Shown: positions 1 through 64,000 of the stretch, piece after piece
Position numbering within the stretch: the first letter of the stretch is position 1
Layout of the letters: each line of letters starts with the position of its first letter
Assembly: GCA_964016885.1 (NCBI GenBank)
Contig: OZ024740.1
Location: forward strand, 298,778,001 to 298,842,000
Source: Eledone cirrhosa
Lineage: Eukaryota
Reading direction: 5' to 3'
DNA length: 64,000 nt
Position numbers and translations under genes: made by a program
The notes under the pieces: model-generated
The model's database searches: none
The model's input: only the letters and a program-made list of their open reading frames with translations
Told to the model about the DNA's origin: nothing

Positions 1-1958
1 TCTCAGAATCTTATCAAAGAAGCATTCTCTGGGATTAGTAGATCAAATGCATATGCAAAACACATCTATAATTGATTACTACAGAGTGTACTTCATTGTG
101 TGTATGTATATATGTGTGTGTGTGTATGTGTATGCATGTGTGTGCACATGCATACCTCTTTGCAGTACCACTTCTAGTCTTGTACATATGCTTCTAAAGT
201 TACCCTTAATGATGCTAGCAATTCAAGTAAGGAGAGACAATACTAAAATTTAATATACTGTCCTATAAGAAATGTGTGTTTTTGTTAGCCATCTTAGGTT
301 GCAGTTAGGTCTTTCACTGAATGAACAAGTGTTGGTAGATCAACTCTTCATCAGCCCCATCATTTTAAATCTGATTTCTATGCTAGCATGGGTTAAATGT
401 GTCATCACAAACTGAGACTAGACTTGTTGGAAAACTATTACTTCTAGTAATAGGGAATCTAAAACCTTAGGTATTATCATGAAATTCTGATTGTAATTTA
501 CATAATAAAAAATAATTTGTAATCTACGTCTGGTATTGAGTACTCTTTCTTCAGTTTGTTACTGCTGATGTATAGACATGTGTGTGTGTGTGTGTGTATT
601 TTGAAATTTATGGACAGAGAGAGAGATATATGTAAAATCCTGACTGAGATTATATATATAAAAATATGTGCATATGTATATATACATATATACATAAGTA
701 CATTTGTGTGTGTGTGTGTGTGTATATATTACATATATATATATGTATATATATATAATAATAATAATAATCATAAGGGTTTAGATCCATATCGAATGAT
801 TTTGATCTCGTTGCTTACAAATGTATATATATATACACGTGTGAATGTGTGTATTCATGTTGGTGTCCAGTGGGTTTTTTTTTGCCTGTTTATGTTCCAG
901 CTTCCAGTTCAGTTAGGTCACGCTTATGTATCAAGTCACTCTGTATGTGTGTTTCCTATCTATTTTTGTATTTGATGCATCAGCAAGTTGCCTGCAGTTT
1001 CTCTACACTCTTTAAGTTTATATATGATTCACAGTTCTATATCAGGATGATTTCTCTTATTTTTCTATGATTGAATATCTCCAGGAATCTATGGAGGATT
1101 TTATTGCCAACGTTTTAATGCATGCTACAGCATCAAATCCTATATAGAACTTAGCACTTGATTTAGAATACATCACCCTACTAAACCAGTGCATCTTGTT
1201 TACTCATGTTTAAACACACACACATTCACACACACATAGCCTTTTTTGAACAAACACTAATGCATGCAAACATATGCTTTTAAAATAAATATACTCACTT
1301 GCTTTTTAAACAAACACACGCTGGTACTTTTTAAACAAGCATAAATACACACATGCTTTGTAAACTAACATCACATCCACATGTGCTCTTTATACAAACA
1401 CCCATATGATTTTTAAACAAATAGACAAATACATGCACACTGTTTAAACAAACATAGATATACACACACTTTAAACACCCACATTCTTATGCCCACACAT
1501 GCAAACACTTTCCATTTAGATTTGGAAATTGTATTGGATTTGCTTTGAACACAACATAGTGACTATGGTAGAATAAATATCACAAACTCTTTAATTCATG
1601 GTACTGCACTTTATCAATTTGACCATCAATGACACACACATACATGTATGTGGGCATGGATATTTTCTATCTTAAACATTATTATAAAAAAAAAGTAATA
1701 AAAGAGAAAACCAAGTATTGCTCAGTCCAAAGTGGCTGATAAATTTATGTTGAAACAGATAAGGTGCTGTGGCGGTTAAAAGTTCAGGCAAAGCAGATAC
1801 ACATTCATATTTAATTTCAGACAAAAGGGAATTGAAGATTCTGTGTGGTGTTATCAGTGTGGCAAATGACAGGTGCATGCTTTGATTTGAGTTTTGTCAG
1901 TGGCTTTATTGTTAGATATCAAATTAGTATTTACAAACGTATAACACTTGATATTTTA

Positions 1959-1992
<34 letters not shown>

Positions 1993-1995
<3 letters not shown>

Positions 1996-2155
1996 TGTGG
2001 TTGACGGCTGAGGAGAAAAGAGTACTCAATACTGGAGTAGAGTTTTAATATTCATTTTATTATGGCTAAATAGTGAGTCTTGGAGTTTCAACTCTAGGCA
2101 AAACTTTAGAGTAACAATAACAAGACTCGCTATTTAGCCTTAATGAAAGGAATAT
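1993..2155. other. TA-bounded ~160-bp element ending in a 108-nt hairpin
   Basis: GGCTAAATAGTGAGTCTTG (2064-2082) pairs with CAAGACTCGCTATTTAGCC (2121-2139), and pairing extends out to 2048/2155. Confidence 0.7.
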
Positions 2156-4623
2156 ATCTATCTATCTATCTATCTATCTATATATATATATATATGGCTA
2201 AAACAACCCAATATATATATATATATGTCATCATCACTATTCAGCCTTAATAGAATGAATATATATATATCATCATCATTTCATTTTACGTCCGCTTTTT
2301 CCCTGCTTGCAAGGGTGGGATGGGAACTGATTCTGGTCATATATATATATATGACTAAGACAACCCAATATATATATATATATTGGGTTGTTTTAGCCTT
2401 TTAGCCATCATAGCTGATCCCAACCTGGAATACCTCCTTCAGAGTTGATTGTCCTGTCTTTTGTGTAGTCTCTTAAAGTGTCAAAAGTTCAATGTTGTTG
2501 CATTTTCACGATGCATGGCATCTCTAGTTGGCAGATCAACAAATTGGTAGAGGCTACTTTGGTTTGGTTATAGCTTTTTACAGTTGGCTGGTCTGGCATG
2601 CTAGAGAGGTTATGTGTGGATTATATATAATATATATGTAAAAATTAATGCATGCATGGACGTGTTTGTATAAATATATAAATATATTTATCTGTGTGGT
2701 ATGACTGTACATTGTACATCATCACCATCATTATTATTACTATTTAACATCTATTCCCCATGCTTGCATAGGTGAGATGGGTTGTCATTTTCTGAGGCTA
2801 GACAAGTCAGTTGACAATGCTTTGCTCACATATACTGTTTTTGGCTTGGTTTCTAAGGATGGATACCCTTCCTAACACCCATCATTTTACACCATGTACT
2901 AGGAACATTTTATGATTCCATCACTACCACTTTACATGGATAACTGGGAGATGCCTGTATTTACATTTACTATTTGTTTATCCTCCATGACTTAAGGCTT
3001 CATCAAAGACCAATAAAACAAAGAACCTGTCTTTAAGTGCATGCACACACATAGACATGCACATACACAAATGCATCCATATATACACAAAAGTGAATTG
3101 TGACAACCACATATATGTTTTGGTCAGGAAAGTTATCAAACAAACAAGAAATAGGAACAGTTGGTTGAATTCATAGTCAGTTGAAGAGAAATTCTGAAAA
3201 ACAATGGGGTGTGAAACATTTGAAAAACGGATTTTCAAAGGTTTCAGAGTAAAATAATATTACTTAAATATAGTAGATGGTATGTGAATATTAAATGGTG
3301 GAGGAAAAATATCGACAGATAGAAATAGAAATAGAAAGAGTGTGGAAAGATATAGAGTGATCAGATAGAGAGGGTATGTACTAGAACGATCAGAGGCACA
3401 GAGAGATATTTGCTTGCATGTAAATAATGCTTAGAGGTGTAAAGCAATAGAGAAAATTATAGATGAAACAATGAATATGAAGGTGAATAAGGAAGTTGGA
3501 GGGGATGGGGAAACAATATAGTGAGATGAAACAAGTGGAGGTACATAGAAGAATGTGTAGTTCTAAACAATAGCCTATCACATTACAACAATAAAGTTAA
3601 TAACAGCAACAGCAAAAACAACAAGATGATAATAATAAATAACAACAGCAACAGCAACAAAAACAACACTAATAATAATAATAATAATAATATGAATTGT
3701 ATCATCACCATCATTTAATGTTCACTTTTCTCTTCTCTGCTAGCTCACTGAAGTAATGATATTAATCAGATAAACTAACCAATGAAGATGAATGCATATT
3801 TATACATTCAGAGATATATGAATATTAATATAGATATGCATAAACACACAAATACATACCTCTCATGCTGGTGAAGAGAACATCAACTTATATATTTTTT
3901 ACAAATCTTTCATCCCTCTAGCCTTAATACTCCACCCATCTTCCTATAATCTACTCTGTCATATACTCTCAAACACACACTAAACAATCTTCCTCTATTC
4001 TATGTCACAAACTCGTTAAAACATCCATATACTCGTACATACAAATCACAGTTAGATACTTTACACAATATAAACTTCAACATACAAACATACATTAAAA
4101 TTTAATCATGCACTCACACATGCAAATCCACACATCTCACGGACATACGCTAACACTGCCAGATACTTTACACACATAAACAAAATAAACTACAACGCAC
4201 ATATACAGTACACACACTCAAACTTACATTCACTCACACATAAAAATCCACAACCACACACATACAGATATATGCATAACACACATGAACTTTGATACTT
4301 TACACAATAAACGTTTTAATAAAACACACGTTTAAACATACACATATACTCACACATAATATCAACACTAATACACTCACATTTTACTTAGTGTTCCAAT
4401 TTATGTTACCAAGACTACCTAACGGTTTGTCTTGTTTACTCTCATTATTTTCGTTTTTCTACAACTGATTACCTTTTATTTTCTCTGTCTATCCTTTGTG
4501 ATCCTGTCTCTAATTTTACTCCTGGAGAACGGCTAAAGCCCGACATGTTGAACTTTCTTTCCTCTTATCCATATAAAGCGTGAAACTAATAAGACTTTTT
4601 GTATCTGTTTTGTCGTTTCCTTG

Positions 4624-4666
<43 letters not shown>

Positions 4667-4772
4667 GTCTCCATCTCATGCTGCAAAAACTGTCCTGAGG
4701 AGCATGGGATTGATGTACAAAGATTGCATATCCTGAGACCCCCAAAGACAGTTCAGAAGGGAGCAAACCTCG

Positions 4773-4818
<46 letters not shown>

Positions 4819-5231
4819 GGAAGCAGAAAATTGCTTTTTGTGATCCAGTTCGTGGTTAAGAAAGCCAGTTTCACTATTTTGAAAATTTGGACTGTGAACA
4901 ACAATTATAATTGAGTGGCTGCTATTTGCAGTATGCAATATAAGGTTGCACTTACCAATGAAACGGTCGTAAATACCTGGATAAAATCCTTCTCTTAATG
5001 CTTACCTGTGTTTTCTCTTTTATATATATACATATATATATACATATAATATATAATATATTTATTAAAATAACAGATTAAAGTTTAAGCAAAGAATCGC
5101 TGCTTTCACCCTTAACGGGATCTTCTACATATGTATTTTGTCTGAAGAGGACATGTTTTGCTTTATGTTATACATAAAACTTTACATCTTTGAAATATAT
5201 ATAATAAAATAAATAGAGATGATATAAACAC

Positions 5232-5515
5232 AACATCCAGTCCGAAACAAATGAGGGCGTGTAGGTGTCACGACAAAAAAAACACACAGTCCACGCTGTA
5301 ATGTGGCCGTGTAGGTAACACGGTAAAAACCTCCCAGTCCACACTGTAAACGTGGTTGGTGTTAGGAAGGGCATCCAGCCGTAGAAAACCCGCCAGACAG
5401 TCCTATACGAGCAAGACAACCAATCTTGCCTCAAGTGGGAAAATTCCCGTCCAAACCCATGCTAGCGTGGAAGATGGACGTTAAACGATGATGATGATGA
5501 TGATGATGATGATGA
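5232..5515 (+). mobile_element. 3' UTR-only fragment of the same RTE family
   Basis: Reverse complement of 16105-16385; (GAT)n tail at 5487-5515. Confidence 0.85.
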
Positions 5516-6576
5516 TAAAGTATACATCTTCTGTTTATTACTATTATATATATATATATATATATTCTCATCTCCACGAGGCAAAAAAAAAGGGGTTGAG
5601 AGGACCTTCAGTTGTGCCACAGTACAGCAACTTCTTTACTATTGATGACCTACATGATAAATGCATCCAGTGCATGCTGAAAAGGAGTTGGTGATGGGAA
5701 GGGCATCCAGTGCATGCTGAAAAGGAGTTGGTGATGGGAAGGGCATCCAGTCATAGAAAGCTTGCCAAATAAAGGGTTGGGAAAAACCTTCAGTCATGTG
5801 AAGGACATGATAGCCTCAGGGTTGGGAAGAACCTTCAATCGTGTCAAGAACATGACAGCCTCCCTAGTGTTGGTGACCTACATGATAAATGCACCCAGTA
5901 CATGCTGAAAAGTGATTGGTGATAGGAAGGACTTCCAACTGTAGAAAGCTTGCCAAATAAAGAGCTGGGAGGACTGTTTAGTTGTGTCAATGACATGACA
6001 ACCTCTCCTGTGCAGGTGTAGATAAGGGAACTGCATGTGTGTCTTGTTATTTTCATGGGATTGATGGATTAAAGGACTGTGGCAACTGCTTGGTGATAAA
6101 GGTTCTTTCATGTCCTGTATTGTATAGTTGCTCAGATGCTTGTTGTCACCACAAGCACCAGCAACACCTGGAGTCGCAACTAGTTGCTAGGTCCATTCAT
6201 CTCTAATGTAGCATTTGCTATAGTATGTGTGGGTGTGGGCGTGGCAATGTACGTGTACATATCTGTGTATATATTACAAGAGTATACAGCCCTCCCCATT
6301 GTGCAGGAGGGTTATGTATATATGCAGCACCTACACCGACACTAGGGTATGGAGATTTTTTTTCTGCCGGAAAGCCCCACATTTGTCATCACACAGCCTA
6401 CAAGTGGGGGTGGGAGAACATTAAAAAGGCTTCTCAACAGAATTATTGACTAAAGTAACATTTACAACAGTGGTTTTAATATGCTCTAAGATCAACAATT
6501 TTTGTTACATATTTGAAAACAAGCTAAAAATACAGAACATAGATTGGAGAGAGAGAGAAGGAGAGAGAGATATGTT

Positions 6577-6805
6577 TTAACCCTTTAGCCTTTAAACCGG
6601 CCATATCCTGCCAGAATTTCCTTACCTCTTTCTGTTCAAACTGACTGTAACCAGCCTGTCATACTGATGTTAAGGTATTGTTCTCAAAATAAATAATATC
6701 AAAATCTCATAGATTCGATATTATGTGAGATAACTATATGAGGTAAAGCCTTTATCATGAAAATACAATAGTAAATATAGTGTAATGTAAATGCTAAAGG
6801 TTTAA
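6577..6805. mobile_element. TTAA-flanked (piggyBac-type) MITE
   Basis: TTAA|CCCTTTAGCCTTTA ... TAAATGCTAAAGGT|TTAA. Confidence 0.7.
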
Positions 6806-9800
6806 GGAAGGGCGTCCGGCTATAGAAACCACACCCAAACTGGAACATTATTAACCAAGGTGTTGGCCTCTTGCCTGCTTTGGCAGATGATAGTAACTCT
6901 AATAAACTACTTACTTGGTCTGTGAAAACCCATCCAACCAGCATAGAAAAACGGATGTGAAGTGATGATGATGATGATATATATATATTGTTTGCAAAGT
7001 TTGTTTACATAGTTTAGACAACAAACACATAGATTCTCTCGCAGCAGAGATAGGTTCAATCTCAATTTACACCTCAGTTCAATTTGCTTCAACTGTTCTG
7101 TTAATGAGATGGTGTGTTTACCTCAATGCTTAGAGTGAGAGAGAGAGACACACACAACTGCACAGATCTCCTACTCACCATATGTACTATAATGATGGTT
7201 GGTTGGCAGCAGAGTGGTGTTGGTCTTGGTGTGGAATCTCGCCATAAACACCTAGGTTTTAATTAAGCATGCTCTACTGCACAAAATGTTATTAACACAT
7301 TTGTTCATGTGATTAGTTCTGACCTACCTTCGGCCAGCATCAACTTAGCTTGGTCTGTTGCCAAATGTAGCTAGACAGAACCCCTTGTCTATCGTCTACC
7401 TCACAACACTGTGATAAAATAGACATTAACAATAATGAAAAAAGGAGTGACAATGTTTGTGTTGATTGTTGTAGTGTTGGTGATGGTTATGTTGTTGCTG
7501 TTGGTTCTGACTGGTAGTGGTGGTAGTGGCAGTGATGTGATGGTGATAGTGGTAAAGATGATGCTTCTGCTATTGGTGGTGGCTGGGATATAGTGGTGGT
7601 GCTACTATTAATGGCAGTGTAGTAGAAAGGACAATGATTGTGGTGGTACATCAGTTTATAGTAGGTTTGATTCTGTTGTTAGGGATGCTGGTATTACAGG
7701 AATACTTAGTTTTGGTGTTGGTAATAGTACAGACTTGCATTAGTATTCATGTTATTTGAAGAGGTGATATAGGGAGTGTGATTAACAGCTTTTTATGGTG
7801 GTAATAGCAGAGGTGGTGTTAGTATTGGGGATGCTGGTTAGTTTTAGTGGTGGTCTGATAATATAATGTCAGTTTTTGGAGTTGGTGATTGCACTAGTTT
7901 TAACAATAATAATGTTTGTGTTAGCAACTTGTTAGGAGTGTAAATAGTCATGTTTACATGTTTCCTCCTGAGACAACATTGGTGATTGTACATGATAATA
8001 TGTCTGTAGTCACATAGAGAGCGAGAGCAGTAGACAAATAGATAGATAGATAGATTCAATAGAAGTGCAATGAAGGGAGAGAATCAAAACTGAAGAAGGG
8101 AGAAAAATATTTGAAGTGTGCAAAAACAAATAAATAATTAGAAGAAGGACTGAAGAAAAAATATATATAAAGAAATGGAGGGGAGACTCTCAAGTTATCG
8201 GAACAACCTGTAAATGAGAGAACATTGTAAATAATGAATAGTTGTCCATGCTGTTAATAGATCCTGGTCAAAATTGTTAGCTTTCTTCATTTTGTTTTCC
8301 TGCTGTTTTTCTTGGGTTGAGTTTGTTGTTTTTTTCCCCCTTTTATTTTTCCTTATTCTTTCTGAACTATCAGAATTATGCAGTGAATTTCCGAATGTGA
8401 GTATAGCTATGATGGGTAGTCTATATTCACCCCGCAAAAAAGCTCTGCTGGACTCACCATTACCATTACAATCCCAAACAGACAGAGATATACTATAAAA
8501 TGTTTATGGCCTCTCTTGATAAACATGAAAACGATATCTTATTCGGATGTCAGAAGAAGCAGATTTTTCACTGATGTAATTAGCTAGGATTATTTGGGAA
8601 GATCACATCATAGAAACTTTTGGCAGAGACCACAGTCCAAAAGTAATCCTGTCTAAATATCTGATATCTCCTTTGGCAATTGACATTCCTGTGTTGTCAG
8701 CTGAAGTGTTGGAATGTATCATGGTTGAAAATCATTACGGACCATTTGCCAATAGAGAAAAATAAACTACAGTCTCTTCTTTTCACTTTTTTCTTCATAT
8801 TATAAAGCTCTTGGTGTGAACTAGAATGCTCTTCTTTAACTTTTCTCTTTAATTTATAAAACTCTGCCTTCTTTCTTTGAGGAAAAAGGTAAGTTTCTCC
8901 TTGGTGAGTGAAATAGAAAATTCTTATCTTGCTTTTCTCTTCCTGATATAAAGCTCTGCCCTGTTTTTGTTTCTCAGCAACAAAGTAAATTCCTCTTTCA
9001 TATGTTTCTATGGAATTCCATTCTTTTCATTTTCATTTCCCTTTTTCATCTTTTTGAATTATGCCATCATATCGCCAATATTTGTGTTTACTATTTTCAC
9101 AATACTTCATTCCATCTGAGTCCAATTATCCAGATTTTCCATCTGTCATGGTGTTCAATATTATTGATATCTTAGTAAAAAATACATATTTGTGTTTGTG
9201 AAAATATTTCAATTATTTGACTTCATTTTTGGTGAGTGTTCAAACATGGAAGCCTAAAATTTTAATGAATTTTTAATGAAAACTTTCTCTTTTTATGTGT
9301 TGCTCTTAATACAACTTTTGAAGGAAACCAGGGTTCGAAAATACTGATAATCATTGTTGCCTGCCTGCCCACATAAAACTTGCTGATGAGTATATATTTT
9401 AGACAATGATGACTGCTGCTTTAAGGCTCATAGAAGGCAGATAAGGAAAATGAGTGACACACGCACACACACACCACTCTCTATCTGTCATTCCTTCCCT
9501 TTTTCTGTCTCTATATATTATATACTTCATTATATATATATATATACATCATCATCATCATCACCATTTAACGTCCATTTTTCAATGTAAGGTGGTAGTG
9601 CTGGAGTCATGACAAAATATAAAGTGGTTGGTGTTAGGATGGTCATCTAACCATAGAAACCAAGCTAAAAATGGAACATATGCTTAAGACATGGTCACCT
9701 GACTAGTAAAGCCTTAGAGCATGATAACCTGTCTAGCCAATGCAAGCATGGAAAATAGATGTTAAACAATGGCAATAATGATGATATATATGTATTTTAC

Positions 9801-9902
9801 TACATACATATATATGTAAAAGTAATCAGAAAACAAAACAATAAATGATGCAATACACTGAAGATATATATTAGTTTAATGCTTGATATAGTAGGAAAAG
9901 AG

Positions 9903-9931
9903 TCTTAATGTTTCAGACACTAATCAGAAGG
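9903..9931 (-). ncRNA. Hammerhead relic with internal deletion (same family as 62450)
   Basis: CCUU-CUGA-[deletion]-UUAGUGUCU-GAAAC-AU-U-AAGA. Flanks match 52040-52150 and 62400-62530. Confidence 0.35.
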
Positions 9932-10530
9932 ATGAGAAATAGAAGGAATAGAAAATTAGAGGAGAGTGTGAAAAGTAGGAAATGGGAAAATAAAATTGGG
10001 AGAAAAAGCACGTGTATCCAGCCTGTTGTCACACACACACTCATGCACACGCACACACACACACATGCACACACACATGCACACACACACACACACACAC
10101 ACCCACACCCACACCTATGTATCAATATTTAATATAGAAATGGCTTCTACAAGATTAGAATTGTTTCATTCTTATGAAATCATCAGAAATGCCTGCTTTA
10201 ACTTGGGATCTACATATATATATATATATGCCTTATATACACTCACACATTCACACACATATATATAAAGTATTTCCGTAGAAAAGGTAAAGGAAAGAAG
10301 AGTGCTCTATGTATAGTACAGAGCTATTTTATTATGTAATAAATAACACAATATAATTATTACATAATTAAATATATATATATATATATGTCTGTGTATG
10401 TATATATCATCATCATTTCTAAGTCCATTTTTAACATGCTTGCATGGGCTGGATGAGTCCTTTTCAGCATCTCTCCACTTGCCGTGTTCCTTCGTCAGCT
10501 CATCTGTGAGTCTCAGCAATATATATATGT

Positions 10531-10923
10531 GGAGGCACATGGCTTACTGGTTAGAGCATTGGCCTTGCAATCGAAAGGTTGTGAGTTCAATTTTCAGAAC
10601 AAGTGATGTGTTGTTTCCTTGAGCAAGACACTTTATTTCATATTGCCCCAGTTTACTCAGCTGTAGAAATGAGATGATAGGGACCCCAGTGGAATGATAG
10701 GGACCACTGCAAAGTGGTCGTGGAGGTGCCTCGGCAAAAGAGCACCCAGCCCACACTGTAAAGTGGACGTGTAGGCGCCACAAAAAAAAAAAGCACCCAG
10801 CACTCACTGTAAATGAGGTTGGTGTTAGGAAGGGCATCCAGCTGTAGAAATCAAGCCAGAATCAGTTCCCGTCCCACCCTTGCAAGCAGGTAAAAGCGGA
10901 TGTAAAATGAAATGATGATGATG
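10531..10923 (+). mobile_element. tRNA-derived SINE with RTE-derived 3' tail
   Basis: A box TGGCTTACTGG, B box GAGTTCAATT, body CCTTGAGCAAGACACTT; the 3' part shares GGTGTTAGGAAGGGCATCCAGC and the (GAT)n tail with the RTE LINE. Confidence 0.85.
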
Positions 10924-11699
10924 AAATATATATATATATGTGTGTGTGCATGTATGTATATATACACACACATAATTACACATACATACATAGAATGAGT
11001 GAGAGAGATGTGTGTGTTTTATTACTTCTGGCAGTTGTCCCACACAGTCTTGAGCAATTTTCATTTTACTGATGCATACAGGTTTCTCCGACCCCTTCTG
11101 TGGAGATCTATTCTTTGCCAACCAATTTAAAAAATATTTCTTTTTTCATTATACGTTCTAGACAAAAACCACCTGAAGCTATCATTTATTTCTATCTCTC
11201 TCATGTCCCTCCATAGATAATCACTTTTACTTCCATTGTCATCATCATCACCATCATCATTCCCATCATGATCATCATCATTGTCATATCATTATCAACA
11301 TAATCATGAAAATAAGATAAAGCAAGAATATAATTGGTAAAGGGATCAGCCTTAGGATGCATTTTAAATCCTTTAAATGAAGAATTCTCTTTTCAATTTT
11401 ATCTTTACCCTTATCACTATCATCATCATCATCATCATCGTTATAATTGTTGATGTCCATTTTATTATTGTCCTCATCATTGTCATCACCATTGTCATCA
11501 TCTGAGTCAGTTTTGTCATCATCATTTTCATCTTCATAAACATGGGTCTAATCGGTAATGGGTTTGATGAGCCTTAGGATGTGAAGTTCAAAAAGTTGCA
11601 GAAATTGTTTTAAAATGTTTATTGTAATCATCATCACCCCAAAAATAAGATATGACGAGAATACAGAGCTAAAAAAACCCTTATATGGTTAATTGCTAT

Positions 11700-12600
11700 C
11701 AATAATGTTAGGCAGCAAATTAACAATGTCAATCCTGTTCATGAAGGTTATGAACAGGAGAGGTGACAGTTCGCACCCTTTGCAGAATCAACCCCCACAT
11801 TGAATGATTTCAATTTAGCAACATTTATCCAAACATTAATACTAGGGCATTTGTATAGAGACATCAGGGCAACAAGAAGCTGTCCATTTAACCCATACTC
11901 CTGCAGAAACTTCTACAACATATCCCATGGAACACAGTCATATGCCTTTTCAAGGTCTAAGAAAACAAGCATACTTCTCTTGGCAACACTTTCATGATTT
12001 CTCACAGACATACAGTGTGACTATTTGGTCAGCTGTGCTGTAGCCAGAGGAAAAACCACACTGTCCATTAGCTATCTTGGACTTGACAATATCCCTACAA
12101 CTCTTTACCAGTCACTTTGCATCGACTTTACTGGGGAAACTTAACAAGTATATCCCTCTATAATTGGAGCAATATCTCTTGTCTCTGCTTTAGAAAATCG
12201 GGATTATCACTTCTGATTGTTTAGGTGCCATTCCAGAGATCCAGGCCACCCGACACACATGAATCGGCCAGAGAATCTATTCTCTGTTTAAGGCTTTTGA
12301 TATCTTGGGCCAAATTTCATCCTCTCCAGTGGCCTTGCCACATGTGAGCTATTCAATTTTTCACATGACCTCAGCCTCTGAGACATTAGTCACCACTCTG
12401 AGATGTAGTTTGTGTATCTTAGAAGATGCTGTTGTGACTGAGTTTAGGAGATCGGCTAAGTATTCTCTCTACCTGGCAAGGATGCACCACTCTGAAGAGT
12501 GGAGTACCCCACCTTCTTCCAGCACAAAAACATCCATAAATACACTTGGTATGTAGGGAATCATTGTCAGAGATCAACAATTGATTTTCTTATTGTTTGT
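11700..12600 (-). mobile_element. Decayed RT region of a second RTE-type LINE
   Basis: Minus-strand translation relics FLDLEKAYD.VPW, LQEYG, GC.LSP.LF..FMNRI and .YRGI.LLS.. Confidence 0.6.
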
Positions 12601-14162
12601 GATCTCTTTGATTCTGTGCTGGATGTTGATGTTAAGAGATGAGCTGAGCTGTCAACTGATCACCATCTAGGTATCTGCAACCCGAGACTACCTAAAGCCA
12701 ACCCACAGGATAAAGTTAGAAGTGCTGGCCGAAAAGGAAGTCAGGGACAGGTTTGCAGATACTATTGCATTCTAATTCAGAATTCCCTGAGCAAATTGAG
12801 ACTGGAGACTCATCAGCTTGGCACTTTCTGCTTCAGTTATTAAATGCTGTGGGTAAAAGTGGCTTGGTGAAGATCCCTTGGTTCAATCAAGTGGTCAAAG
12901 ATGTCATCCAAGCAAAGAAGGTTTACAAAGCTTGACTTGGAAATAAGTTCTCCTTCTTGCACTTACAGTACATGCAGGTGTGAAAAGGCATCCAAAGTTA
13001 TGACACGGGAGGACTTTGGGGTTAAGCTGGAATACAACTTCAGATCTGCAAATAGCCTAATCATTTAGATAAATATTAAAATCCTTTCATTAATTTTAAC
13101 CACCAACACCACCTATGTTGATGAAAGAAAATCACTAATTTTTAAGGATTCCCATCTAAATTGATATCTTTAAACATAATTTGATATCAGAACCTTTTGT
13201 CATGTTATGTTACAAACACTATCATAATCATGAAATGATTAATAATTGTAGTAAATCCTTCCAAATTCTTCATTATTTAATTCAAATACAGTGTATTTCA
13301 TTAGAAATATGGTCACGAAAGGGTTAAACAGATTACAGACAGTTATATCCTAACTCTTCTAGGTAGGTAGTTCATAATTGATAGCTTCAACAATAGGCAT
13401 ACAAATTTGGACTGGAAGTCTGAACTTTGTCACCTATAGTTGATTGTTAATATATTAGATTTGCAGTTGTCTAACTCATAACAGAATAGAAAAGAAAAGA
13501 TGTTAAAATTGCTATAATATTAATGTTGGTTGTGGCAGCTGCAGTGGTAGTAAGGATGTCAGTGACAATGAATTACTAGTCTCCATGCTATCATTTTGCT
13601 TCATCTTCTGTGAGATTGTTACTATTTATAAAAAAAAAAAAAAATCATACTGGAACAAAAACAGAGAAAGGAAAATCATTTTCAAAACATTATTATGTTC
13701 TACATGTGGAATATTGTCTCCGTAGATTGAAATCCACATAAGAGTGTGATATGTCTGTAGACCATTTTCCACTCGCTTCGTGTTTGTTAAAAAACTAACA
13801 CAATATCAGTTATTTAGTGTAAATCAACTTTGTCTTCAATGAGTAAGGATACAAATATAATTAAAAAATGTATATATAATACAGAAGTTATGTCAGCAAC
13901 AACTATATCCAAAAATATGAGGTATAGGGATGGAAAAAAATAGAGAGTTCTTTAAAAGTATAGATTGATCACCAACATAGTGAATCTTGCTATAATTTAA
14001 GGGAAGGCTATTAGTTTATGTGTAAAATTTCAAGTATGTAAATGATGTCTTAAAATTTCAAGAAAGGGGCAGCTTTGCCCAATGTTAAACTGGAAAAATA
14101 ATTAATGTATATAAAGAAACTGCAACTTTATTTGGTTTCTTTTAATTAAAATAATTAAACTT

Positions 14163-14423
14163 GAAGAGACTGGCTTAGTTTAGAAGATGTCTGAAAGAAC
14201 ATATTCATTTGTTCTAGAAAAACTTTAACCTAGGTATAAAATAGCTAAGGATAGACTGCTACTTGACTTTAGTAATGAAACTGGTGAATTTAAATTGAAA
14301 CCAATGCTAATCTATCAGTTTGAAAATGCTAGGATTTTGAAAAGGAAGCCAAATGGAATACTAGTTATTTAGAAAGCAAACAAAACAGTTTAGATTACTG
14401 CAGCTATGTTTCAACATTGGTTT
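14163..14423 (+). pseudogene. pogo/Tigger DDE transposase relic (element probably ~13800-14800)
   Basis: EETGLV*KMSERTY...PRYKIAKDRLLL..SNETGEFKLKPMLIYQFENAR...KANKTV*ITAAMFQHWF matches the Tigger pattern DETGLFWK..P.RT...K.SKDRLTL...NA.GDFKLKP..IY.SENPR...N.KAWMT...F..WF; several stops. Confidence 0.85.
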
Positions 14424-16103
14424 ATTGTTCATTTTTTCTTTTGCAGTTAAAGAAGTTTGGGTCAGGAATAATTTATCATTTAATTTAAAGCATTGTCAAT
14501 TGTAGAAAAGTTCCTGGATATCTTTCTCTTGAAATTAAAGAAGTATTTCTGCCTCCAAATACCTCAAGTGACATTTTGTCCTTAATTTACCACATTCTGT
14601 CTCGGGCCATTTGCACCTATGTGTTTTTATTATTGGAAATAATTCCAGTGACTCTTCAAGTGACATAAAGATTGATATGACTGTATTTCTCCTTATATTT
14701 AGGGTGCCACAATTCCCCATAAAAAAAAAAATAACTCACATGCAAATGGAACCTTTAAAAATTCCACTTTTATACCCTTTTACAATAATGCAACCAATAT
14801 GAAGCTTGAGGATTATCTGGATATATCTTTAATCCTTTTGATATCAAACTGCACTAGATTTATGATACAAACTTGTTCATTTTAAAATGTTCTAAGCCTG
14901 CTATCATAATTTTATTTTAGAAATTATTGTGTTCTACTTATCAGCTTACTAATGGAAAACTTGCTGCTGTTGTTGTTGTTTCTTCTTCTTCTTCTTCTTC
15001 TTCTTCTTCTTCTTCTTCTTCTTCTTCTTGAGAGGGTCGTGGGGGCAGAGTCCTCAAATACTCCTTTCAGCGGGTCCTGTCAGAAGCAACCATCACCAAG
15101 CGAGACCAGCCAAGCTCAGAGTCTACCCCTGGGTCTTTTGCTGGTTTGCCTGTAAAATCTGTGCAGTGATTCTTTCAAAATTTTGGTGTATTTCTTTAGT
15201 AACATGGGGTAAATTTTAGTTTTTGCATATTCTCTGAAGCTTTACTCTCTCTTGCCAACAGGAACGCAGCCACCCATTTCAATCCGATACTCTGTCTACC
15301 ACTGTTCTGAGTGGTAACCCAATGTCTATACACATGTGAGTGACCAACATGGTCTGGAGTTTAGGAAGGTCTGGTGGGATACTAATATTACATAGTTATT
15401 GCATAACCTTCTTATTACATGACCAAACTATTTCAATATCTTCCTTTTTAGTATACACTTTATTATTGGTTTATTGAATTATTAATCAATTTTACTTATT
15501 TGTTTCTTGTTTATTCTAAATTATGTATGTTTATAATTTATACCTTTCTGTTAAAATAACATCAAAGTAGCTTTTTTTTTAAAAGGAAATTTTATAGTTT
15601 TGTGAAAAGTGAAATATTTATGAACATTGGGTGGAAGCTATGTATGAAATTTCTTTCTTAAATTTCCAACACTAATGGTTTCTGTAAATCTGTTTGATAC
15701 AAACTACCTCTGGTTCTGTGATACAAAACCGTTTAAGTTAAACTGTTTATCTATATTCTACTAAAGCTGTGATTGCTTGCTTGTATGTAATGTAAAAAGG
15801 GTGCATAATGGGAAAATACTTTGAAAGGAAGTTCACCCTGAAATGGGGGATACAAATGGAATAAAATAAGTTTTGTGTAAATCGGTGCATGGGTTCCCGA
15901 GATATGGGGGTTTTCTGGGTACCTTCATAAACAGAGAAAAAGAGACAGTGGTTGTGAGAGAGTAGATTGAAAGAGACATAGAGAGAGGGAGAGGAGACAG
16001 AAGGAGAATGGAAGAGAGAGAGAGAGCTAGTGGTGTTGTGTGTGTCTATGACCAGTGTATATAGATCACAGACATCCACATATATATATACACATACACA
16101 CAT

Positions 16104-17410
16104 ACATCATCATCATCATCATCATCATCGTTTAACGTCCATCTTCCACGCTTGCACGGGTTTGGATGGGAGTTTTCTCACTTGAGGCAAGATTGGTTGT
16201 CCTGCTCGTATAGGACTGTCTGGCGGGTTTTCTACGGCTGGATGCCCTTCCTAACACCAACCACGTTTACAGTGTGGACTGGGAGGTTTTTACCGTGTTA
16301 CCTACACGGCAACATTACAGCGTGGACTGTGTGTTTTTTTGTTGTGACACCTACACGACCTCATTTGTTTCGGACTGGATGTTGTGGTACCAAAATAACT
16401 TTACATTGAAGGGGGTGGTGTGGATGGGGTGGGGGTAGTGGGACAGGGGTGTATTTTTGTTAGAGGGGCCTACTGACTGTAGGTTTCGCTTTGTACTTAG
16501 GCAAGGCGGGTCTTCTGTATTACTGTGTAGTGTGCCAAAGATCTCGGTCCAGTGACATTGTCTTGGAGAGGTGTATGTGTGTGAGGTCGGAATTTATCAA
16601 GTCGTCCCAGGTTTTTCTGGGTCAGCCTACTCCGTGGCTACCGTCTATTTTTATCGCCCTGCACTTTTTTATACAGCTGTCGTCTTTCATGCGCATCACG
16701 TGACCGTACCAATGTAGTCTTCTCTCGAGTAAACAACATCTGATCCCTCTTATTCCTAATTTCTCCCTTAGTTCGTTTATGCTTTGCCGTTCACATATAT
16801 TACTATTACACATCCAGCGGAGCATGCAAGCTTTGTTCCTCTCCAGTCTGCGTATATCCTCTGCACACAATGCCCAGGTCTCACTGCCATGTAACATTGC
16901 TGTTCGTATGCAGGCATCATACAGCCTGTCTTTCATTTTTAGAGAGAACCCTTTAGCGGCCAATAGTGGTATAAGCTCTCTGGACTTTTTCCATCCCGTT
17001 CTGTCTCTAGCTACTGTACTTTCAGAGCACCCTCCCCCACTGCTGATTTTGTCACCCAGATAACGGAAGGTGTCCACCATTTCTATAGAACCATCTGTGC
17101 AATGGAATGAGCTAGTATTCTGTGGGCACTTGCTGCTACTTATTGCACCAGAGCACCGGCCACATATAAAATCTATATTCTTAGTTAGCTTACCTGTGAT
17201 CCCACTACATCTTTTATGCACCCATACTTTGCATTTGGGACATAAAATGGAGTTTCTGCCTACTCCTTTCCTACACACTGAGCATGGCCATTTCCCAGAT
17301 GGGACTGGTGCCCTATTTTCCTTCCTACAAACTAGAACTTTAGTCTTAGACAAGTTAACTTTAAGGCCTTTTGATTCTAGGCCATGCTTCCATGTTTGGA
17401 ATTTCTTCTC
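16104..17410 (-). mobile_element. RTE-clade LINE, 5'-truncated, (GAT)n tail
   Basis: GLKVNLSKTKVL, PHD-like Cys/His finger, FRYLG, MLHGSETW, RLHWYGHVMRM; 3' UTR ending GGACGTTAAAC(GAT)n. Confidence 0.9.
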
Positions 17411-18623
17411 TATATATTTCTTCTCTCTATATATAAATGTATGCACACACACACACATTTATATATATACATACATACACGTATATATAACCTTCCAGTT
17501 TCATTTCACATTATATACATGACTGTATATTTTAATTATTTAAAAATTATTTTTAAGTGAACATGATTTAAAAAAAATATTTTGAAGCTCACAGGTGGTC
17601 TAGTATTTATCTAAAAATCTTCCATTATAATTTTATGAAAGAACCTTTGTTAAGTTATATTCCAGACATCAACTTAATAATGAGAAAGTAAGATACATTA
17701 TTAAATCCTTCTAAATTCTTGATTATTTAAAAAATTAAAGTGTTTTCATTAGAAATATGTAATGATGAGGTTAATCATATTCATCATATTTGAACCTTTT
17801 CTTGTTGAATGGTGGTAAGCTCTTAGAAAGTTCTGTTTGAAATGTGGTTTCAGGTTATGGTGGAGCTATTCCACTTAATTAGCTCTTTGTGTCCCTGAGT
17901 AACAGTTGAACATTTAACTGTAACAATCTCACTACTCATGGAGAATCTGCAAATGTCATGAGTGGTGGAGACTTCTGGCTTTCTTGGTCCCTGTACCACC
18001 TCCTTACTCACTGCTGTTGGGGAGGAGTTGGCCACCTGCTGGAGTGAGCCCTGTGAGTTGGAATGATTATTTCAATGCATCTCCTTTGCTATTTCTCTAG
18101 GGCAATGCACACTTCATTCTGTCCTCTGGGACCATGAGGTGGTTTGCACCTGGGGCTCTACATGCCAGATAACATTCTCTCATACTGTCCATACTTGTAT
18201 CATTGAGTATTCTTTCTAATATTTCTGTTGTATTTAGACTCACTGTCATTATTTACTTTCACCCATGATTCAATATATCACAAGATAAAATAAGTGTGTG
18301 TGTTGTAATGTGTCGATTGTCAAGGCACTCTCACCGGCTCAGTTCACTTATTTGTGAATAGGTAAAAAGGTGCCATCTGCATAACTGGTTTTTCCTCTTA
18401 TCAATGAAGAAACATAATTAATGAATCAACTCCCAGAATGAATATTTTTTTTCCCACTGCTACATGAATGACTACATGTGTTCTGCTTTAAACTATCCAT
18501 TAAATATATGACAAAAGAATCAATAGAGATTTTGACAAAATACCATGTGGTGTTTGGTTATATTCCTTTATGCTCTGATTTCAAATCCTGCTATGCCTTT
18601 CATCATAAAATAAGTGCTGGAAT

Positions 18624-18682
<59 letters not shown>

Positions 18683-19858
18683 TATTATTACTCAATAGAG
18701 TGTATAGCATGAAGAGTCACTCCAGGTAAAGCTGCTATTTCTTTGATTTGAGAGATCACAACTCTAATACTATGGACATTTGTTTAGAATGTCTAAAGAA
18801 AGAATTGCAGGACATATTTTACAGGCAAAACTATCTGGCAAGAGACCCAGGAATTGATCCTGATAGTTTGATAACATCCATAAGTTCAGATGGTGCTCCT
18901 TGAGGATGTAGCAGGATCAATTCTGACAGGACCCACTGGAAGGTGTTTTTGAGGACTCCACCCTCATGACCTCCCCAGGAATAAGTGGGCAAAGAAGATA
19001 AAGAAGGTGGCTCTATAACCAAAGGCATTCTAGCTACAATCTTTTATCTATCAGAAACTTCATTGTCCAATGTGTTCTTCCTTTTCTGAGATGGTAGGGT
19101 GTAATATATGTAAAAATGGATTTTCCAGTGTATGGTACACGTTACTGTGCCAGAAATGGAATCCTTTACTGAACAATAATATGTCTAACATCCTTATTAA
19201 GATGATTACTAAGAGCTACAGTGGAAAATATTTTCTCCTAGACTGAGATCTAATTTATTTACATAAGTTCAATCTGAAACAATAAGCTGGTGGTGATTTA
19301 AGTTTGTTAGAAAATATTTTGAAATTCAATTTAATCTTCATTTTAAAACCCTTTCTTACCACTTGTCTTTTCCTCCTTTCCAATTTTAGAACATATATAT
19401 CATATGTGCTTTTGCATAGTCTCAATTTTTACTGCTCTCTCTCTCTGTGTTTGAGTATCATTCATAGATGTATGTTTCTTGTGCATATGTTTGTCTGATT
19501 GTCTTTCTGAATGTGAAAGATTTACTGAATTTTGTGTCTGTCTAATAATTATATCTTTGTCAGACATAGGCAAACATGTGAACACATATGTATGTGTTAG
19601 TATATGTCTGGTGTAGGTAAATGCACACATATATGTGTATTTGTATCTATACACACACACACATTGAGGTGTGTGTATTTGAGTGTATTTGTGCATGTAT
19701 ATGTGTTTAAATAATATGCATGTCATATTTGTTATAAGTATATGTCATCATCATCATTTTACGCCCGCTTTACCCTGCTTGCAAAGGTGGGACATATAAA
19801 TACATACACATATATATATATATATATACATACACACACACACATGCATAAAGGTCTG

Positions 19859-19894
<36 letters not shown>

Positions 19895-19994
19895 CATATG
19901 CATATATGTCTGTATATATATATGTGTGTGTGTGTGTGCGTCTATCTAGCTGTTGAAACGGACGGAACTCAGCTGTCGGGGCCCTGAATCTTTT

Positions 19995-19995
19995 C

Positions 19996-20069
<74 letters not shown>

Positions 20070-20657
20070 ATATATGTGTGTATTTATATATTTATATATA
20101 TGTGTGTGTATATATATATATTTACGTATATGTATTTATACATTTATATATATGTATATAATAAATAACAAAGAACGCCTATAGCATATGCATATCTTTA
20201 CTTGCTAACATTGTTTCATCCGCACTATACGTGGGACTCATCAGAGCATAAAGGTTAATTACATACCACACAAGCAATAACAAATCCAAGACATTGAAGA
20301 ATGAAAAATAATAGAAGATAAAGGAAGTAATATATATATATATACATATATATATGTATTTATATATTTATATATATGTATTTATATATTTATATATATA
20401 TGTATTTATATATTTATATATTTATATATGTGTATTTGTTTATTTATATATTTATATATGTGTATTTATATATTTATATATATATGTATATATATATGTG
20501 TATAAATATATATTTATGTGTATATATGTATTTATATATATATATATGTATTTTTTATATATATATATAAATATATATAAACATATAAATACATATATAT
20601 ATATGTATATATATGTATTTATATATATATGTATATTTATGTATTTATATATATATA
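19995..20657. repeat. Compound (TA)n microsatellite tracts surrounding a 170-bp insert
   Basis: Direct inspection. Many similar TA/CA tracts occur, e.g. 29500-29640 and 49540-49725. Confidence 0.95.
20203..20248 (-). ncRNA. Minimal type I hammerhead ribozyme
   Basis: UGCU-CUGAUGA-GUCCCAC(GUAUA)GUGCGGAU-GAAAC-AAU-GU-U-AGCA: 4-bp stem I, complete core, 7-bp stem II with one bulge, 2-bp stem III, GUU cleavage triplet. Confidence 0.82.
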
Positions 20658-21728
20658 CTAGCACAACTGCTATTTAATACCCGGCGTTGCTCGGGTATTA
20701 AATAGCAGTTGTGTATACCATTCATGTCAATACTTCAGTGCTGCTTCGAAAACTATACTTTTACAAAATCATCGGCTTTTTCCAAAAGGGGGTGCCTGCC
20801 CCCAGGGGTCCCCTACTCAATATGTGCCAATTCTGAGAGTTCACATTCATCTGTAGAACAAATGTAGCCCTTGTGTGAAGTTTTGTGAAAATCGGTTGCG
20901 AACTCCAGAAGTTATGACGTTTTGTTGCATTGCACTGCAGTGCTTCAGTCGACTCCAAGAAAGTGGTTAAAGGGGGTTATCTGCCGGGACGCCCTATAAT
21001 CAATATCTGGAAAAATGAAAGTGTCCATGACCATCTGGAGTACATAAGTAACCTATGTCTTAAGTTTGGTGAAAATACTGTAGAAATGCATGAGGTTTAT
21101 ACATACGCGTGTGTGTGTGTGTGTGTGTGTTTGTGGGTGTGTATGTATGTATGTGTATGTCCGTCGGGGCATACGTATGTACTGGCCTAAATCTTCACTA
21201 TTTACTTTTACTATTTTAATAACCTCTGTCATTTTCGTTTTCAATTTTATTTACATCATTCTTAAATTCCGGGCCTGAAAATCATTTTGTTATGTTAAAT
21301 AGAATATTAGTCTAACGACTCCATTTATACCATAAACTTGGTCTTGTCTTTGCATGAAATTGTTCTTCTCGCTCCACATAACGACATACTATCCTCACTT
21401 TTTTCCCGTTCATTGCCAGGGAACGTCTTCACGAACCAAAATATCGTCTTCCTGTTGTCGTTCGGTTGCAATGTTTCTCGAAATATTTACTTCTGCATTC
21501 ACAGATTACTCTCAGTTCAATTTGAATGGGAAATTCCTGTTTCATCGATTTTCTACGTAACCATGGAAGCTTGTAGCTTGAAAGTCGACCCAACGCTTCC
21601 TCGGGTCATTCTGCATAACTGTGTAAATTTTCGCTGCATTCCACCAAGCTGTTTCGACGTTTATCCGACTACACCTACTTACTTACTTAAATATACAACG
21701 TCCAACCACTTCCAATTTATATAGTAGA
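20658..21728 (-). mobile_element. Non-autonomous Helitron
   Basis: The minus strand starts A|TCTACTATATAA and ends hairpin-CTAG|T, inside a TA microsatellite, with no TSD. Confidence 0.75.
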
Positions 21729-22417
21729 TATATATATATATGTATTTATATATGTATAGATGTATTTATATATATATATATATAATTATCATCATCATCA
21801 TTTTACGTCCGTTCTTCCATGCTAGCATGGCTTAGATGGCATATATATATAATTTCATATAAGTATTTATAAAGACATATATTTATGCACACATGTACGC
21901 ACACAGAAACACACACACATTATATCTCCCCCACATTCCTATTTCATACCTATTATTTTATTAACTAACATACTTCTTCAAATATAATATTTGATGGGAG
22001 GACGAAATGTCACTTAGATTTATAATTTCAACAAGAATCTCCTTGTCGGCTGGTATGGCCTACTACTACCAGTACATAGAACAATACAGAAATAGAAAAA
22101 AATCTGGTTCATATCAGTATTTATCAAATCATACCTAGATGCCATCTATGACTCAAATGATGAAGTTGTTATATCTTGATGGCTTTAAACTGATTTTTCT
22201 TGCTCTTGTTATTGTTTGAATGTGTGTATTTATTACTGTTGCTGTTGTTGTTATTAATGTTGTTATTATTATCATCTCTTTTGTTTTCTCTTCCTTTCTG
22301 TAATTTTCTACTTCAATTGAAAATGTTCCTTACATTATAAATTAGCTTTTATTTTATTTTTTAAAAAGTCCTCCTTTGTACGAAGCTGTCTTCTTTTCAT
22401 TTCTTATCTGTTTACTT

Positions 22418-22430
22418 ATTATTATTATTA

Positions 22431-22474
<44 letters not shown>

Positions 22475-22483
22475 GTTGTTGTT
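22418..22483. repeat. (ATT)n-(GTT)n microsatellite
   Basis: Direct inspection. Confidence 0.95.
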
Positions 22484-25400
22484 GTTCTTTTTTTGGTGAA
22501 TTTTTCTTTTCTATTGTTATTTAAGAAGTTGTCTTGTAATTTTTTCATTCTTTTTTTTCTCCCTTTAAAACTATTGAAAAAGTTGCTCAATGTTTTATTT
22601 TGTCTGTATATTTAAAATGAAATGGGTCGGGGCAGGAGAGAAGTATGAGCGCATGCATGCATATATGTGTGTGTGTGTATGCTTATTTGTGTTTAACTTC
22701 ACTTTTCTTTACTAGAATAGTCTGTTATAGATTTGATAAATAGATTGAAAATTGTAATCTTTCATACTAGTTCATAGAAATACTGCAACTGTTTTTTTAT
22801 GATATTCTTGTCTTCCATAGTTCATTTCAAAGATTTCTGCATTTTATTTTGAATTTTCATAATTCATCCAGAAACTTGTTGAATTTCATTTCTCTGCTAT
22901 ATTTCTCATTTCCTCTTTTCATTCTTCTACTCTGCTATTTTGCATTTGTTTTTCTATTCTTAACACATGCATGTTCACTCTCTATGTTGACCATAATTTT
23001 GTCATCATCCACATGATCATCGTCACTATTGCTTCATAATGTGCTGTTTTTCCTTTAATTTCCATTGATAGCGTGAGTCATCACAACAAACTTGTTTGTG
23101 TGTCATTTTTTCATTCAACTTAATTCATTTTCTCATCTGTGAAAAGCAGATGTTACATTTAAAATTTTTTGATATCAAACTGCCTGAAACCACCCCATTT
23201 CTATGAGACTGAGTTGTTTATTTTAAAGTGTTTATATTTGTCTAAAAACTGTCCTTCATAATTTTATGTAAGAACCTTTATTAAGTTATAGTCCATACAA
23301 TAAATTAATAATAAGTAAGTCAGTTACATTGCTACTCCTCCCCTTATTTCTTGATTATTTTCATCAGGACTTGGAAATTATTAGTAGTATCTTTCCTTAG
23401 AAATATGTTAACGAATGGGTTAAATACTATCAAAATATAGAACTTGTTCTATCATCATCATTATTATCGTTTAACATCCATCTTTTACGCTAGCATGGAT
23501 AGACCGGGTTGACCCTTAGGAAGAAAATCAGGTCAGAGGAGCTTGTTTAGCTCACCAAGGGCAGAATTTGGCTTGGTTTCTGCAGCTGAATGCCCCTCCT
23601 AACGCCAATCACATTTACAGTGTGTGCTGGGTGCCTTTTGTCATGTCACTTACACAACCACATTACAGCGTGAACTGGGCACATTTTGTTGTATCGCCGA
23701 CACAACCATTTTACAGTGGGGAGATCTACGTATTTTCAAGTACTAGGTTATAGGAATAAACTTTTTTTTTTAACACACAGAACAGAACACTATTCACAAT
23801 CCATTTCCGATTCTTTTCACCAGGTGAAAGTCTGTGAATTGACAGAAATGCCAGTATATTGAACAAATTGTTTTGGGTATTACAGTATTTATTCTGGCTC
23901 CTTGGATTTGGATTTCAAATTCTGCTGAGTTTAAGATTTGCTTTTCTTCTTTCTAGGATTGATAAACAAAGCATCAATTAAGACTGTTGGGCTGGCAGGA
24001 TTGTTAGAGCTTTGGAATATTTGTTTCAATTCTTTGCACTCTAAGTTCAAATTCTGCCATAGCCTACTTGGGTGGTAGATATGATCTGTTATTCAGTTTA
24101 ACATCATTATATGATCATTGGGTTCCTTTAGCAAAGACCACTATTACATGCATTCTTGTCATGCCTCTGGCTTGCCATTCCACCAATCTAAACTGATAAA
24201 AAAAACCATTTATTCCTCTTAATGTCTCATTAGTACAGTCAATTGTCATAGGTATACATACGCTCTCTATATATAGTGTTCTGTTATATATTGTAACCAA
24301 TGTTATCAATATTTAACCACCAACTAAATACTTGTTTGCTAACAATTCCCAATTTGTTTTTTAGTCCATCCTATTGTGTTAGCCTTTTTGGTACCTAACT
24401 GTTTGTTTTAAAGTGTTTATATTGAAAACAAAAAAACAAAAACAAAAACAAAAACCACTTCTTTCATAATTTTATGTAAGAACCTTTGTTAAATTATTTT
24501 CCAAACACCCACTGAATAACAAGAAAGTTGGTTCTATTGCTAAATCCTTCATGTTACTTGATCATTTTCTAAATTATTTGAAAATCACAGTGTCATTCAT
24601 TAGTAATATGGCAATGAAAAGATTAAATAGTACATATATATATGTGAAGCAACATCTGATTAAATGCATGTAATCTTAATTTATGTGCACACTGCTGCCA
24701 TGGACGTATATATTTATATCTGATCCACATTGGTACAGTTAGAAGATTTAATATTTATCTGTGACTACATTTTTCAAAGTGTCCTTCCTTTATTTAAGAT
24801 GTAAAGTTATGTGAAATGTGGTTATTATTTTTAGCCAGTTAAGTGACCATGTTAAGATTATCATTGACTCTAAGGCATATTGCATGCATGCATGGTCCTG
24901 TAACTCCTGAAGGAGTCGTAGGGGTGCCATATCAACATTCAGCATTTCTAGGGCAATTTTTAAAATGTAGCAGAGCCCATCCCTGCTCCAGGTGTCCCCT
25001 CCATCTCCCTATCTCTCTGAGTGTGTCGCTTTTACCATAATTTCAGCAACTGCTGACTAACTGACCATGTCTATACTACTCCCACCTACCTACATGATGT
25101 ACCCACCTTTCCTTTTCATGTAGCTTTGTGCCCCACCTTTCATATCCTGTATTAGATACTTTTTCTATTCCTTCATCTCTAGACTGCACCTTTCTGGAAT
25201 CACCCTTTCTGACTATGCCCTTCCTCTTTCAAGGGTTCAGGCTAAAAATGAATTTCCTCACTTTCATTCTCCAGCATAAGAAAGCATGAGTAATGCTAGT
25301 CTTTTAAATTTTCTTATCAATACTTATAATAAATAGTGAAAAACATTCCTGATTACTATGATATTAAAAACACTTAAATCCTTTCATCTTTTTAAGAAGA

Positions 25401-27103
25401 ATGTCTCTTGAAAATGCCTTTTCCATAAGCTAACAAGAAAACCTCCTCTAAGCAATTGCTTGTTCTGCCTGATATCTCACACACAATTCCACATAACACT
25501 AATGGCTTAAATATATTTATTCACTATCATCCTTTTGTTTAATCTGCTTTTTCATGCTTGCATAGGTTTGTTTTCTTAGAACTCTATTTCCTTAGAATTC
25601 ACACCCACCCAACTCCCATATGCTCTCAAACTAGTAATCTGCAACAAGTGTGCTCTGATGATAATCTCACCTAGTTATTTCTATTACACAGTCTAAGAAG
25701 GCTTAACAAAAAAAAAAAAAATAGAAAAAAAAAAGTGGGTGTTATAGCACTGTTCTTCACCTACTTCTTCCTTGACTAAGAAATAATAAAAAAAATTCTC
25801 TGTGTGAGAGAAAGAGAAAGATAGAGAGATGAAAAAAAATTCTAGAAGTAAATTTTGGAACTCAGCAGTTTTACTATTCAACTGCATAAAAATTTCCTCA
25901 TGAATTTTCAAAAAGTTTATTTTAACATTATACAGTCAGTTAACATCTCTTCAACTTTTGCCGTAAGCAAGTCTAAATTTATGATCTAAAATCCAATTGT
26001 GTGTTGCAAAGTGGCTAATCATACACTTCACTTGGGATTTAGTCAGAGAATCTATTTAGATGGGGAAAAAAAGAAAGAAAAATAAAGACAAACACACACA
26101 CATTCACATATATGCACACAAACGCACACACAAATTATTCTTTGCTATATCAAGATGGAAAGGTACCACACTTTCCAACTGTCATATTTCTTAAAATATA
26201 AACATGGAGTTGTTTAAAATTCTAAAACTGCTCTCATTTTTTCTAATTTTTTTTCTTGTTTAAGTATATTTTATTAAAGAAAAACAAGCAGAAAAGACAT
26301 AGAGGAAACTTCTAAATGAAGGCAAAAATATATTTTACAAAGCTGCACTTTACATATGAATACATTTTCTTGTCTTTTCATTAATTCAAGTAGTTGAAGA
26401 TAAGGATAATTTAGTGAGGCTATGGGAAATTTTGTTTAATACAAATTGTTGGAAATTAGTCATTGGAAGAAAAAATGTGGAACAGAAAAGAGTTGTTTAG
26501 CCTCCAGGTCAGCATTCTTCAACCAGACCCATAATTAATGGTTTTGATATTAAGCTACGTGGCACCACCCCTGGTTATATGATACAAAACTATTTATATT
26601 TATTTAAAAACTGTCCTCTATAATTCAAGTTATGCTCAATATGCCAGCTTAATATTGTGAAGTTTTTGATTACTTTAAAATTATTTGATAATTATAGGCA
26701 ATATTTTTCATTAGAAATATGTTTATAAAAGATTAAAGGTGTTCCAGCCATGACCATCCCACCCTTCATGCATAGAGTATCTAAGACTAACCACATCATC
26801 GAATGTGTCTTTCTTCTTCTAAGAGGATGTGGTGTGATTTAAAGTAGATTTCGCTGCTAGTTATAGTAGGCCAAGGAACTGTGTAGTGGCTCTCTCATTA
26901 TCTTGCACATCTTGTAGTTGTGACATGCTGCAGGCTTAGGAATAAAAAAAGACAACAACAAACAAATAAACTAAGAACTGCTTATGTAAAATCTGTAATG
27001 CTTTAGCTTCTGATTCTTTATCGTTAATGAAATGTTTATCTATGTTGTCAAATTGTAATGTCCAATAGCTATTTACTGTTCATATCTCTTATCTATATTT
27101 CAG

Positions 27104-27267
27104 GTTCATCTTCTATGGCTTCTGTATGTGGTGGAAGTCTTGCCTTAATGGATGCTGGTGTTCCAATTAAGGAAGCTGTGGCTGGGGTAGCTATGGGTCT
27201 TGTCACAAAGATGTCTGAAACAAAATCCAATGTGATTGAAGATTATAGGATCATGACAGATATTTTG
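27104..27267 (+). CDS. PNPT1: PNPase exon, second RNase PH domain ([21 protein letters not shown]...TDIL)
   Basis: Translation carries the PNPase phosphate-binding GSSS motif and the AVAGVAMGL motif. Acceptor tttcag ends at 27103 (phase 1); donor gtaaat starts at 27268 (phase 0). Confidence 0.96.
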
Positions 27268-29588
27268 GTAAATATACAACACTGTGTAAAACCAAATATT
27301 CGATGCTGTGTAGATATGATGTGTTGTGTTTCAGAATATTCTTTCAGTTAATAAAGCAGGAATATGATGGAAGTATTTGTGAAATGGATATTTGATAAAC
27401 ATGTGCTGGGTACTGATATCACCTTCATTTATATATACTCTTTTCCATGCTTACATGGGTTGGATGGGTCCTCTCCAAAGCAATACCTTGATACTTGAGA
27501 TCTTCTTTCATTTCCCTTGTGAAGTTCACCATCCTGAGATTAGCTTTCACTATTTCTGCCCACATCTTTTTTGGTTTTCCTCTTCAACAGGTTCCTTCCA
27601 CTGTGAAGTTTTGAAACTTCTGTATCTGATTGCTATCATCTATACACATTACATGTTCATACTAGCACAGTCTTCTCTATTGCACACTTGACAATCAGTT
27701 AATGAACTATAACATGTCTTCTCATCTTCAACTAAATGAAATCGTTTCTATGTTTACCTTAATTAATCCCATTTTAATAAACCTATCTTAGACCTCCAGC
27801 AGTTTAATAATAGCTATATTTCTAAATCTTTCGAAATACTTGATTATTTAAAAAACTATTTTCAAATCATAAACAGTGTTTTTCAGTAGACATATAGTAA
27901 TGAAAGGGTTAAAGCAAGTATTAACTATCCCCAGTTTCCTAGTATGAGATGGCTTAAAAGTAATGTACTGCCATATATGTAATACACTGCCATATATGGG
28001 AGATATTATAATCTCTCCCATATAAATGTAAAGGGCTTATAAGTTCTGCTGTTCTCTCATTTCATGGCATCCAATGAGAGAGAGAAATATTCTCCTGAAC
28101 AGGATACTAGTCTATCTCAGTAATATTCTGCAACCAGCCGGCTACTTTCATGTAACAGATGAATTGAGTTATGTGAAATTAAGTGTACTATCCTACCATA
28201 ACTTAGAATTAAAATTTGTCTGTAGTGTATTTGAACTCAAGACTTGCTGGTAGAGTCACTTGTTCATTTATCTTCATAGAGTCTGTCTCAGGCTCCTCAG
28301 GCCAGTGCTTATCACAATCTCATTGGTACTAAGTGACTAAGAGCACAAAACAATTCATCACAGGGATAAGTCCCAGCTACTGCTGGTACTCATCTTTAGT
28401 TGAGTGGACTAGAAGGATGTGAAATGAAGTGTTTTGCTCAAGAACACATCATGCCATTTTGTGTAAGAATAAAACCCATCATATAACAGTCATATGTCCA
28501 ACACATGAACCACAAAGCCAGCCATCCAATATAGATTTGTGAACAGTAACCTCATTTTGAGACTGTAGAGTAATTCAATGAGTTAATATATGGTTCACTG
28601 CAACATAGATGGTGTTTGTCACAGAAAAGGATTCCAACTGTAGATTATTTCAGAAAAGAAAATCTTGTCAGAGGGAGAAAGGTTGAGCCCGCAAAATTTT
28701 TTTTGGGGGCCTCTGGATGGAAGGGAAGAAAACATCCTTAGACTGGAAAATTATCTCAAATATTTTCAACAGAATAAATGAAGGCTCAAAAGGGTAAACT
28801 GATGGTGATAAAATGGGTGACAGGTTAAGTCTACCACCTAAGAAGTACAGTCTCTCCATTGGTCTTCTACACATTTCCCATGTATCCAATTTCACTCACA
28901 GGCTTTTATTCATCTGAAACAATGGTAGAAGGCATTTGCTCAAGGTGTCACATAGTGGGATCAAACCCAGAACCATATGCTTGCAAAGTGAACTTCTTAA
29001 ATACATGAGCAAACCCATTCCTATTCTTAGGATTAACCACAGGAGACTTATATTCAAATGGCTGTAAATATTAAGGAAAAAAATTATGGAAAGTATTGTC
29101 TGAAAAAAGAAATCTGATAAATATTGTAACATTTTCGAAATAATAGAATTTAAGAAATAACTTTCAAGCTTGTAGCTACATTTTGTCCTTTGTGGAATCA
29201 GATTTATGTAAATGTTCTTTGTTTTAGTTTAGTTTAGTTTATTTACTTCTTGAAAAACGTACATGTTCCTACAGTTTTATTACTGTTTGTCTATATGCGT
29301 GTTTCAGTGGGTGAATTTGTACATATATGTGATATGTATTTTAATGATTGTATGCAATTGTATATTACTGTGTGTATTGATATGTATGTATACATACATA
29401 TATATATATATATAAAATTCATTAAGAAATTATTTTGCATATGTAAAAATACTGTTAAAGATACTTATTTTTATGTATGCATATACATACATGTGTTTAT
29501 GAATCCCTCTCTCTATATATATGTATATATATATATATATATATGGATATATATATATATATGCACACACACATACATTTACACACAC

Positions 29589-29619
<31 letters not shown>

Positions 29620-30798
29620 CACACATACATTTATTTATGTATATGTGTGTCTGTCTGTCTGTCTGTATATATGTACATGTGTGTATGATGGTTATTAATG
29701 TAGATTTCTGGCTATGTCTGTATAGAAATGTATATTTATGTATTATGTATATTTTTACATTACACACAAACAACACATCAGAATTGTAGGTTGCATGCTA
29801 AATGTTCAGTGAAATATGGCTATTGTCAGAGATAGTACTCACAAAGTTTTACCAATGTGAAAACCATTATGAAAAATGGTAGCCTGGATTGTATGATGAA
29901 AGTCATTATTCTTTTACTTCTTATTGTATCTATAGCCTGATTGTTTAGTGTATATGTGGCCATCAAATTAACTTTTTCAACTTGATACCTTGTTTTATGG
30001 GAACTGCTGAAAATTGTTCCTAGATGTCGTTTAGTAGTATTGTTTTATGCCATTTATCTACATACAGTTAATATCAATATCATCATCATCATCACAACCA
30101 CCATGATGATGATCATCATCATTTTATGACAGCTTTCCATGCTTGCATGGGTTGGTATGGCCAGAATCAGTTCTTCTTGAGTTACTGACCTTGTAGATGT
30201 GTCAGAGGACGATGTCTTACTCATCCATTCCATGTTTGCCATGCTTTCTATGGCTGGGTGTGAACAGCAGTACAATAGAGATTATATCCCCTGTGGGACT
30301 ACAAGGCTCTCTCAACCTTCCATTGTTTTCACATGTTTGCATAGGTTTGGTTTCTTTATATCCTTTCCTAGAACTCCATTTCCTTAGAACACACATCCAC
30401 CCAACTCCCATATACTCTCAAACTAGTAATCACCATCAGGTAACTGATGAACAATGTAAATATATATTATATAATAATAAAAAAATTATTAATATTTATC
30501 TGTAATATAGGAAGTGTAATTGGCTGTTACTTTATTTTTTCCACCTAAGAAGGAAGAAAACTTGTCACCATCAGTGGTATTTGAACTCAGGATGGAAAAT
30601 TACAAAACTAAATTTTACATAGCAATTTGACTGATATGTTACCAAATATGCAATGGCATCATTATTATCATCATCAAGCCTTGTGAGTTAAATTGAGTAG
30701 ACAGAAACTGCTTGGAAGCCTGTCAAATGAACTGTACCTGTAATTTAATGGGCCAATCTTATCACACACTGCCATGCTGAATCTCCTTGAGAATTACG

Positions 30799-30959
30799 TT
30801 AACCCTTTAGTTCTACATTACTCTATATTTACTATTATATTTTCATGGTGAAGGCTTTACATCACATATAATTATGAGCAGCTGGTTACAGCTAGTATGA
30901 ACAGAAAGAGGTGAGAAAATTCAGGCTGGATGTGGCCAGTTTAAATGATAAAGGGTTAA
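30799..30959. mobile_element. TTAA-flanked MITE nested in a SINE-like repeat; related copy at ~63710-63956, and a second subfamily ending at ~13326, ~17774, ~23423, ~24626, ~26736 and ~27912
   Basis: TTAA|CCCTTTAG ... ATAAAGGG|TTAA. The other copies share a TTAGAAATATG...AAGGGTTAA terminus. Confidence 0.7.
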
Positions 30960-32151
30960 GGTTACACGTATTTGTGAAATGCTCAACCACTTACACATTA
31001 ATTTCGAACAACTGGAGCACTCCTCATCAAAACCAATGGAGATCCATTCCTATTATCTTCAAAAAGATGGGATTGTCATGAGTGGAATTTCTATAATTAT
31101 AAATCTGCTGAATCACTCAATCAAAACTGACCTGAGGCTAAACAGCAACAATATCTTACAGACAAATAAATAAATAACATTTTATTGACCACCATTATAA
31201 CTTTTAGGTTTTGTAGTTTCATTTGAGAACTTTTGACTGCTGATGGCAGAAATCAGACAGTTCTACTCTCTTTTTTTTTTTTAAGGAAATTTTTTTCTGA
31301 GTCATATAATGTCTCATATTTGTGTATAATTTCTCATTGGCAATATTTCTAGAGAAAGATATGGCCTGGAGGTTATTTCTACTAATATTTCTAGGTCTCT
31401 TTATTATTTGAATTGCAATACAGCAGAACAAGCTGTTTAATTATCACTGTAGAATTCTTTCCTCTTTCATTATGTCGATCAATTCCTCATACCTATATAA
31501 TCCATCATTATCTTTCTTCATCTCCTTGAATATCTACATCACCCTGCTCCCACCTAGACTTTTCTAACCTTCTACTTTTTCCTTTTTTTTTTCTTTTGTC
31601 TCCTCAACCCCCTTCTCCTCTTCATTATGCTTGCATTTCTGATGGAATTGTAATTTCTTTTTTACCACCACCAGCAATACCAAAGCTGCAGCTATTGAAG
31701 CATAATTAACACATTTATAGTACACAATTCATTTTTTGGCAGTACTGTGTAATGATTACTATATGGCTGCCTTCATTCTGAGTTCAAATGCTGCTACACC
31801 TGACTTTGTTTTTCATTTCATTGAGATTAATACAAGCATGGAAAATATATGTTGAATAATGATGATGATGATGTAGCAGGATAGGCCAGGGATTATACAA
31901 AACCCCAGGCCTATCCCAATTGAGTTCATATGATCTGATCAAAGATTCATGATCATCTCATATTTTTTTTACAAACATGAAATCATTAAAAAAGATGTTA
32001 AGTACCAGTTATAATTACATGATATTTTTTTTTCTTATTTTGCTTTGTTAATTAAACATTTACAAAAAAGAGTATCAATTCAATAGTGATATAAGTCCAA
32101 TCAATCATACCCCCGCTACTTTTAAAAAATTGACATTCTTCCTGGTTATAC

Positions 32152-32551
32152 ATCATCATAATCATCATCATCACCGTTTTACATCTGTTTTTGCACACTA
32201 GCATGGGTTAGACAGGTCGTCCTGTTGTGGGCAGTGTCCAGTTGGCTGACCTTGTCTTGCTCATACAGAACTGATTTTGGCTTGATTTCTACAGCTGGAT
32301 GCCCTTCCTAACACCAACCTCATTTACAGTGAGTGCTGGGTGCTTTGTTTCCGTGGCGCCTGCACGTCCAGTTTACAGTGTGGGCTGGGTGCTTTTCACC
32401 GTGGCACCTCCATGACCACTTTGCAGTGGAATGATAGGGACCCCAGTCCTATAATCTCATTTCTACAGCTGAGTAAACTGGAGCAATGTGAAATAAAGTG
32501 TCTTGCTCAAGGAAACAACACATCACCCGGTCTGAGAATTGAACTCACAAC
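32152..32551 (-). mobile_element. Same SINE family, head truncated at a TA tract
   Basis: 32270-32551 matches 41730-42011. Confidence 0.8.
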
Positions 32552-32569
32552 ATGTATATATGTATATAT

Positions 32570-32754
32570 AATGAAGGAAGTGTGGTAAGGAACCAGGTGG
32601 ACCATAATGCACCAGAGTACTCGATACTTAGGGTAGGAGAGTGGGTAATAGGAAAAGAGTCAGGACCCCAATGGTTGATCTCATGTCGCTTCGACGGCTA
32701 GATCTGAAGTAGCTGTCGAAACAGCCGGAGCTCAGCCGTCGGGGTCCTGACTCT

Positions 32755-32758
<4 letters not shown>
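32570..32758. other. TA-bounded ~190-bp element ending in a 107-nt hairpin
   Basis: Perfect 18-bp arms at 32652-32669 and 32741-32758, with inner TTCGACGGCTA/TAGCTGTCGAA. A right-arm copy is at ~19947-19997. Confidence 0.75.
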
Positions 32759-32793
<35 letters not shown>

Positions 32794-33351
32794 CATTATT
32801 ACCATAACCATTTAGTTGTATGGGCAGATAAGTCACACCCCCATTTTACATATAATGGTCTTCATTCAGTACTTGATTTATTTACATATAAGACAGAAAT
32901 TTATATATGCTTGGATGAAATTTCTAGCAAAAAATTAAAAATTAGCATATTTTTTCCCTGTAATATCTGATAAACCTAGATATAAACAAATCTTTTGGTA
33001 GCATTCTACAAGTTAAGCCTATGTTAATAAACTCTTAATTCTCTATATTTAATTATTGTGTTTTAGTTATTTAATCAAATGCCAAAACAGATTTTATTAA
33101 ATTTCATCACAAGCAACAAGGCATTTTATTAAATTTCATCGCATGTAATAACTAAATAAGCAACATTCTCTGTATACCCCAGAATGCACGTACCATTTCC
33201 TGTGAATTTTAATTATATCAAATACCTTTTCTGGTGTAGAACATGTTTGGAAGTTTATAAACTCAAGTAAATTGCAGAACAACAATACAGACTTTATACA
33301 TTGCTAATCTGTTCTACATCTGTATAGTGCAATAATGATGATTTCTAGTTC

Positions 33352-33627
33352 ACGCACGTGGCCTAGTGGTAAACGTGTTGAATTTAGATCATAATGTCGT
33401 GGGTTTGATTCCTGGGCTGGGTTGTGCGTTGTGTTCTTGAGCAAAACACTTCATTTCATGTTGCTCCAGTATACTCACCTGAAAATGAGTACCAGCAATA
33501 GCTGGGGAGTTTAACCCTGTGATGAACTGGCATCCTGTCCAGGAGGAAGTTTTATATGCTTAGTTGCATCATGCCACAAATCTGGATAAGCACTGGCCTG
33601 ATGAGCCTCCTAGCATGAGACAGACTT
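33352..33627 (+). mobile_element. tRNA-derived SINE with a Meta-domain-like core; diverged antisense copy at ~28280-28520
   Basis: A/B boxes, then AACCCTGTGATGAACTGGCATCCTGTCCAGG...GATAAGCACTGGCCTGATGAGCC...CAGACT. This resembles the MetaSINE core as I recall it. Confidence 0.6.
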
Positions 33628-33789
33628 AGAGTTTAGGCAAAAGACGAGAGTTTAGGCACATTTGTAGGGTGGGGAAAATCAATTATATCGACCCAGAAAA
33701 GGATGAAAGGCAAAGTTGACCTCAGCAGGATTTGAATTCAGAATGTAAAAGGTTCCTTTAAACCCAGCTTGGATTTCTTTTAAACCCAG

Positions 33790-34130
33790 CTTTTCCCTCA
33801 GCTTGTCCAAGCTCTGCCTTTCTCCTACTTTACATTGCACTTCCAGTCCTGTGACTGGAAAATGTTTATATCATTAGCACTCTTCCTCTTGATTTCTCCT
33901 GTGCATCTTCTACATGCAAAGTTCTCCCTTCCTGTTCGTCTACTCATTATCCCACTACATCTTTTGTGTACTGAAGATTTACATTATGTATATTGTATGG
34001 AGTTTATGCCTACTCATTTTCTGCATATTAAGCATGGCCACTTCCCTGAGTGAATATGAGTATATCTTCTCTTCTCACAGCACTTTTGTTTAGGCTAAGT
34101 TTACTCTCAGACCTTTTGATTCCAAATTCC
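33790..34130 (-). mobile_element. Older RTE fragment covering the PHD-like finger region
   Basis: Diverged similarity to 17100-17400 (cactacatctttt..., agcatggccacttccc). Confidence 0.6.
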
Positions 34131-35469
34131 AAATATATCCTTATTGTGTTATATTAATTTTATTTACTCAACACTTATAATTATCCATAAATATATTTTA
34201 GCTATTTAAAGGTAACTATTTGAAGCACTGCCAGCTTAACACACTACTTTTTGTGTCTAAAAAGTATCATATATTTTGTATTGAATTCAGAAAAAATATA
34301 GTTGCTTGACCAGCTGAATTCCTGCTTAAAGAGCAGTTTGGATTCATAACTATCTGACTGGAAGCTTCTATTGGTTAGTAACAATTATTTTGGCATGATA
34401 CCAGCAAAACTGCTTGCAGTCGGGAATGAGAAACACTCTTCATACTCATGATCAATATACAGATAAAATTTTCAAGTGTTCATGGATCTCTCAGTAGTTG
34501 TCAAGCATGAAATTTAGTTGTAGTTGAATACCTTCCAATTGGTGATGCTGGGTGATTTTCTCCAACTATTGTAAGCTTGTAGGTTTTGTTTAGTAATGGA
34601 CAATGGTTATGTAAGATATATAGGGGTATAATCTTTGTTACCAGCTTTACAGTACTGGATCAGTTAGAAATTTGTTGCCAAGAATAGCCAGCCTTAAAAT
34701 TGTCAGATCTCTGACCAATTAGCTGACATGAAATACCATAGAATTTATGGAACAGACATTGTGTTGTATATTGATGTACAATGGGTTCTGGTGGCTGGTA
34801 ATGATTGGCTGTTTCTATGAAGAAATAGGGGTAAAAACGTAGATCATGATGATGTTGATCATCATCATTTAATGTCCACTTTCCCTGCTATCACAGATGA
34901 AGGCCAGGGTTTTGCATCTTATTTACATATAGTCTCATGTTCTACTGAATGCATTTATCATGGCACCAGCACAAAAGATGTTGTCATGTCTTTGGTACAA
35001 CTGAAGTTTCTACCAACACTTTGTTGGGCAAGCTTCCTATCACCAACCATTTTACAGTGTGTACTGGATGTTTTTATTGTGTAGATCACCAACACTGGGG
35101 AGGCTGTCATGTCCTCGACACAATTGAAGGGTCCTCCCAACCCTTTGTGCAAGCCCTATTTTTCACTCTGTTGCTACTGCCATTGATGGTGACTTTCATT
35201 GGCACTCAACACGTTTTGGGTTTCTTCTTTACTATCTTCACCTCTTGGTTAAGAGTCTTGCTGTTGCTGTTGTTGTTTTACCAAAGCAGACCTTTGATCA
35301 AAGACATTCTAGCCGTGATCATCCTATCATTTCAGAAGAGTTTATCTCAGACTTCATAATCAAATTCTGCATTCCTTTTTCAAAAGACGTTTGAGTAGGA
35401 TTTGAGAGATATATGGTGTTGTTTCTAACAGGATAAACAACAATATAAAGACTATTCAGAGTGTGAGGT

Positions 35470-35935
35470 GTCTTCTTCGCCCAATTATTCCTGAGAGAGT
35501 AGTGGGGGAAGATTCCTCAAACACTCCTTCTAGCAGGTCCTGTCAGAAGCAACCATCTCCAACTGATTTGACTGGATCCCCAAGCATGACCAGCCAAGTT
35601 TGTGGAATGTTATCTAACCATCTTGCTCTGGGTCTACTCCCAGATCTCCTGCCAGTTGGTTTTGCCAGTAAAATCTGTCCAGTGATTCTTTCCTGAGACA
35701 TTCTAACCACAATCCCATAGTATCGGAGGTGTGATCTCTCAATTTGGAGAAGTAGCAGCTCTACCTGGAGTGACTCTCTGATCTCCGAGCTATGCACTCC
35801 ATCAATTAATATTACTCAAAAGACACATCAGAGGAACTTGTATCGGCTGCCTGTATTTGTTGTTTGTATTCTTTTGGTCATTAACCAAGATTCATGATCA
35901 TAGGTAATGGTTGGCACGAATACTGAGGGTATCAA
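35470..35935 (-). mobile_element. 3' end of the second RTE-type LINE family; related pieces at ~14982-15200 (-), ~18700-19010 (+) and ~52780-53060 (+)
   Basis: IERSHLRYYG.VVRMSQER...KPTGRR..SRPRARWLD C-terminus. The shared 3' end has a (GAA)n tail. Confidence 0.75.
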
Positions 35936-36017
35936 TATGTAAATCCCTGCTCTAATCATAAGCCTGCATAAACTTTTTAGCACAGACATTAACAAAAATA
36001 ACAAACACAGCATATAT

Positions 36018-36031
36018 TACACACACACACA

Positions 36032-36097
<66 letters not shown>

Positions 36098-36104
36098 CAC
36101 ACAC
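36018..36104. repeat. (CA)n microsatellite
   Basis: Direct inspection. Confidence 0.95.
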
Positions 36105-39100
36105 TTCTATTGTATGTACAGCCGGAGGTGTTCTTGACACTAGTAAAGGTAGCAGTAGGTGATAATCTTAGAATCGTTTAGATAGTAGTTGAGAAAATGA
36201 GTGATATTGTGATAGTCATAAGCTGCTCCTTCTCCCTCAAGCAAGCTACATCCAAGGGCAGTGGGCTGGCAGAATTGATGCAGTTTTGGACAAAGTGCCA
36301 AGCTATGTTTACTTTCATCTCCTGAATTAAAATCATCTTGTGGTAGATAAATGAAATATTAGTCAAAGGTAGTGGACTGGCTGAATTGCTATCCCTGGTT
36401 TGAGTGCCTTGCAGTATTTGTTCCTTGTCTTTGCATTCTGCATTTAATCTTACTATTGCCTGGTTTAACCACCGGCACCTGTCTTTTAGTGGAGTACACC
36501 ATGCTGCAAGCTGGTCTCCATTTTGAAGATACCTTCCTCCCTTTCACCATTTTAGCGGACCTTTAAATGGTAATAGGTAATGGCCTTCCAGTTAGAGATG
36601 CTTTCATTTCACTGTTAATCTTTTAAATGAAAAGCAGTAACATCAGAACACCTACTTTCCCTAAACCCTGCAGTCTGTATAGGTTGATCACCCACTGGTG
36701 AATACCATTGATCACAAAAGTCTCAAACAATTACTTCTTTGTATTACACTTGTGTGAGGAATAAATCATGGTTTTTCTTCTGCTGTTAGGATACTAGAAC
36801 TTTCAGAGCATCTGATAGCTTAGAAGAAAGAAGTAGATGATGATGATGATGTTTATCAATATGATGATGATGATGATGTCTTGAAACTTTGCACTTAAAA
36901 ATGACAGTTAAAGCTTTATTTTTTCTCTATAAAAAAAAAAAATTATAATTAAATACTAAACCAAACTAAATAAAAATAAATTTAGAAAACAATTTTTAGG
37001 AAAAAATAAAGAAGAAATGAAAGTGAGGTGGAAAGGAAGCTTTTTCATTTTATTGCTGTCATTTTTGTTGTTATTGTTGTTGTTGCTGTTGATGTTGCTT
37101 TCTGAATTTTACCTGCTTATCTCACAACAGATTATTGTGCATTCTCTTGCATCTTTAATGCAAATCAGTTGCTAATGGTAACAGCCTTTCAGAATTAGCG
37201 TCAACTACAGCGAATCTATATGGAATTCTGTCTTATAGCAATATTGATGTGTTGCCCAGCTATATTTGCCAAATATACATTTACAGCATTACTTTGATAA
37301 AATTCTGTGGCTGTTGCTTCTCCCCACCTCCTCGCTTCTCTTTCTCTCTGAAATGTTACTAGCAGAGAGGTGGGAAAGCAGGGATATAAGTATTTCTTTT
37401 TATTCTAAAATTTGGCACCTGTTTACAACTGAACATGGCTCTAAACTGGGTTTCATGTACTTAGTACCTCTTATCCTGTTACCATCATTATTATATGTAT
37501 GTGAGTGTGAATGCATGCACGCACACACACAGACACACAGATACACGGACACACACATGTGATAGAAGAGACAGTATAGAGGAGAAGTAATGCTATAGGA
37601 ATAGTATAGGGTATAAACAGATCTGATGCAACTGGACTGGTGAAGAGGGCAAGAGTATGATAGGAGAAAGAGAATAATTGGAGTAAGTAACGGAGTAGGA
37701 TTAATGGGAGAGGAAAAATTGTTGGTAAAAATAATTGTTTCTACGTTAAGCACAAGGCCAGCAATCACCCAGTACATTACTGGTACTTTATTTTATCGAC
37801 CCCATAAGGATGAAAGGCAAAGTTAAACTTAATTTACCTTGTTGGTAAAAATAATACAAGTGAGATAGTACAGGTGTCTGTGGTGGGGTAGTGGTAGCTA
37901 CATGTTTTCTGGGGATTGGTGAAATTGATGGATGTCAAGATGAAGTAACTTTGGAGATAAAGAGTAATGGTTGTCAGGGTGATGCTCAGATGGTTGGGGT
38001 ATACATAGATCTGGTGCAACCCCTTGTACATAACCATCATAATAAGGTAGATAAGTAGACAGATAAGGTTGGTGGCAGGTGCAGAGATTGAATACAAACA
38101 GAACTTAAAACATCCCTTGTTTTTTTTTTCTGAAGGTACATGGCTTGGTGGCTAGGTTGTTCATTTCACGATCATAAGGTTGTGAGTTCAATTCTTGCTC
38201 ATATCAGGCAAGAGGTTGTGTCCTTGAGCAGGATGCTTTACTTCATGTTGCTCCAGTGGTCTGAATACATATTATTCCTTTCTACTGTATTAATGATATT
38301 GAAAGCTCTAGAGACAAAAGAAAATAATCTGTTGCTGAGGCTACCTCTTATTTCTCTATGCTTGGATGAGATGGAGCCATCCTTACTTCTATGTGTTGTT
38401 TGGTACAGTAAATAAGATGAGGAACAAATACTGCAAGGCACTCAAACCAGGGCTAGCAATTCAGCCAGTCTGCAGAATCTGCAGATGGTTGCTTAAGGGG
38501 GTCATATAGGATAGGAGATCCAGATGAAAATATATCTCTCAGCCTCTACCACTACCAACATTGTCATGTTTCTTTTGCTATGCTTGCAGAGGTTGGTGGG
38601 TTTTCTCCATCACAAGGTGTCACCAATCACCACAGTGTTTTACTGTCTTTATCATTTCCTTCATAAAGCTCAGCATCCTGATATCAGTTGTCATCACTTT
38701 GTTCCATGTCTTCTAAAGTCAACCTATTGAAAGTCCTGATGTTTTTTTATACAGTTGCTATCCTCAATGTACATCATATTATTGTACCAGTCCTATCTTC
38801 TTTCTTACACTCTACATCTAATTTCTCTTATGTCCATGTTCCATCTCTGCTTATTTGTGCTTCATTGTTCATATTCACTAAAATTGCACATCCATCAGAA
38901 CATACTTCATTCCTTTCTACCCTTCTCAGATTCTCTGCATTTAAGGCTCACATCATATTACCAAGCAGCATGGCATTTTGTACACATCATACAATCTACC
39001 ATTCCCTACTATGCTTTCAGAACACTCACTTCCACAGATAATTAACATTGGTAGAGCTTCTTCCTGCTACAATGCTAAATGATATCTCATCTAGGCTAAT

Positions 39101-40222
39101 TCTGTCACAAATCAATTGTTCTATGACACTTTTAGTAACTTCCATGATTTGGTTCATTAACTTACTACCTTAGAAGCTTTCTTTCTCTAATGCACCTCCT
39201 TTGCCCTAGTAGCAATTAATAATGATGCTACATCAGTAATTGTGCTATCTGATTAAGGATTAGAATGGTTAGCAGGTAATATACCATCATCATCACCGTT
39301 CAATGTCCAGTTTCCATGCTAGCATGGGTTAGATGAGCTGTCCCGTTGTGCGACAAGCCAGGATGGATGATCATGTCTTGCTCATACAAAATTGATTTTG
39401 GCTTGGTTTCTACAGCTGGATGCCCTTCCTAATGCCAACCACATTTACAGTGTGTACTAGGTGCTATTTGTTGTGACACCTACACAACCATTTTACAGTG
39501 TGGGCTGAGCACTTTTTGTCATGTCACCAACACGACCACTTTGCAGTGTGGGCAGGGCGCTTTTTGTCATGACACCTACACGACCACAGCAGATATTTTC
39601 AGTAAACACACATGCACACATTCATACACATATGCATATGTGCAAACATACATGTACACACACAGTATATCCTCTTTCAAACACCAATCACTCTGTTAAG
39701 TGGTTGATCTTTGACACGCTGCCAAAAATTGGAGCATAAACGTGAGATGTGATCCTCCAGCCTGTTCAGGGAGTAGTAACTCTGAATAAGAACTAATTTG
39801 GACTGTAGTAATTCCTCCAGCCTTGGCAGTGTGGAAAGTGGATGTAAAATGGTGATGATGTTGATACACTTATGTGTTTAAATTTTATATTTAAAACTGC
39901 ATTCAATATCTATACTACATTATCAAAGCCTGAGGATACAGCTATCTCTTCCCTACTGTAATAAAGTCATTTAGATTAGTTTATTTTATAGTAGTGCAAA
40001 ATTCTAGAACAGTCCCTTTCAATACAGTACATTAATTTAACCCTTTCATAGCTGCATTTCTAATTAAATACACTCTGTTTTAATTAATTAAGGAAACATT
40101 TCAAGGGATTTATCAAAATTATTAATTATTTCGTTAGTAAGATAGTAACTTAATGTAAGGTCCTTATATAAAATTATGTTCCTTTATGATACTGTGGTTG
40201 AATGTGTTATTTCCTGTTATAG

Positions 40223-41197
40223 TCATCATCATCATCATCGTTTAACATCTATCTTCCACGCTAGCATGGGTTTAGATGGGAATTGTCCCACTTGAGGCAA
40301 GATTGGTCGGGTGACCATGTCTCACTCGTATAGGACTGTCTGGCCAGTTTTCTACGGCTGGATGTCCTTCCTAACACCAACCACGTTTACAATGTGGACT
40401 GGGAGGTTTTTACCGTGTTACCTACACAGCCACATTACAGTGTGGACTGTGTGTTTTTTTGTCATGACACCTAAACGACCTCATTTATTTTGGACTGGAT
40501 GTTGTGGTACCAACAACTTTACAGAGACAGGGTGGTGTTGGTGGGAGTGGGAGGTGGAGTAGGGTAGTGGGATGGGGATGTATATTTGGCTAAGAGGTGC
40601 CTACTGACTGTAGGTTTCGCTTTGTACATAGGCAAGGTGGGTCTTCTGTATTACTGCGTAGTGCCAAAGATCTCGGTCCAGTGACATTGTCTTAGCGAGG
40701 TGTAAGTGTGTAAGGTCGGAATTTATCAAATCGTACCAGGTTATTCTGGGTCTACCTACTCCGTAACTTCCATCACTTTTTTATACAGCTGTCATCTTTC
40801 ATGCGCATCAGGTGACCATACCAATGTAGTCTTCTCTCAAGTAAATAGCATCTGATCCCTCTTATTCCTAATTTCTCATTTAGTTCATTTATGGTTTGCT
40901 GTTTGCGTATATTACTATTACACATCCAACGGAATATGCATGCTTCGTTCCTCTCCAGTCTGCGCAGGTCCTCTGCATACAATGCCCATGTCCCACTGCC
41001 ATGTAACATTGCTGTTCGTATGCAGGCATCATACAATCTGCCTTTCATTTTTAGAGAGAAACATTTTGTGGCCAACAGTGGTATAAGCTCTGAACTTTTT
41101 CCATCCCGTTCTGACTCTGGCTACTGTACTTTCAGAGCACCCTCCACCACTGCTGATTTTGTCACCCAGGTAACGGAAGGTGCCCACTATTTCTATA
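40223..41197 (-). mobile_element. RTE-clade LINE, 5'-truncated (same family)
   Basis: Same ORF end (LYDACIRTAMLHGS, RLHWYGHLMRM), 3' UTR and (GAT)n tail. Confidence 0.88.
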
Positions 41198-41678
41198 GTA
41201 CAGATGTATAACTATTGTTACAGTACAGTCAAGTACACTGCAATATAGTTGTATAATACATTTATGGCTGGATTTAGACCCTGGGGACCTGGGTCATTTC
41301 AGGTTTGGGGGCCCCCTCATACAAAAAAAAATTAGAATACAGAGGAAACCCACAATTTTACACATTAAGGTCGACTGCTGCAAGTAACTGGAATTGAAAA
41401 GTCATACATATTGGTATTAAATTCAGAAAATTTAACTACTTTCCACAATGGCATGTATTGGAGAGGTTCTCACAGTCCAAGACCAGATATATTGGAGCGA
41501 CCTCATCTTGCTCATACATTACATATTTTATATGATTTCTATGGCTGGATGCCCTTGCTAACATAACTACTTTAGAGTGTTTACTGGGTGCATTGTTTGT
41601 GCGATACCAGCACAACCACTTTACACAGCAACACTAAATATTTTATTGCCCCCCATTAAATCCATCCCTGAATACAGT

Positions 41679-42061
41679 ATCATCATCATTTTTTTACGTC
41701 CACTTTTTCCTGCTTGCAAGGGTGGGACTGGAACTGATTCTGGCTTGATTTCTACAGCTGGATGCCCTTCCTAACACCAACCTCATTTACAGTGAGTGCT
41801 GGGTGCTTTTTTTCCGTGGCACCTACATGTCCACTTTACAGTGTGGGCTGGATGCTTCTTTGCGACCACCTCCACGACCACTTTGCAGTGGAATGATAGG
41901 GACCCCAGCTCCTATCATCTCATATCTACAACTGAGTAAACTGGAGCAATGTGAAATAAAGTGTCTTGCTCAAGGACACAACACATCATCTGGTCTGAGA
42001 ATTGAACTCACAACCTTTCGATTGCAAGGCCAATGCTCTAACCACTAAGCCATGTGCCTCC
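41679..42061 (-). mobile_element. Same SINE family, full length
   Basis: Reverse complement of 10531-10923. Confidence 0.85.
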
Positions 42062-42149
42062 ATAATTTCAGTAATACTGTATATCAATATAGAATAGTAC
42101 AGTTCTGTACAGTTTCCATTATAATATAGCAATTATAATATGCTTTCCA

Positions 42150-42500
42150 GCATAGTTACGTCCCTTTACGATCTGAGTTCAAATCCTGCCAAGGTTAACT
42201 TTGCCTTTCATGCTTACGAGGTCAATAAAATAAAGTACCAGTAATGTACTGGGTAATTGCTGGCCTTGTACCAAAAGTAGAAACAATTATAATATAGCAA
42301 TTAGGGTGGTGGATTGGCAGAATCAGTAGAGGGTCGGATGCCATGCTTTGCTGCATAGAGTTACAGCCCTTTACAGTCTGAGTTCAAATCCCTCTGAGGT
42401 TAACTTTGCCTTTCATCCTTACGGGTTCAATAAAATAAAGCACCAGTATTGCACTGGGATAGTTGTTGACCTTGTGCCAATAGTAGAAACAATTATAATA
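42150..42500 (+). mobile_element. Two tandem SINEs with a Nin-domain-like core; other copies at ~33660-33750, 37736-37838, ~62860-63075 and ~63170-63260 (all -)
   Basis: CTGAGTTCAAATC B box plus CTTTGCCTTTCATCCTT.CG.GGTC.ATAAAATAAAGTACCAGT. The 37736-37838 copy has a perfect 17-bp TSD (TTGTTGGTAAAAATAAT at 37719 and 37839). Confidence 0.65.
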
Positions 42501-42708
42501 GTAATTCAGTGCAGTTCCATTATAGTACAATTCCACTACAGTAGAGTACTATGGTACAGTTCTGTTATAGTAGAACAGTTCAGTGTAGTTCCAGTCAAGT
42601 ACAGTTTCTATTACTTTACACTAATCCATTTCATTAACCATTGTTCCACCATGTCTCCCAACTAAAAATATATTATTTCAGTTGTTGCTATATATTTCTA
42701 TTATGCAG

Positions 42709-42780
42709 GGTATTGAAGATTATTTGGGTGACATGGACTTTAAGTTAGCTGGTACAAGGAAAGGAGTCACAGCTTTGCAG
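42709..42780 (+). CDS. PNPT1: PNPase exon with the catalytic aspartates ([24 protein letters not shown])
   Basis: ED..GDMDFK.AG metal-binding motif. 72 nt, phase 0-0, bounded by tgcag and gtaaac, and in frame with the previous exon. Confidence 0.97.
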
Positions 42781-43889
42781 GTAAACACTTCATCCATGTA
42801 TTTAACACTTACTCAGTATCTCACTGATCTGTGTCTTCTCTCTGTTTCCTCTGTTGCTACTAAACCAATCTCTGCTTCTAATAGCATTGCTAATGCTGTA
42901 TTATCCATAAACTACTCTTAGTTCATTTTTTATACTTCTCTCTTTACATAATATATATTGTCATAATATGTGTTATGCCACATAATTTTATCCAATTTTG
43001 TCTTCCATCCAGTTCACTATTCAAAACACTTTTACCCAATTTGTTTTCTACCACCACCACCACCACCACACCCATTCAAAGGCTAAAAAAAAAATCTTGC
43101 CAACAATTTTTTATTACAACAACAGGACTACACATAATGCACACAAGTTACAAACCATAGGAAATCAGGGTTATGTGGCTACCACAACATGAAAGATATC
43201 ATTATACTAGAACTAGTATTTTCATACACTTTTAATGCCTGTTGTCACAATATGCCTGTTGCCATAACATGCTTTTTGCCATAACCCATACATTGGATTG
43301 GAACATTTTTCACTCAGTTACTAACATATAGAATAGGATTCCAAAAGCTGAAGGTATGTGGCCTAGTGATTAGGGTGTTTGACTTATAATTGTGATGTTG
43401 TAGTTTCAATTCTTGGTCTGAGTGGCACATTGTATTCTTGAGAAAAATATGTCATTTCATGTTGCTCCAGTCCACTCAGCTGAAGATGAGTACTAACACA
43501 GGGGAGTATTGTATTTGCTGTCATTTAAAATCAACGAGATCAGGAAAAGCACCATCTCAAAAGATGGAATACAAGGAAAAGCTGAGTGTAGTAACTTCAT
43601 TCTCTCATTTGACAATGCATGGAAGCGTTTATTGGCTCACTGGACCCTTCTTAGAGTTCACATGTTCAATGAGGTGATTGTTCCCTTATGCATGTAATAA
43701 AAAAGACATCTTTTTTAAAAAAGGCAAGCATCAGAATAAACAAAAGCAACAATTAAACCACTGGTGCTCACATATCTCATAATTCAACTTCTGTACACTA
43801 TTCTTTAAAGCATTCTATTTAAACCTGATGGGAAGAAATAACTGTATGTAATCTATAATGTAAAAGGAGCCATTTATAGTGGTGTATAC

Positions 43890-43987
43890 CCCTCTCTCTC
43901 TCTCTCCCCCCCCTCTCTCTCTCTCCCCCTCTCCCTCCTCTCTCTCTCCCTCCTCTCCCTCCTCTCTCTCTCTCTCTCTCTCTCTCT
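43890..43987. repeat. Polypyrimidine (CT/CCT) tract
   Basis: About 100 nt of pure C/T. Confidence 0.9.
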
Positions 43988-45334
43988 ATACATATACATA
44001 TATTACAAGTCTAGAGTGAGTTCAGAAAGATCATTAAAACTAATGCAAATGATAATTTATCATCAGAGATTTTTTTCTGACAGAATATTAGACTTCATGT
44101 TGGCAAGTAAATAACTATGTAAAAAAAAAAAAGACCTTATGTAACAAAAAAAAAATATATATATATATATTAAAAAAAATACACCTAGCTGTCTGGAACA
44201 TACAAGCATTGATAGAGATATTGAATGATGCAAAGTCAACCATACAGCAAATATATATTCTGAATAGACTTCACGAGTGTATATTGTAGATCACCCACTT
44301 ATTATATTTTCAATGCATTCAATAATTTCAATATTGCTGAGCCAATGTTCAGATACATATCTAAAGCTAGCTATGATGAACTGCTGGTCATATTGAACGG
44401 GAAAGAGACTTATGAATTCCATTACAAGTCATTGTTATTCAGCATTTACAAATGATAGCACCTGCCCTAGCAAGGCTGTGTGGTTTAAGAATACCTCATT
44501 GCAAATATGATGTTATGGGTTCAAGCCCACTGTACCTCACCTTGGTTGTCTTCTGTCATTGTCATAGGTGGATCAATGCTTTTGAGTGAAATTTGGTACA
44601 CAAAACTGTGCATATATGTATATTTATAAAAGGTAAGGGTAAAGATCCCTGTCAGTCACAAATGACCATGGGAATTGCACCTAGAAAGACGCCCCCCCCC
44701 CCCAGCACAAACCCGTGCAAAGTTGTTTGCGAAAGACCAGCAGTCTCCCCTCTTCATGCTACTGATGTTTTCTAAGGGAAAAGCAATGGCTGATACAGCT
44801 TGGCACCAGTGATGTCAAAACTCATTTCTACAACTGAGTAAACTGGAGCAATGTGAAATAAAGTGTTTTGCTCAAGAACACAACACATAGCCCAGTCCAG
44901 GAATCAAACTCACGACCTCATGATTGTATGCTCAATACTCTAACCACAAATCCATGTGTATCAATAAATATATTTACATGAATCAGTGTGGTATTTACTC
45001 TTCCCAATTTGTACAGACACATCCTTGTCTATCATGTCATTGAAAGTGCGGTGAACCAATGATACAACCACTGGGAACCTATAACCAATGCTGCTATCAC
45101 TCATCTAAAAATTATTTAAAAATAATTCTAGAGATTGAGAAAAAGCTCTAATTAGCATTCTGCATAACAATGAATGTCAAGAAAATATGCTAATTTTTAA
45201 AAATGAAAGAAGTTTTGAAGAAATATTGTCTAATCCCTTCTACTTAATACAATCATAACTTTTCAGCTTCAATATTATACGAGATATTTATAGTGTTACA
45301 TCAACCTCAGCCAATTCATATTGGCATATGGAAT

Positions 45335-46300
45335 CTTACTGGTATATAATATTTTATTGCTCTATGATATAAGACTGGTAATGATATATTACTGGTATAT
45401 AATATTTTATTGCTCTGTGATATAAGACTGGTAATGATATATTACTGGTATATAATATCTTATTACTACCTGATATATTACTGGTAAATAATATCTTATA
45501 GCTCTATGATATATTACTAGTACTAGCAGAAAAACCACCCTTCATTTGGTTTTCTGCTAACATGTGTAGTGTGCATATTGATATTATACGCAAGTATATA
45601 TGCATGTAGATATGATACATCAAATAAAATCATAATTGACAATATACACAGAAATTGAATAAATCAGTAACGTAATCCATGATGCATTAAAGAAAAACAA
45701 TATTATATATAAACTGCATTAGGAGAAAATTAGTGACGGAAATGATGAATGGTTATTTAAACGATCGCTAACTGGAAGTGTTGACATTTGAAAATTTTAA
45801 AGAAGTGAATCTTTAAATAAGCAATAAAATATATTTAATCAACAGCTACGAAATTTAGTAGATAAATTATGTAATATTCATTCATTATTTATTCAAAGTA
45901 ATCCAACTTATTTTACTAACTGGTTTAAAGAAAATAAACCATACGCAGTCCCGCACTCCTTACTTTATTATAGTTTAGAAATGATATCTTAATTCTCCAT
46001 GATATATTACAGGTATATAATATCTTAATTCTCCATGATTTATTACAGGTATATAATATCTTAATTCTCCATGATATATTACTGGTATCATCATCATCAT
46101 CGTTTAACGTCCATATTCCACGCTTGCATGGGTTTGGTATATAATATCTTATTACTACCTGATATATTACTAATATATCATATCTTAATTCTCTATGATA
46201 TATTACTGGTATATCCTATTGCAACTTGATGTATTACTGGTATATAATATCTTATTGTTCCCTGATATATTACTGGTATATCTTATGGCTCTATGATATC
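45335..46300. repeat. 36-bp minisatellite (GATATATTACTGGTATATAATATCTTAATTCTCCAT) with nested insertions
   Basis: More than 10 degenerate tandem units are visible on either side of the Helitron. Confidence 0.85.
45523..45979 (-). mobile_element. Short non-autonomous Helitron
   Basis: 5' TCTAAACTATAATAAAG and 3' hairpin (TAGCAGAAAAACCA/TGGTTTTCTGCTA) plus CTAG|T. It interrupts a minisatellite. Confidence 0.65.
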
Positions 46301-47031
46301 TGTCATAGGAAGTGAAGGTTACTACCTTTGCATCTTCACACGTTACCAGACTGAATCTATTTTACGTCCAATCAAAGAATATAGCAACTCTCACACACTC
46401 ATTCATAGCAGCCATGAACATGCACATAAAGCATGGTACAGTGTCTTCTATCATATAATGAGGTTGAACATATTCCTGATAGTGAAATTTTGCATGTGGT
46501 AGTCTGTTTTTGTGGTGGATTTAAACATTCAAGTTAGATCTATGCTCTAACATAGCTTTTTTCCTTTCTCCACTCATCTTGAAGACCTAGACCTGAAAAT
46601 GTATCATGGCCGCTCCCCTTCTTTCTGAAATAATGTAAAAATAATAATGATGGGGCAACTAAATCTTGAGCAAAAACTATATACGATAGACATATATGTA
46701 TATCTAGAATGTTGGATTTGTGCTTAGCTTTAAGCTGTTTTTATTAGTTGATTCTATGTTGTCTGTCTACTCAGGTAAATCTAGCTGGGTCTTCCTGAGA
46801 ACAAGAATATTATTAGCCAAGGAGGGCCATTAGAACTAGCTGTCAAATATTATTTAAGTAACATCCTACCATAGACAGGTTTGTATAACCAGGGTTAATT
46901 ATGGGATACTAAACACCACCAACAACAATATTGTCTATGACAAACATCTAATGTACCTATGAAGTTTACATAATACTAAACACCAACAACAACAATAGTA
47001 TCTACTACAAACATCTTATGTACCTATGAAG

Positions 47032-48108
47032 TCATCATCATCATCATCATCATCGTTTAACGTCCATCTTCCACGCTTGCATGGGTTTGGATGGGAGTTT
47101 TCCCACTTGAGGCACGATTGGTTGTCTTGCTCGTATAGGACTGTCTGGCGGGTTTTCTATGGCTGGATGCCCTTCCTAACACCAACCACGTTTACAGTGT
47201 GGACTGGGAGGTTTTTACCGTGTTACCTACACGGCTACATTACAGCGTGAACTGTGTGTTTTTTTTGTCGTGACACCTACACGACCTCATTTATTTCGGA
47301 CTGGATGTTGTGGTACCAACATCACTTTACATCGAAAGGGGTGGTGTGGATGGGGTGGGGGTGTATTTTTGTTAGAGGTGCCTACTGACTGTAGGTTTCG
47401 CTTTGTACTTAGGCAAGGCGGGTCTTTTGTATTACTGTGTAGCGCCAAAGATCTCGGTCCAGTGACATTGTCTTGGAGAGGTGTAAGTGTGTGAGGTCGG
47501 AATTTATCAAGTCGTCCCAGGTTTTACTGGGTCTGCCTACTCCGTGGCTACCGTCTATTTTTATTGCCCTGCACTTTTTTATACAGCTGTCGTCTTTCAT
47601 GCGCATCACGTGACCATACCCACGTAGTCTTCTCTTGAGTAAACAACATCTGATTACTCTTATTCCTAATTTCTCCCTTAGTTCATTTATGCTTTGCCGT
47701 TCACGTATATTACTATTACACATCCAACGGAGAATGCAAGCTTTGTTCCTCTCCAGTCTGTGTATATCCTCTGCACACAATGCCCAAGTCTCACTGCCAT
47801 GTAACATTGCTGTTCGTATGCAGGCATCATACAGCCTGCCTTTCATTTTTAGAGAGAACCCTTTAGCGGCCAATAGTGGTATAAGCTCTCTGAACTTCTT
47901 GCATCCCGTTCTGACTCTAGCTACTGTACTTTCAGAGCACCCTCCACCACTGCTGATTTTGTCACCCAGGTAACGGAAGGTGTCCACTATTTCTATAGAA
48001 TTATCTGTGCAATGGAATGAGCTAGTATTCTGTGGGCACTTGCTGCTACTTATTGCACCTGAGCACCGGCCACATATAAAATCTATATTCTTAGTTAGCT
48101 TACCTGTG
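47032..48108 (-). mobile_element. RTE-clade LINE, 5'-truncated (same family as 16104)
   Basis: Near-identical ORF C-terminus ending KTRLA* at 47409, ~375-bp 3' UTR and (GAT)n tail. Confidence 0.9.
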
Positions 48109-48712
48109 AATGGAAAGACCAGTAGGAATTTAGAATGATTGAGGTTTAGCTTACTTATTGTTAACACAATAGAAGTAAGGAAATAAATAGTGCTGTTCTG
48201 TATAATAATGTTTAGTGTAATATTTACTAAACTCTGAGTATTATTGATCCTTAGTAGATCTAGATACATGGCAATTAGCTGAATAGTAGTAATGTGTTTG
48301 GTATGAATATAATCTTCAAATATTTCTGTAAAAGTCAGTTTGAGTGAATTGTTTATTTAGATTATGCTGTTGACAATATTGAAAAGAATCATATACTATG
48401 TTTATTAAAACATAGAGTTCTGAGTAACAGCTAGAATCAATCCAAAGAAGACTGGGGATTGATTACTGTTATAGATGGGCAGCTTCTCAGTTCTGTGGCT
48501 TCCCATATATGTATATATATATATATAGATAAATCTACCAAAAGTTTACAGTAGTGTCCAATCCGTATGAAGAACTCAATGTAATCCGGATATCATGAAA
48601 AGAGAAGATGCATTCAAAAACTATTTTCGGTGAAAATTAACGGAAAACAGAGTCAAGATAAATTAATAAAATAATGAATAAACAAAGAAACAGTTCCTTA
48701 TATTAAAAAAAT

Positions 48713-48843
48713 TCATCATTTTACGATCGTTTCTAGGATATATATGTGTTAGTATTGGTATGCATATTCTATAGATCTATGTAAAATATTTATACAAACT
48801 AATACATACCTACACATATATATGCTGTCTTCAGAAATAATGA
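48713..48843 (-). ncRNA. Type I hammerhead ribozyme with long stem II, in the 3' end (pLTR) of the Penelope-like element
   Basis: UCAUUAUUU-CUGAAGA-[94 nt including AUAUAUAUGUGU/ACACAUAUAUAU]-GAAAC-GAUC-GU-A-AAAUGAUGA: 9-bp stem I, palindromic ACGAUCGU stem III, GUA triplet. The base of stem II is mismatched (C.A). Confidence 0.72.
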
Positions 48844-49283
48844 TATTTGTTTATTGAAAAAAACAAAGATTCAATACAATAGGTCTGTTTGGGAACAGGT
48901 TTTGAATTGACCAATAGAAAGATAGTGAGGGTCAAGATAGTAATATAGTAGTAGAAGAACCTTAAATTATGGGTAGAGGAAGGTAGATTTCTGTTTTGGA
49001 TGGAAAAGATTATTATGAATGAAAGATTGATTGTTTTAGGGATGAAAATAGGTCGTATGCTGACCTCAGAAATAATTATATTTGTTCATTGAATAAAACC
49101 AGCAAAGATCTAATATAGTCTGTCTGTTTGGTAAGAGGTTTAGAGTTAACCAATAGAAAGTTAATAATTGGCCAAATGGTAAAATAGTAGTAATTGAAGT
49201 TTATTTTAGGGGTAGAATAAGGCAGATTTCAGTTTTGAATGGAGTGTGAAGAATGAGGTTATTTTAGGGGTGAAAATAGGTCA
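48822..49283. repeat. ~235-bp diverged tandem duplication in the 3' region of the Penelope-like element
   Basis: Both units begin ATGCTG.C.TCAGAAATAAT.ATATTTGTT and end TTTAGGG.TGAAAATAGGTC. Confidence 0.8.
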
Positions 49284-49572
49284 GGTCAGTAAAAGGTATA
49301 CGAGCAGTTGCTGTTATAAAACAGTAATGCCAATGCAAATATCTAAGGAGACTAAAATTTTACTATAAGAGTGTTAGTGAAAAAAGTACATCTATGAAAA
49401 GAATATAAATTAATTTAATTGATGGGTATATTTATATTGATAAAATTATACTAATGCATATAGATATGAGAAATAAGAGTTAGATGTAGTTGAAGAGTGC
49501 TGTTTAAGATGAGGGGAAATTAAAAGAATATAAAAATAATATATATATATATTTATATACATACACACACAT

Positions 49573-49655
<83 letters not shown>

Positions 49656-49666
49656 TACACACATAT

Positions 49667-49709
<43 letters not shown>

Positions 49710-49965
49710 TACATACATATACATATAATTATTGGGGGGGGGGATTAAATTTATTAGTGAGAAATAATAGATATATAGAGATTTGAAGGAACATAGATTC
49801 ATAACCTGAAATTAAAGCATTATATATGTTTACTTAATGGTATCAGTTTTAGGAAATGATAGTTGTAAGAAGGAAAATAAAATTATGTAGTTCATCAGTA
49901 GTAGAATATTAATTATAGGTTAACTAAATTAAAAACAGTTTATATATTAATTTCTAAAGTGTATA

Positions 49966-51581
49966 TTAATTAGGTTTATAATATTTAAAGGTTTTTCTCA
50001 GTTTATGATTACACAATATTATTAATTCCTGTCGATTATTTAATAGGATATCCTTAGATTTCATTATTTCAAAAAGTTCTTGGGAACATAATCTACATTC
50101 ATATCTATTATTTTGATAAGGGGTGGCCCTTTTAAGCACACTCCAGGTCAGGTCATAATCTATATTCCTCTTTCTATAATTATTAATTATTTCAGCTAGA
50201 GATGTTGTATTAGCTAGTGCAGCATTTTAAAAACTATGTTTGTGGGTATTAAATCTTACCTTAAATTTGTTAGAGGTAGCTCCTATATATGAATAAATTG
50301 AGTCCTTAGTGTTAACTTTACATTTATATATTATGTTATTAACAAGGCAATTTCCTTTTAATGGGCAGTTTGCCTTGTTTCTACAGTTACAACTTTTTGT
50401 GAATCCTGTATCTGAGGAGATATTATGGTTAGTTTGATGTACTGGTGGTATACTCATGGTTTTTTTACATTTATATGCATTGTAGGCACTTATATTTTGT
50501 TTTATATTTTTGGTTGTTGAGTAGGAGAATTTAACCGTTGATCTATTTAAAATTTGATGGTATTTGTGGTTTGGCGGGAAGTTTTTCTCTAGGATATTAA
50601 AGAATTTCTTAGGTATATTATCCTTAATTTGTAAATTAAATGGAGCATTATACCAAGTAACTCGTCTATTATGGTTCAATGTTGTTTATTGTTTTTATAG
50701 GATGTATCCTGATGTTTATTAAGAGAATTATTGTTAATGACTTCACCACACACATTTTTAGTTAAATTTATTGATTTAGGTGTTTTAGCTTGTTTATTAG
50801 GAGTTTTATTATTAACATTTATTAGAGTTGTAGGATGAGTAGTTTTTTGAGAGTTACTATATTGTATATTAGAAGAGTTAGAGAAATTTGGTTTTATGTT
50901 GGTGTTTTGGGGTATAGTGTGAGTGGCATTTAGGTGTGTATGTTTCATTTGGTGTTTGTTGGTAATATTAGGTTGTATGTTTGTAGTGTTATTGGTAGAA
51001 GGTATATATACTAATTTATTTTTGTGGCCACTTCTAGCTAGAGCTTCGTTATAAAAGGTTGCATTTTTATCAAATACATCCTGGTTAGACGAAAGGTTAG
51101 AAATTCTAAGTGATATATTATATGCAAGGTTTTTAAAGATAGATTTAGGGTGATTAGATTGTGAGTGTATGTAGTGTAAATTTTGGTTAGGTTTATGGTA
51201 AGGTTGGTAGATACCCGTAGATAAGTCTAATGTTATATCTAGGAAATTAACTACTTTACTTGTGTTTTCAAATGTAATATCTAGACTATAATAGTCTTTA
51301 AGGAAGGTTCTAATAAGCTTTTTATTTTTTTCTATCTCTGAAAGGCTAAGGTTATTGGAAAGAAGAAGACAGTCGTCACGATATAAACCACCTTTAAGGT
51401 GGGGAAAGGAAGCATTTATGTTAAAAAGAAGAAAGAGGCCCACAAGATCAGTAATTTGGGCAGAATCGCTTGAGCCCATAGTAATATCGAATAGATTACT
51501 ATATGTGTTTCTGGTCCAGTATTCATTTTGAAATTCCAATAGTGTTAGTCTAGCATGTGTAATAATATTAATGTCATCCAA
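49966..51581 (-). pseudogene. Disrupted RT-GIY-YIG ORF of the Penelope-like element
   Basis: Frameshift near 50677, TAA stop at 50227, second frameshift near 50165. The N-terminal RT motifs are missing. Confidence 0.88.
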
Positions 51582-51662
51582 AGATATATATGGAAGGCCA
51601 CAGAACTGCTCTACGGGTTATATATATATAACCCGTAGAGCATATGAAAGTTTGTGAGTTCA

Positions 51663-51965
51663 TTGCAATCGAAAGGTTGTGAGTTCAATTCTCAGACCGG
51701 GTGATGTGTTGTTTCCTTGAGCAAGCCACATTATTTCACATTGCTCCAGTTTACTCAGTTGTAGAAATGAGATGATAGGGACTGGGGTCGATATCATTCC
51801 ACTGCAAAGTGGTCATGGAGGTGCCATGGCAAAAAAGCACCCAGCACTCACTGTAAATGAGGTTGGTGTTAGGAAGGGCATCCAGCTGTAGAAATCAAGC
51901 CAGAATCAGTTCCTGTCCCACCCTTGCAAGCAGGGAAAAAGTGGACGTAAAATGAATGATGATGA
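51663..51965 (+). mobile_element. Same SINE family, partial head
   Basis: Matches 10565-10923 with one internal repeat unit missing. Confidence 0.8.
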
Positions 51966-52066
51966 TATATATTACTATATATATATAAATATGTAAAAGG
52001 TAAACAGAAATAACAAAGCAAATGACACATTACAATGAGGAAATATATGTTTAAATAGGAAAAGAG

Positions 52067-52102
52067 TCTTAATGTTTTGGGCACTAGTCTTTCATCAGAA
52101 GA
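52067..52102 (-). ncRNA. Decayed minimal hammerhead motif (same family as 62450)
   Basis: UCUU-CUGAUGA-AAGAC(UAGU)GCCC-AAAAC-AU-U-AAGA within a ~210-bp insert between TA tracts. Confidence 0.45.
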
Positions 52103-54893
52103 TAGAATTAGAAATAAAAGATGAAATGGAAAGATAAAGAGTGAGAAGAGAAAGGAATGGATGAAAAAATGAGAGAAAAACATACATGTGCATATTCAGT
52201 CAGCATATATATATATATATATGAGGATGTTATATATGCATACTCACTGATGTACATTTCCCTGCCTCCTTCCTTCATCATCATCATCTTAATACACATG
52301 TGGTTTCGTGCTGATGTGTCTACTACACAGCTTATTGACAATCATATTGTCCTCTGGCTATCTCTTCTGTGAAGCACAGTATCTTGAAATCTTGAATTTC
52401 TCCACTATTGCCTTATATATCTTTCTTTTCCATGTGAAAGATGTGAAATACATGTAAACCATTTTAACATGGATTTATTGTCAATTCATGTCACATGTCC
52501 AGACAAATGTAGTTGTCTCTCTTGTGGAAGTTGTCATTAATAATCATCCACTCCCTGAACTTACTTGTGCTCGAAAGGTTAACATTATACATCCAACTGT
52601 TTATATTCACCTACATAGATCTTCTATATTCAGTATCCATGTCTTACTACCATGGAGCATTGCACATATTCCCCTCCCTAAATTTCTCCCACTGTTCCTT
52701 AATCTAGTTTATATATTTTCACTACAACCACCTCTCAGCAACCATATCTAGCACTAATTAGATCATCTGAGTTAACAAACTATCAATCATGCCCAGTGAG
52801 TCATATGAATACTTTGTAGACTTTGTTTCATAATCACTTCTAATGGACAGATTTTTTAGGCGAAACCAATTGGCAAGAGACCCAGGAGTAGACCCCGATC
52901 AAGATGACTGGATAACATCCATGAGCTCAGCTGGTCTTGCTTGGGGATTCAGCTGAATCAGTTGGAAATGGTTGCTTTTGACAGAACTCACTGGAAGGAG
53001 TGTGTGAGGACTCTGCCCCCACAATCTTCTCAGGAATAAGTGGGCAAAGAAGAAGACTTCTTCTGATAACTATTTTTGTGTATCTGTCATCATATTTGAA
53101 GCCTTGCTTTTCTGTGACTCTGCCACATATCTCCCCACCACCACCAACATCATTATCAGCATCATCAGTATTTTTACAACTGTTTTCCATACTTACATGA
53201 TATTCAAAGATAAGTATAGATGAAGATAGTGAGGAGACAGAGATAGTTATAGTTTTCTACACCATATACCATTTTTCGTCTATTTTAATCTTTAATCTTC
53301 ATATGTACATAATATGATTTACACGTGTGTACAAAAACTTCTTGTGCATTTAAAAAAATTTAAATCTACCCAGAGGTGGTTAAGGAAACAATCTGGTATA
53401 AATGTAAGAAAATAATAAATAATTTAAATAAAGTATCTTAGTTCAGTGGAAGGTTATTTTATTCTCTACCTATTGTTTTTGGCTTTTATGCACTTAATAC
53501 AAAAATAGTTAAGCCTTAATAGAATTTTTTGATTATGATCATTCCAAATTTCACTTTTATTATTTCACTTCTATTAATTAACCTTGATTGAATGATCCAG
53601 AAATGTATTCAGTGATATGGTTAACAACCACCTATGTTGTAGAGTGAAGATGCATGAGTTTGATTCCTGGAATAGGCAGTGCATTGTGCCCTTCAGCAAG
53701 ATACTTTATTTTATACTACTCCAGTTCACTCAGCTGGAAAAAATGAATTGCAATGTCCCTGGTACCAAGCTGTATCAGCTTTTGCCTTTCCATTGGACAA
53801 CATGAGTGGCATGCAGAGAGAAGACGGGTGTGCATTGTTAACTGCTGGTCTTCCACAAAAATACCGTGTCTGGGCTTGTGCCTTGGAGAGGAACTTTCTA
53901 GGTGTAGAGTCTATGGTCTTTCATGATCAAACGAGGCCTATGATGTAGAAGTTGGGCTAGTATACATGGTGGCTTTGGTTTAATGCAGACAAAGGTTTTG
54001 GTACAATACAAACTTGATAATAATAATGAGCATGTATGATTATTCTGTGTATAAATGAGAAATTTCATCTGTTTGGCTCAATAACATCCCCTTGACTTTC
54101 ATTGAAGATGGAACTAAGGTGATAAACTAATGAAATTAACAAATGTTTCTCTGATGCAATGAAATATATAGATTGGATCCCATTATTTATAGCTAAAAGC
54201 ATTTATTCAGTAATGCCTACTATCTTGATAGCTAACTGATCTCTCTTCACTTTAATTAGACTAGAGCTACAGAAAATAAAATACCTTTGGGATTTATTTG
54301 ACACATTAGTTCGCCTTTGCCAATTACATTTATAAATTTGATAGAATCTTCCACTGCTTTCTCAAGGTTTCTGGTTTTAAGGTGAGACATTCATGTCCAT
54401 TTATCTGTAATTTCTCGAAGATTGGCTTCTAAAAGATTAAATGCAATAGATGGAAACTATAATAAAAATAATACTACATTGACACATACAGAAGAAATGA
54501 GGACAATTCAGTGTCTTAACCCCCCCCCCCCCCAAAAAAAAAAAGAAAAATTCAGTTGCCAATTGTGAAGACATTCATATATAAAATCCCAATCATAATT
54601 TTACGAAATCCATTGTATAGGTATGGAAAATGTTATCTTTCAGATTTGCTCAATGTAAAACTCAATGTAAATCTCAATGTAAAACTATTGATAAATGGTG
54701 ATGATGGTGATATATATATATGTATATACAATATGTTGAAAAGGTAACACTAGAGAGAGATACAGTGCGCTATAAATAAAACAGGGAAAAAAACCACCAG
54801 TGTATGGAATCTATAACCTATGAAAGGCAGAGTATAGACACGATAATTAAAAATATAAATTAAAGCGTAAATAAATACCTCTATAACTATATA

Positions 54894-54975
54894 ACACACG
54901 TACAAATCCAAAGTGATCTGTTTCGCCAGTAAGTTGTTGACAGAAATGAAATAACCCAGGTTCATCAGCATGTTT
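54894..54975 (-). ncRNA. Type I hammerhead ribozyme, inverted copy of 55070-55151
   Basis: Same core, stem II and stem III on the minus strand. Stem I is ACAUG/CGUGU. Confidence 0.62.
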
Positions 54976-55069
54976 AAGGCCATAGATTTCTGGCAACACT
55001 AAGAGAATTTTTAAAGCGACCGTCCATCTACATGTGGGAGAGAGAAGTCACAGCAAAATGTATGGCCTT

Positions 55070-55151
55070 ACACACGCTGATGAACCTGGGTTATTTCATT
55101 TCTGTCAACAACTTACTGGCGAAACAGATCACTTTGGATTTGTACGTGTGT
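55070..55151 (+). ncRNA. Type I hammerhead ribozyme, sense to PNPT1
   Basis: ACACACG-CUGAUGA-[ACCUGGGUU...AACUUACUGGC]-GAAAC-AGAUC-ACUUUG-GAUUU-GU-A-CGUGUGU: 7-bp stem I, 7-bp stem III, predicted cleavage after A55144. Stem II is imperfect. Confidence 0.72.
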
Positions 55152-55405
55152 TATATAGTTATAGAGGTATTTATTTATGCTTTAATTTATATTTTTAATT
55201 ATCGTGTCTATAGTCTGCCTTTCATAGGTTATAGATTCCATACTCTGGTGGTTTTTTCCCTGTTTTATTGATAGCGCACTGTATCTCTCTCTAGTGTGTT
55301 ACCTTTTCAACATATTGTATTTTAAAGAACTCAGGATTTCTTCTCCTTTGAGCACATTATTTACAGGGAACAGCGAGAGTCTATGGCTCCGTTAATGTAT
55401 CCTGA

Positions 55406-55443
<38 letters not shown>

Positions 55444-55618
55444 GTAGGGATATAGAGGTGATCCATATCTGCATTTAGGTGATATAGTTTATTACAGATT
55501 TCTGATTTTGGTGTCCCTTTTCTTTATTTCATTAATGTTCCAATTTATGATATTGAAACTGTAGGTGAAAACTGGGATTGCAATTGCATTTATGGCAAAT
55601 ATTTTATTCTTAGAACTG

Positions 55619-55760
55619 ATTATTATTATTATTACTTTGATATCTCAGTCATTGATGTTATTTAACTGGAAAATTTGCCCTAATGAACATCAAGCCTTTA
55701 CCTACAGCTTCAGATATTCAGGATGTATCAGAGCACCTTGCTGTTCCCAGTAGGCATGCC
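55619..55760 (-). mobile_element. Diverged 5'-truncated 3' fragment of a Dong-like LINE, in tandem with the full copy
   Basis: Aligns by eye (roughly 80%) with 55770-55907, covering the ACLLGTAR codons and 3' UTR. Has its own (TAA)n tail. Confidence 0.85.
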
Positions 55761-55761
55761 A

Positions 55762-58700
55762 TTATTATTATTATTATTATTCTTTGAGTCTCAGTCATTG
55801 ATGTTAGTTAACTGGAAAGTTTGTTGAAATGAATATCAAGCCACAACCTGCAGCCTCAGATATTCAGGACTTATCAGAGGGTTCTTGCTGTTCCCAGCAA
55901 GCATGCCTTTTGAAGCGTTCCAAAAAGCGTGAAGGGGCCAATTTTCTTTAACCATCCCTGGAAACTTTTTGAGATAGTCCCTAGTGCGCCTATGACAATC
56001 GGGATCACTTTGACTTCATGGCAGTTCCAAATCCTTTTTACCTCCCACTTTAAGTCCTGGTATCGGTTAATTTTCTCCCTCTCCTTCTCTTGCACTCTCG
56101 TGTCGAATGGGCAGGCCACATCCACAATCAGGCACGGTCTTTTTTCTTTGTCCACAACCACCAGGTCAGGTCTATTGTGTTCCAGTTTCTTGTCTGTCTG
56201 TATCCTAAAATCCCACAGCACCTTCACCTGATCGTATTCTATCACCGAATCTGGCTTATGCTCATATCACTTCTCAGAATGTGGTAAATTGTTTAGTTTG
56301 CATAGGTGCCAGTGGATCACCCTGCCCATCACATCATGTCTCCAGCCCTTATAGTGAGTCTGGGCTAGGTGTTTACACTCGGATACAATGTGAGCCACAG
56401 TCTCCTCTCTCTCTCCACAGATCCTGCACAGTGGGCTAGCCTCCTCCTTGTAAATATGGTGTTTCAACCACTTCATTTTGAGGGCCTGCTCCTGCGCAGC
56501 CATTAACATTCCTTCTGTAGCCTTTTTAAGGTCTCCTCTTTTCAACCAGTTCCATGTCTGTGGATCTCTAAATTCAGTTTTCTCAAAGAAGGTACTATGA
56601 AGGGATTTTTCCTGAAGGCTGCTCTTTCTCCTTGATGTTATTTCCTCCTTGGACATCCCCTGGCCTATTGTCCCCTCCTTCAGTACAGTTCTGAGCATTG
56701 GCTCCTTACTATCAGTCACGTATTTGTGTAGGTTGTTTTTCTCCATCTGAACACAGTCCTCTATGCTGATAAGACCTCTTCCACCTTCATATCTCCTTAA
56801 GTAGAGTCTATCGACATCACTCCTCTTGTGGAACATGTTGTAGATAGTCAATAGCTTCCTAGTTTTCTTATCCATTTCTTTTTGTTCAGCAACATTCCAT
56901 CTCAGAATTCCTGCACTGTACCTAATAATAGACACAGCTCGGGAATTTACTGCACTTATGGCATTCCTACTGTTCAGATGTGACTTTAATACGCTCCTTA
57001 CTCTCCGAATGTATTCAGTTCTTATCAATTCCTTCAATTTTTTGTTCTTGATGTCATCAGCCTCCAGAACACCCAAATACTTGTATCCTTCTTCAGAGTC
57101 AATTTCCTTTATCATCTCACCTGTTGGTACCTGGATTCCGTTACTTCTGCTCAACTTACCCCTCTTCATCACAATGACTCCACACTTACTAATACCAAAT
57201 TGCATACATATATCATTGCTGAAAATACGGACAGTGTCAACAAGCACATCCAACTCCTTCTCACTCTTCCCGAAGAGCTTAAGATCGTCCATGAAGAGGA
57301 GGTGATTGATGGTAAACCCTCCCTTTCCCAACCTGTATCCTGCTCTCACTTTTCGCAGTACACTGGTCAGGGGCATCAGGGGAAGGACAAACAACAGAGG
57401 GGACAGACTATCTCCCTGGAAGATACCTCTCGTGATCTTCACGCTTCCCAAGGATTCTCCAGCTGATGTTAACTCTGTTTCCCAGGACTTCATACTTTTG
57501 CTCAACAACTGTCTGATGTTATCTGCCACCTTGAAGATCTCCAGGCTTTTGGTGATCCAAGAATGAGGCACCATGTCAAATGCCTTTTTGTAGTCTATCC
57601 ATCCTATGGCAAGACCAGTGTGTCTCCTCTTGCAATTCCTCATTACCATCTTATCAATAAGTAACTGGTCCTTTGTACCACGTGACTTCTTTTGGCATCC
57701 TTTCTGTTCGTCCAGTAACAAGTTGTTTGTGTGGAGGTGATGGTAGATTTCCTCAGACATAATGCTTGTCAACAGTTTCCACATTACGGACAGACGTGAT
57801 AGGTCTATAGTTGGTAATATCATTACCCTTGATTCGGTCTTTCATTATCAGAACTGTGGTACCTTTTGTCAACCACTCTGGTACCTCACCTGACATCAAG
57901 CAGTCATTGAACATGGTTGTCAGTTTCGGGTGGAGGGATGTTATATTTTTAATCCAATACCCCTGCACACCATCTGGGCCTGGTGATTTCCAGTTGGTTA
58001 GTTTTTTGGCCTGCCCCTTAAGAGTTTCAACTGTGATACTCAAATCAGTTTGTTGGTGTGCCTGTTCACTAATCTCCTTCTGTACTGTCTCAATCCACAC
58101 TGCCTGGTCATTATGTTTAACATCCTGCTCCCATATTCCTCTCCAGAATGTTTTAGTTTGTTCCGCCTCAGGGATCAAGTCGTTGCCTCTTTCTTTCCCT
58201 TCAAGCTGTCCAAACAGCATCTTCTGGTTGTTGCCGAACATGCGGTTCTGTCTAAACTGACTGACTCTGTTCTCGTATCGCCTGATTTTTGGACTCTGCT
58301 ACAATGCGTTGCTTCAGTTCCTCTATGATAATATTTAGCTTTTTCCTCCTAGTTTTGTACTTTATTTCCAGTCTATTTTTAGTGTCTATGTTTTTTAGTG
58401 TCCCATTCAGTAGGGACTCAAGCTTTCCAATGTCATTTCTCATTTCCCTGATTTGACCACTCAGTCGTTTCTTCCACCAAGGCTCTGATCTTTCTTGTCT
58501 GTTGTTTCCTCTCGCTTTTATACCAAGTAGTTTCCTCACCGTATTTGCTGTTGCTTTGAGGATATTGTTGCACTGGTGAAGGCTCCTCGCCTCAAGGTAT
58601 GGGATGACTTTGTTTACCTTAGCTGTTGTTTCTTTTAACTTTTTCCTGTCTACAAATCTTAGGTTCATAGGTCTCCCACTATCATTGTTCAATTCATCTA

Positions 58701-60621
58701 CCACTAAGTTTAGGATATCAACCAAATCTTGTCCTAGCCCGTCAGCATTCATCTCCTCAGTGGCCGTATCTCTGTTCCAGGTATTATTTATCTCAGCATT
58801 CAGATCATTGTCTGCTTCGGGTGGTTCCTCCGTTCTCTCGACCTCTTCACCTTCATTTCCCACTGGCTCGTTTGCCTGGCATACTCCACTCTCCATCTCC
58901 AAGCTAATCTCTCTGCTCAGTTCCTCCAGTTCCAGCTCGCTTATCCACCCATTAGTTCTTATTACCCGAGCCTGCCCGGCCAATTTTTGTTCATCTAATT
59001 TAAATAGACCAATCTCGTTCCAGATGTTATGCATCCGTTTCCTATAGCCTTTCTCCTTGGGGTTACTCTTCAGGTAACATTGTATAACAGTTCTATTTAA
59101 TTCTTTCGTCCAGTTGGTTCTGGTCCCTTTCCTTCTTTTTCTTCCTCCTCCGACACCAGCAGTATTTGGTTGACAGCCAGGTCCCTGCTGCTGAGCCAGG
59201 GAGCACCTGTTGGGTGAGAGTCTGTCACATGACATTCTAGTCTCCATTTCACCGTTATTCGAACTGTTTAGGTTCGACATTTAAACACTCTTACCGAGGA
59301 TTGGCAATTGTATGGTTACATAACCACCGGTGACCTCATCACCTCCGGTGATTTCGTCACTCCCGGTGATTTTTGTGTGGCATTATCACGCTGTAGACGA
59401 ACATAAATAAACAAACAAACAAACAGGCAAAAAAAAAAACCAAAAATGAATAAGTATACGTTTCATTGTAATGTAGTGTTTGAATGTCTGACTTAGTTTT
59501 TCCCTTCCCTTCTCTGTCCGTCTGTTTGTTTTTCTCTTCATTTTTCTTTTCTTTACGTCTTTTGTTGTTGCTGTGCTGGTTTGATTTTGACTTTTGGTTT
59601 CTTGATTTTGACCAGGTCATCAATTCAGTCTATTTATATATTTTGATGCCTTCCTCTTTTAGTGGGGACACTACGATGTAGCAGGGGGTAGCGGGATAGT
59701 GATAATGAAGCAGTGGTGGTGGTGCTGTGCTAGCAGCAACTAGCAGGAGGTAGTGGGAGAGAATAGTGGCGGTAGCGATAATGAGGCAGTGATGGTGTTG
59801 AAGTTGGAGTAGAAATAGCGGTTGAGTCGACTTGACCAGAGTTTTCATCATGGTGGTGGTGTTGGTGGTGAAATTATCTTTAGTTATTTAGTCATTTTGC
59901 CATTTTTCTGCTTTTCGACTCTAACATTCCTGGTCCAAAATTAAATATTAATCTTGTTTATTAATATTGTCTAGTGATACCGCCACCTTCCCCTTTCGTA
60001 AGTTAACAGAAGGTAATGGGGGGGATAGCGGTGGTAGCAATGAAGGAGTGGTGGCGGCGGTGATGGGATAGTGGTAGTAATGATGGATGGGTGGCGGCGG
60101 CGGTGACTTTAGTGATGGCGTTGTCGTTACTGAGTTTTGTTGAATAGACTGTATTTTTGTTTGATCGGTGAATCTATGGGGTTAGTCGCATATATGTGTT
60201 GACATATTTTCTTAATATTGGAATTAAACATTTTGTTAAGACTTGAGACAATAATAATAGTAATTATTATTATTATGCTGAGATTGGTGATGGTGAAATT
60301 TCCGTTATCTGGCTGTTGTATTTAGCGTACACAGAGGGGTGATGGGGTAGGTGGTGTATCTAGTTTCTGGTGTTGGTGAAATTGCTGTTATTTGGCTGTT
60401 CTATATAGTGTAGACAGAGGGGGTTTTCTTCCATTTATAACCATTTTCTTTTTTGAATATAAAATGTATAATACAAAATTGAATATTTGAGCGATATAAC
60501 AATATATTATGGATCCAAATTTTTCTGAGACTCAAGTCGAATGCCTTATGTATCATTTGTACTAAGAATTGCTATTTCACAATTGATTCAAATATGTTAA
60601 AAATCAAAACTTACGGGAGTG

Positions 60622-60661
<40 letters not shown>
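55762..60661 (-). mobile_element. R4/Dong-clade non-LTR retrotransposon (RT + CCHC + RLE), near full length, frameshifted
   Basis: Consecutive ORF pieces 59280-58252, 58241-57753, 57823-56267 and 56245-55874 give an N-terminal W...CY...GYRKRM domain, RT motifs (IDYKKAFD, GIFQGDSLSP, LFMDD), CRIC...H...C, RHD and RPDLVVVD...IVDVACP...EK..RY endonuclease motifs. The 3' end abuts (TAA)n at 55762-55781. The 5' boundary is uncertain: there are TAA runs near 60250-60276 and 60624-60661. Confidence 0.92.
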
Positions 60662-60662
<1 letters not shown>

Positions 60663-62449
60663 GCACTAATTTATCATTGAAGAATGGATCATTCACTGGT
60701 ATGTTCCCCCTTCTTAGGAATTATATATTTTAATTCCTCTCCAGGCTATTGCTGATCTACAATTGGACCTCATAGTTTTGCTGTTTTGTTTTTGTTTTTT
60801 TAATTATATTTTATGATGCCAAATTGAAAATTATATTACAAGTGAGAAGTATAAACAAGAAATAAAGATAACAGCAGTATTAAACCTCAGCAAATAAGAA
60901 ACATGAATAGAGCCCACCATCACTGCCATGACATACAGAAAACCAAATAAAATATAAGGAAAACAAATGAATATTTAAATGAAGTTGCTTTCTTTTCTGT
61001 TCACTTACTTCTTTATTTATTCCTTCCAATATGGCAAACATACTGAGTTGTAATGAATCATTTGAAATTGTAGTGTAAATACCGTGACCTAACCATTTGG
61101 TAACTAAACCAACTCACTGAAAGCAAATGATTAAATAGTAGAAGGAGACTTACTCTTCCTTCCACTTTTTCTTTCCATCCCCCACTATCTTTTTTGAAGC
61201 ATTGATAAACTTTGATCTTTGATGAACTAACGAGAGATAAACGAAAGGAAAAAGTCATTATAATTAACAGTCTTTAATCACGTAATTCTATTCTATTTTT
61301 AACATTTTTAAAGGAATAATTCTTCTCTCTTGCACACATCTTTTTTTTCTTGAAATTTTGCTCTTTCTATTCGTTTTTATACAAATTTTCGTTTCCACTC
61401 GAATGAACTCTCTCTACAGTTGGGAAATGATGAAGCTCTCACTTTCTATAAAACTTCTCAATTGGGGTGCAGTTAGTTGCTGTTTCAACTGTTTGTCATG
61501 ATACCTGACTTGATTCTTTTTCAAAATATCCATATCACTATCTTCCTTTAGTCATACATATTATGTATCATAATATCTTCTTTTATCATCATACACAAGT
61601 ATCTTATTGTCTATCATTCTCTCATACTTCTGTCTGTATTTAATCTCTATTGCACTATCTACATTACCATCTATTATTCAGTCATAGATTTAATCTTACT
61701 ACTGTAAAATTCTGAAATAATGTCGTCCAGTTTAGTGTTAAACCTAAGCTTATGGCACTTTTTGAAACTATTGTGCAGTGAAGAAAATTGTTGGTAATGT
61801 GATAGTTTGTTAAAAGAAATGAAACAATTGATAAGATGTATTGCTCTAAAGCTCAGTTGGGATAAGATACAATTCTGTCTTATTTTGAACAGAACAGAAT
61901 CCAAGTTTCTCTATGCAACAAGTTGTATAAGCACATCTACTTAAATACAATGATCTCTACAAAACAGAAGTCTGCAAAATAAAGAAAAATTGGGAAAGTC
62001 TTACAGAAATCCATTGAAGAAAGTACATCTACTGATCAAATTTTATTGTAGGAGAATTTAAAATAACTTATGGAAATTATTATGTGAAAATGTTCTTTTA
62101 ACCATAAAATGTTTCTTTTGCTTATTTCCTTACTGTGCTGTCATCATCATCATCATCATACGTTCGCTTTTCCCTGCTTGCAAGGGTGGGACGAACATTC
62201 ATATGAACATTTGGAAGAATCAGTCAAGAATACAAATTTTCAAAAGTTGGCTGCACAAGCATACCCTGTCATTAGAACCCTTGATAATACAATGAACTAA
62301 TGATTGACTGGTTGGATTTCTATTTCATCTCAAATGTTTAGTGAGACTTTTCTTCTTGAATGCATGTGCTTTTTCTCAATTTGTTTTTACATTCCTTCCT
62401 CTTCTCACTCTCTTCTATCTTTCTATTTCATCTTTTATTCCTCATTCTA

Positions 62450-62484
62450 TCTTCTGATGAAGGACTAGTGTCCAAAACATAAAG
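62450..62484 (+). ncRNA. Decayed minimal hammerhead motif
   Basis: UCUU-CUGAUGA-AGGAC(UAGU)GUCC-AAAAC-AU-A-AAG. GAAAC and GU read AAAAC and AU, consistent with CpG decay. Confidence 0.5.
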
Positions 62485-63396
62485 CCTCTTCTCCTACAAT
62501 ATCAAGTGTTAAACTAATATATTTCTTCATCCTTCTCTGTATTGTTTGTTTTGCTGTTTTCATTTACATACATAATTATGTAATCAAATATATATATAGC
62601 ATAATAAAGCACTGCACATATTATGAAGAGTACTCTCAATACAATAAAAACAACACTGCATGTAGCCAATGTTGTGCTTGGTAAGGTAGTAGTAACACAC
62701 AATAATAACAAAAGACAACAGTTTTTGGAAAAGTAAATATCCTGTGGAAAAGAGGAAAATACTCTATATCTGAAAATACATAACTTGATAGGCAGTTAAT
62801 TAAATGATCCAGTGTTAATTAGGTTATCACTGAGTTAATGAAGGATGATAATAATAATTATTTCTACTATAGGTACATGGTCAACAATTTTGGGGGAGGG
62901 GAAAGGCCATCAAATCGACCCCAGTGTATTACTGGTACTTTATTTTACCAAGTCTGTAAGGATGAGAGGCAAAGCTAACATTTGCGGGATTTGAGCTCAG
63001 AACGTAAAGTGCTATAACTCTATGCTGTGAAGCACTGTGTTTGATGCTCTACCGATATTGCCAAACTACCACTGTAACTCTTGGAAAAATAATGATATTT
63101 ACAGAAGCAGGAATAATATTTAAAGGATTCTACAAATTTATAATTTGAGTTATAGCGTGAATGAAAAGGTTGATGATTGATGTGCAATTAAATCGACCGT
63201 AGTGCATTACTGGTAACGACCCTGCAAGGATAAAAGGCAAAGCTAACCTCAGCGGGATTCTATTTTTTCTTCTTCTTCTTCTTCTTCTTCTTCTTCTTCT
63301 TCTTCTTCTTCTTCTAATAAATGTTATATAAATACCCTGACATTTTGTAAGTATCCATATTTGTAAATGATGCCACTCTCTTCTTTCTTTATTCAG

Positions 63397-63460
63397 GCTG
63401 ATATCAAAGTTACTGGTATTCCTTTACAAATTATTGCTGAAACCATTCAAAAAGCAGCCA
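63397..63460 (+). CDS. PNPT1: PNPase exon (ADIKVTGIPLQIIAETIQKAA)
   Basis: Polypyrimidine tract plus ttcag acceptor and gtaagt donor. 64 nt. Continues TALQ|ADIK as in metazoan PNPases. Not in the supplied ORF track. Confidence 0.93.
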
Positions 63461-63487
63461 GTAAGTATATGTATATTTATTCATATT

Positions 63488-63676
63488 TGAGGGTCAGCTG
63501 AAAATTTCATAGGTTAACTATGAAGGAGTGCCATGAAATATTGAATGCATTAATTTCAACTCTTCTTATTAATAAATTTATTGTTTCTTTCCATGGACTA
63601 TGCTGAAAAATAAACCTCATTTGGTTATTCCATGAGAGTATCTTGGTTAGCCTCTGAAATTTTCAGCTGACCCTCG
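63488..63676. mobile_element. Mariner-type MITE with ~30-bp TIRs
   Basis: GAGGGTCAGCTGAAAATTTCATAGGTTAAC ... GTTAGCCTCTGAAATTTTCAGCTGACCCTCG. CGAGGG termini are typical of mariner derivatives. Confidence 0.75.
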
Positions 63677-64000
63677 TGTGTGTGTATATTTACTTATTTA
63701 TTATTAGTACAGATTAAAAGTTTAACATTTACATTATTTTATATATACTATTATACATTATTTTATATATACTATTTTATTTTCACAGTAAAAGCTTTAT
63801 CTTACATAATTATCTCATGTAATATCGAATCTACAAAATTTTTATGTCATTTATTTTGAGAACAGTACTTTAATGTAGGTATGAGTGGCCAGTTTGAACA
63901 GAAAGAGGGGAGAGAGTTCTGGCCAGATACAGCCGGTTTAAATCATAAAGGGTTAAGCAAGACATTTCTGCTTTCACCCTAACAGAGATCATCTGAGTTT

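What the first reader, a model, noticed from the sequence alone, without database searches (positions are those of the whole stretch)
20160..20330. 170-bp mini-element consisting of little more than an intact minimal hammerhead
Seen: an island of complex sequence inside a ~660-bp TA microsatellite. It contains a 46-nt type I hammerhead (20203-20248, minus strand) with every core nucleotide, UGCU/AGCA stem I, a 7-bp stem II (G.U at its base, plausibly CpG decay) and a 2-bp stem III with an AAU loop. Established: such short-stem-III hammerheads are typical of Penelope pLTRs and non-LTR retrozymes. Inference: a solo pLTR or retrozyme-like monomer. It is the best candidate here for real catalytic activity.
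Basis: partly seen in the sequence, partly recalled or inferred. Interest (0 to 1): 0.72.

Follow-up and report, generated by a model that had tools for sequence, protein, structure and literature searches.

The report
Cut-short end of Penelope retrotransposon
This 175-letter island is the cut-short end of a Penelope-like jumping gene whose end occurs about a thousand times in this genome, mostly beside TA repeats; its hammerhead-ribozyme motif is the family's standard one and likely cuts poorly or not at all on its own, so the copy is ordinary.

Summary
The hammerhead is real (20203-20248, minus; cut site after U20207), but it is not a mini-element or retrozyme. Window 20156-20330 is identical (175/175) to the 3' end of a 4.9-kb Penelope-like retrotransposon on contig C2 (L031). 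Its RT/GIY-YIG protein carries the Hydra-clade motifs, and copies sit in (TA)n. The core has 713 exact and 1,057 near matches in the genome. The window's 5' junction is unique and is the shortest of 19 simple TA-flanked copies sampled (175-4,478 bp). The G.U pair is the family state (1 genome-wide match has C), not decay. Solo activity looks unlikely: stem III is 2 bp, there is no partner in the window, and copies starting at the cut site are at background. Across the family, 3' ends fall at two sites 94 nt apart. In 26 of 26 inverted pairs one arm has each end (7 of 7 in a second family, 164 nt apart). Each end lies just before a GCTC...TYGAGCT hairpin motif. One-sided tails are published, and the scan already noted Hydra ends, twin priming and twin hairpins on other DNA of this genome. 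Verdict: a new member of a known kind.

The parts
20156..20330 (-). 5'-truncated 3' end (175 bp) of a Hydra-clade Penelope-like retrotransposon ('family A'); ends at the proximal 3' end, no 94-nt tail, no inverted partner
   Evidence: 0 mismatches in 175 nt to both terminal repeats of L031; unique 5' junction; only self-hit in the window; TA on both sides
20203..20248 (-). Minimal type I hammerhead motif: 4-bp stem I, 7-bp stem II with bulged C20222 and G.U at its base, 2-bp stem III, predicted GUU cut between 20207 and 20206
   Evidence: 713 exact core matches in G000
20196..20253 (-). Possible extension of stem I by 5 bp past a 2-nt bulge (predicted only)
20208..20214 (-). Near-palindromic 7-nt stem III/loop III; two copies could pair as 3+3 bp around an A.A mismatch (predicted dimer arm)
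   Evidence: cofold -1.6 kcal/mol
19996..20155 (.). TA-type microsatellite at the element's 3' side (likely target site)
   Evidence: 79 of 88 sampled 3' ends have a TA-rich flank
20331..20657 (.). TA-type microsatellite at the truncated 5' side

Best explanation
The island is the last 175 bases of a 4.9-kb Penelope-like retrotransposon with Hydra-clade protein motifs, likely left when the element's enzyme nicked a TA repeat, began copying its RNA at the nearer of two start sites and stopped early. The hammerhead came along because it lies about 50 nt inside the family's 3' end. The copy lacks the ORF and the downstream tail with both hairpins, so it is likely a dead end that cannot be copied again. 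Its ribozyme would need a second copy or the element's protein to fold, so cleavage by this lone copy in the cell is unlikely. Shown: identity, element anatomy, end positions and flanks. Inferred: target-primed reverse transcription, the role of the hairpins, low activity.
For: Identity 175/175 to L031. L031 has direct terminal repeats (1170-1916, 6073-6818) around an 872-codon frame with DKT, YRDD, CxCX5C, GIY-YIG-like IVY...YIG without CCHH, and CxxC/CxH, conserved in 12 homologs. These match the Hydra definition (PMC8557442 section 11). ATG-to-stop intact frames in 3 (L083, L105, L106) of 8 full-length loci examined. 713 exact and 1,057 <=3-mismatch core matches. Of 100 C1 matches, 42 end at the window's end point, 46 end 94 nt later and 12 run on. 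19 of 49 single loci have TA at the 5' side too, lengths 175-4,478 bp. A second Hydra family (50% aa identity) keeps the same stem I, a different but pairing stem II and a palindromic stem III at a similar distance from its end (cut to end 47 vs 51 nt). Published PLE minimal hammerheads were inactive as monomers (PMC4209133) or needed protein (PMC11167929). Predicted share of the active monomer fold: 7e-5 (46 nt) to 2e-8 (171 nt).
Against: Pfam named no family for the protein or any of 13 aligned homologs; the only PDB match is a retron RT at E 0.0014. RT/EN and clade assignment therefore rest on motifs and on comparison by eye with the paper's alignment, not on a tree. The element is longer (4.9 kb) than the '<3 kb' given for Hydra. 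ViennaRNA does not score the hammerhead core and no known-active control was folded, so the activity estimate is soft. No target-site duplication can be read in (TA)n, so deletion of a once longer copy is not formally excluded. The C1 sample was picked by exact core match.
Confidence: 0.92

Rival explanations
1. It is a unit-length non-autonomous mini-element or non-LTR retrozyme monomer that replicates as a small circular RNA.
For: Size and minimal type I hammerhead resemble retrozymes, and retrozyme monomers are described as PLE pLTR derivatives (bioRxiv 10.64898/2026.07.22.740005).
Against: The 5' junction is unique. Lengths form a continuum. No short tandem units among 100 listed matches. 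Upstream sequence in relatives continues into a coding element.
Confidence: 0.02
2. It is a remnant of a longer insertion (solo end left by deletion or recombination within the TA arrays) rather than a primary truncation.
For: TA arrays are unstable, and solo pLTRs without target duplications were ascribed to deletion in Adineta (PMC3846280 passage). The break falls next to a T-rich low-complexity stretch.
Against: Zero divergence from L031 leaves little time. 5' truncation is the rule in this family: 17 of 107 sampled ends start within 120 nt upstream of the cut site or just after it.
Confidence: 0.07
3. Whatever its origin, this copy's hammerhead is catalytically active in vivo and cuts read-through RNA at this locus.
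For: The core is intact; stem I may extend to 9 bp; the motif is kept across two families at 50% protein identity and across the clade (File S2), so it does something in the parent element.
Against: 7 nt between GAA and the cut base against 9-10 in all 25 Hydra families listed (my count). No second copy in 64 kb. The active dimer scores -20.6 against -30.6 kcal/mol for the best dimer fold. Copies starting at the cut site or +2/+3 number 4 genome-wide, about what ~1 start per position predicts. That GUU and G.U lower rates is recalled, not from a call.
Confidence: 0.08

Closest known systems
Hydra-clade C-terminal EN+ Penelope-like elements, incl. Hydra-1_Obim of Octopus bimaculoides (Craig et al. 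2021, PMC8557442)
   Same: RT then GIY-YIG; RW(K/R), DKT, CxCX5C, no CCHH, CxxC and CxH; (TA)n insertion; hammerhead near the 3' end. U before GAA occurs in 17 of 25 and U at the cut site in 10 of 25 families of File S2 (my count; an explicit G.U at the base of stem II in 2 of 25).
   Different: Different family from Hydra-1_Obim (different hammerhead and N-terminus). Unit 4.9 kb against <3 kb, with ~2.2 kb of 3' non-coding sequence and an Asn/Gly-rich insert. Stem III region 7 nt against 9-10. Clear partial tandems and inverted arms.
[quoted passage not shown]
   Same: Long stem II (7 bp), 4-bp stem I, palindromic short stem III, mostly dispersed single motifs from truncated PLEs; a bulge in stem II as in D. 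virilis.
   Different: No unpaired base between A9 and 10.1; G.U instead of the usual G10.1-C11.1; GUU site.
Poseidon_Ac of Anolis (Frangieh et al. 2024, PMC11167929) and tailed inverted Penelope insertions (PMC3846280)
   Same: Two 3' ends defining an optional tail, present on one of the inverted arms; AT-rich targets.
   Different: Tail is 94 nt (164 nt in the second family) against 30-40 nt. The one-tail-per-pair pattern was without exception in this sample, and each end precedes the same hairpin motif.
Non-LTR retrozymes (bioRxiv 10.64898/2026.07.22.740005)
   Same: Type I hammerhead, PLE origin, short non-coding piece.
   Different: No tandem units and no fixed monomer boundary; an autonomous parent with the identical sequence exists.

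Membership tests
Type I hammerhead ribozyme | Core CUGANGA / GAAA / UH with stems I-III | tested here: met
   stem III only 2 bp; Rfam score far below threshold
Type I hammerhead ribozyme | Self-cleavage | not testable with these tools
   No assay. Indirect signs are negative: fold share and no excess of copies starting at the cut
Penelope-like element (EN+) | Single ORF with RT and GIY-YIG endonuclease | tested here: met
   Motifs in P0001 and 12 homologs; intact frames in 3 of 8 full-length loci; Pfam silent; retron RT hit E 0.0014. Applies to the parent, not the 175-bp copy.
Penelope-like element (EN+) | Partial tandems (pLTR), inverted 5'-truncated copies, optional tail | tested here: met
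Hydra clade | C-terminal EN without CCHH; CxCX5C linker; CxxC and CxH around E and N | tested here: met
   against section 11
Hydra clade | RWK and DKT motifs | tested here: met
   RWR (variant) and DKT in P0001
Hydra clade | Insertion into (TA)n and hammerhead near the 3' end | tested here: met
   79 of 88 ends TA-rich; cut site 51 nt from the end
Hydra clade | Generally short (<3 kb) | tested here: not met
   Unit 4,902 bp; descriptive rather than diagnostic in the paper
Hydra clade | RT phylogeny within the clade | not tested
   Reference proteins were only read in the supplement; no tree was built
Non-LTR retrozyme | Tandem repeats of a short hammerhead-bearing unit | tested here: not met
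Non-LTR retrozyme | Fixed monomer boundaries shared by many copies | tested here: not met
Non-LTR retrozyme | Circular/linear monomer RNA | not testable with these tools
   No RNA run available

The most novel reading that the evidence does not exclude
The family shows how Hydra-type Penelope elements integrate. A repeated GCTC...TYGAGCT hairpin motif, present exactly twice per element and 2-5 nt behind each of the two 3' ends, sets two reverse-transcription start sites. One enzyme dimer primes once from each on opposite target strands, so every inverted insertion gets exactly one tailed and one untailed arm (26 of 26 and 7 of 7), with tails of 94 and 164 nt. The window copy is the case where only the proximal start was fixed.
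Probability: 0.5. Interest if true: 0.55.

Novelty: new member of a known kind. Interest (0 to 1): 0.24.

Why it matters
The island itself matters little: it is one of about a thousand ends of a young retrotransposon family, and hammerheads in Hydra-clade ends are published. The family is a useful object, though. It is very recent, has intact coding copies, two sharply defined ends and an unusually short stem III. That makes two open questions testable: what PLE hammerheads do (PMC8557442 section 15 calls their function unclear), and how tails and inverted arms arise. The negative result also counts: there is no genomic sign that cut RNA serves as template in this family.

Tried and rejected
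Rfam: no hammerhead at threshold. Folding z-scores: not significant. Pfam on the ORF and on alignment A1: 0 families. CpG-decay reading of G.U: rejected. Shared 5' boundary or retrozyme unit: rejected. Cleavage-scar test, a lead from earlier finding e1-10310393: of 13 matches to three junction patterns, 4 were true 5' starts (0, +2, +3, +3), 8 were point changes in longer copies and 1 was an internal deletion. The background of about 1 start per position (17 of 107 over ~130 nt, scaled to 937 matches) gives no excess; junctions whose flank base happens to match are invisible. Conservation test within the family: not possible, since the mismatch search listed only exact copies and my sample was chosen by exact match. 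Sequencing runs: no RNA holder listed; four contig sets of unknown kind show the same two ends running into TA but say nothing on expression. Transduction from L031, suggested by a shared neighbouring repeat: rejected, as that repeat is 91-93% identical and oppositely oriented while the PLE part is 100%. The search of earlier findings by sequence found nothing. (rates at GUU or G.U) was seen as a listing only and not used.

Full report
Observation. Stem II has 7 pairs only with a bulged C at 20222. A generic scan gave 2 sites in the window against 0.05 expected from 40 shuffles. Rfam does not recognise it, and its folding energy is not unusual. The TA arrays are 19996-20160 and 20330-20657.

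What it belongs to. A DNA search of the own genome gave 1,118 candidates, and all 40 scored were 99-100% identical. The core has 713 exact matches and 1,057 within 3 mismatches; these count arms, not insertions. In relatives the sequence continues upstream. Locus L031 (C2) holds a whole element: terminal repeat 1170-1916, an 872-codon frame 1946-4564, long 3' non-coding DNA and a second repeat 6073-6818, between TA tracts. Window 20156-20330 equals the last 175 nt of both repeats without a mismatch. It shares a loop-II variant found in only 7 matches at 5 loci, so L031 or a close sister is the likely source. L031 itself is out of frame near the start codon; 3 of 8 full-length loci examined (L083, L105, L106) read open from ATG to stop, so the family is very recent.

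Which clade. The protein has RWR, DKT, YRDD, CxCX5C, a GIY-YIG-like core without CCHH, and CxxC and CxH, conserved in 12 of the 58 homologs that I aligned. Craig et al. 2021 (PMC8557442; seen: abstract, passages, sections 6, 11, 15, 20, supplement parts 1-2 and searched passages) define the Hydra clade by these features plus (TA)n insertion and a hammerhead. Their one octopus family, Hydra-1_Obim, differs in sequence. Against: Pfam found nothing, PDB only a retron RT at E 0.0014, no tree was built, and the unit is 4.9 kb rather than <3 kb. The host is likely an octopus-type cephalopod; this is an inference from the 3.0-Gb AT-rich genome and the only named homolog, from Argonauta.

Mini-element or stub. 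I fetched all 72 clusters behind the first 100 exact matches on C1. 3' ends are bimodal: 42 at the window's end, 46 at +94 nt, 12 run on in tandem; 79 of 88 free ends have a TA-rich flank. Of 49 single-match loci, 19 have TA at the 5' side too, with lengths from 175 to 4,478 bp; the window copy is the shortest. Its 5' junction has 1 match in the genome. Direct repeats are spaced by whole units. It is therefore a 5'-truncated stub, not a unit-length element or retrozyme (retrozyme definition from bioRxiv 10.64898/2026.07.22.740005; seen: part 1 of 5 and passages).

G.U and GUU. 99 of 100 listed matches have U11.1, and 1 match genome-wide has C. In File S2, 17 of 25 Hydra families have U before GAA (2 as an explicit G.U pair) and 10 of 25 cut after U (my count, the duplicate row counted once). 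These are clade traits, not decay of this copy; an ancient CpG change in the master cannot be excluded.

Does it cut. Structure is under selection in the parent elements. A second Hydra family in this genome (50% protein identity) has the same stem I, an unrelated but pairing stem II, a palindromic stem III and a CCGAAGA core, 47 nt from its end against 51 nt here. For this lone copy the signs are poor. Stem III spans 7 nt against 9-10 in all 25 listed families. The constrained active fold holds 7e-5 to 2e-8 of the ensemble, and the active dimer is 10 kcal/mol above the best dimer fold. ViennaRNA ignores core contacts and I had no positive control, so this is soft. No partner lies within the window. 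Published PLE motifs were silent as monomers (PMC4209133; seen: parts 1-2 of 4) or needed protein and were dispensable for insertion (PMC11167929; seen: parts 1-2 of 4). Copies that begin at the cut or 2-3 nt after it number 4 genome-wide, which is background. No RNA data could be had.

Mechanism. Inferred from PLE biology (PMC11167929): the GIY-YIG domain nicks (TA)n and the RT starts inside the RNA at one of two sites. Here copying from the proximal site stopped after 175 nt and was joined to the TA target. The stub lacks the ORF and all sequence past the proximal end; the motif below has 0 matches in the window. It is likely inert.

What is more interesting in the family. In 18 of 18 C1 inverted pairs with two free ends, one arm is tailed and one is not (0.5^18 = 4e-6 if independent). 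A 19th pair ran on in tandem and was left out, as were two other three-copy loci. Eight of 8 pairs from other contigs agree, and so do 7 of 7 in the second family, whose ends are 164 nt apart (4 loci without a visible second arm were not counted). A one-sided tail is published (PMC3846280, passages; PMC8557442 Fig. 2 legend), at 30-40 nt. Following a lead from earlier scan notes, I tested for a hairpin behind the ends. GCTC...TYGAGCT occurs exactly twice in each unit, 2-5 nt behind each end, in both families; it folds as a bulged hairpin in 3 of 4 cases, and in the fourth only the lower stem forms. I wrote the pattern after looking at these four sites, so its specificity is partly circular. 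Three paper searches found no description of this family or of the motif; the library lacks most subscription journals and Repbase/Dfam were not searched.

Verdict. Observation confirmed, interpretation partly supported. This is an ordinary truncated copy of an apparently undescribed Hydra-type family: a new member of a known kind, interest 0.24.

Noticed in passing
window 10142-10193 (-): A second hammerhead motif with 4-bp stem III, GUA site, 3-bp stem II with U.U at its base and a mismatch in stem I. It belongs to an older family (~90% identity, 1,113 candidates) of very short copies, several as tiny head-to-head inverted pairs.
   Followed up: partly
window ~5134-5220 (+): Third hammerhead-like motif with an ATATAT-type stem III and a long stem II region; related motifs with varied stem II sit next to TA in L137, L145 and L150.
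   Followed up: no
window ~49730-51620 (-): 5'-truncated, frameshifted fragment of a third Hydra-type PLE ORF ending at the TA array 49528-49727; no intact hammerhead found in its tail by the scan.
   Followed up: partly
window 20662-20713: Perfect 22-bp inverted repeat right after the TA array, opening a repeat that resembles the 5' end of Helitron-like elements (label recalled). Its later part (20874-21400) matches L031 1-647 at 91-93%.
   Followed up: partly
L137 and related loci (G000 C23, C15, C4 and others): Second young Hydra family, 4,199-bp unit, with many 832-codon open frames, a hammerhead core CCGAAGA (U4 to C) and a 164-nt tail.
   Followed up: yes
L031 ~3490-3830: Asn/Gly-rich insert with a duplicated ~25-residue unit after the RT thumb, reminiscent of N-rich inserts in Adineta Penelope ORFs (PMC3846280 passage).
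   Followed up: no
L050: A family A copy lies directly behind the 3' end of a second-family copy, as expected from a shared TA target.
   Followed up: no
window 16622-17458 (-), 47409-48356 (-), 55874-59280 (-): Fragments of non-LTR retrotransposon ORFs; not classified.
   Followed up: no

What the first reader, a model, noticed from the sequence alone, without database searches (positions are those of the whole stretch)
54726..55410. Sense and antisense hammerheads locked in a 264-bp inverted repeat inside a PNPT1 intron
Seen: divergent arms, each encoding a complete-core hammerhead with a full 7-bp stem III, so potentially monomer-active. The + copy (55070-55151) lies on the pre-mRNA strand, but its complement is transcribed just upstream and would sequester it in a ~260-bp dsRNA stem. 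Established: PLEs produce inverted pLTRs; long intronic dsRNA is an ADAR substrate; A-to-I editing is extensive in coleoids. Inference: a self-masked ribozyme whose exposure could depend on editing or unwinding. It lies in the gene for an enzyme that itself handles dsRNA decay, though in mitochondria, so that link may be coincidental.
Basis: partly seen in the sequence, partly recalled or inferred. Interest (0 to 1): 0.72.

Follow-up and report, generated by a model that had tools for sequence, protein, structure and literature searches.

The report
Self-muzzled retrozyme copy in an intron
This is one ordinary insertion of an abundant, protein-free 541-base jumping repeat in an intron of an octopus-like PNPT1 gene; its two back-to-back copies were likely pasted in together by a Penelope-type enzyme, which would automatically bury the predicted self-cutting RNA in double-stranded RNA, so it is likely a silent by-product and not a regulatory switch.

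Summary
In detail: a 264-bp, 96% inverted repeat, a full hammerhead core on each arm, inside a 20.6-kb PNPT1 intron read on the + strand. The interpretation does not. The locus is one insertion of a 541-bp non-coding repeat (1,575 exact hits of one 25-mer). It consists of two 5'-truncated copies joined head to head, ending at the family's two fixed 3' ends in a (TA)n tract. Of 82 sampled loci, 49 have this layout and 5 carry a full hammerhead on both arms. In this geometry the antisense arm is always transcribed first, so masking is automatic. Folding puts 80 of 82 ribozyme bases in the duplex (127 kcal/mol to free them). Simulated editing never frees them, and editing would hit core adenosines. 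The weak stem II (A10.1-C11.1) is the subfamily's consensus. Family 5' ends pile up at the predicted cut site (14 against 3.9 expected), a hint that the hammerhead folds or cuts in the source RNA. Closest known: animal non-LTR retrozymes with Penelope-type insertion marks; opposite-strand hammerhead pairs are published. The scan already found the same architecture in other families of this genome.

The parts
54726..55054 (-). Inverted, 5'-truncated copy of the 541-bp repeat (monomer positions 129-457), ending at the family's short 3' end; includes the 66-base loop
55056..55408 (+). Direct, 5'-truncated copy (monomer positions 194-545), ending at the family's long 3' end
54990..55055 (.). Unpaired loop of the hairpin: 5' part of the left copy plus one untemplated base (55055) at the head-to-head junction
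55070..55151 (+). Type I hammerhead motif on the pre-mRNA strand: stem I 55070-55076/55145-55151, core 55077-55083 and 55121-55124, stem III 55124-55130/55137-55143, A10.1 55084 opposite C11.1 55120, predicted cut after 55144
   Evidence: sequence
54894..54975 (-). Second hammerhead motif, antisense to PNPT1; same core, two substitutions in stem I (6 of 7 pairs)
55321..55408 (+). 88-base 'tail' present on one arm only (between the family's two fixed 3' ends)
54710..54725 (.). Left (TA)n target flank; 54716-54725 is a candidate 10-base target duplication with one diagnostic G
   Evidence: sequence; weak because most flanks are pure (TA)n
55405..55440 (.). Right (TA)n target flank; 55405-55414 repeats 54716-54725
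   Evidence: sequence
42709..42780 (+). PNPT1 exon upstream of the host intron
63397..63460 (+). PNPT1 exon downstream of the host intron

Best explanation
The locus is two 5'-truncated copies of a 541-bp, protein-free hammerhead repeat joined head to head in a (TA)n tract of a PNPT1 intron, likely made in one event by a Penelope-type reverse transcriptase-endonuclease, and the sense hammerhead is predicted to be permanently and passively buried in the resulting hairpin. Steps: (1, inferred) the enzyme nicks both strands of the (TA)n tract about 10 bases apart; (2, inferred from fixed ends) one 3' end primes on the element RNA at monomer position 457, the other at 545, giving one arm without and one with the 88-base tail; (3, inferred) both cDNAs stop early (positions 129 and 194) and are joined end to end; (4, geometry) in such a divergent pair the antisense arm is transcribed first whichever strand is read; (5, predicted by folding) the right arm zips onto the left arm as it emerges, before the ribozyme is complete, so the pre-mRNA is not cut and the hairpin leaves with the intron, probably hyper-edited but without consequence. 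The hammerhead's likely role lies in the element's own RNA cycle (cutting multimers to 541-nt units, possibly circles), not in the host gene.
For: Copy number: 359, 1,575 and 402 exact hits for three short patterns, reversed controls 0. In 82 loci around the first listed 25-mer hits: 49 divergent, 2 convergent, 36 of 49 junctions with one long and one short end, 5 with full hammerheads on both arms; 11 divergent pairs among the first 100 hits of the older-subfamily pattern (counted from the list). 77 of 94 chains end at one of two sites, 72 of 76 such ends abut TA-type sequence. Both arms share a variant at monomer position 202. Arm divergence is typical. Nascent-RNA folding: 17 of 20, 52 of 55 and 93 of 96 right-arm bases already paired to the left arm. 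Four tandem units 0-0.8% apart in L206. Papers: inverted 5'-truncated copy, one-sided tail and (TA)n bias (PMC8557442, passages); two RT start sites make the tail and both strands are cut and extended (PMC11167929, parts 1-2 of 4); dual hammerheads 100-700 bp apart on opposite strands (PMC4209133, parts 1-2 of 4).
Against: No autonomous partner was identified: the one Penelope family tested (30 loci) shares no sequence with the monomer. The tail is 84-88 bases, not the 30-40 described for Penelope elements. The monomer (541) is longer than the published 150-450. The target duplication is diagnostic at few loci. Folding is a prediction; nothing here measures cleavage, editing or PNPT1 output. 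17 of 94 chains end elsewhere.
Confidence: 0.86

Rival explanations
1. The insertion arose as above, but the long intronic hairpin has an incidental effect on the host (editing sink, source of small RNAs, altered splicing or elongation) that does not need the ribozyme.
For: It is the longest and tightest of the 6 inverted pairs listed in the intron (the other non-palindromic pairs are 52-171 bases at 77-88%); predicted 264-bp duplex; long duplexes are ADAR and Dicer substrates (general knowledge).
Against: It lies 11.9 kb from the donor and 8.0 kb from the acceptor; hundreds of such hairpins exist in this family alone (inferred); arms decay at the ordinary rate.
Confidence: 0.08
2. The hammerhead of this subfamily is dead anyway (A10.1-C11.1, two-pair stem II), so masking is irrelevant and the family spreads without self-cleavage. 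This is compatible with the best explanation and changes only the role of the motif.
For: A-C in 32 and A-U in 8 of 40 full monomers, never G-C; G10.1-C11.1 is highly conserved in canonical and Penelope hammerheads (PMC4209133); the isolated arm prefers a rod, stem III probability 0.32-0.41; no Rfam match; hammerhead mutants still insert in vitro (PMC11167929); most chains read through the cut site.
Against: Core positions show 0 of 12 shared variants against 13 of 31 in loop II (P = 0.008), and the free N7 varies, though core against the rest of the monomer is not significant (P = 0.38). 5' ends pile up at 282-295 (14 against 3.9, scan-corrected P = 0.015).
Confidence: 0.35
3. One reading: a host-useful switch in which ADAR editing or a helicase exposes the ribozyme and cleavage lowers PNPT1 mRNA.
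For: Sense hammerhead with full core and 7-bp stems I and III on the pre-mRNA strand; an intronic ribozyme that tunes its host mRNA and is blocked by an antisense oligonucleotide is known (Cpeb3, PMC10919898, abstract only).
Against: Layout common to the family; opening costs 127 kcal/mol unedited and stays at +15.5 with every spared-set adenosine edited; the chance that six essential adenosines escape is 0.26 at 20% and 0.016 at 50% editing; inosine at the cut-site H lowered the rate about 30-fold in an engineered hammerhead (PMC3923133, passages); young insertion, 96-97% identical to family relatives.
Confidence: 0.02
4. The inverted repeat is a DNA transposon (MITE/foldback) or a local DNA fold-back duplication unrelated to reverse transcription.
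For: Long terminal inverted arms, no coding sequence.
Against: Arm lengths and junctions differ from locus to locus while 3' ends are fixed, the arms end at different monomer positions, tandem partial copies are common (31 of 82 loci exceed one monomer), and 33 of 82 loci have no divergent arm.
Confidence: 0.03

Closest known systems
Animal non-LTR retrozymes (Cervera and de la Pena 2020, PMC7229834, passages; Li et al. 2026, 10.64898/2026.07.22.740005, part 1 of 5 and passages)
   Same: Non-coding, low-GC repeat with one type I hammerhead per unit; dispersed monomers, dimers and short tandem arrays; frequent in introns (42-44% of copies in Xenopus).
   Different: Unit of 541 bp against 150-450; long 7-bp stem III, 31-base loop II and no G10.1-C11.1; mostly dispersed and inverted rather than long arrays; circular RNA not shown here.
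Insertion footprint of Penelope-like elements (Craig et al. 2021, PMC8557442, passages; Frangieh et al. 2024, PMC11167929, parts 1-2 of 4; Cervera and de la Pena 2014, PMC4209133, parts 1-2 of 4)
   Same: Inverted 5'-truncated copy at the 5' end, partial tandems, tail on one end only, (TA)n targets, two RT start sites, hammerhead pairs on opposite strands 100-700 bp apart.
   Different: No RT or GIY-YIG frame; tail 84-88 bases instead of 30-40; no parent pLTR found; hammerhead is of the long-helix-III kind reported for fungal and protist elements, not the minimal metazoan kind.
Intronic Cpeb3 ribozyme (PMC10919898, abstract)
   Same: Self-cleaving motif on the sense strand of an intron; can be blocked by antisense pairing.
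   Different: HDV-like, conserved and with a shown effect on its host (class recalled, effect from the abstract); here a young mobile copy, blocked in cis by its own arm, with no evidence of effect.

Membership tests
Type I hammerhead ribozyme | Core CUGANGA, GAAA, A15.1-U16.1 and an NUH cut site | tested here: met
   both arms; intact in 33 of 40 full monomers
Type I hammerhead ribozyme | Stems I and III can pair, stem I open | tested here: met
   7 of 7 and 7 of 7 on the + copy; 6 of 7 and 7 of 7 on the - copy
Type I hammerhead ribozyme | G10.1-C11.1 pair and a stem II of about 4 bp | tested here: not met
   A-C then two C-G pairs then U-U; A-C in 32, A-U in 8 of 40 monomers
Type I hammerhead ribozyme | Match to an Rfam hammerhead model | tested here: not met
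   no hammerhead family among 53 matches at E <= 1
Type I hammerhead ribozyme | Loop 1-loop 2 tertiary contacts | not tested
   no descriptor was run
Type I hammerhead ribozyme | Self-cleavage | not testable with these tools
   indirect only: 5'-end pile-up at 282-295
Non-LTR retrozyme | Non-coding repeat, one type I hammerhead per unit, many copies | tested here: met
   no frame of 100 codons over the locus
Non-LTR retrozyme | Tandem units with complete hammerheads | tested here: met
   family level: 5 of 82 loci have a chain with two or more, four in L206; this locus has one per strand, so it is not an 'active' copy by the two-unit rule of Li et al.
Non-LTR retrozyme | Unit length 150-450 bp | tested here: not met
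   541 bp; a descriptive range, not a mechanistic requirement
Non-LTR retrozyme | Expressed as linear and circular unit-length RNA | not testable with these tools
   no raw RNA reads could be laid
Penelope-mobilised insertion | Inverted 5'-truncated copy joined at the 5' end | tested here: met
   this locus and 49 of 82 loci
Penelope-mobilised insertion | Two fixed 3' ends giving a one-sided tail | tested here: met
   42 short and 35 long of 94 chains; 36 of 49 junctions long/short; tail longer than published
Penelope-mobilised insertion | (TA)n target bias | tested here: met
   72 of 76 fixed ends, flanks
Penelope-mobilised insertion | Sequence link to an autonomous element's pLTR | tested here: inconclusive
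   one family tested, no link; three long-spaced pairs and L061 held no parent element
Autonomous Penelope-like element | RT plus GIY-YIG reading frame | tested here: not met
   none in the locus or monomer

The most novel reading that the evidence does not exclude
Two-ended insertion works as a built-in muzzle: because a head-to-head pair is always read antisense arm first, it silences its own hammerhead in either orientation, and this lets a family with a live ribozyme (the 5'-end pile-up being the genomic footprint of cleavage in vivo) survive on the sense strand of introns where exposed copies are purged. It predicts that sense-strand intronic copies are enriched for arms that cover the hammerhead, while antisense and intergenic copies are not.
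Probability: 0.12. Interest if true: 0.55.

Novelty: new member of a known kind. Interest (0 to 1): 0.22.

Why it matters
As a locus it matters little: it is one of many alike, and shows that sense/antisense hammerhead pairs in octopus introns are a default product of insertion and should not be read as switches. The family is of modest use: its fixed ends, inverted arms and the excess of truncations at the predicted cut site add genomic support to the standing idea that Penelope enzymes mobilise animal retrozymes, and give a testable ribozyme variant (A10.1-C11.1, long stem III).

Tried and rejected
No RNA holder listed for the locus; nothing follows from that on expression, editing or cleavage. 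Three contig-only runs of one sample were laid: depth is dominated by other family copies, contigs break at the (TA)n flanks, and the A>G and T>C differences cannot be told from paralogue variants, so neither editing nor presence/absence could be read. Rfam gave only low-complexity microRNA matches and no hammerhead. Phage search: no match. Search for the autonomous parent: L061, L062, L104-L106 hold unrelated LINE or Penelope fragments; the young Penelope family present in the same intron has no sequence link (best E 0.14, low complexity). A-to-G substitution as a proxy for editing was judged too stabilising and replaced by the non-pairing model. The first truncation test included five loci picked by a hammerhead pattern and was redone without them. 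Target duplications are mostly uninformative in pure (TA)n. Folding of an older-subfamily hammerhead was not obtained (script error at the end). Paper searches for a natural ADAR-unmasked hammerhead or an octopus hammerhead element (listings only) showed none; the library lacks most subscription papers, and no supplements were read.

Full report
Observation. The inverted repeat is real: arms 54726-54989 and 55056-55320 align at 96.2%. Each arm carries a type I hammerhead motif. On the + copy (55070-55151) stem I and stem III have 7 of 7 pairs (one G-U in stem III) and the cut would fall after 55144; on the - copy stem I has 6 of 7. Stem II on both reads A-C, C-G, C-G, U-U, G-C, G-A. Rfam found no hammerhead among 53 matches at E <= 1. 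The host gene is PNPT1 on the + strand: an exon at 27100-27267 matches human PNPT1 (E 1.5e-18) and is closest to octopus proteins (88% Octopus bimaculoides, 81% Argonauta). Exons 42709-42780 and 63397-63460 encode consecutive residues of the Argonauta protein and flank a GT-AG intron of 20,616 bases. The element sits 11.9 kb from the donor and 8.0 kb from the acceptor.

What it is. The sequence is a repeat. Exact patterns give 359 hits (hammerhead 18-mer), 1,575 (25-mer downstream of it) and 402 (older-subfamily hammerhead), with reversed controls at 0. Tandem copies define a 541-bp non-coding unit. Mapped on it, the window holds a minus-strand copy covering positions 129-457 (55054 to 54726) and a plus-strand copy covering 194-545 (55056-55408), joined head to head with one extra base.

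The layout is the family norm. I took the loci around the first listed 25-mer hits on the largest contig (101 places, 94 chains, 82 distinct loci, four of them wider windows counted once; five loci picked only by the hammerhead pattern were removed). 49 of 82 have a divergent arm, 2 a convergent one, 65 hold at least one full hammerhead, 5 hold one on both arms, 31 have a chain longer than one unit. 42 chains end at 455-461, 35 at 539-545, 17 elsewhere; 36 of 49 junction pairs have one end of each kind; 72 of 76 fixed ends abut TA-type sequence. Among the first 100 hits of the older-subfamily pattern, 11 are divergent pairs within 1 kb (counted from the list); of five fetched, three show two complete hammerheads, one has arms that span both but failed my pattern, one has a partial second arm. 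Scaling 5 of 82 gives several dozen double-hammerhead hairpins in the genome (inference). The window's arms differ by 7 of 263 bases (2.7%), against a median of 3.3% for 44 arm pairs, so there is no sign that complementarity is being maintained.

How it likely arose. These marks are those described for Penelope-like elements: an inverted 5'-truncated copy, partial tandems, a one-sided tail and (TA)n targets (PMC8557442, passages); cutting and extension of both strands with two RT start sites that define the tail (PMC11167929, parts 1-2 of 4); and hammerhead pairs 100-700 bp apart on opposite strands (PMC4209133, parts 1-2 of 4). I infer two-sided priming at positions 457 and 545 and joining of the two truncated cDNAs. 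Both arms share a variant at position 202, and a 10-base candidate target duplication with one diagnostic G flanks the insertion (weak). L206 has four tandem units 0-0.8% apart over 250 bases, which fits a circular or uncut multimeric template, or later duplication. Against: the tail is 84-88 bases rather than 30-40, the unit is longer than published retrozymes (PMC7229834, passages), and no parent element was found. The young Penelope family that has a copy in the same intron shares no sequence with the unit (30 loci).

Is the ribozyme alive? Position 10.1 is A in all 40 full monomers and 11.1 is C in 32 and U in 8, so the weak stem II is inherited, not local decay (these 40 are not a random set, many were best hits to the window). 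The isolated arm prefers a rod by 3.4 kcal/mol, stem III probability 0.32-0.41. For function in the source lineage: 0 of 12 core positions carry a shared variant against 13 of 31 in loop II (P = 0.008), but core against the rest of the unit is not significant (59 of 459, P = 0.38). 5' ends pile up at 282-295, the predicted cut being 282|283: 14 of 92 against 3.9 expected, P = 6e-5, 0.015 after correcting for choice of window; two TA-artefact chains were dropped. This is ambiguous: 10 ends also fall at 267-281 (3.9 expected), the stretch is TA-like, and RT stalling at stem I would give a similar peak. Most chains read through the site.

Would editing unmask it? In the two-arm RNA 80 of 82 ribozyme bases pair with the left arm and forcing the hammerhead costs 127 kcal/mol. 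The growing right arm is paired from the start (17 of 20, 52 of 55, 93 of 96 bases), and in any head-to-head pair the antisense arm comes first whichever strand is read. Treating edited adenosines as unable to pair, and sparing those of the core, stem I and stem III, the penalty is 99.7 at 20% editing, 62.4 at 50% and 15.5 at 100%, while the chance that six essential adenosines escape random editing is 0.26 and 0.016 at 20% and 50%. Inosine at the cut-site H lowered the rate about 30-fold in an engineered hammerhead (PMC3923133, passages). Editing of the hairpin is plausible (general knowledge, untested) but is predicted to disable rather than release the ribozyme. Helicase unwinding cannot be excluded by folding.

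Comparison and novelty. It works like an animal non-LTR retrozyme mobilised by Penelope machinery (PMC7229834; preprint 10.64898/2026.07.22.740005, part 1 of 5 and passages, which reports 42-44% of Xenopus copies in introns with depletion relative to intergenic DNA). It meets the repeat, hammerhead-core and insertion-footprint tests, fails G10.1-C11.1, Rfam and the published size range, and circular RNA is untested. The one precedent for a host-useful intronic ribozyme that I looked at is Cpeb3 (PMC10919898, abstract); nothing comparable is shown here. Paper searches (listings) showed no natural editing-released hammerhead. The scan's own notes list the same architecture for other families of this genome (8 shown of 1,900 that fit); look-ups by this sequence, by place and by the masking idea returned nothing. 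These notes are unchecked and are not counted as support.

Verdict. New member of a known kind, interest 0.22. The boldest reading left open is population-level: two-ended insertion muzzles a live ribozyme and so eases survival in introns (probability 0.12), testable with a gene annotation.

Noticed in passing
window 49800-51642, minus strand, same intron: 5'-truncated copy of a young autonomous Penelope-like element (RT then GIY-YIG, break near 50680), with a 36-base perfect palindrome at its 5' end (51607-51642). The family is 93-100% identical in protein over 150 scored matches, 43,692 first-look candidates, open frames to 834 codons. Its 3' region shows CTGATGA but I saw no full hammerhead; Pfam did not recognise either frame.
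   Followed up: partly
window 55877-59280, minus strand: Broken non-LTR retrotransposon, RVT_1 E 2e-19, with a C-terminal segment resembling restriction-like endonucleases (label recalled), about 470 bases downstream of the finding.
   Followed up: partly
window about 20205-20250, minus strand: Separate minimal hammerhead-like motif (CTGATGA, short stem II, GAAA, tiny stem III) in an earlier PNPT1 intron, antisense to the gene.
   Followed up: no
window 54970-54993: Five substitutions private to the left arm cluster within 24 bases near the inner end of the hairpin; two 12-15 base motifs covering them occur in no other fetched locus. Unexplained: error-prone repair near the junction or a hairpin-loop mutation hotspot.
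   Followed up: partly
family-wide, L078, L102, L125, L139, L154 and others: An older subfamily (88-90% identity) has A10.1-U11.1 with a four-pair stem II and a U-U in stem III; the younger one has A-C and G-U. The two differ mostly in loop II.
   Followed up: partly
L206 (G000:C1:184085500-184090000) 841-3308: 4.4 tandem units, nearly identical, with a short inverted arm: a good locus for testing unit-length RNA release.
   Followed up: partly
window 55622-55910: 146-bp direct repeat pair (85%) just downstream; very deep contig coverage suggests another abundant repeat.
   Followed up: no
window 27268-42708 and 42781-63396: PNPT1 introns are very long (15-28 kb) and filled with repeats; four other imperfect inverted pairs lie in the host intron.
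   Followed up: no
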